This document shows positions 1-17,976 of a stretch of DNA of 17,976 nucleotides, piece by piece. A program made the position numbers and the translations under genes. Origin of the DNA: Kofleriaceae bacterium. Its GTDB lineage: Bacteria; Myxococcota_A; Polyangia; Haliangiales; Haliangiaceae. Positions within the stretch are counted from its first letter, which is position 1. Each line of letters opens with the position of its first letter. The stretch covers positions 64,001 to 81,976 of the forward strand of contig JANRKM010000120.1 in assembly GCA_033763475.1 (NCBI GenBank), read 5' to 3'. Under the pieces are notes generated by a model, which made no database searches, had not been told where the DNA came from, and saw only the letters and a program-made list of their open reading frames with translations.

Positions 1-133
1 GCGCCACGTTCCACCCCGTGAGGTGACCATCGCCGCGCGTCCTCGCGTGCTCTCCCCTGCGCCACGCCGTCGAGGCACAGACCTCGTCGCGATCGGCGAC
101 AACTATCTACTCGCTGCTGCCCAGGAGGCCACC

Positions 134-595
134 ATGCTGGCTCGCGCCTCCCCCATCCTCGTTGGTTCCGCCACCCTGCTGTTCGTCACGGCCTGCCCGG
201 CCGAGCCGTCTACCCCGCAGGTTCACGACGCGACCATCTCCACGATCGACGCCCCCGATCTCGGCGTCTTGGACTGCGCCGCCGTGTGCGAGCGCGCCTC
301 GATGTGCATCACCCAGGTAGGGCTCCGCTACGACGCGGCCGCGTGCGACGCGTTCTGCGGCGGCCTCAGCCGCGAGCGCATCACCGGCAGCTGCGGACGC
401 TGCCTGGTCGAGGCGGATTGCACGCAGGTCTACCGCGATCCCACCGCGCCCTTCTCCGTGGCGAATGGAAACCCGGGAGACTGCATCGTCGACTGTGGTC
501 TTGGTGAATGCAACCGCGACGGGGACTGCCCAGGCTCCATGCCGATCTGCGCGTACGACGCGGCCACAGCGCGCTTCCAATGCACCGACGCGTAG
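134..595 (+). CDS. Cys-rich secreted lipoprotein (hypothetical). Probable start is ATG 134 (MLARASPILVGSATLLFVTAC...); the track ORF starts at 23.
   Basis: The ORF 23..595 contains an internal Met followed by a hydrophobic stretch and a lipobox-like V-T-A-C, i.e. a signal peptidase II-type signal. The mature part has ~18 Cys in CxxC/CxxxC spacing. No recognisable enzymatic motif. High GC third-position bias is consistent with coding. Confidence 0.5.
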   Translation: MLARASPILVGSATLLFVTACPAEPSTPQVHDATISTIDAPDLGVLDCAAVCERASMCITQVGLRYDAAACDAFCGGLSRERITGSCGRCLVEADCTQVYRDPTAPFSVANGNPGDCIVDCGLGECNRDGDCPGSMPICAYDAATARFQCTDA

Positions 596-609
596 CGCTG
601 GGCGGTTTC

Positions 610-3600
610 ATGTCACTCCGCCGGTTGCTGCATCCGGCACAGACGCTTCCGATCGTCCATCGTAGATACGGTACGATCGAGCACGTGAGTGACCGAGCAG
701 GCGCCCCCTGCCTCGACGAGGAGTCCGTCCTTCGCTATCTCGACGGCCAGACCGACGAGGCGAGCGACGCCCACCTCGCCGACTGCGCGTCGTGTCGCTC
801 GCTGGTCCGGCTGGCCGCCGCGACGTCCCCGCGCGCGGTCGACACCGAGCAAGCCGCCACGCGCATCCGCCCATCGGTGCTCGGCGTGCGGTCGTCGCGC
901 GACGTGCTCTCCCCGGGCGACCGGCTCGGCCGCTACGAGATCGTTGCCCCGCTCGGCCAGGGTGGCATGGGGCTCGTCTACGAGGCGTTCGATCCCGAGC
1001 TCCAGCGCCATGTCGCGATCAAGCTCCTCCACGCATCGCGAGATCCGCGCATGCATGCGCAGCTCGTCCGCGAGGCGCGCGCGATCGCCCGCCTCGCACA
1101 TCCCCACGTCGTCGCCGTGCACGACGTCGGCGAGGATGGCGGTCGATCGTTCGTCGCGATGGAGCTCGTGCGGGGCGGCACCCTCGACGACTGGCGGCGC
1201 GCCCGCCCGCGATCCACGCGTGAGGTGCTCGCCATGTTCGCCGCCGCGGGCGCGGGTCTCGCGGCCGCGCACGCCGCAGGGCTCGTCCACCGCGACATCA
1301 AGCCCGCGAACGTGCTCGTCGGCGAGGACGGCCGGCCTCGCATCTCGGACTTCGGGCTCGCCATTCCCGACGCACCCGACGATCCGCACGCGCCCGTCGA
1401 AGCGCAGGCCGGGACGCCCGCCTACATGGCACCCGAGCAGCACGACGGCGGGGAGGTCGATGCGCGCGCCGATCAGTTCAGCTTCGCGGTGGCGCTGTAC
1501 GAGGCGCTCGCGGAGCGGCGGCCGTTTGGTGGCACCTCGCGGCGGGAGATCCGTGAGGCGATCGCGGCGGGCCCACCGCGCCTGCCCGCGCGCGTCCCGC
1601 GCCGCGTGAGCGCGGCGATCCACCGCGCGCTGCGCGAGGCGCCAGCGTCGCGGTTTCCCTCGATGAGCCCGCTGCTCGCCGCCCTTGCCCCGCCGCGGCG
1701 CCGCCTGGGACTGATCGCCGCGGGGAGTGCCGCGGCGATCGCGGCCGTCGCGATCGCTGGCGCGACGCGCGCGGGCGCTGCGAAGCCTTGCCTGCAGCTC
1801 GAACGACCACTCACCGCGGTCTGGGGACCGGCACAGCGCGCCAAGCTCGAGCGCGCGTTCACCACCGCGGGCGCACCGGCAGAGACGAGCGCGGCGGTCG
1901 CCGGGGCCCTCGACCGCTGGGCCGAGACCTGGAACGCGACGGCGATCGATGCCTGTCAGGCCGCGCAGGTTCGTCGCGAGCAGACACCCGCGCAGCAGGA
2001 GCTGCGCACCATCTGTCTGGACGAGCGGCTCGGCGAGCTGCGCGCGGTGACCGATCTGCTGGTCGCCGCGGACCGCGCGATCGTCGCCAGCGCGCACGCG
2101 ATGACGTCCTCGCTCGTGTCGCCGGCCGTATGCAACGAGCTCTCGACGCTCGGCGCGAAGGCGCCCCTGGTGCGCGGGTCGGCGCAGGAGCACGCGGTGA
2201 CCGCCCTCCGGCCGCGTCTCGCTTCCGTCCGTGCGACGCTGGCCGCTGGCGACGCCGCGAAGGCATACGCCCAGCTCGTCCCCCTGCGCGAGGAGATCGG
2301 ACGCACCGCGTATCGCCCGCTCGAAGCGGAGGCGGCCCTGCTCGCGGGCAGAGTCGCGCAGGCGCGTGGCCGGTTCGCCGAGGCCGAGACCGAGCTCGAG
2401 GCAGCCGTGCTCGCCGCGGAGGCGGGACGCGACGATCAAGCGGCCGCGGCGGCGTGGATCGCCTTGGCCCACGTGCGCGCCCGCGGACGCGGCGACCTCC
2501 GCCGGGCCACGGAGGCGCTCGCACACGCGGACGCGACGGTCGAGCGCCTCGGCGACGACCTCGAGGCCCTCGCCGCGCTCGCGTACGCGCGTGGCTCCAC
2601 CCTGCGGCAAAGCGGCGACTACCCGGGCGCCCGGGCCGCACTCGCGGAGGCCGTGCGTCGCTACGAGCGCGCGCGGGTCGATCGCACGCTCGAGCTGACG
2701 CAGGCCCAGCTCGATCTCGCGGGTGTGCTCGGCGCCCTCGGTGACCGGCAGGCAACGGCGACCGCCGAGGAGGCCCTCGCTCGCCGCCGCGCCGCGTTCG
2801 GTCCGGCTCACCCCGAGCTGGCGGCCGGGCTCGTCGTGGCCGCCTCGATCGCGGATCTCGAGCTCGATCCCACGCGCGCCACGCGCTACCTCGACGAGGC
2901 GGATGCGATCTACGCGCGCACCCTCGATGCGACGCATCCGCGACGCGCCCAGGCGCTGCAGATCCGCAGCAGTACCCTGATCTCGGCGGGCCGTCCCAGC
3001 GACGCCTTGGCCCCGGCGACCGCCGCACGCGACCTCCTCGCGCAGCACCAAGGCGAGGACTTCCCGGAGGTCGCGACGCTCGATGTCTGGATCGCCTTCG
3101 CGCGGTTCCATGCGGGAGATCACCTCGGTGCACGGGCCGACCTGGAGCGTGCGCTCGCCTTGCTCCAGCGAACGAAGGGCCCCGGCGCGCTGGAGGCCAT
3201 CAACGCGCGGGTCTTGCGCGTGCTCGTGGCGCATGCCGCCGGGGAGCAGGCTGCCGCTGAACGCGAGGCCAGGCAGGTGGTGGAAGAGGGGACGCGTGCG
3301 CTCGGTGATAACCACCCGCTGATGGCGAAGGCCTGGCGTGCGCTCGCGATCGTGATGACGGATCGCGCCCCCGGCGAGGCCCTCGCTGCGTACCGCCGCG
3401 TGCTGGCGATACGCGAGCAGCTCGGCGGGCCGATGCATCGCAGCGTCGCCGCCGCCGCGTACGAGCTCGGCGAGCACCTCCTCGAGCACGAACAGTTCGC
3501 CGACGCTGCGGTCCTGCTCGAGCGCGCGGTGACGATCGAGGAGCATCACGGCAGCGCCGGATCGGAGACGGCGCGCGGCGCCCGCATGCGCTGGGCCGAT

Positions 3601-3855
3601 GCGCTCCGCGCCCTCGCGCAGGAAGCGCGCGGTGTGGGCGTCCTCCAGGCACTGGTCACCGAGCTCGAACAGGCGACACCGCCTGACGATCTCCGGCTGC
3701 ACCAGGCCCGCCTGATGCTCGGCATCGACCTCGCGGCCACCGGCGGCGATCGTGCGCGTGCGCGTGCGCTGGTGCGCGCGGCGCGTGCGGCGCTGCGCGG
3801 GCGGGATCCGGACTCCGTGCGCATCGCCGACGCCTGGCTCCGCCGGCACCGCTGA
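610..3855 (+). CDS. Ser/Thr protein kinase (Hanks-type) with an N-terminal zf-HC2 (anti-sigma-like H-x3-C-x2-C) motif and a long C-terminal TPR/helical repeat region. The start is uncertain: ATG 610 or GTG ~688.
   Basis: Kinase subdomain motifs are read directly: GQGGMGLVYEA (Gly loop), VAIK (catalytic Lys), HRDIKPANVLV (catalytic loop), DFGLA, GTPAYMAPEQ. Upstream is LRYLDGQTDEASDAHLADCASCRSL, matching the YLDGEL...HLxxCxxC pattern of zinc-finger anti-sigma N-termini. Downstream is ~700 aa of Ala/Leu/Arg-rich helical repeats (TPR-like). The track ORF 508..3855 overlaps the previous gene, so an internal start is used. Confidence 0.85.
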   Translation: MSLRRLLHPAQTLPIVHRRYGTIEHVSDRAGAPCLDEESVLRYLDGQTDEASDAHLADCASCRSLVRLAAATSPRAVDTEQAATRIRPSVLGVRSSRDVLSPGDRLGRYEIVAPLGQGGMGLVYEAFDPELQRHVAIKLLHASRDPRMHAQLVREARAIARLAHPHVVAVHDVGEDGGRSFVAMELVRGGTLDDWRRARPRSTREVLAMFAAAGAGLAAAHAAGLVHRDIKPANVLVGEDGRPRISDFGLAIPDAPDDPHAPVEAQAGTPAYMAPEQHDGGEVDARADQFSFAVALYEALAERRPFGGTSRREIREAIAAGPPRLPARVPRRVSAAIHRALREAPASRFPSMSPLLAALAPPRRRLGLIAAGSAAAIAAVAIAGATRAGAAKPCLQLERPLTAVWGPAQRAKLERAFTTAGAPAETSAAVAGALDRWAETWNATAIDACQAAQVRREQTPAQQELRTICLDERLGELRAVTDLLVAADRAIVASAHAMTSSLVSPAVCNELSTLGAKAPLVRGSAQEHAVTALRPRLASVRATLAAGDAAKAYAQLVPLREEIGRTAYRPLEAEAALLAGRVAQARGRFAEAETELEAAVLAAEAGRDDQAAAAAWIALAHVRARGRGDLRRATEALAHADATVERLGDDLEALAALAYARGSTLRQSGDYPGARAALAEAVRRYERARVDRTLELTQAQLDLAGVLGALGDRQATATAEEALARRRAAFGPAHPELAAGLVVAASIADLELDPTRATRYLDEADAIYARTLDATHPRRAQALQIRSSTLISAGRPSDALAPATAARDLLAQHQGEDFPEVATLDVWIAFARFHAGDHLGARADLERALALLQRTKGPGALEAINARVLRVLVAHAAGEQAAAEREARQVVEEGTRALGDNHPLMAKAWRALAIVMTDRAPGEALAAYRRVLAIREQLGGPMHRSVAAAAYELGEHLLEHEQFADAAVLLERAVTIEEHHGSAGSETARGARMRWADALRALAQEARGVGVLQALVTELEQATPPDDLRLHQARLMLGIDLAATGGDRARARALVRAARAALRGRDPDSVRIADAWLRRHR

Positions 3856-3867
3856 GCCAGGCGCGGG

Positions 3868-3941
3868 CGCAAGAAATCGACGCGAGCCGCGCAAGATCCG
3901 GCGACGAGCTTCGTCAGGGGACACACCCCAGGAGCAATCCC
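3868..3941 (+). promoter_or_regulatory. Conserved upstream/leader element A (core CTTCGTCAGGGGACACACCCCAGGAG at 3909-3934, with GGAG Shine-Dalgarno 7 nt before ATG 3942).
   Basis: Near-identical to the region immediately upstream of the next gene (4796-4859). The shared core is CTTCGTCA[G/A]GGGACAC(A)CCCCAGGAG, plus similar CGCAAGA/CGCAAAAAC-containing sequence further upstream. Confidence 0.4.
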
Positions 3942-4787
3942 ATGTCACGCGTCGCTTTTTCCTATGCCGTTCCTTCGTTCGTGCTGCTCGCGAGCAGCCT
4001 GCTCAGCGCGGGCTGCCCGGCTCATGACGATTCCGAGCAGCCCCCCCTCGATTTCGCCTTCGTGAGCGAAGCAGACGTTCACATGGCCTTCAACGCGATG
4101 GACCTTCCGTACGTGCTCGCGTTCACGTCGCCCCACGCGGCCGACGGGAGAGCGTGTCCCGCCATCACGCAACGAAGCGGGGGATACCAGGTTCGAGGTG
4201 GCTGCGTCGACGAGGCAGGGACCCGGTACGAAGGGACGATCGACGTCGAGGTGGCCGTCGGATCCGGGGCCCCTCAGACGGTCGAGTACGACTTCGAGTT
4301 TGCCGACTTCAGCGAGGTCGGATTTACCGGGGACGGAACCCCATGGAGCTACACGCTCGATGGTCGGCTCGTCGGCGTGCAACGCAGCAGCGAGTGCGGG
4401 TACCCGGCACCCGATGTCCGCGTCGACGGACCGCTGTCGATCACGGTGGGGGGCGACGTGCGCTCGGGCTATGGAGGCTGGTTTCCCGGCGATGGAGGCG
4501 CGGTCTCGCTCGTCATTCACGACTATCAGTACGGTTGGAATGGCGACTGCGATCGGGTCGGGCTCACGGGGTCGGGCACCGTGGACGTGCTCGACCGCGG
4601 GCGCTTCCGCTTCGAGCTGGATTCCCTCGACGAAAAAACGTGCCGCAATGACCCCACCACCGGCGGCGCGCGCTTCTTCGGGGCTGACGAAGCGACGATC
4701 ACGTACGACGGTGCCACTGCGTGCGATGGGTGCATCCCGTACGTGACGAGCGGAGGTCAGGCCGGCTCGTTCTGCTGGCAGCCCTAA
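3942..4787 (+). CDS. Secreted lipoprotein, hypothetical (281 aa).
   Basis: N-terminus MSRVAFSYAVPSFVLLASSLLSAGC has the signal peptide plus lipobox LSAGC. GGAG RBS sits 7 nt upstream. Gly/Asp-rich mature region with several Cys. No recognisable catalytic motif. Confidence 0.6.
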   Translation: MSRVAFSYAVPSFVLLASSLLSAGCPAHDDSEQPPLDFAFVSEADVHMAFNAMDLPYVLAFTSPHAADGRACPAITQRSGGYQVRGGCVDEAGTRYEGTIDVEVAVGSGAPQTVEYDFEFADFSEVGFTGDGTPWSYTLDGRLVGVQRSSECGYPAPDVRVDGPLSITVGGDVRSGYGGWFPGDGGAVSLVIHDYQYGWNGDCDRVGLTGSGTVDVLDRGRFRFELDSLDEKTCRNDPTTGGARFFGADEATITYDGATACDGCIPYVTSGGQAGSFCWQP

Positions 4788-4795
4788 CCGCAATC

Positions 4796-4859
4796 TGCAC
4801 GCGCGAACGCAAAAACGCGGAGCGACCTTCGTCAAGGGACACCCCCCCAGGAGACACCC
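4796..4859 (+). promoter_or_regulatory. Conserved upstream/leader element B (core CTTCGTCAAGGGACACCCCCCCAGGAG at 4827-4853, with GGAG 6 nt before ATG 4860).
   Basis: Paralogous copy of element A at 3868-3941. Contains GAAC (4805-4808) and CGTC (4830-4833) at 21 nt spacing. This does not fit the canonical ECF spacing, so the promoter type is unassigned. Confidence 0.4.
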
Positions 4860-5615
4860 ATGCATCCCCGCGCTTTCGCCACGACGCCGAGCACGCCCCT
4901 ACCCCTCGAGGCCCCGATGCGCAGCCACCTTCTCGTCATCCTCTCGTGCATCGCCATCGCCGCCTGCGGCGCCGACGATCGCCGCGACGCGACCGCCCTC
5001 CCGCACCCCACCCCCACACCGCAGGGAGGCGCATCGCGATCGCGCCCCGCGCCTCCCCCGCCTGCGCTGCCCGCGCCCTCGCCCGCGCTGCCCGCGGCGA
5101 GCAGCGCCGAGCCGGATCGCGGTGGTTGTGCCGGCGAGGTCAACTATCCGTGCCCGGACGGCTTCGAGGACGGGTGCATCCGCCAGCGCACGACCGAACA
5201 CGTGTGTGTCGCCAAAGATGCCGAGGCGACCATTCCCTGCGATCGGCCGGCAACGCTGGGTTGCAAGAGCGGCATGCTCGACGCGTGCGCAGCGGCGCCG
5301 CCGTACGGCAAGCTCCACATCTGTGTCATCCCGGTGCCCAACCGCGCCGCCACCGCCACGCCGGCCAGCTCCGGCCTGTGGGCGCTACGCATCGAGTGCA
5401 GGAACGAGATCAAATACAGCTGCCCCTCGGGCCTCGAGAACGGCTGCATCGGGGCACGCACGACGTCCCACGTCTGCGTCGAATCAGGCGCCAAGGCGAC
5501 CGTGCCATGCGACCAGCCAGCCACGCTCGCCTGCAAGGACGGCATGGTCGACGCATGCACGACGTCGCCTCCGTTCGGGACGTTCCACGTGTGCGTGAAG
5601 CCGCGGGACGCCTGA
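4860..5615 (+). CDS. Secreted lipoprotein with two tandem 8-Cys modules (251 aa; alternative start ATG 4917, MRSHLLVILSCIAIAAC).
   Basis: Hydrophobic signal plus lipobox IAAC. A Pro/Ala-rich linker follows (PAPPPPALPAPSPALPAASS). Then come two homologous ~67 aa modules (VNYPCPDGFEDGCIRQRTTEHVCVAKDAEATIPCDRPATLGCKSGMLDACAAAPPYGKLHICV and IKYSCPSGLENGCIGARTTSHVCVESGAKATVPCDQPATLACKDGMVDACTTSPPFGTFHVCV). Confidence 0.6.
   Translation: MHPRAFATTPSTPLPLEAPMRSHLLVILSCIAIAACGADDRRDATALPHPTPTPQGGASRSRPAPPPPALPAPSPALPAASSAEPDRGGCAGEVNYPCPDGFEDGCIRQRTTEHVCVAKDAEATIPCDRPATLGCKSGMLDACAAAPPYGKLHICVIPVPNRAATATPASSGLWALRIECRNEIKYSCPSGLENGCIGARTTSHVCVESGAKATVPCDQPATLACKDGMVDACTTSPPFGTFHVCVKPRDA
5139..5609 (+). 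repeat. Intragenic tandem duplication (repeat 1 ~5139-5342, repeat 2 ~5407-5609) encoding the two 8-Cys modules.
   Basis: The nucleotide and protein similarity of the two blocks is visible by eye. Cys positions are fully conserved between copies. Confidence 0.7.
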
Positions 5616-5648
5616 GCCAGGTGCGCGTGCTTCGAGCAGCGCGCGTGC

Positions 5649-8600
5649 TCAGCGCCCCGGACCGACGAGGAGGTCGGCCATGCGTCCCGGGTGAGCGACG
5701 CCGAGCGCGAGGAGCTCCGCTCGCCGTGCGTCGACGGCTGCGCGATCCGCACGTAGCTCGGCGGCCCGGAGCCCCGAGGCGGCCGCGTAGGTGAGCATGC
5801 CCTGCGTGGACCACCCTCGGGCGGCGCGCTCGAACGCGGAGGCAGCGCGATCCCGGTCGTCACTCATGAGCGCGATCTGTGCCTGAAGCGACGCGACGCC
5901 CGGCGTGAGGACGTCGCCGTCGGCGAGCACCGCGATCCCCTCCTCGAGGACCGATCGCGCGAGGGCGACGTCGGCGGTGCCGGCGCGCCACGCCGACGCG
6001 GCTGCATGCGCGCGCAGCAAGGCGAAGGTTCCGCGCGTGAGCGGTACGAGGGACGCGAAGATCCGGTCGAAGGCCGGCCGCGCCTCACCTTCGATCCACG
6101 CGCAGCTCGCGGCGGGGGTCTCGTAGACGCGGATCGCCGTCTCCTGCAGCATCTTCATCGAGGCGAACAGATCGTGCTCCCCTCGCTCCCCGGTGGACGC
6201 CTCCTGGAGCCGGGCCCGAGCGCGGTCCGGCTGATCGGCGGCGAGGAGCACCCACACGCTCGTCGACTGGAGCCAGCGTTGCGCGTTGAGGTCCTGGCGC
6301 GCCGCCGCCTCCGAGATCCAACCGTCGAGGACCGCGAGGGCACGCGCGGGATTCGCCCCGCAATATGCGTACGCGGCCAGGAGCGGGACGCGCCCCATCG
6401 CACCGTCGAGCACCAGCGGTGGCGTGGCGTTCCAGCAGAGCCGCTGCGCCGCCTCGAGCGTCGCCGTCGCGTCCCCCACGGAGCCCGCGAACAGCTCGAC
6501 GACACCGCGCAACAAGGTGTGGCGAGCACGCTCCTGCGTGCCGCCGACGCGGGCGACGAGGGCTTCGGACGCGTCGAGCGCGGCGCGGAAGAACGGGTGC
6601 CGTGGATCTCGCTGCGCGTTCGACATGACGTAGAAGAACAGCGCGCGGAGGACGCGCAGCGGGTGCCCGGCCTCCAAGGCGAGCTCGAGGGCGCGGGCGC
6701 TGACGAAGGCCGAGCGGACGTCGTTCTGGTTCAAGGCCTGCGCGGTCGCGAGGAGCAGGTCGATCTGCCGGAGCAGGCGCGGCGCGATCGCGTCCGCGTC
6801 GCGCGGCTCGAAGGCGAAGCCGCGCACGACGAGGCGCGCGCCGATGTTGATCGAGCCGGCGACGGCGACGTAGGGGTCGGCGGGAAGCGCGAGGCCGACG
6901 GCGGCGAGGGCCTCCCCGATCAGCGCCATCCCCTCGGTGAGGCGGCCGCTGATCAACAGGTGCTCGCCGGCCGTCGCGCGGAGCTGGGAGGCCCAGCCCA
7001 CCCAACCACCGTCGCTGGCGAGCGTCGCCGCGGCGAGGCAGATCCTCCCTGACTCGGCGCGGTGCCCCGCCAGCGCCATTGCGTCCGCCCACTCGAGGTG
7101 CAGCGCGAGCGCATCCTCCCCGGCGCTGAGCTCCGCCGCGGCCGCGTAGGTGCGCGCGGCGCGCTCGAAGGCAAGCGCGCGGGCTGCCTCGCGCGCGGCG
7201 CGGTGCATCCACGTGCGCGCCGGGCCTTGTCTCCCTGCCTCGCGGTAGTGCGTCGCGAGCACGTGCGCCGGTGGGTTGCGCCGGCCCTCGAGGAACTCCG
7301 CGAGCTCCGCGTGCGCCGCGCGATAGCGCTCGGCCGACAGCGACGCCTCGACCGTCTCGCGGACGCGATCGTGATAGACGTCCATCAACGACTCCGCGTG
7401 GGTGCCCGTGCGAATCAGGCCTTGCTCGCGCAGCTCATCGACCACCTCGGGGCGCCACCCGTCGAAGCCTGCCGCCAGGCACCCCATGCTCTGAGGGAGC
7501 GGCATCGCCGAGAGCGCCACGATCTCGAGCAGGCGCCGCGCGTCGGCCGACACCTGGTCCAGGCTGCGCCGCAGGTTGTCGCCCAGATCTCCCGCCTGCC
7601 AGCCGGTGGCCCCGAGCATGCGCGCCAGCACGTAGGGGTGCCCGGCGGAGGCGGCCCACGCGGCGTCGGCGGAGATTCCGCGCTGCGCGCTGCGCTCCAC
7701 GAGGGACGCGACCGCCGCGCGGTCGAGCGGTGGGACCGCAAGCGTGCCGACGTCGATGGCATCGAACGTCGCAGCGCGGGACAGGAAGGCCTCGAGCGCG
7801 CCCGAGGTTTCGGTCGCGCGCACGCGGAGCGTCGCCAGGAACATCACGGAAGGTGCGCGCACGAGCACCTCGGCGAGCAGCGAGAACGTGTCCTCGCCGG
7901 CCCATTGCAGATCATCGAGGAAGATGATCACCGGCGCATCCGCGGCGACGCCGGCGAGTAACGCCGCGAGCGCATCCGTCGCGTGGCGCCGGATCTCGTG
8001 CGGGCTGTGCGCGCGCACCGGTGGCTCGGTCCCTCGGAGAACGGCGTCGAGCCGACGCAGGACGGGGAACATGAGGCTCAGCGCTTCGGCGTGCGCGGGC
8101 ACGACCGCGCGCACGTACGCCTCGTCGGCGTGCACGAGGTAGTTGCACAGGCTGTCTACGGCCGCGTCGAGCCCCTTGAAGGGGACGGCCTCGGCTTCGT
8201 GGCAACGTCCGTCGAACACGTGCGCACCTCGTGCGGCCGCGCGGCGGCAGAGCTCGCGCGCCATCATCGACTTCCCGATGCCAGGTGGACCCTCGACGAG
8301 GCACAGCTGGGTGCGGAGACGCGAGCGCGCCAGCGATGCCTCGAGCCACGCGAGCTCCGCGTCGCGGCCGATCAGCTCGACGTCGGGGCGGAGCTCTCCT
8401 CGCGGGGGTGCGCCGCGAAATGCCGCGAGGATCTCGTGCGCGGGTGGCCGGTGGTCCGGATCCGCCGCGAGCATCCGCATGGCCATCGCCGCGAGGTGCG
8501 CGGCCGGGCCGGAGGGAGCGTCGATCGGCGGCACGGGTGCGTGGACCTTCGCGCGCGCCATCGCGACCGGGTTGGTCATCCACGGTGGGCGCCCGGCGAT

Positions 8601-9230
8601 CGTTTCGTACAGCATGACGCCAACCGAGTACCAGTCGCTCGCGGTGACCGGCGCACCAAGGCCCTGCTCGGGTGCCATGTACAGCGGTGTGCCGCCGGAG
8701 ACCGTCGGACCTCGGCCGAGCGGCTCCCAGGCGAGGCCGAAGTCGAGGAGGACGACGCGCCCGCAGTCCTCGACCAGGACGTTGTTCGGCTTGACGTCGC
8801 GGTGCAACGTCGCGGCGCGGTGGAGCGCCTCGATCGCGGCGCCGAGCTGCGCAAAGGCCGACAGCGTGTGCTCGGGGACGCGCCGGAGGTACTCGTCGAA
8901 CGCGCGTCCTTCGACGAGCTCCATGCTGAAGTACCAGCGATCACCCTCGCTGAACAGCTCGTACAACTTCACGAGGTTCGGGTGGCGCACGCCGGCAACC
9001 GCGCGAAACTCGTTCTTGAACCTGTAGATCGAGTCCGGATCGTCGTGGCGCAACGCCTTCAGGGCCACCGTCGTGCCATAGCGACGATCGCGCGCCTCGT
9101 AGATGTCGCCGAAGGTCCCGCGTCCGAGGCGCCGCACGATCTCGTAGCGATCGAGGCGCGGCATCGACGGCGCGCGCAGCCGGGGACCTGCCGCCAGTTG
9201 TCCGATGAGCTCGTCGAGGTCCCGCGCCAA
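5649..9230 (-). CDS. Ser/Thr protein kinase fused to a P-loop NTPase (AAA/STAND-like) domain and a C-terminal TPR/helical domain (1193 aa).
   Basis: The N-terminal kinase motifs are YEIVRRLGRGTFGDIYEA, VALK, HRDVKPNNVLV, DFGLA, GTPLYMAPEQ. They are followed by LIGRDAELAWL...LVEGPPGIGKS (Walker A) and a Walker-B-like hydrophobic-DD (VIIFLDDLQWA). Then come ~600 aa of Ala/Leu-rich helical repeats. A possible alternative start is the internal MPRLDRYEIV. Confidence 0.85.
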   Translation of the reverse strand: MARDLDELIGQLAAGPRLRAPSMPRLDRYEIVRRLGRGTFGDIYEARDRRYGTTVALKALRHDDPDSIYRFKNEFRAVAGVRHPNLVKLYELFSEGDRWYFSMELVEGRAFDEYLRRVPEHTLSAFAQLGAAIEALHRAATLHRDVKPNNVLVEDCGRVVLLDFGLAWEPLGRGPTVSGGTPLYMAPEQGLGAPVTASDWYSVGVMLYETIAGRPPWMTNPVAMARAKVHAPVPPIDAPSGPAAHLAAMAMRMLAADPDHRPPAHEILAAFRGAPPRGELRPDVELIGRDAELAWLEASLARSRLRTQLCLVEGPPGIGKSMMARELCRRAAARGAHVFDGRCHEAEAVPFKGLDAAVDSLCNYLVHADEAYVRAVVPAHAEALSLMFPVLRRLDAVLRGTEPPVRAHSPHEIRRHATDALAALLAGVAADAPVIIFLDDLQWAGEDTFSLLAEVLVRAPSVMFLATLRVRATETSGALEAFLSRAATFDAIDVGTLAVPPLDRAAVASLVERSAQRGISADAAWAASAGHPYVLARMLGATGWQAGDLGDNLRRSLDQVSADARRLLEIVALSAMPLPQSMGCLAAGFDGWRPEVVDELREQGLIRTGTHAESLMDVYHDRVRETVEASLSAERYRAAHAELAEFLEGRRNPPAHVLATHYREAGRQGPARTWMHRAAREAARALAFERAARTYAAAAELSAGEDALALHLEWADAMALAGHRAESGRICLAAATLASDGGWVGWASQLRATAGEHLLISGRLTEGMALIGEALAAVGLALPADPYVAVAGSINIGARLVVRGFAFEPRDADAIAPRLLRQIDLLLATAQALNQNDVRSAFVSARALELALEAGHPLRVLRALFFYVMSNAQRDPRHPFFRAALDASEALVARVGGTQERARHTLLRGVVELFAGSVGDATATLEAAQRLCWNATPPLVLDGAMGRVPLLAAYAYCGANPARALAVLDGWISEAAARQDLNAQRWLQSTSVWVLLAADQPDRARARLQEASTGERGEHDLFASMKMLQETAIRVYETPAASCAWIEGEARPAFDRIFASLVPLTRGTFALLRAHAAASAWRAGTADVALARSVLEEGIAVLADGDVLTPGVASLQAQIALMSDDRDRAASAFERAARGWSTQGMLTYAAASGLRAAELRADRAAVDARRAELLALGVAHPGRMADLLVGPGR

Positions 9231-9355
9231 CGATCCGATCCTGCCAGAGGTTGCGAACCAACGCTTGCACTCCTGATCGCGAACCGGTACGAGAAAGGCC
9301 CCGCTGGCGAGCCGTGGCTGCGTTCGCGCGAGGCGTCTACCCCATGAGGTGAGTC

Positions 9356-10393
9356 GTGATCGACATCGATGGTAGCCGCGGTGAAGGCGGCGGACAGATC
9401 CTGCGCACGTCGCTCGCGCTCTCCATGCTCACGGGCAAGGCGTTCGCCATGCGCAACATCCGCGCGGGCCGCGCCAAGCCCGGCTTGCGCCGGCAGCACG
9501 TCGCGTGCGTCGAGGCCGCGGCGCAGCTGTGTGGCGCGACCGTGCACGGCGCGAGCGTGAGCAGCAAGTACCTCGAGTTCACGCCCGGACCGATCAGCGC
9601 CCGCGAGCTCGCGATCGACATCGGCAGTGCCGGCGCTGCGTCGCTCGTCGTGCAGACGATCCTCGTGCCGGCGCTGGTCGCCGGGCATCCGCTCCGCGCC
9701 ACGATCAAGGGCGGCACGCACAATCCGATGGCGCCGCCGTTCGAGTTCCTCGACCGCGTGTTTCTCCCGCACCTCCGCGCGATGGGCGCGGCGGTCACGC
9801 TCACGCTCGATCGCTACGGCTTCGCGCCCGGCGATGCGCGCGCGACCGAGCACGGCCAGCTCACCCTCACCGTCGACACCAGCGTGCTCCGTCCCATCGA
9901 GCTCGTCGAGGTCGGCGAGGTGCGCGCGCGCCGCGTCACGGTGCTGTCGTCCCGCCTGCCCACGCACGTCGCCGAGCGCGAGCTGAAGGTGGTGCGCGAA
10001 CGCCTACCCGGTCAGCTCGAGGTCGACGTGCGGGACGTGCGTGCGCCGGCGATCGGGAACGTGCTCATGATCGAGCTCGAGCGCGCGGGAGGCGTCGAGC
10101 TGATCACGAGCTTCGGCGCGAAGGGCAAGCGCGCCGAGCTGGTCGCCGAGGAGGCCTGCACCAACGCCTGCGCGTTCCTCGACGCCAACGTGCCCGTCGG
10201 CGAGCACCTGGCGGACCAACTCCTGCTGCCGATGGCGATCGCGGGCGGCGGCCGCTACCGCTGCGCGCCGCTGTCGCTGCACGCGACGACCAACATCGTG
10301 ACCATCCAGCAGTTCCTGGATCTCCCGATCGAGGTCGCGACGCACCGCGACGCCGTGCTGGTGTCGGTGGGTTCCGCTACCCTCTCCGCATGA
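9356..10393 (+). CDS. rtcA: RNA 3'-terminal phosphate cyclase RtcA (GTG start).
   Basis: Strong similarity to the RtcA family is read directly: IDGSRGEGGGQILRTSLALSMLTGKAFAMRNIRAGRAKPGLRRQH, IGSAGAASLVVQTILVPAL, and the active-site region HLADQLLLPMAIAGGG. The length of 345 aa is typical. Confidence 0.9.
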   Translation: MIDIDGSRGEGGGQILRTSLALSMLTGKAFAMRNIRAGRAKPGLRRQHVACVEAAAQLCGATVHGASVSSKYLEFTPGPISARELAIDIGSAGAASLVVQTILVPALVAGHPLRATIKGGTHNPMAPPFEFLDRVFLPHLRAMGAAVTLTLDRYGFAPGDARATEHGQLTLTVDTSVLRPIELVEVGEVRARRVTVLSSRLPTHVAERELKVVRERLPGQLEVDVRDVRAPAIGNVLMIELERAGGVELITSFGAKGKRAELVAEEACTNACAFLDANVPVGEHLADQLLLPMAIAGGGRYRCAPLSLHATTNIVTIQQFLDLPIEVATHRDAVLVSVGSATLSA

Positions 10394-10752
10394 GTGTTCG
10401 TTCCCCGCTGATCGCGCTCGGCGCCCTCAATGGCGCCCTCGCCGTGGCTGCCGGCGCCTTCGGTGCCCATGGCCTGCGCGAGAAGCTCGAGCCCCGCGCG
10501 CTCGAGATCTTCGAGACCGCCGCGCGCTACCAGATGTATCACGCGCTCGCGATGATCCTGTGCGGCGTCATCACGACGCGCAGTGCGACCACGGCCGGCT
10601 GGGTCATCCAGGCGGGCATCGTGGTGTTCAGCGGCTCGCTGTACGCGCTCTCGCTGTCCGGGGTGAAGGCACTCGGCGCGATCACCCCGCTCGGCGGCCT
10701 CGCGTTCATCGTCGGCTGGGCGCTGCTCGCGTGGGGCGCGTGGCGCGGCTGA
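10390..10752 (+). CDS. DUF423 family small membrane protein (YgdD/TMEM256-like), 120 aa. The start overlaps the rtcA stop (ATGA).
   Basis: MSVRSPLIALGALNGALAVAAGAFGAHGL...YQMYHALAMILCG...IVVFSGSLY matches the conserved GAFGAHGL / YQxxHALA pattern of DUF423. It sits at the in-frame 3' end of track ORF 9505..10752, whose N-terminal part is an out-of-frame shadow of rtcA. Confidence 0.65.
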   Translation: MSVRSPLIALGALNGALAVAAGAFGAHGLREKLEPRALEIFETAARYQMYHALAMILCGVITTRSATTAGWVIQAGIVVFSGSLYALSLSGVKALGAITPLGGLAFIVGWALLAWGAWRG

Positions 10753-10754
10753 CG

Positions 10755-11405
10755 TTACTGCGAGCGCTCGAAGTGCACGATGTCGATCAGCACCGTCGCC
10801 GCGAACAAGAGCGCGCGTAGGTTGACGTCCTGCACCTTGTCGAAGCTGACCCAGAAGTTGTCGGCCTCGGTGAACATCTCCTTGAGCAGGCCGCTCCACT
10901 TCTTTTGCACGAGGCCCACCTCGGCCTCCGAGCCAGGCAGGCGGACCTGAAACGTCCACGGCTTGAAGAACGGCCCGAACAGCGTGGCCACCTCCTGCCC
11001 CTCCGGGCCCTCCACGATGTACTTGCGGCGGAACCAGGTCCACTTGCGCTGGATCGCGCCGATCAGGTTGCCCTGCGAGTCGCGCACCTCGAGACGGTGG
11101 AAGATGAAGCGGAACGGCCGCCGCAGCACGAGCATCGGGCGGTTCTGCGTGAGGTCCTCGACGTGCGAGGTGAACGGCCGGTACGCCTGGAGGAACACCC
11201 GCTTGATGAACGCGGAGAAGCCCGACCCCTGCTCCTCGACGTTGAACACCGGATTACCGAGCTCGTCGTAGACGACGTAGATGTTGCGGGCGTCGAACGA
11301 GGTCAGGATCTCGAGCCACTTCTTGCGCTGGCGAACCGAGAGCTTCTGCGGGCGCCCAAAAACAGCGACGTCTGCCGACGGTGACTTGACCAGCGAGCTG
11401 TCCAT
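10755..11405 (-). CDS. Phospholipid scramblase family protein (Scramblase/PF03803-like). The start is probably ATG 11405; the track ORF extends to 11453.
   Basis: The C-terminal TEADNFWVSFDKVQD matches the scramblase D-A-D-N-F-x-I-x-F Ca-binding signature. Overall beta-rich ~215 aa, with no signal peptide. Confidence 0.55.
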   Translation of the reverse strand: MDSSLVKSPSADVAVFGRPQKLSVRQRKKWLEILTSFDARNIYVVYDELGNPVFNVEEQGSGFSAFIKRVFLQAYRPFTSHVEDLTQNRPMLVLRRPFRFIFHRLEVRDSQGNLIGAIQRKWTWFRRKYIVEGPEGQEVATLFGPFFKPWTFQVRLPGSEAEVGLVQKKWSGLLKEMFTEADNFWVSFDKVQDVNLRALLFAATVLIDIVHFERSQ

Positions 11406-11429
11406 GCGGGCACAGCGTACACTCGTCGC

Positions 11430-12200
11430 GTGCTTGCCGTGCAGCGAACGCACAAGTTGCGCACCGACCGCGACTGGTTACCACCGAGCGTGTTGCGCAC
11501 GAGCCGCCTCCTTCGCACGGGCATGGTCGCGGGTGCGAGCGCGGCGGTCGTGGGCGCCGTCATCGCGGTGCCGGCGACGCTATTGCTCTGGAAGGGTCTC
11601 GTCCTCGGCGGGGCGGGCGCGGCGGTGGCCGGTGACCGCGCCGCGCGGACACTCCTCCGCCGCCAGGTCGCGCGCATGACGCGTGGCGAGATCGAGCTCG
11701 CCTCGGTCTCCGCGCGTGCCGAGGGTGAGCTCGTCGTCGTCCGCGGCACGGTCCAGACCGAGGCGCCGCTGCGCGGCGTGCTCGTCGAGCGCGAGGGCAT
11801 CTACCGCCGCATGATCCTCAAAGCGCGCGGCACCTGGGTGCACGAGGCCGCCGTCGACTTCACCCTTCTCGACACGGCCGGCAACTACATCCTCGTGCAG
11901 GCCGCCGGCGCGCGCTGGATCGTGCCCCCGCGCGAGCTTGTCACCTATCCCGCGACGCGGTTCCGCGGCGATCACGTGCCCGGAGAGCTACGCCAGCTCA
12001 CCGAGGGCCACTCCGAGCTCCTCGCCTTCGAGCAGGTGCTGCCCGTCGGTGCCAACGTCCAGGTCATCGGCTACAAGACCGCGAGCGCGGACGTCACGGG
12101 CGACGTCGTCGACTATCGCCTGCCGCCACAGCGCGCGACCTTGCGCTCGGGCCCCGACCTCCCGCTGGTGATCACCGCCATCGAAGACCTCGAGCGTTAG
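11430..12200 (+). CDS. Hypothetical protein with an N-terminal transmembrane segment (GTG 11430 or ATG 11523 start).
   Basis: Long ORF with coding-like GC3 bias. The hydrophobic segment is GASAAVVGAVIAVPATLLLWKGLVLGGAGAAV. No recognisable domain. Confidence 0.45.
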   Translation: MLAVQRTHKLRTDRDWLPPSVLRTSRLLRTGMVAGASAAVVGAVIAVPATLLLWKGLVLGGAGAAVAGDRAARTLLRRQVARMTRGEIELASVSARAEGELVVVRGTVQTEAPLRGVLVEREGIYRRMILKARGTWVHEAAVDFTLLDTAGNYILVQAAGARWIVPPRELVTYPATRFRGDHVPGELRQLTEGHSELLAFEQVLPVGANVQVIGYKTASADVTGDVVDYRLPPQRATLRSGPDLPLVITAIEDLER

Positions 12201-12204
12201 GAGG

Positions 12205-12421
12205 AGAGGGACGGTTTCAACTTGCACAACTTGCGGGCACCTATCTGCCCGACTTTGTTGGAAGGCGCGGGGACGGTTTCAACTTGCGGGACGCTTCGAA
12301 CGGTTCTGTGGGACGACGCAGTTCGTGTCTCACCTCGACGAAGTTGAAACCGTCCCGCGTGATTCGAACGATCCCGCGGAGATGCACGGTCGAAAGTTGG
12401 GCAAGTTGAAACCGTCCCTCT
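12205..12421. repeat. MITE-like repeat element with four copies of an 18 bp motif GGGACGGTTTCAACTTGC: direct copies at 12208-12225 and 12270-12287, inverted copies at 12340-12356 and 12401-12418. Terminal inverted repeats are AGAGGGACGGTTTCAACTTGC (12205-12225 vs reverse complement of 12401-12421).
   Basis: Copies and orientations were read directly. Spacers of 45, 52 and 44 bp are unrelated to each other. The element fills the gap between the stop codons of two convergent genes (TAG 12198-12200 and TAG on the minus strand at 12420-12422). Possible TAGG flanking duplication at 12198-12201 and 12421-12424. Confidence 0.5.
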
Positions 12422-13220
12422 AGGCCTGCACCGACACGCTGAACTTGAGGCCCGCGGCCTCCATCGAGTCCTTGATGCGCTCCATTGTCTCCGTCGTGAC
12501 GGCGCTGAAGTTGTCGACGCTGGTCCACGGTCGCACGTAGAGCTTCACGGACTCGGCGGTGATCTCGGCGACGTCGATCGTCGTCGGAGGATCGTGCTGC
12601 ACGCGCTTATCCTCGGCGACTACGTCCTCGAGGAGCTTGCGCACCCGCTTCAAGTCCGTCGCCTGGTTCACGCTGACCACCAGGTCCACCCGTCGCCGTC
12701 CCAGCACGGTCAGGTTCTCGATCGGCTGCGCGATGATCTGTCCGTTGGGGATCGTGATCTCGCGGAAGTCGCCGGTGATCAGGACGGTGTGGAACACCTT
12801 GATGCCCTCGACGCGCCCCAGGTACTTGCCGATCGCGACCAGGTCTCCGACCTTGTAGGGCCGCAGCACGATCAGCATCACGCCGGCCGCGAAGTTCGAC
12901 AGCGAGCCCTGCAATGCCAGGCCGATCGCGAGGCCCGCCGCGCCGATCACCGCGACGACGGCCGTGGTCTCGACGCCCAGCGAGTCGAGGGCCGCGATCA
13001 CCACCGCGACGATCGACACCGCGTACACGAGGTCGCTCAAGAACTTGCGCAGCGAGATGTCGAGTCGGCTGCGCTCCATGAGCCGCACGAAGCCCTTGGT
13101 GACCATGCGCGCGAACCAGCGTCCGATCAGGAACACCGTCAGCGCGACCAACAAGCGCACGGCAAACGGAACGAGGTGCACCTCCGCGAGGTGCTGTACG
13201 TCAGCCCAGGTCACATCCAT
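12420..13220 (-). CDS. Small-conductance mechanosensitive channel, MscS family (266 aa).
   Basis: N-terminal TM helices, then the MscS signature region LALQGSLSNFAAGVMLIVLRPYKVGDLV...G.VEGIKVFHTVLITGDFREITIPNGQI and a C-terminal alpha/beta domain. Confidence 0.8.
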   Translation of the reverse strand: MDVTWADVQHLAEVHLVPFAVRLLVALTVFLIGRWFARMVTKGFVRLMERSRLDISLRKFLSDLVYAVSIVAVVIAALDSLGVETTAVVAVIGAAGLAIGLALQGSLSNFAAGVMLIVLRPYKVGDLVAIGKYLGRVEGIKVFHTVLITGDFREITIPNGQIIAQPIENLTVLGRRRVDLVVSVNQATDLKRVRKLLEDVVAEDKRVQHDPPTTIDVAEITAESVKLYVRPWTSVDNFSAVTTETMERIKDSMEAAGLKFSVSVQA

Positions 13221-13338
13221 GCCGTGACCATGCCCCGATCCGTCGAGGAATTCACGCCGGCCGCGCAGCGGTCTCAGCGCGAAGCGATGGGCGCGGCCGT
13301 AGGCCGTGCGGCGGGAATGCGCGCCGGAGGCGGACCAA

Positions 13339-14247
13339 TCAGCCCGTCGGGGATTTCTGCCACGGCGGCGGATTCATCGACTTGCTCAGATGGTCGATGA
13401 ACAGGGCCAGGCGCGGCGGCAGGTTCTGCCGCGCCGCATACACCGCGTTGACGTCACCCGCCCGCAGCGACCACTCCGGAAGGATGCGGACCAGCTTCCC
13501 CATGCGGATGTCACACGCGACCATGAACTCGGTGACCATGCCGATCCCGCCTCCGGCATTGATCACGTCGACCACGGCCGACAGGTTGTTGCTCGCGAAC
13601 CGGCACGGGCGGCCGACCTCGTAGGTCTGCTCGCCGTTGACGAGCGTCCAGCTCTGGACGCGCGCGCTCGGGGTGAACAGCACCTTGTCGTGATCGTCGA
13701 GCTCCTCGACCGACGTCGGCGCTGGCCGCTTCGCCAGGTACGCCGGCGACGCGACGAGCACGCCTGCAACGGGCGCCAGCTTGCGCGCGATCAGCGTCGA
13801 CTCGGGCAACGGCCCGAACCGCACCGCCACGTCGAACCCTTCTTCGATCAGATCCACGATCCGGTCCGAGGCATCGAGCTCGACGTTGACGTCGGGATGC
13901 GCGGCCACGAACTCGGCGATGATGCCGCCGAGGTACTTCGTCGACAGGTCGATCGGCGCGGTGATCCTGAGCCGCCCGCGCGGCGTCGCCTGCATGTCGG
14001 TCACGACCTGCTCGGCCGCCGCGATATCCGAAACGATGCGCGCGGCGCGCTCGTAGTACGCCTCGCCGATGTCCGTCAGCGCCAGCTTGCGCGTCGTGCG
14101 CTGCACCAGTCGAACCCCGAGCCGCTCCTCCAGCTGAGCGAGCTTGCGGCTGACCGTGGACTTCGGAAGCCCGAGCTGCTCGGCGGCGCCGGTGAAGCTC
14201 TTGGTCTCGACAACCTTGGTAAAGACAACGATGTCATTGAGGTCCAT
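13339..14247 (-). CDS. LysR-family transcriptional regulator (302 aa).
   Basis: N-terminal wHTH MDLNDIVVFTKVVETKSFTGAAEQLGLPKSTVSRKLAQLEERLGVRLVQRTTRKLALT, followed by a LysR substrate-binding domain. Divergent to the downstream gene. Confidence 0.85.
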   Translation of the reverse strand: MDLNDIVVFTKVVETKSFTGAAEQLGLPKSTVSRKLAQLEERLGVRLVQRTTRKLALTDIGEAYYERAARIVSDIAAAEQVVTDMQATPRGRLRITAPIDLSTKYLGGIIAEFVAAHPDVNVELDASDRIVDLIEEGFDVAVRFGPLPESTLIARKLAPVAGVLVASPAYLAKRPAPTSVEELDDHDKVLFTPSARVQSWTLVNGEQTYEVGRPCRFASNNLSAVVDVINAGGGIGMVTEFMVACDIRMGKLVRILPEWSLRAGDVNAVYAARQNLPPRLALFIDHLSKSMNPPPWQKSPTG

Positions 14248-14262
14248 GGGCGGCTCGCAGTC

Positions 14263-14275
14263 TACACGTGTGCTA
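14263..14275. promoter_or_regulatory. Candidate LysR box T-N11-A (TACACGTGTGCTA) containing the perfect 8 bp palindrome ACACGTGT, in the 44 bp divergent intergenic region.
   Basis: Seen directly between the LysR start (14247, minus strand) and the ATG at 14292. It fits the generic LysR-type T-N11-A operator architecture. Confidence 0.35.
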
Positions 14276-14291
14276 ACGGTGATGGCCTAGC

Positions 14292-14786
14292 ATGTCAGGT
14301 AGGCTCGGCGAGCTAACGGCCAAGGTCGATGCGTTTTTTGCGCGCGTCGAGACGCGCCATGGCGACGACATGCAGTGCGCCACCGGGTGCTCCGACTGCT
14401 GTCACGTGCGCCTCACCATCACGTCCGTCGAGGCCGCCGCGGTCCGCACCGCCCTCGCCAGCTGGCCCCCCGAGCGCCGCGCCGCGCTCGCCGCGAACGT
14501 CGTCGGAGCGCCGGCCGACCATTGCGCCGCGCTCGCCCCGAACGGCCGCTGCCTGATCTACGACGTGCGCCCCGTCGTGTGCCGCTCGCACGGCGCGCCG
14601 ATCCGCATGCGCCAAGGCGGCCTGCCGGTGATCCAATCGTGCCACCGCAACTTCACACGCGTCACGCCCGACGCCGACTGCGTGCTCGATCAGGAGACGC
14701 TCTCGGCGCTCACGCTCGCTGTCGATCGCGCGTCCGGCGGCGATGGCAGCCGCGTCGACCTCGCAAGCCTGCTCACAAACGAGTGA
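14292..14786 (+). CDS. YkgJ/UPF0153-type CxxCxxCC cysteine-cluster protein (putative Fe-S/Zn-binding), 164 aa.
   Basis: The CATGCSDCC motif (C-x2-C-x2-CC) lies near the N-terminus and further Cys lie downstream (CLIYDVRPVVCRSHG). This is typical of the PF03692 family. It is divergent from the LysR gene. Confidence 0.6.
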   Translation: MSGRLGELTAKVDAFFARVETRHGDDMQCATGCSDCCHVRLTITSVEAAAVRTALASWPPERRAALAANVVGAPADHCAALAPNGRCLIYDVRPVVCRSHGAPIRMRQGGLPVIQSCHRNFTRVTPDADCVLDQETLSALTLAVDRASGGDGSRVDLASLLTNE

Positions 14787-14844
14787 TTTCGCGGCGTCAG
14801 CCGGTGCGCGCAACCGCATTCGTTAGCCGCCGAGAACCCGGGGC

Positions 14845-16647
14845 ATGCCTGGAGACTCTCAACGCGAACATGCACCGGTAGCCAGCGGCCCCACAGCGAA
14901 ACCCGAGGTCGCCCCCACGAAAGCGAAGCAGCCCACACCGACTCCGAGCCACGTCGACAAGCTCGCTGGCGCGGCGCCGATGCCCTCGCCGCGCTTCGCG
15001 TACGCACCAAAGATCGATCTCGGTGATGTGGTGGTCGGTGATCGCTCGACGCACGAGACGTCCGTCTACGCACTCGACGCCACGGGCCAGGGTCCGCGGG
15101 TCGACGCGACCGTCTCGGGCGATCCCGCGTTCTCGTTGTCGCGGGCGCCCCTCTTCCTGCCTGCAATCGGCGGAACCTTCGATCCGAGCTACGGGTTCAA
15201 GCTGGACTTTCGTCCCACGCGCGCCGGCACGTTCGAAGGGACGCTGACGGTTCATGTTCTCGACGCAACCAACGAGACATTCCACATTCCGCTGCGCGCT
15301 GGGGCCCACGCGCCCGGCGGCAGGACCCGCACCGAGCAGGCCGTCGCGCGTACCACGTCCGAGGCCAAGAACGTCCAGGAGTTGCTCCGGCACGCGCATG
15401 ACGCGGAGACGGACGCCACGATTGCCGCCGAGTGGACGCAGATGGAGCCGTATCCGTCCGGTGCCAAGGCCAAGCTCGATTCGTTGCGAATCGATGCCCT
15501 CGCCGCTCTCGGAACACTCGACATCAAACAGCAAGGAGGCATCGCCGTCGCATCCGAAGAGATCGGCAAGTTCCAGCGGAAGCCTCCGGCGGGGAATGAC
15601 TCGTTGCTCGAGCAGCTCGCATTTGCCGCGCTCGATCTCGCGACGGCGAGCATCGCCGGCGCTGTCGCAGGCAGGCTGAAGGGACTCGTCAAAATCGCGG
15701 CCACCCCCAACGTCTCTGCGCAGGTCCCACATCCGATGCTGCCACAACGACGAGCAAAGCCCGAAGGGAAGCCCATCGAAGCCGATGAAGGCATCATCGG
15801 GCTCTTCACCGACGGGATGAAGCACCTCGTGAAGGCGAGCGGCACACACGCCAAGCACGCGTTGAAGGGCTCACCGAGCACGGCCAGTGCAGCATGGAGC
15901 AGCGAGGTCGACACGAGCGCAGAGCTCGGGACGTACGCGAAGTTCTCGGCCGACCCAACGGCGCAGTTCATCGCCATCCAGACGGATGGACTCGCGGATC
16001 TATCGCATGGCCGCAAGACCCGCTCCGCGGTTCGCGCCTACGATGCCTTGCTGCCGATGCTGCGCACCCGCCCGGAGCATGCGATCGCGAGCATGCAGGC
16101 CATCGTTACCGCCTTGAGCGAGGCCGCCAGCGACGTCACACAGACACAGGCAGAGCAGTCGGTCCGCCACTGGGTCCGCTACCTCCAGGCGAGCTCACCA
16201 GGAACTGCGAATCGTCCGTTCAGCCAGGAGGCGCCGATGGACAAGATCGACGGCATGATCGACGTCCGGTTGAGCGCCGATGCACGCCCAGCCGAGCCCG
16301 TCCAGGCCGTGGGCGCACGCCTCTTCGGGGTGAGGAAGGCTGTCGTCGAGAGGTTAGCGAAACACTCCATGCGCGATCTGGGACTGACAGTCCGTGCGCA
16401 CAGCAATCTTCGATCGCCTTCGGCGTCGATCACGGTAGTTCGCGCGCCAGACGGAACCATCGAGTTCTCGGAGAACCCGACACCGGAGAGCCACACGCAG
16501 GGTTGGTTCGCGCGCCGTGCGGAAGCCTTCGGAGCTGGACGGGATGCGCCGCGTGGAGCGCGTATGTTGATTGAGGAGATCTTGCCAAAATCGCTTGGGG
16601 AGGTTGCGCATGGTGCGTCGAACATCGAGAACGACAGTGTCGACTGA
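14845..16647 (+). CDS. Hypothetical protein, 600 aa. Pro/Thr/Lys-rich disordered N-terminus, a probable beta-sandwich region (~aa 50-150) and a large alpha-rich remainder. An alternative start is ATG 14980 (MPSPRF...).
   Basis: Uninterrupted ORF whose GC is lower than the rest of the window. No signal peptide. No motif I can assign. Confidence 0.5.
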   Translation: MPGDSQREHAPVASGPTAKPEVAPTKAKQPTPTPSHVDKLAGAAPMPSPRFAYAPKIDLGDVVVGDRSTHETSVYALDATGQGPRVDATVSGDPAFSLSRAPLFLPAIGGTFDPSYGFKLDFRPTRAGTFEGTLTVHVLDATNETFHIPLRAGAHAPGGRTRTEQAVARTTSEAKNVQELLRHAHDAETDATIAAEWTQMEPYPSGAKAKLDSLRIDALAALGTLDIKQQGGIAVASEEIGKFQRKPPAGNDSLLEQLAFAALDLATASIAGAVAGRLKGLVKIAATPNVSAQVPHPMLPQRRAKPEGKPIEADEGIIGLFTDGMKHLVKASGTHAKHALKGSPSTASAAWSSEVDTSAELGTYAKFSADPTAQFIAIQTDGLADLSHGRKTRSAVRAYDALLPMLRTRPEHAIASMQAIVTALSEAASDVTQTQAEQSVRHWVRYLQASSPGTANRPFSQEAPMDKIDGMIDVRLSADARPAEPVQAVGARLFGVRKAVVERLAKHSMRDLGLTVRAHSNLRSPSASITVVRAPDGTIEFSENPTPESHTQGWFARRAEAFGAGRDAPRGARMLIEEILPKSLGEVAHGASNIENDSVD

Positions 16648-17293
16648 ACGGCTGCCGCTTGTTGTCGTTGCAGCGGTCGCCGCCTGTGGAGGGACTTCTT
16701 CGATCGAGATCGTTCCCGGTCAGATCGAGACGGTCACCATGCGGGCATCCAATCGCAAAGATGGACTGGCGCACCAAGTGTCGGTGGTGGTGCCGAAACA
16801 CTACAAGCACGAGCGCGACGAGCTTTCCAGCCAGCGCTGGGGAGCGCCGCGCGTCCCATCGCTGACCATCGACTATGGCTACACCAACCGTGACGAAGCA
16901 ATCCGCGCGCAGTTCGAGCATGCGCGAAAGCCGTGTCGAGAGCTGAGTGGATTGCCGCAGGTCGAGATGCGGCGCGAGGTGTTGCCCGATGGGTTCCAGG
17001 TGATGTGCGGCTTTGAGAACGAGACAACCGCTCGGCCGAACGAGGTGTTGCGGTTCATTCGCGTCGATGACGCGCTCTTGCTCTGCAACATGATGGGGAT
17101 GGACCGGCTCTCAGATTCTGAGGTGAAGGCTGTCTGGATGGCCTGCGCATCGGTCGTGGTTCAGATCCCACACATGATCGTCCCACCGCCGCGATTTGGT
17201 CCACGCGAGCGGTGGAGCATGGAGCTCGTGAAATTCGACGATGGATGGACGGGGTGGAAGACCCTTCGCCATCAGCTGCCTGAGACCGACTGA
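16610..17293 (+). CDS. Hypothetical lipoprotein (MVRRTSRTTVSTERLPLVVVAAVAACGG...), ~227 aa. It overlaps the 3' end of the upstream ORF by 38 nt.
   Basis: Strong SD GGGGAGG at 16597-16603, 6 nt before ATG 16610. Signal peptide plus lipobox VAAC. The track ORF 16571 begins at a TTG further upstream. Low GC (~58-60%). Confidence 0.5.
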   Translation: MVRRTSRTTVSTERLPLVVVAAVAACGGTSSIEIVPGQIETVTMRASNRKDGLAHQVSVVVPKHYKHERDELSSQRWGAPRVPSLTIDYGYTNRDEAIRAQFEHARKPCRELSGLPQVEMRREVLPDGFQVMCGFENETTARPNEVLRFIRVDDALLLCNMMGMDRLSDSEVKAVWMACASVVVQIPHMIVPPPRFGPRERWSMELVKFDDGWTGWKTLRHQLPETD

Positions 17294-17350
17294 CGTTTCC
17301 AGCGCCTGGACGCGCGCAACCGCGCACGGCCTACGTCGATAGACGGGGCC

Positions 17351-17866
17351 ATGCAAGGGATCGGCTATGGTGACGCCAGTCAGGTTCTGTCGGATCGCAT
17401 TCGCTGGGCGCGCGCCCTGCTCGCGCAGCTGATCGATCGCGGGCGCGAGGAGGGCTGGGTGCCCGGGACCCGGACTCCACTCGCAGCCGATCCACGTGCG
17501 ATCGAGGACGAGATCGCCACGCGCCTCGAGTCTACGTTGTCCACGCCGATCATCGTGCCGATGGAGTGGCTCGCGTTGCGGCTCGAGCTATCCGGGCCCG
17601 AGCTAGCCGCGCTGTGGCTGTTGTCCTGCGTCGAGGTCTCGCCGGCGCTCTCGCGGCTCGCGCACGCGCTGGGCACGGCCGACGGGCCCGAGCTCAGCCT
17701 TCAGATCGTGCGGCAGTTGATCCCACTGAATGATCTGTCGCTCGACTCGCTCGAGCGCCGAGGGCTGATCGAGCTGACCGACGATCATGATCGAGGGCAT
17801 CACCGGCGCACCCTGCGGGCCTCGGACCGCGTCGTCGCGGTCGAAATCAAGGTTGTTGTCGCATGA
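17351..17866 (+). CDS. Hypothetical protein, 171 aa.
   Basis: Clean ORF with a moderate coding signature. Acidic/Leu-rich helical sequence (PMEWLALRLELSGPELAALWLLSCVEVSPALSRLAHAL). No assignable domain. Confidence 0.4.
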   Translation: MQGIGYGDASQVLSDRIRWARALLAQLIDRGREEGWVPGTRTPLAADPRAIEDEIATRLESTLSTPIIVPMEWLALRLELSGPELAALWLLSCVEVSPALSRLAHALGTADGPELSLQIVRQLIPLNDLSLDSLERRGLIELTDDHDRGHHRRTLRASDRVVAVEIKVVVA

Positions 17867-17976
17867 AAGTTGTCGACGTCAGTTCGTGTGTGCCTCCGGG
17901 TTGAGGGTGACGGTGTCGGGGCGTTCCCACGAGCGAGTAGGACCGGCCCATCGTTCTGGATGGCGTTCGCGCGCCT

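Follow-up and report, generated by a model that had tools for sequence, protein, structure and literature searches.

Candidate ECF-type promoters of a kinase-linked regulon ahead of two unrelated lipoprotein genes in a myxobacterial genome

Introduction

ECF sigma factors read promoters made of two short elements, and the standard layout combines a CGTC -10 element with a 16-nt spacer. Described promoters of ECF (group 4) sigmas include TGAAAC-N16-CGTA for sigma-W of B. subtilis and GGAACTT-N16-TCAAA for sigma-E of E. coli, and ECF sigma genes are usually autoregulated. A shared upstream region ahead of unrelated genes is familiar from Borrelia, in which the unrelated lipoproteins of the “upstream homology box” genes (ospE/ospF/elp/erp) have a promoter, leader and signal-peptide start in common. 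In myxobacteria, ECF sigmas number in the dozens and Ser/Thr kinases up to the hundreds, and we know of targets for almost none of them. Regulation of ECF sigmas by kinases has been described for group ECF43, namely for EcfP/PknT of Vibrio parahaemolyticus and EcfK/PknS of Xanthomonas citri (PMC8999054, PMC8103513; PMC13147305). Kinase-linked ECF groups are described as having no anti-sigma factors (PMC7826278); the zinc-binding anti-sigma (ZAS) factors are represented by RsrA/RshA (PMC8999054).

In this study, we analyse a window (the whole stretch of DNA under study, 17,976 nt of a Kofleriaceae genome with locus tags SFX73_15020 and SFX73_15025) in which a first-pass annotation had noted a common element ahead of two adjacent lipoprotein genes, here called lipo1 and lipo2, and had offered three mechanisms for it: a dedicated ECF-type promoter, the binding site of a regulator or a structured 5' UTR. 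By comparing the window with the loci of homologous kinases we find that the evidence favours the ECF-type promoter among these mechanisms and disfavours the structured 5' UTR, and we consider it likely that both elements are promoters of the ECF type that serve a sigma regulon linked to a kinase. Such promoters would account for the common 5' end of the unrelated lipoprotein genes as well as for the 19-codon extension that precedes the signal peptide of lipo2. Throughout the text, A and B denote the two sites in the window and C to H those in other genomes.

Results

Two copies of one element in the window

The features of the locus are collected in Table 1. In the 17,976 nt there are exactly two matches to the 16-mer CTTCGTCARGGGACAC, both on the + strand, and tolerating up to three mismatches adds none; written as CTTCGTCA[G/A]GGGACAC, the 16-mer is found in copies A and B only and starts 33 nt 5' of the ATG in both. 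The common upstream element reported by the first-pass annotation is real. Local alignment of A with B scores 49, compared with 18.0 +/- 2.6 (maximum 33) for dinucleotide shuffles, of which 0/2000 reach 49, and the remaining 159-nt segments of the window score no higher than 32 against either copy. The alignment (3890-3958 with 4808-4876, ~70 nt) has 57 matching, 7 mismatching and 10 gapped columns and enters both coding regions by ~17 nt (MSRVAFS vs MHPRAFA). The earlier wording of a near-identical ~60 bp is fair for a core of 16-24 nt and overstated otherwise: the ungapped 33-nt promoter core is identical at 24/33 positions, and between genomes conservation is limited to two short blocks. 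The ribosome-binding site 6-7 nt from the ATG and the CGCAAGA-like sequence further upstream were described correctly, the latter reading CGCAAGA in copy A and CGCAAAA in copy B at an equal offset. In copy A, 16 nt separate the hexamer CGCAAG from CGTC. From general ECF promoter geometry, transcription would start at about 3921-3924 for copy A and 4839-4842 for copy B. No sigma-70-type promoter (TTGACA-N16-18-TATAAT-like) was found in 3700-5800 on either strand, and neither intergenic region has one.

Table 1. Genes and promoter-like features of the locus, in window coordinates
Feature	Position	Strand	Basis or remark
Ser/Thr kinase gene, GTG start, 1056 aa	685..3855	+	Pfam Pkinase + TPR_12/TPR_10
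Copy A -35-like block CGCAAGAT (consensus TGCAAAAC)	3890..3897	+	aligned block, GCAA invariant in 8/8 sites
Copy A 16-mer CTTCGTCAGGGGACAC	3909..3924	+	pattern match in window
Copy A -10-like block CGTCAGGG	3912..3919	+	CGTC invariant in 8/8 sites, fixed spacing
Shine-Dalgarno AGGAG of lipo1	3930..3934	+	7 nt 5' of ATG 3942
lipo1, 281-aa Cys-containing lipoprotein	3942..4787	+	signal peptide ends LSAGC
Copy B -35-like block CGCAAAAA	4808..4815	+	aligned block; top matrix score in window
Copy B 16-mer CTTCGTCAAGGGACAC	4827..4842	+	pattern match in window
Copy B -10-like block CGTCAAGG	4830..4837	+	CGTC invariant in 8/8 sites, fixed spacing
Shine-Dalgarno AGGAG before lipo2 ORF	4849..4853	+	6 nt 5' of ATG 4860
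lipo2, 251-aa Cys-rich lipoprotein, two internal repeats	4860..5615	+	lipobox IAAC after M20
Second Ser/Thr kinase gene	5649-9230		Pfam

The genes around the motif

Both genes behind the element encode lipoproteins by their lipoboxes, and the two proteins are unrelated, as had been proposed: BLASTP between them gives E = 1.3, and the homologues of lipo1 and of lipo2 form different families, on which grounds we rejected the idea of tandem paralogous lipoproteins. We likewise discarded the view, suggested by a word-indexed protein search, that both genes are ORFans, since BLAST against the loci and a full HMMER search returned homologues. For lipo1, which has no Pfam or NCBIfam match, the full HMMER search yields a family of 270-300 aa proteins at 34-39% identity, and the surroundings of the homologue at locus L223 contain neither the motif nor a kinase or sigma gene. 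We rejected the possibility that lipo1 arose as a copy of the relatives' 200-aa secreted protein and then diverged, the hhalign probability being 2%.

The lipo2 reading frame opens with 19 codons (MHPRAFATTPSTPLPLEAP), after which a canonical lipoprotein signal peptide begins at M20 (ATG 4917); the true start, ATG 4860 or ATG 4917, is ambiguous. Residues 23-248 are homologous to Cys-rich lipoproteins at loci L154 (124 aa, E 4e-23) and L216 (E 7e-19), where the homologues lie within the operon behind the motif, and at its first seven codons lipo2 is similar to the beginning of the 200-aa gene of L154, with CGCTTTCGCCA identical. 

The cluster is flanked by two Ser/Thr kinase genes, in agreement with the first reading. 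The upstream kinase is identical to NCBI protein P0003 (1056 aa), and its gene ends 34 nt before the -35 block of copy A. The protein consists of an N-terminal ZAS-like HxxxCxxC motif, a Hanks kinase domain and TPR repeats; the motif reads HLADCASC at residues 30-37 and is present in 9/9 homologues examined. The Pfam model zf-HC2 (PF13490) matches the N-terminus of the window kinase below its cutoff (12.7 bits, E 0.14; cutoff 22.2) and the kinase homologue P0010 above it (28.8 bits). We rejected the second kinase as an ortholog of the kinase-AAA16 gene at the Cystobacter locus, as the kinase domain alone aligns, at 35% identity.

The motif in other myxobacterial genomes

The bipartite motif TGCAAAAC-N14-CGTCA (TGCAAA, 16 nt, CGTCA) is present at the loci of homologous kinases in six other genomes (L153, L154, L216, L217, L221 and L222, the last being the Cystobacter fuscus CP043492 locus, with its motif at 14096-14122), which together with the window gives eight sites in seven genomes; sites C, D and E are orthologous, so these count as fewer than eight independent observations. 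GCAA and CGTC are invariant in all eight sites and occupy the same aligned columns, with exactly 16 nt from the hexamer (T/C)GCAA(A/G) to CGTC. The -10 block reads CGTCA in seven sites and CGTCT in one. As their -35 block, C-F have TGCAAAAC, G has TGCAAAAG and H has TGCAAACC. Against this cross-genome consensus, the window copies have C instead of T at the first position; the AAC core is displaced by 1 nt in copy B (AAAAAC) and missing from copy A (AAGAT). Each site lies directly 5' of a signal-peptide or lipoprotein gene and ~3 kb or less from the kinase gene. An AT-rich, UP-like stretch 5' of the -35 block is slightly enriched in 7/8 sites (0.33-0.55 vs 0.29-0.33), an observation on which we do not rely.

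The motif is concentrated at the kinase loci. A pattern derived from the window, GCAA[AG]A-N15-CGTC, has 7 matches in 128.5 kb of other kinase loci, where 0.6 are expected, and TGCAAA-N16-CGTC has 6 in 146.5 kb of kinase loci as against 1 in 1.66 Mb of unrelated sequence and 0 in 677 kb of unrelated high-GC sequence. A matrix built on the two blocks of the six non-window sites gives copy B the top score of 35,894 window positions and copy A the fifth-highest. The bare 16-mer has at least 120 matches in genome contigs, which we attribute to chance; among the matches listed, none carries the extended motif and many fall in sequence coding for FVKGHGTENDF, which we take to be dapF. The 32 matches in the viral contigs scanned are all due to chance as well.

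Thus the motif is not confined to the two sites that the first-pass annotation had seen, and it recurs with invariant block spacing. Of the two outcomes that would have told against the earlier reading, a lack of additional copies and a lack of conservation in relatives, neither was observed. The likeness of A and B might still be the relic of a gene 5' end that was locally duplicated or rearranged, with no present co-regulation, and several features are consistent with such a history: the similarity covers the Shine-Dalgarno sequence, the ATG and ~6 codons, the products of A, B and D all begin MxR.AF(A/S), and the odd extension of lipo2 ahead of its own signal peptide could be a rearrangement scar. 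Yet the blocks and their spacing are kept over seven genomes whose kinases are 35-48% identical, with randomised flanks (2-10 of 18 positions identical upstream), and the 33-nt core of B is closer to that of D, which comes from another genome with a kinase 48% identical (28/33), than to that of A, which argues for selection over a recent neutral copy. Common descent is itself part of the explanation that we prefer and by itself gives no account of block-specific conservation; we therefore regard a mere relic as very unlikely. In the ECF-type promoter reading, the extra likeness of A and B in the C-run, Shine-Dalgarno sequence and first codons would reflect common descent of a module made of promoter and gene 5' end.

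The leader offers a further alternative, a structured or factor-bound 5' UTR acting as a hairpin that sequesters the Shine-Dalgarno sequence (CUUC...GGAG, with an inner GGGG-loop-CCCC), as a thermosensor or as an sRNA/CsrA-type site. In the minimum-energy fold of copy A, GCUUC and GGAGC do pair, enclosing a GGGG/CCCC hairpin, and GGA motifs lie within the core and the Shine-Dalgarno sequence of either window copy. These regions nevertheless fold no better than shuffles (46-nt leaders, z = -0.6 and +0.1; full regions, z = -1.3 and -0.5), and Rfam at E <= 10 returns one spurious 12-bit snoRNA match on the opposite strand. Moreover, the C-run and hairpin are missing from sites D-H, and the start codon lies at varying distances from CGTCA (30, 30, 34, 30, 15, 11, 43 and 56 nt), the 15 nt of E and 11 nt of F leaving no room for a leader, so that conservation tracks promoter geometry and not the leader. 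The shuffled folds, the Rfam search and the loss of the C-run led us to reject the hairpin/anti-SD idea, and a 5' UTR element of any kind appears scarcely credible.

A sigma gene beside the kinase in relatives

Beside the Hanks-type kinase gene, seven loci of relatives (L153, L154, L216, L217, L218, L221 and L222) carry a sigma gene, and 6/7 of these also have the motif; conversely, wherever the motif was found outside the window (six loci), the kinase gene is accompanied by a TIGR03001 sigma gene. The motif is not seen at L218 and L220; L218 does have a sigma gene, but there the contig end truncates the sequence 3' of it. The sigma proteins (230-275 aa) belong to NCBIfam TIGR03001 (“RNA polymerase sigma-70 factor, Myxococcales family 1”) of the ECF superfamily: those of L153, L154, L217 and L218 exceed the curated cutoff (180.7 vs 154.6 bits), the proteins are also above the cutoff for TIGR02937 sigma70-ECF, and their profile aligns over sigma2-sigma4 of solved ECF sigmas. 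At the region 2.2 position, where the solved ECF sigma 8z6g has DAQEAQD, they read (G)FVDD, ANADD, FADE and FVEE, so that acidic residues appear to be kept, a tentative comparison given the low score of the alignment. The 18-kb window itself has no TIGR03001-like sigma gene by six-frame hmmsearch (best E 0.4) or tblastn. In the loci examined the motif was not found 5' of the sigma genes themselves, and they give no sign of autoregulation.

The recurrence of the motif beside homologous kinase/sigma gene pairs in six genomes makes it most likely the promoter of that alternative sigma. It supports two suggestions of the first-pass annotation, a shared module of the dedicated ECF type and a regulon linked to a kinase, the kinase concerned being the upstream one (685-3855), whose homologues accompany the motif. 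The same two blocks could instead form the bipartite operator of a conventional activator or repressor, with the co-occurrence of sigma and kinase being incidental or the factor being another target of the kinase. Sequence alone cannot tell such an operator from a promoter, the window is without a sigma gene, and sites A-D share spacer positions (C-14, G-11 and CGA at -7 to -5) that are unusual for a pure sigma site. These positions vanish in E-H, however, with the block spacing still exact, and the blocks have neither dyad nor direct-repeat symmetry. In addition, the ECF-family sigma is the sole DNA-binding protein consistently encoded beside the motif, and CGTC with a 16-nt spacer fits the standard ECF layout. 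An operator is hence unlikely.

Discussion

A working model of the regulon

In the ECF-type promoter explanation, a promoter made of the -35 block TGCAAAAC (CGCAAGAT and CGCAAAAA in the window) and the -10 block CGTCA(R)GG, with 16 nt from TGCAAA to CGTC, would be recognised by an RNA polymerase holoenzyme with a Myxococcota-specific ECF-family sigma (TIGR03001). The kinase presumably controls the sigma, either through sequestration by its N-terminal anti-sigma-like domain, through phosphorylation or through both. Transcription would begin a few bases 3' of CGTC and give short leaders with an ordinary AGGAG ribosome site, and the outputs of the regulon would be secreted proteins and lipoproteins encoded beside their regulators. 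In this genome, promoter, leader and first few codons may constitute a portable 5' unit. Copy B appears orthologous to the promoter and first codons of the relatives' 200-aa secreted-protein gene; this gene would since have been lost, leaving copy B directly ahead of lipo2. Copy A would be a paralogous second copy, placed ahead of an unrelated lipoprotein family that is found elsewhere without the motif.

A broader proposal goes beyond this and is one we put forward tentatively, as possible and somewhat doubtful: that TGCAAAAC-N14-CGTCA is recognised by the whole TIGR03001 family; that the partner is a new type of regulator, in which a cytoplasmic zinc-finger anti-sigma domain, a Hanks kinase and a TPR sensor couple sigma release to phosphorylation in one polypeptide; and that the unit of promoter, leader and first codons recombines as a 5' cassette and so draws unrelated lipoprotein genes into the regulon, lipo1 and lipo2 being the examples here.

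A motif tied to one conserved sigma/kinase module would permit direct prediction of the regulon in any genome and provide promoter-reporter constructs for finding the signal sensed by the TPR-kinase.

Comparison with known systems

The sites resemble ECF promoters in having two short blocks, a -10 element on (C)GTC, an A-rich -35 element that mostly ends in AAC and a rigid spacer of ~16 nt, and in lying, in relatives, near sigma and regulator genes and ahead of genes for envelope or secreted proteins. They differ from them in their -35 element, which is TGCAAAAC instead of GGAAC/TGAAAC, in the distance from AAC to CGTC, which at 14 nt is at the short end, and in their setting, as the motif was not seen 5' of a sigma gene and the window copies have no adjacent sigma gene. 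TIGR03001, for its part, is a protein family and not a DNA element; its members stand beside the motif in relatives and none is encoded in the window. In the papers that we searched we found no description of the TIGR03001 family or of its promoter, and none of zf-HC2 + Pkinase or anti-sigma/kinase fusions in myxobacteria.

As in ECF43, a sigma gene is conserved beside a Hanks-type kinase gene in the relatives, and envelope-related genes, putative targets here, lie nearby. ECF43 sigmas, however, lack the acidic DAED of region 2.2 and need phosphorylation there, whereas the TIGR03001 sigmas tentatively keep acids at this position (V-D-D, A-D-E, V-E-E). The kinase here is cytoplasmic, with the ZAS-like motif at its N-terminus and TPRs at its C-terminus, in contrast to the lack of anti-sigma factors described for kinase-linked ECF groups. 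This fusion of zinc motif and kinase, if functional, differs from the only characterised kinase-to-ECF mechanism, the phosphorylation of a DAED-less sigma. With the ZAS factors it shares an HxxxCxxC near the N-terminus of a protein encoded beside a sigma, and in P0010 a zf-HC2 match above the cutoff; it differs from them in that the motif belongs to a polypeptide with a full kinase domain and ~600 aa of TPR, that the zf-HC2 match is sub-threshold in the window protein and that sigma binding is putative. The Borrelia box is a parallel for the genes themselves: organism, sigma type and scale are different, with ~7 codons shared and two copies seen here, but in both cases unrelated lipoprotein genes have a common promoter, Shine-Dalgarno sequence and first codons, which suggests recombination of a 5' module.

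A shared element precedes two unrelated lipoprotein genes

The window is high-GC DNA whose encoded proteins match NCBI entries of a Kofleriaceae (Myxococcota) MAG identically (locus tags SFX73_15020 and SFX73_15025). Within it, CTTCGTCARGGGACAC occurs exactly twice, with up to three mismatches allowed, in both cases 33 nt before an ATG: as copy A before lipo1 and as copy B before lipo2, neighbouring genes for lipoproteins of 281 and 251 aa. AGGAG stands 7 nt (A) or 6 nt (B) before the start codon, and CGCAAGA (A) or CGCAAAA (B) lies at an equal offset upstream of the core. The two regions align locally with a score of 49, against 18.0 +/- 2.6 for dinucleotide shuffles (0/2000 reach 49), and no other segment of the window aligns with them nearly as well. 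The aligned stretches extend from 3890 to 3958 and from 4808 to 4876 and therefore run past the start codon, about six codons into both genes. The first-pass annotation had proposed a shared element ahead of unrelated products, and both halves of that proposal are confirmed; comparison of the two proteins finds no similarity (E = 1.3).

A third Cys-rich lipoprotein gene, directly before the window kinase, has a CAGGAG Shine–Dalgarno sequence (SD), and the 133 nt between it and the window edge hold no copy of the motif. Farther downstream lie genes for RtcA, DUF423, scramblase-family, MscS and LysR proteins; the scramblase-family gene, with DUF423 and RtcA as neighbours, is a bacterial gene that strongly matches Pfam Scramblase (PF03803, E 4e-41). 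The Cystobacter locus also carries a kinase-AAA_16 gene, two genes beyond its motif; its orthology with the window's kinase-AAA_16/STAND gene is unsupported because the alignment is restricted to the kinase domains (35%).

Features of the window and of the comparison loci
Feature	Locus	Position	Strand
Cys-rich lipoprotein gene (MLARASPILVGSATLLFVTAC...)	window	134-595	+
Ser/Thr kinase with TPR repeats	window	685-3855	
GCGCAAGA, two copies 22 nt apart	window	3867-3874, 3889-3896	+
CTTCGTCARGGGACAC, copy A	window	3909-3924	
Predicted transcription start, A	window	near 3921-3924	
lipo1	window	3942-4787	
CTTCGTCARGGGACAC, copy B	window	4827-4842	
Predicted transcription start, B	window	near 4839-4842	
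lipo2	window	4860-5615	
Extra codons of lipo2	window	4860-4916	
Direct repeats, lipo2 linker	window	5052-5096	
Tandem repeats of lipo2	window	5100-5600	+
Pkinase + AAA_16/STAND NTPase gene, convergent on lipo2	window	5649-9230	-
RtcA gene	window	9356-10393	
Scramblase-family gene	window	10755-11453	-
Second-best matrix match	window	10909-10880	-
Single-repeat lipo2 homologue	L154	236-610	-
Split secreted-protein ortholog	L216	7694-8297	
Single-repeat lipo2 homologue	L216	8515-9216	
Cys-rich lipoprotein gene	L220	5614-6411	
Kinase-AAA_16 gene	L222	15951-20102	

The motif recurs in kinase loci of other genomes

Because both lipoproteins looked like ORFans in a word-indexed search, the adjacent window kinase was used as the anchor, and comparison loci were chosen through its homologues. 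That search gave self-hits only, although lipo1 and lipo2 do have homologues at 35-50% identity; on its own, word-indexed search is an unreliable basis for ORFan calls on low-complexity, fast-evolving secreted proteins such as these. The gene order in L153 is kinase, 268-aa gene, secreted-protein gene, and the last of these is preceded by TGCAAAACCGCGCGGCGAGTCTCGTCAAGGGG, which is the window's motif; pattern and matrix scans found the same motif in L154, L216, L217, L221 and L222. No motif was found in the L218 and L220 kinase loci, the L218 sequence being cut off by the contig end downstream of its sigma gene. In L220, as in the window, a Cys-rich lipoprotein gene directly follows the kinase and there is no sigma gene; no motif was found upstream of that lipoprotein gene.

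Motif sites aligned on CGTC, with identity of the neighbouring kinase to the window kinase
Site	Locus	Kinase identity	-35	Spacer	-10	Downstream gene
A	window		CGCAAGAT	N14	CGTCAGGG	lipo1
B	window		CGCAAAAA	N14	CGTCAAGG	lipo2
C	L153, Kofleriaceae MAG	46%	TGCAAAAC	N14	CGTCAAGG	secreted, 200-205 aa
D	L154, ENA contig	48%	TGCAAAAC	N14	CGTCAAGG	secreted, 200-205 aa
E	L216	43%	TGCAAAAC	N14	CGTCAGGG	secreted, 200-205 aa
F	L217	40%	TGCAAAAC	N14	CGTCTTGG	lipoprotein, 145 aa
G	L221	38%	TGCAAAAG	N14	CGTCATCC	Cys-rich lipoprotein, 190 aa
H	L222, Cystobacter fuscus CP043492	36%	TGCAAACC	N14	CGTCAGGA	lipoprotein, 512 aa
none	L218, Kofleriaceae	38%
none	L220, Kofleriaceae MAG	36%

GCAA and CGTC are invariant and identically spaced in all eight sites (alignment A4), and the gene directly after each site encodes a product with a signal peptide or lipobox; sites C, D and E, and the secreted proteins downstream of them, are orthologous to one another. 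The pattern GCAA[AG]A-N15-CGTC, derived from the window copies alone, has 7 matches in 128.5 kb of other kinase loci, where Markov simulations predict 0.6. TGCAAA-N16-CGTC has six matches in 146.5 kb of kinase loci, one per genome in six genomes; unrelated loci yield a single match in 1.66 Mb, and none in their 677-kb high-GC subset. Conversely, a matrix derived from the two blocks of sites C-H alone places copies B and A first and fifth, respectively, among 35,894 window positions. The second-best match, TGCAAAAG-N14-GCTCAAGG, has a perfect -35 block and GCTCA instead of CGTCA; its position within the coding sequence of the scramblase-family gene makes a chance match probable.

In L216 the ortholog is split: the open reading frame from ATG 7694 (MTKTPLLILFTLSAV...) ends after 53 codons and the remainder is called from 7809, reflecting either a long-read assembly frameshift or a pseudogene.

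Promoter or leader

ECF promoters usually combine a (C)GTC -10 element with an A-rich -35 element whose last bases are AAC, across a rigid spacer of about 16 nt. Judged by sequence, the conserved parts of the motif correspond exactly to those that a sigma factor recognises. The spacing between CGTCA and the start codon is variable (30, 30, 34, 30, 15, 11, 43 and 56 nt over the eight sites), and the sequence 5' of the -35 block is unconserved. The first-pass annotation had also offered a structured 5' UTR, and the window copies do contain a C-run able to pair with GGGG; that run is absent from sites D-H, Rfam at a permissive threshold returns nothing relevant in either region, and both regions fold no better than shuffles, all of which argues against a structured leader. 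Neither intergenic region contains a sigma-70-type promoter or a + strand terminator. Because the conserved features match the ECF layout while leader length, C-run and upstream sequence vary, we consider both window elements probable ECF-type promoters of a kinase-associated sigma module, from which short leaders with an ordinary SD would be transcribed.

Before lipo1, GCGCAAGA occurs twice, its second copy being the -35 block, and sites A, E and F all have AGAAA at -40; either could be an upstream element or chance.

Origin of the two copies

Over the 33-nt core, copy B matches site D at 28/33 positions vs 24/33 for copy A. The likeness of B to D extends to the placement of the SD, to the ATG and to codons 4-8, where both read CGCTTTCGCCA (N-termini: B, MHPRAFA; D, MIRLAFA; A, MSRVAFS). 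In L154 and L216 the motif would drive an operon whose first gene encodes the 200-aa secreted protein and whose last encodes a Cys-rich lipoprotein; lipo2 is homologous to the latter from its residue 23 onwards (E 4e-23 and 7e-19). Lipo2 itself has 19 extra codons ahead of a canonical lipoprotein signal peptide beginning at M20; a separate GAGG stands 5 nt before this second ATG (4917), so the start as annotated may be left over from a rearrangement. In the simplest history, copy B would be the orthologous promoter and first codons of a lost 200-aa gene, now abutting lipo2, and copy A a paralogue of that 5' module set before lipo1. Lipo1 belongs to a separate family (homologues 34-39% identical), unrelated on comparison to the 200-aa secreted proteins, and at least one member lies in a locus without kinase, sigma gene or motif.

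Two stretches of about 70 aa within lipo2 (residues ~85-158 and ~177-248) are tandem repeats that have their Cys pattern in common. Short direct repeats encode a Pro/Ala-rich linker in the same protein, and homologues with a single repeat occur in L154 and L216.

A kinase-associated sigma factor

In 6/6 motif-bearing loci outside the window, the kinase adjoins a gene for a 230-275-aa protein. These proteins are mutual homologues (41-70% identity) and exceed the curated cutoffs of both NCBIfam TIGR03001 ('sigma-70 factor, Myxococcales family 1'; 180.7 vs 154.6 bits) and TIGR02937, the model of the ECF superfamily; a profile of them aligns with solved ECF sigmas across sigma2-sigma4. The joint presence of motif, kinase and TIGR03001 sigma in six other loci lends comparative support to the earlier suggestion of an ECF promoter and kinase-controlled regulon. 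No sigma gene was found within the window, and no motif upstream of the relatives' sigma genes. Near its N-terminus, each of the nine kinases compared has the motif C..E...H(L/V)xxCxxC; the Pfam anti-sigma zinc finger zf-HC2 scores above cutoff in one homologue and below it in the window kinase. The ECF-promoter reading has two candidate corollaries, a portable 5' module and a fusion of anti-sigma factor and kinase.

The element is of an already known kind, and the comparison supports its predicted tie, here, to a kinase-associated sigma module. Our literature search found no description of TIGR03001, its promoter or anti-sigma/kinase fusions, which is not proof of novelty. ECF sigmas linked to Ser/Thr kinases form an established class (ECF43, ECF59-62, ECF217, ECF267 and ECF283; PMC7826278), and the EcfP/PknT and EcfK/PknS pairs have been studied experimentally (PMC8999054, PMC13147305). 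Unlike ECF43, which lost the DAED motif, the relatives' sigmas appear from a tentative alignment to retain acidic residues there, and whereas kinase-linked ECF groups are described as being without anti-sigma factors, the kinase here itself carries an anti-sigma-like zinc motif.

Follow-up and report, generated by a model that had tools for sequence, protein, structure and literature searches.

TIRtrons are built from TIR repeats that carry the motif GGGGWSAS and are mobilised by TIR-associated tyrosine transposases, the TIRYTs (Di Nocera et al., 2013, PMC3733652). These enzymes make up subclass 2.1 of the TnpA-REP-like HUH enzymes and possess a C-terminal DnaA-like HTH (Quentin et al., 2018, PMC6006769), which in TIRYT-type proteins is often recognizable as Bac_DnaA_C or HTH_23 (PMC3733652, PMC6006769). 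In the REPIN-RAYT or REP-BIME-REPtron systems of Pseudomonas and E. coli (Bertels and Rainey, 2011, PMC3116915; Ton-Hoang et al., 2012, PMC3333891; structure 4ER8), the REP units are imperfect palindromes of 20-40 nt with a GTAG (or CGTC) head. The Correia/NEMIS, RUP and ERIC MITEs, on the other hand, trace back to DDE insertion sequences, and their target duplications are fixed, e.g. TA. Neither Kofleriaceae or Haliangiales hosts nor the family described here appear in the searchable TIRtron and RAYT literature, which contains zero mentions of Myxococc with any ending.

The window, that is the whole stretch of 17,976 nucleotides from a Kofleriaceae bacterium that was analysed, contains the 18-mer GGGACGGTTTCAACTTGC four times, twice forward and twice reversed, within a 219-bp gap between a gene for a 256-aa protein and a gene for a mechanosensitive channel of the MscS type (Table 1). 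With up to three mismatches allowed, 0.01 occurrences would be expected by chance, and none of 200 shuffled sequences contained four matches. The four-copy array between convergent gene ends, as pointed out in the preliminary description, is thus borne out with three exact copies (12208-12225 and 12270-12287 on the plus strand, 12401-12418 on the minus strand) and one with mismatches; this fourth copy had been placed at 12340-12356 with a single mismatch but occupies 12339-12356 and bears two. The perfect 21-nt terminal inverted repeats, into which the outer copies extend, were likewise found as described, as were the TAG stops of both neighbouring genes at the element borders, the two occurrences of CAACTTGCG in copy 1 and the TTCGAACG pair. 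The statement that the spacers are unrelated to each other does not hold, since the two 44-nt spacers match when one of them (12226-12269) is compared with the reverse complement of the other (12357-12400): 23 of 44 positions are identical as compared with 11.4 +/- 2.9 by chance, a value reached by 3 of 5000 shuffles. The direct copies start 62 nt apart in each arm of the array, close to the 61 nt that are the norm in the family described below.

Table 1. Features of the repeat locus and its two neighbouring genes (window positions).
Feature	Position	Strand	Basis or remark
Upstream flanking gene, 256-aa ORF, function unknown	11430..12200	+	ORF list, L042 ortholog; TAG at 12198-12200, insertion bases directly after
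Purine-rich GAGGAGA between stop and GGGAC	12201..12207	+	Sequence; last three bases (AGA) lengthen the terminal inverted repeat
Left terminal inverted repeat, 21 nt, AGAGGGACGGTTTCAACTTGC	12205..12225	+	Holds the outer-left core unit
Tail of outer-left 61/62-nt unit	12226..12269	+	Contains second CAACTTGCG copy and small hairpin 12234-12251
Inner-left core unit, exact 18-mer	12270..12287	+	Offset of 62 nt from the outer core; 61-nt phasing also elsewhere in the family
Variable centre, 51 nt	12288..12338		Degenerate unit starts GGGACGC (12288) and GGGACGACG (12310); differs among family members
Inner-right core unit, 16/18 match	12339..12356	-	First 16 nt (window 12341-12356) exact
Tail of outer-right unit	12357..12400	-	Minus-strand reading
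Right terminal inverted repeat, 21 nt	12401..12421	-	Holds the outer-right core unit; last bases overlap the MscS stop
Downstream flanking gene, small-conductance mechanosensitive channel MscS	12420..13220	-	Pfam MS_channel domains; TAG at 12420-12422

Both flanking open reading frames are real genes. The channel protein is identified by Pfam and has homologs that are 100% and 81% identical; its gene adjoins that of a LysR regulator. For the 256-aa protein Pfam provides only a weak match to DUF4440, and the protein is conserved in the closest relative (L042) with 79% identity and an end at the same residue. Whichever strand is folded, the array itself forms a single long hairpin (-123 and -111 kcal/mol, z = -7.9). 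Rfam did not reveal any family at gathering score anywhere in the window, and a scan of the window for tRNA and tmRNA was negative. A scan for promoters and terminators yielded a lone terminator-like hairpin (12234-12251), which is not above chance level, and no terminator with a U-tract.

A search for further copies in related genomes, as proposed in the preliminary description, led to a dispersed family with about 140 units in 49 loci, hosted by Kofleriaceae, Haliangiales, other Myxococcales MAGs and soil metagenomes. The exact 18-mer occurs at 41 genome loci, among which the window's own locus is not included; 35 of them reside in four Myxococcota MAGs (19 and 12 in two Myxococcales MAGs, three in a Haliangiales MAG and one in a Kofleriaceae MAG), while the remaining six are single matches in unrelated taxa that apparently arose by chance. 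A further 11 high-GC soil metagenome contigs also carry it. In many loci, two units with a distance of 61 nt are followed by a variable centre and then by two reversed units, and this layout (++ ... --) is present with the 61-nt period in at least 14 loci; doublets of two units with a length of 111-133 nt were found at L011, L012, L021 and L022. An arm never contains more than two units. A family profile built without the window matches both window arms over ~83 nt (E = 4e-16 and 5e-14), and the outer-left tail aligns with the family unit as well as with the right-hand spacer. The cores are near-invariant as compared with ~45-50% identity between copies in the rest of the arm, a difference that is partly an ascertainment effect because the core itself served as the search query. 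The centres range from about 20 to over 400 nt and vary freely in sequence: no two sampled elements share a centre, and a search for sibling copies that have their centre in common with L016 or the window element did not yield any.

In a check for hairpin maintenance, the arms within one element proved only marginally more alike than those of different elements (identity of 0.52 versus 0.45 in the variable columns). Conserved structure within single arms was not found: the alifold consensus is trivial, single arms fold differently and single units are not palindromes. An apparent covariation of N in CAACNTGCG CAACNTGCG was discarded as it amounts to identity between two tandem 9-mers of varying copy number and therefore reflects slippage and not pairing. 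It may be the arm rather than the four-unit element that moves, the variable centres being made at insertion.

The copies tend to be located at the ends of genes. Of 85 outer ends, 53 (62%) are at most 15 nt away from the stop of an open reading frame of at least 80 codons, as compared with 6.3% of random positions (p = 6e-42), and TAG accounts for 28 of these 53 stops versus 23% in the control (p = 3e-6). In convergent pairs, at either end, and also in solo arms the heads are located 0-12 nt past a stop codon. The heads of solo arms are always near a stop; most solo arms are situated between convergent genes, so that polarity and decay of a partner arm look alike. The two ends differ in most elements, TAG being present at one and TGA at the opposite one. 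The tetranucleotide GTAG occurs in the family solely where a stop codon abuts the element, and the AG...CT ends seen in the window are not present in all family members. In genomes of Kofleriaceae and Haliangiales, we expect the repeat to turn up at the ends of many genes. A promoter function of the array for either neighbour is not to be expected, as had reasonably been argued before, because both genes converge on it.

Orthologous loci were also examined for empty-site alleles, the other comparison named at the outset, and the closest relative (L042) turned out to be empty: synteny is kept (81% identity for MscS), the element is absent and the two genes overlap at CTAG. A second pair is formed by the filled locus L016 and its 97%-identical relative L083, in which the genes are 3 nt apart and the element is lacking; in L016 the stops are replaced and 9 nt of flank are lost. 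Judged from the aligned sequences, these two filled/empty pairs show insertion. Orthologous pairs between two MAGs provided a single overlap (L015/L030), which led to the transposase described below and not to an empty site. As the comparison with L042 shows, the ancestral target was CGC-T/A-G-GCC (the slash marks the point of entry), in which the upstream TAG and that of MscS (CTA on this strand) overlapped. Because the element begins with AG and ends with CT, each neighbour regained its TAG at the same codon position.

The junctions do not follow a common duplication rule. A TAGG target, as put forward in the preliminary description, is correct insofar as TAGG occurs once in the empty site CGCTAGGCC and on both sides in the window, but its duplication is not general, and a target-site duplication shared by 20 complete elements was not found. 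Taken alone, the window can be read as a duplication of TA, TAG or TAGG. A duplication of TA as in the IS630 model fits the window and L016, which has TA on both sides, and was rejected as it fails at many elements with TGA on one side. To account for the window junction, no duplication is needed: an AG...CT-ended element placed between T and A of CTAG suffices. Six extra bases are present at its left end; the extra AGGAGG (12199-12204) may represent an end-proximal tandem duplication of AGAGGG, and short duplications of flank and element start, as at this end, are found at many ends in the family.

A clue to mobility comes from four genomes related to that of the window, in which the two-unit ends of the family flank the gene of a small HUH/Tyr (Y1) transposase. 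Within the window there is a single element and no Y1 gene. The Y1 genes start 35-110 nt inside an arm (L015, L030, L049, L086), and the flank consists of two units ~60 nt apart in L015, L049 and L086 and of one unit in L030. The clearest arrangement is that of L049, where arms are present on both sides: units at 343 and 405 precede the gene (457-1044), inverted units at ~1303 and 1360-1372 follow it, and a 38-nt inverted repeat is 89% identical. In L015, two Y1 genes are enclosed by a unit at 4006 on the plus strand and units at 5765 and 5826 on the minus strand; in L030 and L086 one flank of the gene is seen. The called transposase start and the stop of the upstream gene in L086 both run into repeat units. 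In two genomes the Y1 gene adjoins the same CoA-transferase gene, and the two transposase copies of one genome look dead, one being truncated while in the other HUH is changed to HVQ and Tyr to His. A related Y1 gene in L050 is flanked by a different 43-nt inverted repeat.

The Y1 genes between distant inverted copies in L015 and L031 escaped Pfam at E < 0.01 and were recognized only by reading the sequence. The homologous proteins share the motifs SNHIHLA and IAYIHNNPVRAG, and YIHNNP is conserved as well. All ten proteins tested match the NCBIfam model for REP-associated tyrosine transposases (REP_Tyr_transpos; best E value 6e-13) and eight of the ten match Pfam Y1_Tnp, in both cases below the curated cut-off. 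A sequence search of the PDB with the Y1 alignment did not return a match. An AlphaFold model (pLDDT 86.6) is most similar in fold to 4ER8, the E. coli TnpA-REP bound to a REP hairpin (E = 7e-9, TM 0.71), followed by IS200/IS605 transposases. A weak match to Bac_DnaA_C (E = 0.0012) was obtained with ORF2 of L049, a homolog of the L015 protein's tail.

The family resembles TIRtrons in that a RAYT-like Y1 gene is flanked by inverted repeats other than classical REPs, in that the repeats are also dispersed as singles, dimers and clusters, and in that the protein combines HUH and Tyr motifs with a weakly DnaA_C-like HTH tail. The consensus head GGGGACGG agrees with the published GGGGWSAS in seven of eight positions (the window copies begin aGGGACGG, gGGGACGG and cGGGACGG), and a sister family with GGGGTCAG (L084, L050) fits completely. 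Unlike TIRtrons, each end consists of two units in 61-nt phase, which are kept in the miniatures, and the filled/empty pairs are direct evidence of insertion. Next to genes of subclass 2.1, REP-like repeats were not found in an earlier study (Quentin et al., 2018, PMC6006769), whereas the flanks found here belong to a dispersed family. With REPIN-RAYT systems the family shares short extragenic inverted-pair repeats that form hairpins and occur in large numbers, chiefly at the 3' ends of genes, a cognate Y1 gene that is itself flanked by the repeat, and TnpA-REP as the best structural match of the Y1 protein. It departs from them in having neither palindromic units nor the GTAG or CGTC head, in centres that vary in length and sequence and in a Y1 protein scoring below the NCBIfam RAYT cut-off; the junctions here are T/AG and CT/A as compared with the C/T cut of E. 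coli TnpA-REP. Correia/NEMIS, RUP and ERIC elements are comparable with respect to their 100-300 bp, terminal inverted repeats, absence of coding capacity, location next to genes and strong hairpins in transcripts; in contrast to them, the autonomous relative here encodes a Y1/HUH enzyme and a constant duplication is missing.

With a probability of about 0.7 we regard the segment from about 12201 to 12420 as a non-autonomous, gene-less TIRtron/REPtron miniature that was inserted here and is spread in trans by a Y1 transposase. Each window arm mirrors one flank of the transposase gene, with an outer 61-nt unit that starts (G)GGGACGGTTTCAAC and, behind it, an inner unit that is truncated, and the two arms face each other across a short non-conserved centre. 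Copies would be spread by the Y1 transposase of the family encoded elsewhere in the genome. Y1-class enzymes bind and cut folded single-stranded DNA; the conserved GGGACGGTTTCAAC cores would serve as recognition sites and the long hairpin of the facing arms as the substrate. When transcribed from either gene, the element would give rise to a very stable hairpin just past the stop codon, and by analogy with REP elements it could act as a two-way transcription barrier or as a protector of mRNA 3' ends. The mobilising role of the transposase, the strand mechanism and a part in termination, if any, are inferred.

Other explanations have to be measured against these data. It appears rather unlikely that the repeats represent a domesticated gene-end system, in which arms would join stop codons head first, complete TAG and insulate transcription while a vertically inherited Y1 protein maintains and re-seeds them; as the AG of the arms completes TAG, overlapping convergent genes would be split with neither protein lengthened. 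Unlikely as well is a module that serves the host, with cores selected as a two-way terminator/insulator or as the site of a host protein and mobility as the means of spread. The near-invariant cores, the heads just past stop codons in convergent pairs and solo arms and the very stable fold on both strands agree with such a module, and effects of REPs on termination and mRNA stability have been reported. However, the locus of the closest relative works without the element, the sole terminator-like site is at chance level and not accompanied by a U-tract, neither an Rfam match nor covarying structure within the arms was found, and recognition sites of a transposase would equally yield conserved cores.

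For a classical MITE, i.e. a deletion derivative of a DDE insertion sequence that is cut and pasted as double-stranded DNA, either IS630-like (target CTAG, TA duplicated) or IS5-like (CTAG duplicated), the four repeats would represent transposase binding sites of the IR-DR type. Perfect 21-nt terminal inverted repeats together with a second, inner copy per arm, the size of 219 bp, the empty site CTAG with borders (T)TAG...CTAG that fit a duplication of TA, TAG or CTAG, and the TA on both sides of L016 speak for this explanation, which we nevertheless consider quite improbable: about 0.5 Mb examined did not contain a DDE transposase between or beside any copy, and open reading frames between distant inverted copies (e.g. 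L015, L031) are ordinary genes or Y1 genes. The 20 complete elements, most of which pair a TAG end with a TGA end, lack a consistent duplication, and the flanks of L016/L083 reveal stop replacement and the 9-nt loss instead. Since the same ends flank a REP-type Y1 (HUH) transposase in four genomes, the repeats are not classical subterminal transposon sites. What persists of the MITE-like element proposed initially is thus a mobile, dispersed, non-autonomous element with an empty site; the cut-and-paste transposon with subterminal sites does not. The multi-site operator suggested along with it, four sites for one DNA-binding regulator of the two flanking genes, is highly improbable despite four near-identical, regularly spaced 18-mers and the adjoining LysR gene. 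With respect to either gene the sites are downstream, the motif is likewise present at unrelated gene ends in many loci, and the orthologous locus with the same LysR-MscS neighbours has no sites; with that site empty and dispensable and copies dispersed over gene 3' ends across the genome, the operator is effectively refuted. Virtually no credence can be given to a degenerate CRISPR-like mini-array with a repeat of ~28 nt and a spacer of ~33 nt. Type I CRISPR arrays do have periods matching the 61-62 nt observed and the repeats are direct within each arm, but there are at most two units per arm, the arms are inverted and Cas domains were absent from the ten large window ORFs scanned against Pfam. 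The supposed spacers are homologous between loci and between both arms, and this conservation of the inter-repeat sequence refutes the idea.

To our knowledge, little evidence exists for movement of repeats tied to REP-type tyrosine transposases. The two filled/empty allele pairs, one of them with a 97%-identical flanking protein, show insertion at base resolution. If the Y1 model is true, junctions would be free of a constant duplication, with a preferred flank such as T/A or GATCGCTA and one orientation relative to replication. The small Y1 enzyme together with a defined, non-palindromic core of 14-18 nt offers a tractable system for studying recognition by TIRYTs. For annotation, the family accounts for an otherwise unannotated 219-bp gap and for a recurrent gene-end motif in Kofleriaceae and Haliangiales genomes. 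In both insertions the point of entry is exactly between convergent stops that abut or overlap, and a TAG is rebuilt on each side; this possible rule of insertion at stop codons suggests how such elements colonise compact high-GC genomes without damage to genes.

The element, which takes up the gap between the convergent genes for a 256-aa protein and an MscS channel, proves to be a real four-copy array of the 18-mer GGGACGGTTTCAACTTGC, as the preliminary description had it. Three copies are exact and one carries two mismatches; with up to three mismatches allowed, the whole window contains these four and no more (0.01 expected by chance). The perfect terminal inverted repeats and the TAG stops of both neighboring genes at the element borders are likewise present (see the table). 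In each arm, that is an outer unit of ~61 nt followed by a truncated inner unit, the direct 18-mers lie 62 nt apart from start to start. The spacers had been described as unlike each other, which is wrong for the two of 44 nt: they are inverted relatives that match at 23 of 44 positions (11.4 ± 2.9 by chance), and the 81-nt arms are 74% complementary over their full length. Folding, suggested earlier as a check, yields one long hairpin on both strands (−123 and −111 kcal/mol, z ~ −7.9). The G+C content of the element is 58% as compared with 70% for the window, and neither Rfam families nor tRNAs were found at the element. A small G+C-rich hairpin inside it (12234-12251), followed by ACTTTGTTGG, is terminator-like and occurs at chance frequency. 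The center contains, within 12288-12327, two degenerate unit starts, GGGACGC (12288) and GGGACGACG (12310).

Coordinates of features in the window and at related loci
Locus	Feature	Position	Strand	Remarks
Window	Ser/Thr kinase-TPR gene	508-3855		1115 aa
Window	Upstream flanking gene, 256-aa ORF	11430-12200	+	TAG stop 12198-12200
Window	Downstream flanking gene, MscS channel	12420-13220	-	TAG stop 12420-12422
Window	Exact 18-mers	12208, 12270, 12401	+, +, -	
Window	Fourth 18-mer	12339-12356	-	two mismatches; first 16 nt (12341-12356) exact
Window	Terminal inverted repeats	12205-12225 / 12401-12421		perfect, 21 nt; outer 18-mers extended
L049, soil contig	Units; Y1 gene; second ORF; inverted units	343 and 405 (~60 nt apart); 457-1044; 999-1313; ~1303 and 1360-1372		38-nt inverted repeat, 89%
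L086, Kofleriaceae MAG	Two units, then Y1 gene	1395 and 1456 (61 nt apart)		GGGGACGGTATCAAA and GGGGACGGTAGCAAA
L015, Myxococcales MAG	Unit; two tandem Y1 genes; two units	4006;; 5765 and 5826	+;; - and -	
L050, Myxococcota MAG	Y1 homolog, 54% identical			inside a different 43-nt inverted repeat, GGGTCAGACACAACTTGTACAACTTGTGTCCGG
Various	End duplications	L002 ~7395; L003 ~696; L012 ~7625; L014 ~5875; L021 ~7243; L023 ~2540; L024 ~7296; L032 ~2107 and ~2252; possibly window 12199-12210		L023, CTGAGGGCTGGGGA twice; L003, GGGACGGATCG twice

Further copies, for which a search in related Myxococcota had been proposed, do exist. Scanning one genome per species for the 18-mer returned 41 loci, the window locus not being among them, and 35 of these come from four MAGs of Myxococcota (two of Myxococcales with 19 and 12, one of Haliangiales with three and one of Kofleriaceae with one); the remaining six, each a lone match in an unrelated taxon, are apparently due to chance. 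A degenerate pattern added 11 high-GC soil contigs from metagenomes. The architecture of the window element, a forward pair of units with 61-nt spacing, a center of variable length and a reversed pair with the same spacing, recurs at many loci when mismatches are allowed (e.g. L004, L009, L010, L017, L023, L025, L036, L039, L041, L057, L061, L064, L076 and L079). Compact elements are ~200 nt long, as in the window; further members of the family are doublets of two units (111-133 nt) or solo arms. In an alignment of 29 arms the outer unit of ~61 nt reads gGGGACGGTTTCAAC-TTGCG-CAACnTGCG-ATC..G.AAc..cgcGa.atca...GGGG.ctG and the truncated inner unit GGGGACGGTTTCAACnTaCGCAACga, beyond which no conservation was found. 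Against a profile from which they had been left out, the window arms score E = 4e-16 and 5e-14. The sub-motif CAACTTGC, rightly noted before as duplicated, is a 9-nt tandem repeat present in one or two copies depending on the unit; slippage is indicated, since copy number varies and the variable base is always identical in both copies. At L031 (3869-4470) four to five units cluster on the same strand and a block of ~100 nt after the units at 3871 and 4340 is repeated almost exactly, a larger composite layout seen at no other locus.

A transposase gene accompanies the repeats at some of these loci. In the orthologous regions L015 and L030 from two Myxococcales MAGs, an ORF begins just inside an arm, and its product (...YHCI.RFVD...SNHIHLAM...IAYIHNNPVRAG) bears the HUH motif and catalytic tyrosine of Y1 transposases. 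Only 17 homologs occur in a collection of 5.8 billion proteins. All ten proteins tested match NCBIfam NF047646, 'REP-associated tyrosine transposase' (best 6e-13 and 48.9 bits, below the 80-bit cut-off), and eight of the ten match Pfam Y1_Tnp, below the Pfam cut-off. A sequence search of the PDB gave no match to the Y1 protein. The AlphaFold model of the Y1 protein P0122 (pLDDT 86.6) is closest in Foldseek to 4ER8, E. coli TnpA-REP with bound REP hairpin (E = 7e-9, TM 0.71), followed by the ISDra2, IS608 and IS200 transposases. Since the same ends flank a Y1 gene in relatives, we read the window element, by comparison of these loci, as a miniature of the transposase-bearing structure that lacks the gene. 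The transposase loci L015 and L049 have a CoA-transferase neighbor in common, which suggests vertical inheritance. The second ORF of L049 shows weak likeness to Bac_DnaA_C (E = 0.0012) and shares homology with the C-terminal region of the L015 protein of 338 aa.

Both L015 paralogs, in tandem between the repeat arms of this one MAG (4015-5031 and 5467-5730, both on the minus strand), look inactive because one is truncated after ~88 aa and the other, of 338 aa, has HVQ in place of HUH and histidine in place of the catalytic tyrosine; the genome holds many repeat copies despite this. In L086 (region 1395-1520), the Y1 gene as called, with its start at 1454, extends into the inner repeat unit, and a later ATG at ~1508 suits the homologs better; the TENA/THI-4 gene upstream (681-1412) has its TAG stop inside the outer unit. 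Another, related repeat family (GGGGTCAGAC...CAACTT...) is found at L050 (3902-3944 and 4610-4652), where its head forms the start of the inverted repeats around the Y1 gene, and at L084 (2757-2835), where an 80-nt palindrome of this L050 type is wedged between the stops of an esterase gene and its neighbor.

Copies of the family are associated with gene ends. For 53 of the 85 outer ends, the stop codon of an ORF with 80 codons or more is no more than 15 nt upstream, as compared with 6.3% for positions chosen at random in these loci (p = 6e-42). This stop is TAG in 28 cases, TGA in 23 and TAA in 2, TAG accounting for 23% in the control (p = 3e-6). Distances from stop to end fall into two clusters, −1 to 1 nt and 3-6 nt, and ends of the second cluster retain a remnant (g)ctg of the preceding unit tail. 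In solo arms, too, the head is 1-14 nt away from a stop, with 16-109 nt separating the tail from the next gene; as the majority are situated between convergent genes, this polarity is inseparable from loss of the partner arm. Elsewhere in the window, the stop of the Ser/Thr kinase-TPR gene is spanned by an inverted repeat (3825-3869; arms of 19 nt, 84% complementary; loop of 7 nt) that appears to be a gene-end hairpin with no relation to the family. This gene and a second large Ser/Thr kinase gene with an AAA/STAND ATPase domain (5649-9230) form a pair typical of Myxococcota, in keeping with the Kofleriaceae label of a database entry 100% identical to the window MscS protein.

The search for an empty site at an orthologous locus was also successful. 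The closest relatives of the window MscS protein (L042-L044, 81% identical) share the gene order LysR, MscS, 230-aa gene and scramblase; the 230-aa protein is 79% identical to its window counterpart and ends with the same residue. Here the convergent genes share 4 nt, with no element present (...GATCGCTAGGCCGGC...), where the window reads ...GAGCGTTAG-GAGG-AGAGGGAC...GTCCCTCT-AGGCCTGC. At more distant relatives of the locus, with other neighbors and gaps of 4-15 nt, no element was found. In the simplest reading, an element starting with AG and ending with CT would have entered between T and A of CTAG, the TAG of the left gene being rebuilt from flank T and element AG and the CTA of the right gene from element CT and flank A; six extra purines (AGGAGG) would be left over at the left end. 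Taken alone, this pair of sequences may fit duplication of TA, TAG or TAGG as well. Among 20 complete elements there is no constant target duplication. A further filled site is L016, where a 184-aa gene and an esterase gene of 868 aa flank the element and each has its TAG directly on GGGAC; in its relative L083 (esterase 97% identical) the same genes are 3 nt apart (...CAG TGA TCG CTA CGGGATGACC...). Both original stops and nine flanking bases are lost in L016, and the new TAGs consist of flank T and element AG.

Many element ends are bordered on the outside by short duplications in tandem (8-14 nt), in which the last flank bases are joined to the element's initial 4-7 nt (GGGA/GGGACGG); these may stem from slippage at the hairpin foot or from abortive strand transfer. 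The sequence GATCGCTA is present in both independent empty sites, L042 (~1640-1650, GATCGCTAGG) and L083 (~4855-4865, TGATCGCTACGG), and filled sites often have GATC(N)G immediately outside GGGAC; a preferred target or coincidence may explain this.

The moving unit may be the four-unit element or the single arm. Arms of the same element are hardly more alike in variable columns (0.52) than arms of different elements (0.45), and no centers were shared between elements in a sample covering ~1-2% of each genome. Single arms lack conserved secondary structure, so that, strictly speaking, the units do not count as REPs. Their cores are far better conserved than the remainder of the arms, a pattern compatible with transposase recognition or with a host function, and in part produced by core-based searching. 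From the enzyme class (PMC3333891) we infer the chemistry of cleavage, the preferred strand and possible effects on transcription.

Among known systems, agreement is best with the TIRtron/TIRYT class described by Di Nocera et al. (PMC3733652), in which RAYT-like genes lie between inverted repeats that have the motif GGGGWSAS in common; some of these repeats are dispersed as singles, dimers or clusters. This motif is matched at 7/8 positions by family A (GGGGACGG) and at 8/8 by family B (GGGGTCAG). According to Quentin et al. most TIRYTs fall into subclass 2.1, with DnaA_C-like or HTH tails (PMC6006769). REPIN-RAYT and REP-BIME-REPtron systems are alike in working, but their hallmark, a palindromic GTAG-headed unit, is absent here, and classical DDE MITEs resemble the element in look only. 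The limited set of RAYT, REPIN and TIRYT literature searched makes no mention of Myxococcota, which is not proof of novelty. The finding is real and now largely explained as an element of an already known type. Of some interest are the two-unit, 61-nt-phased ends common to the transposase locus and the miniatures, the filled and empty pairs at base level, and the insertion precisely between abutting or overlapping convergent stops with TAG rebuilt on each side.

Follow-up and report, generated by a model that had tools for sequence, protein, structure and literature searches.

A previously undescribed three-gene cassette of Kofleriaceae myxobacteria with a predicted Afp15/Pvc15-type AAA+ ATPase gene

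Genes and features of the cassette

The window, the whole 17,976-nt stretch of DNA analysed here, carries at positions 14845-17866 a block of three open reading frames, all on the plus strand. It represents one copy of a three-gene cassette that is found in Kofleriaceae myxobacteria and had not been described before. The original prediction placed the frames at 14845-16647, 16610-17293 and 17351-17866, and these placements were borne out. The 38-nt overlap of the first two genes and the GGGGAGG site that it described are likewise present in the sequence, as is a lipobox. The features are as follows.

14845-16647, plus strand: 600 aa protein of an undescribed family ("p600"); GC3 0.77
14845-14982, plus strand: disordered N-terminal leader of p600, aa 1-46 (AF2 pLDDT below 50 at residues 1-29 and 38-46)
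14938-14964, plus strand: conserved leader motif PTPSHVDKL, aa 32-40
14992-15309, plus strand: ASH/PapD-like (MSP, "choice-of-anchor D") beta-sandwich, aa 50-155
15328-16194, plus strand: six long helices forming a bundle, aa 162-450; two loops, aa 287-314 and 342-370, are modelled with low confidence
15598-15702, plus strand: conserved hydrophobic Ala/Gly-rich helix within the bundle, aa 252-286, LAFAALDLATASIAGAVAG, with a central acidic residue
16258-16632, plus strand: C-terminal alpha/beta domain of p600, aa 472-596 (AF2 pLDDT 81-96)
16597-16603, plus strand: Shine-Dalgarno-like GGGGAGG within the p600 coding sequence, 6 nt before the lipoprotein ATG (16610)
16610-17293, plus strand: 227 aa predicted exported lipoprotein, Cys-rich "family 1", with signal peptide and lipobox; GC3 0.73
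16685-16687, plus strand: Cys26 of the lipobox AVAAC (...LVVVAAVAAC26GG, read by eye)
17351-17842, plus strand: first 164 codons of an Afp15/Pvc15-type AAA+ ATPase gene, encoding the winged-helix N domain; assigned from PF22977 and homology to the sister genome L001
17843-17976, no strand assigned: sequence past the truncation point, unrelated to the cassette (six-frame translation)

The p600 protein is 100% identical to SFX73_15070, an NCBI protein from a Kofleriaceae metagenome-assembled genome. A profile search, with clustering at 50% identity, retrieved 187 clusters at E<1e-3 and 66 at E<1e-30; the family, sampled from Kofleriaceae/Haliangiales metagenome-assembled genomes, is narrow and confined to one order. 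The AF2 model of p600 had a pLDDT of 82.8 and a pTM of 0.75. As predicted, the N-terminus is disordered, rich in Pro, Ala, Thr and Lys, and lacks a signal peptide, on the evidence of the sequence and of pLDDT values below 50 in parts of residues 1-46. The leader motif, P[ST]Pxx[VA]D[KRQ][LIM] or a near variant, lies at about residues 30-40 in the ATPase-linked members. It also occurs in large proteins that are non-homologous or shortened (401 aa in L026 and 693 aa in L021), and is missing in three members that have no adjacent ATPase gene.

The ASH domain, whose sequence scores fall below curated cutoffs, is missing from the shorter or distant large proteins of L021 and L022 and from the 401 aa protein of L026. 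Its likeness to the ASH/PapD-like/MSP domains of HYDIN, CEP192 and the NCBIfam "choice-of-anchor D" entries concerns this one domain of p600 only. The hydrophobic helix holds the Kyte-Doolittle maximum of p600 (1.66), and most family members likewise have their most hydrophobic segment here; the consensus is LAxxALDxATAGIAG. The helix is 70% identical to its counterpart in L001, compared with 17-42% in the neighbouring segments, and is a candidate for membrane insertion or oligomerisation.

The family-invariant residues W443, G470, G495, R517, G537 and D597 cluster in the C-terminal region of p600, and the C-terminal domain is followed by a conserved acidic tail, [TN]D[SG][DE]x. The sequence profile of this domain gave no PDB match, and the fold matches listed were those of the ASH domain; the C-terminal domain is novel, with no detectable relatives among the matches listed. 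Members of the family contain 0-3 Cys per ~600 aa (none or one in 38 of the 43 members). This near absence of Cys, together with the conserved hydrophobic helix, does not support the earlier description of p600 as a large cytoplasmic protein. Searches of Pfam, NCBIfam, PADLOC, PHROG and PDB matched only the ASH domain and no toxin domain, and neither p600 nor the 43 family members had a Pfam match to DUF4157/eCIS_core.

The overlap of the first two genes, with its internal GGGGAGG, suggests that translation of the lipoprotein is coupled to that of p600; in homologous gene pairs, the two genes either share 11-23 nt or lie 15-17 nt apart. In an alignment of 10 family-1 homologues, C133, C159 and C179 were invariant, and a PC motif was present in most. 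A lipobox was found in nine of the 10, and also in the FGE-type and HEAT-type partners described below; the gene 2 product carries a lipobox or a signal anchor in every locus. The 227 aa protein had no relative in Pfam, NCBIfam, PADLOC, PHROG or PDB. As read from these motifs, the gene 2 product is predicted to be an exported, disulfide-type lipoprotein.

The third frame was previously regarded as an unknown 171 aa protein. It is in fact a truncated N-terminal fragment of an Afp15/Pvc15-type AAA+ ATPase: 164 ATPase codons are followed by eight unrelated codons to the stop at 17866. The fragment scored 27.2 bits (E 3.6e-6) for the PF22977 winged-helix domain, whose cutoff is 27, and shares 57% identity with residues 5-164 of the L001 ATPase (648 aa). 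Six-frame translation revealed no continuation of the ATPase after 17842 in any frame, and positions 17843-17976 matched neither the related loci nor other parts of the window. From the window end, a minus-strand frame reaches into this segment with its tail, the last residues before the stop being WERPDTVTLNPEAHTN. Unless the truncation is an assembly error, the cassette may be crippled in this genome, since its ATPase is cut to a 164-codon stump. The unit is uncharacterised, as the original prediction had it: its first two proteins have no relatives in the five databases beyond the ASH domain.

Full-length cassette ATPases matched PF22977 weakly and also matched PF00004; the ATPase of a Nostoc cluster has the same architecture and matched PF22977 at 211 bits. 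In nine aligned cassette ATPases, D1 contains GxxGxGR[AT]T, and D2 contains GPPGTGKTM, SKYIGETEK, LFDEAD and FRRR; these hallmarks were read in the homologues, the window copy being without D1 and D2. Across 415 aa, a cassette ATPase shares 40% identity with the ATPase at the end of a complete Deinococcus contractile-injection cluster, and it is 42% identical (aa 381-641) to Afp15 of pADAP, whose gene sits between the tape-measure and DUF4255 genes. D2 is highly conserved and the N domain only 32-56% identical, as expected if the N domain tracks variable substrates. From these motifs, the full-length gene 3 product is classed as an Afp15/Pvc15-type unfoldase, in which the winged-helix N domain is followed by a degenerate D1 and then an active D2.

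Composition and divergence of the locus

The GC content of the block is 64.9%, compared with 70.9% in the rest of the window, and no other 3022-nt window falls below 66.9%. The predicted drop is therefore real, whereas the predicted range of 58-62% is true of the lipoprotein gene only (60.8%, with 500-nt windows down to 0.608-0.622). Total GC discriminates poorly here, since the MscS and scramblase genes of the window also have 64-65% through a low GC2, with GC3 at 0.92-0.93. GC3 confirmed the predicted loss of third-position bias: with 0.81 in the third frame, the block spans 0.73-0.81 and is cleanly separated from nine neighbouring genes (0.86-0.93), the sole exception among the neighbours being an unknown frame at 3942-4787 (0.79).

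In the sister genome L001, the trio lies at the same chromosomal site. The dip in GC3 is confined there to the three homologous genes (0.78, 0.74 and 0.76, with 0.90 and 0.88 in the flanks) and recurs in the cassettes of L019 and L021-L023, but not in those of L002 (0.88) and L024 (0.89). Between the window and L001, the flanking genes are 86-98% identical, whereas the trio is only 35-58% identical, with synonymous sites near saturation. The dN and dS values are 0.015-0.086 and 0.32-0.54 in the flanks, and 0.35-0.74 and 0.94-1.2 in the cassette; third-position identity is 0.68-0.80 and 0.39-0.50, respectively. The window contains no tRNA, integrase or IS ends, and its flanking and direct repeats are at chance level. 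Of the characters of a genomic island, atypical composition is present; mobility signatures and presence/absence in the sister genome are absent.

These data bear on the possibility that the block is a recently acquired foreign island without coherent function, or a set of decaying junk frames. GC3 below that of the flanks, the truncated third gene and the break of synteny with L001 left of 9326 are consistent with such an origin. In contrast, the cassette occupies the same site in L001, the mobility signatures are lacking, and the three conserved families have intact frames, invariant residues and a confident fold. We consider this explanation very improbable, and the conservation data have already largely refuted it. 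The "foreign origin" of the original prediction is too simple, because the cassette is syntenic in L001 and its low GC3 recurs in several genomes but not in L002 or L024, and so is not simply the signature of a donor. Allele replacement or long-lived polymorphism at a fixed locus fits the pattern better than recent island insertion. The divergence of the alleles far beyond that of their neighbours suggests a role in conflict between organisms.

Recurrence of the trio and comparison with known systems

The order of large protein, exported lipoprotein and ATPase is kept in about 15 independent Kofleriaceae/Haliangiales loci with different neighbours in each (L001, L003, L004, L005-7, L008, L016/17, L019, L021-26 and L030/31), which bears out the prediction that the three frames form one functional unit. 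As far as sampled, the cassette appears limited to Kofleriaceae/Haliangiales (Myxococcota). L025 and L026 carry tandem effector-lipoprotein pairs: two different large proteins with a near-identical leader, each with its own lipoprotein, and one shared ATPase. Close p600 relatives are paired with non-homologous lipoproteins, either Cys-rich family 1, HEAT-like or FGE-sulfatase/lectin-like. The conflict-type behaviour proposed earlier is thus seen in the diverged alleles, the varying partners and the tandem pairs.

The trio could instead form an envelope-spanning housekeeping or remodelling complex, in which p600 is truly anchored in the membrane by the hydrophobic helix. Its N-terminal half would then be in the cytoplasm, where the ATPase extracts it or turns it over, and its C-terminal half would dock the co-translated lipoprotein in the periplasm. 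The helix is the best conserved of p600 (Kyte-Doolittle 1.66-1.98), the coupled lipoprotein would meet the C-terminal domain in the periplasm, the site is the same in two genomes, and classic-clade AAA+ ATPases, the nearest solved relatives being Cdc48/p97, extract membrane proteins. However, protein differences of 50-65% between genomes whose neighbouring genes differ by 2-14% would be unexpected for a housekeeping complex, as would the swapped partner folds and the different neighbourhood in each genome. Moreover, AF2 packs the helix into a compact bundle (pTM 0.75), the helix is a marginal anchor because it is Ala/Gly-rich with a central Asp, the family is narrow, and the ATPase is truncated here and so apparently dispensable. 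Such a complex is rather unlikely.

The cassette ATPases have the same three-part architecture as Afp15 of the Serratia Afp, Pvc15 of the Photorhabdus PVC and Alg15 of the Algoriphagus AlgoCIS. In Pvc15, the D1 Walker A Lys is replaced by Arg, D1 has no Walker B, and D2 has a "DEAD" box and a K-Y pore loop (PMC11495950). The cassette ATPases share all of these hallmarks and have arginine fingers in the active D2. Injection-system cargo carries disordered N-terminal loading sequences that are recognised by the AAA+ ATPase (bioRxiv 10.64898/2026.05.27.728243; PMC11495950), and p600 likewise has a disordered leader, with a conserved motif, as a candidate loading sequence. Like the cargo Pnf, Pdp1, Cgo1/2 and the DUF4157 proteins, p600 consists of a disordered leader and then folded domains. 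The cargo pairs of one system are reported to share similar leaders (bioRxiv 10.64898/2026.05.27.728243), and the paralogues within L025/26 do so as well.

The cassette differs from the injection systems in several respects. Structural proteins of the Deinococcus, pADAP and Nostoc clusters were compared by tblastn with the window and 31 related loci (378 kb). Only the ATPase and one DUF4157 gene in L010-12 were matched in these 32 loci. No sheath, tube, baseplate, spike, DUF4255 or tape-measure gene lies within 8-10 kb of any cassette, unlike in the Afp15, Pvc15 and Alg15 loci. The ATPase gene belongs instead to a constant three-gene unit, alongside genes for exported lipoproteins and for one or two proteins with a leader; the window copy retains only the N domain. 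Unlike Pnf, Pdp1 and Cgo1/2, p600 has an ASH sandwich and a hydrophobic-helix bundle in place of DUF4157 or a known toxin domain, and each effector-like gene is followed by a lipoprotein gene, unlike the cargo genes of injection systems. L010-15 have no adjacent ATPase; the distant p600 member of L010 sits among eCIS_core (DUF4157) and CarboxypepD_reg genes, a setting like the effector end of the Nostoc cluster.

The cassette can also be compared with polymorphic toxin-immunity modules, among them T6SS effectors that depolarise membranes and have periplasmic or lipoprotein immunity. These modules share with the cassette a conserved N-terminal region before a more variable body, a small, often overlapping gene immediately downstream for an envelope protein, tandem pairs, very high allelic divergence and a hydrophobic helix rich in small residues. 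In contrast to these modules, the C-terminal domain of p600 is conserved across the family and not swapped, lipoproteins of unrelated fold stand beside similar large proteins, and T6SS, Rhs, CDI or other trafficking domains are absent from the cassette.

The trio could also serve envelope-triggered defence or abortive infection: the lipoprotein would sense an invader or envelope damage, p600 would be a membrane-disrupting executioner held soluble in the cytoplasm, and the ATPase would activate or reset it. This is consistent with the exchange of non-homologous, binding-type lipoproteins (lectin-like FGE-sulfatase, HEAT or Cys-rich) among large proteins that are close relatives; FGE-sulfatase (FGS) domains have been proposed to be invader-binding modules in conflict systems of multicellular bacteria (PMC7159879). 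The extreme allelic divergence at a fixed locus, the lack of a delivery apparatus nearby and the similarity of the AAA core to PADLOC IetA models (100-116 bits) point the same way. However, the ATPase is by architecture and motifs specifically of the Afp15/Pvc15 cargo-loader type, the other two proteins had no PADLOC match, neither phage nor defence-island genes were seen next to the cassette, and a leader shared by two large proteins fits substrate targeting better than sensing. The IetAS system was rejected as an identity for the cassette: the ATPase reached only 90 bits against the NCBIfam IteA cutoff of 510, no cassette encodes a subtilisin-like IetS protease, and IetA, of ~370 aa, lacks the winged-helix domain and D1. 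We regard a defence function as unlikely.

Proposed function and significance

We tentatively favour, at rather less than an even chance, an effector, a lipoprotein partner or immunity protein and a loader ATPase, akin to cargo handling by contractile injection systems. The ATPase would recognise the leader of the gene 1 product through its variable N domain and then unfold or thread that protein, in parallel with the loading of leader-tagged cargo into contractile injection particles by Pvc15, Afp15 and Alg15. The substrate would then go to the membrane or into a delivery route whose genes lie elsewhere. Judged by hydropathy alone, the gene 1 product may be a membrane-active effector, and the lipoprotein would act on the envelope side as its cognate partner, in the simplest case as an immunity protein; we infer this toxin/immunity assignment. 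The locus is highly polymorphic among related genomes, as expected under conflict-driven selection.

The loader reading draws on the trio conserved amid differing neighbours, the family identity of the ATPase with every Pvc15 hallmark, and the motif-bearing disordered leader common to both large proteins of L025/L026. An exported partner with conserved cysteines in the gene 2 position, the near Cys-free p600 family, the extreme divergence of the cassette relative to its flanks, and the L010 member among eCIS_core genes also argue for it. Against it stand the lack of contractile-tail genes near the cassette in the 32 loci, the lack of a recognisable toxin domain or DUF4157 in p600, and L010-15, which have no adjacent ATPase, the link between motif and ATPase coming from few loci. 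Toxin-specific immunity does not usually place non-homologous lipoproteins beside close relatives, as is seen with p600; such partner swapping is more in keeping with a variable module for binding or sensing. We also considered, as quite unlikely, a self-contained, tail-less descendant of a contractile-injection cargo-loading module, in which the unfoldase would read the leader motif on Cys-free membrane-inserting proteins and drive their export or insertion without a particle, with hypervariable lipoproteins for self-protection or targeting.

To our knowledge, Afp15/Pvc15-type AAA+ ATPases have so far been known only as cargo loaders within contractile injection operons, and these ATPases and leader sequences are already being engineered for protein delivery. 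Our study places this ATPase type in a compact unit that includes exported lipoproteins and putative substrates tagged with a leader, apart from tail genes. Either modules of cargo, immunity and loader can disperse around the genome, which would help in finding new effectors, or the loader has taken on a role in another mechanism of delivery or membrane attack. The short candidate recognition motif in the leader is directly testable. The cassette defines two unannotated protein families and identifies a hypervariable locus in a family of myxobacteria that is uncultured and little studied. If the tail-less reading is true, it would represent a new protein-delivery or kin-discrimination system in social myxobacteria.

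A three-gene cassette and its truncated ATPase gene

The third ORF of the block (17351–17866, plus strand), previously regarded as an unknown protein, is instead a fragment of an AAA+ ATPase gene and contains the PF22977 winged-helix N domain. It is 57% identical to residues 5–164 of an AAA+ ATPase of 648 aa, whose gene occupies the same position in L001, a sister-genome contig. The similarity ends after codon 164 (nt 17842), followed by eight unrelated codons and a stop, and no other reading frame in the window carries the ATPase on past nt 17842. The sequence past the truncation point has no match in the related loci or elsewhere in the window. The truncation may be genuine, with about 1.45 kb of the ATPase gene lost by deletion or rearrangement, or it may stem from a join in the MAG assembly. 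Positions 17843–17976 hold unrelated sequence, and a minus-strand ORF that comes in from the edge of the window ends there (...WERPDTVTLNPEAHTN and a stop).

Relatives of the 600 aa large protein (p600) revealed a conserved cassette. A Kofleriaceae MAG (Myxococcota) encodes a hypothetical protein with the same sequence (100% identity). Word-indexed homology searches returned just three relatives for p600 and no relative for the lipoprotein, and a scan of genome contigs with the 3-sequence alignment gave no match; when 1.84 billion representatives were searched by profile, 187 clusters related to p600 emerged, 66 of them at E<1e-30. The named sources of p600 relatives are Kofleriaceae or “Deltaproteobacteria” MAGs. 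The gene order is constant, with the large protein followed by a small, often overlapping gene and a 640–655 aa PF22977+AAA ATPase, while the upstream neighbours vary (both in L001, L003, L004, L005–7, L008 and L016/17). A search with the ATPase N domain added 14 loci, all from Kofleriaceae/Haliangiales-type genomes or metagenomes, a narrow taxonomic range; in each one whose sequence extends far enough, genes for a large protein and an exported lipoprotein immediately precede the ATPase gene. In a second layout (L010–15), the gene after that of the p600-like protein encodes a lipoprotein of the FGE-sulfatase type, and the vicinity lacks an ATPase gene. In L025 and L026, a single ATPase comes after two unlike large proteins (about 400 and 620–660 aa) with almost identical leaders; each large protein is paired with a downstream lipoprotein of its own, and the two lipoproteins belong to different families. 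The 5′ ends of both large genes are near-identical in L025 (654–7157) and L026 (455–6772), in L025 together with the upstream sequence, suggesting duplication or gene conversion that preserved the leader. No description of the cassette or of PF22977 was found in the literature.

Composition and divergence of the locus

The gene map of the window, drawn from GC3 and Pfam, is as follows.

508–3855, plus: Ser/Thr kinase-TPR protein, 1115 aa
3942–4787 and 4860–5615, plus: two ORFs without assignment, between two kinase genes
5649–9230, minus: kinase-AAA_16 protein (STAND-like), 1193 aa
9356–10393, plus: RtcA
10755–11453, minus: scramblase (PF03803, E 3.8e-41)
11430–12200, plus: unknown ORF
12420–13220, minus: MscS
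13339–14247, minus: LysR
14292–14786, plus: CxxCxxCC protein
14845–17866, plus: three-ORF block (p600, lipoprotein, ATPase stump)

The two ORFs at 3942–4787 and 4860–5615 have no match in Pfam, NCBIfam or PADLOC. The scramblase is a full-length homologue of the eukaryote-type phospholipid scramblases, a family uncommon in bacteria; it is 94% identical in L001 and lies beside DUF423, MscS and RtcA genes. Promoter, terminator, tRNA and repeat scans of the window gave nothing above chance, and the inverted match of 10 nt that links 14210 and 17847 is no better than chance.

The three ORFs lie where the original prediction placed them. The 38-nt overlap was confirmed, and so were the GGGGAGG site, 6 nt ahead of the ATG at 16610, and Cys26 in its AVAAC lipobox. 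The NCBI lipoprotein entry of 229 aa implies a TTG start at 16604 abutting GGGGAGG; the ATG at 16610, with its normal spacing, is the likelier start. The lower GC content also held, at 64.9% in the block against 70.9% in the rest of the window, where every 3-kb window has at least 66.9%; the predicted 58–62% is reached by the lipoprotein gene only. Since total GC also dips in membrane-protein genes because of their low GC2, GC3 is the cleaner measure here. GC3 is not uniform, being 0.77, 0.73 and 0.81 in the block against 0.86–0.93 in nine neighbouring genes, with one exception: ORF 3942–4787, at 0.79, is level with the cassette and is the second atypical gene of the window by composition.

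The block had been read as being of foreign origin. Comparison with L001, a 536-kb metagenome contig collinear with window 9326–17842, places the trio at the same position in the sister genome, and the window holds no tRNA, integrase or repeat signatures of mobility; a simple foreign island or junk is therefore largely excluded. The low GC3 is shared by the L001 cassette (0.74–0.78, against 0.90 and 0.88 in its flanking genes) and also accompanies the cassette in L019 and L021–23, but not in L002 (0.88) or L024 (0.89).

The cassette alleles in the window and L001 are strongly divergent. Protein identity is 86–98% in the flanks and 47%, 35% and 58% in the cassette genes, and nucleotide identity is 87–91% in the flanks and 68–74% in the few alignable stretches of the cassette. 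The flanks have dN of 0.015–0.086 and dS of 0.32–0.54, against 0.35–0.74 and 0.94–1.22 in the cassette, where weaker codon bias may somewhat inflate dS; third-position identity falls from 0.68–0.80 to 0.39–0.50. The step in divergence lies in the spacer between the CxxCxxCC and p600 genes. This spacer measures 310 nt in L001 (9691–10000) and 58 nt in the window (14787–14844). Fast evolution in situ as the sole cause fails to explain the roughly three-fold higher synonymous divergence, which indicates that the alleles are much older than the surrounding chromosome. Thus, either recombination has replaced an allele or a polymorphism has been maintained for a long time, and fast protein evolution alone is not enough. 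Synteny stops just upstream of RtcA, and window 1–9325 and L001 1–4400 are unrelated, which makes this a plastic neighbourhood. In L001, Stig1-like and unknown genes lie ahead of an RtcB-RtcA pair, and in the window RtcA stands without RtcB.

The large protein and its exported partner

Neither p600 nor the window lipoprotein matched Pfam, NCBIfam, PADLOC, PHROGs or, by profile search, the PDB. AF2 modelled p600 confidently from a 43-sequence alignment (pLDDT 82.8, pTM 0.75; from 3 sequences, pLDDT was 44), with the following anatomy.

aa 1–46: disordered region
aa 50–155: ASH/PapD-like beta sandwich
aa 162–450: six long helices with two floppy loops
aa 472–596: alpha/beta domain

Family members share a conserved hydrophobic helix that is rich in Ala and Gly and has Asp or Glu at its centre (LAxxALDxATAGIAG; Kyte-Doolittle 1.66 in the window copy) and an acidic C-terminal tail, [TN]D[SG][DE]x. 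Cysteines number 0–3 per protein, with none or one in 38 of 43 members. A leader motif at residues ~30–40, P-[ST]-P-x-x-[VA]-D-[KRQ]-[LIM] (PTPSHVDKL in the window copy), or a close variant, was present in all 8 ATPase-linked members inspected and absent from the three members that lack an ATPase next to them. Large proteins that are otherwise dissimilar (L021 and L026-401) carry the motif too. The large proteins of L021, L022 and L026-401 lack the ASH domain and retain only the hydrophobic helix, a W-x-x-Y-[VL]-A-Q-S-x-x-G region and the C-terminal domain; those of L023 and L030 appear different again.

The small partner is exported in every locus examined. The partners in the window, L001–5, L008, L016 and L021–26 have a lipobox cysteine, and those of L010 and L019 have a signal anchor in its place. 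At least three unrelated types exist: the Cys-rich family 1, to which the window copy belongs and in which C133, C159 and C179 are invariant; FGE-sulfatase/C-type-lectin-like proteins; and HEAT-like proteins (L004 and L022). The L004 large protein is close to p600 (39% identity), yet its partner is HEAT-like. Myxobacterial SitA/SitI lipoprotein toxins were set aside, as we take the cassette lipoprotein to be a small partner without a toxin domain.

Possible relationship to contractile injection systems

The nearest solved relatives of the cassette ATPase are Cdc48/p97, and its specific family is that of the contractile-injection ATPases. Searching plasmids with the ATPase (tblastn) returned 142 records, 32 of them Serratia plasmids, and three matches were inspected. 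The Nostoc match is the terminal ATPase of a cluster adjoining phage-tail, CarboxypepD_reg and DUF4157 genes. The Deinococcus match is the terminal ATPase of a complete cluster (PAAR, DUF4157, tube, sheath, DUF4255, gp25, baseplate and VgrG), and both of these ATPases have PF22977 plus AAA. The match on the Serratia plasmid pADAP is Afp15, between tape-measure and DUF4255 genes. The cassette ATPase is 40% identical to the Deinococcus protein over 415 aa and 42% identical to Afp15 over 261 aa. The cassette ATPases show what has been reported for Pvc15 (PMC11495950): the N domain spans about 200 aa, D1 has Arg at the position of the Walker A Lys and lacks Walker B, and D2 carries GPPGTGKT and DEAD together with a K-Y pore loop and arginine fingers. 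Among cassettes, D2 is very conserved and the N domain is only 32–56% identical. In the Deinococcus cluster (Deinococcus aquaticus plasmid pDATS01; L033/L035, 192558–198331), genes for an FHA-domain protein and for a protein kinase of 1596 aa are inserted between the baseplate and spike genes.

Two other assignments were rejected. An ESCRT-III/PspA plus Vps4-like remodelling pair was not supported by fold, and the ATPase is Pvc15-type; for IetAS membership, the score was under the cutoff and the protease was absent.

When sheath, tube, DUF4255, gp25, baseplate, VgrG, PAAR and tape-measure proteins were used as tblastn queries, the window and 31 related loci (378 kb) matched only in the ATPases and one DUF4157 gene, with no tail genes. 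In L010/L011/L012 (3193–13806), a 649 aa protein distantly related to p600, together with its FGE-sulfatase partner, lies between two eCIS_core (DUF4157) genes and adjoins a 1066 aa protein with a CarboxypepD_reg-like N-terminus. The effector end of the Nostoc injection-system cluster (L032) is laid out similarly.

The variable, binding-type lipoproteins together with the absence of tail genes nearby keep two rival readings alive. The cassette could be a defence system that senses the envelope, which we consider improbable, or a complex that spans the envelope, which is unlikely as well.

Cargo loading in their own contractile injection systems requires Pvc15 and Alg15, and recognition occurs via disordered N-terminal sequences of the cargo (PMC11495950; bioRxiv 10.64898/2026.05.27.728243). 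By this likeness, the cassette ATPase would act on the leader of the large protein, which may itself act on membranes, and the lipoprotein would protect or target. Our tentative reading, plausible though short of probable, is that the cassette is a module of effector, lipoprotein partner and loader that may derive from, or may still serve, contractile-injection cargo handling.
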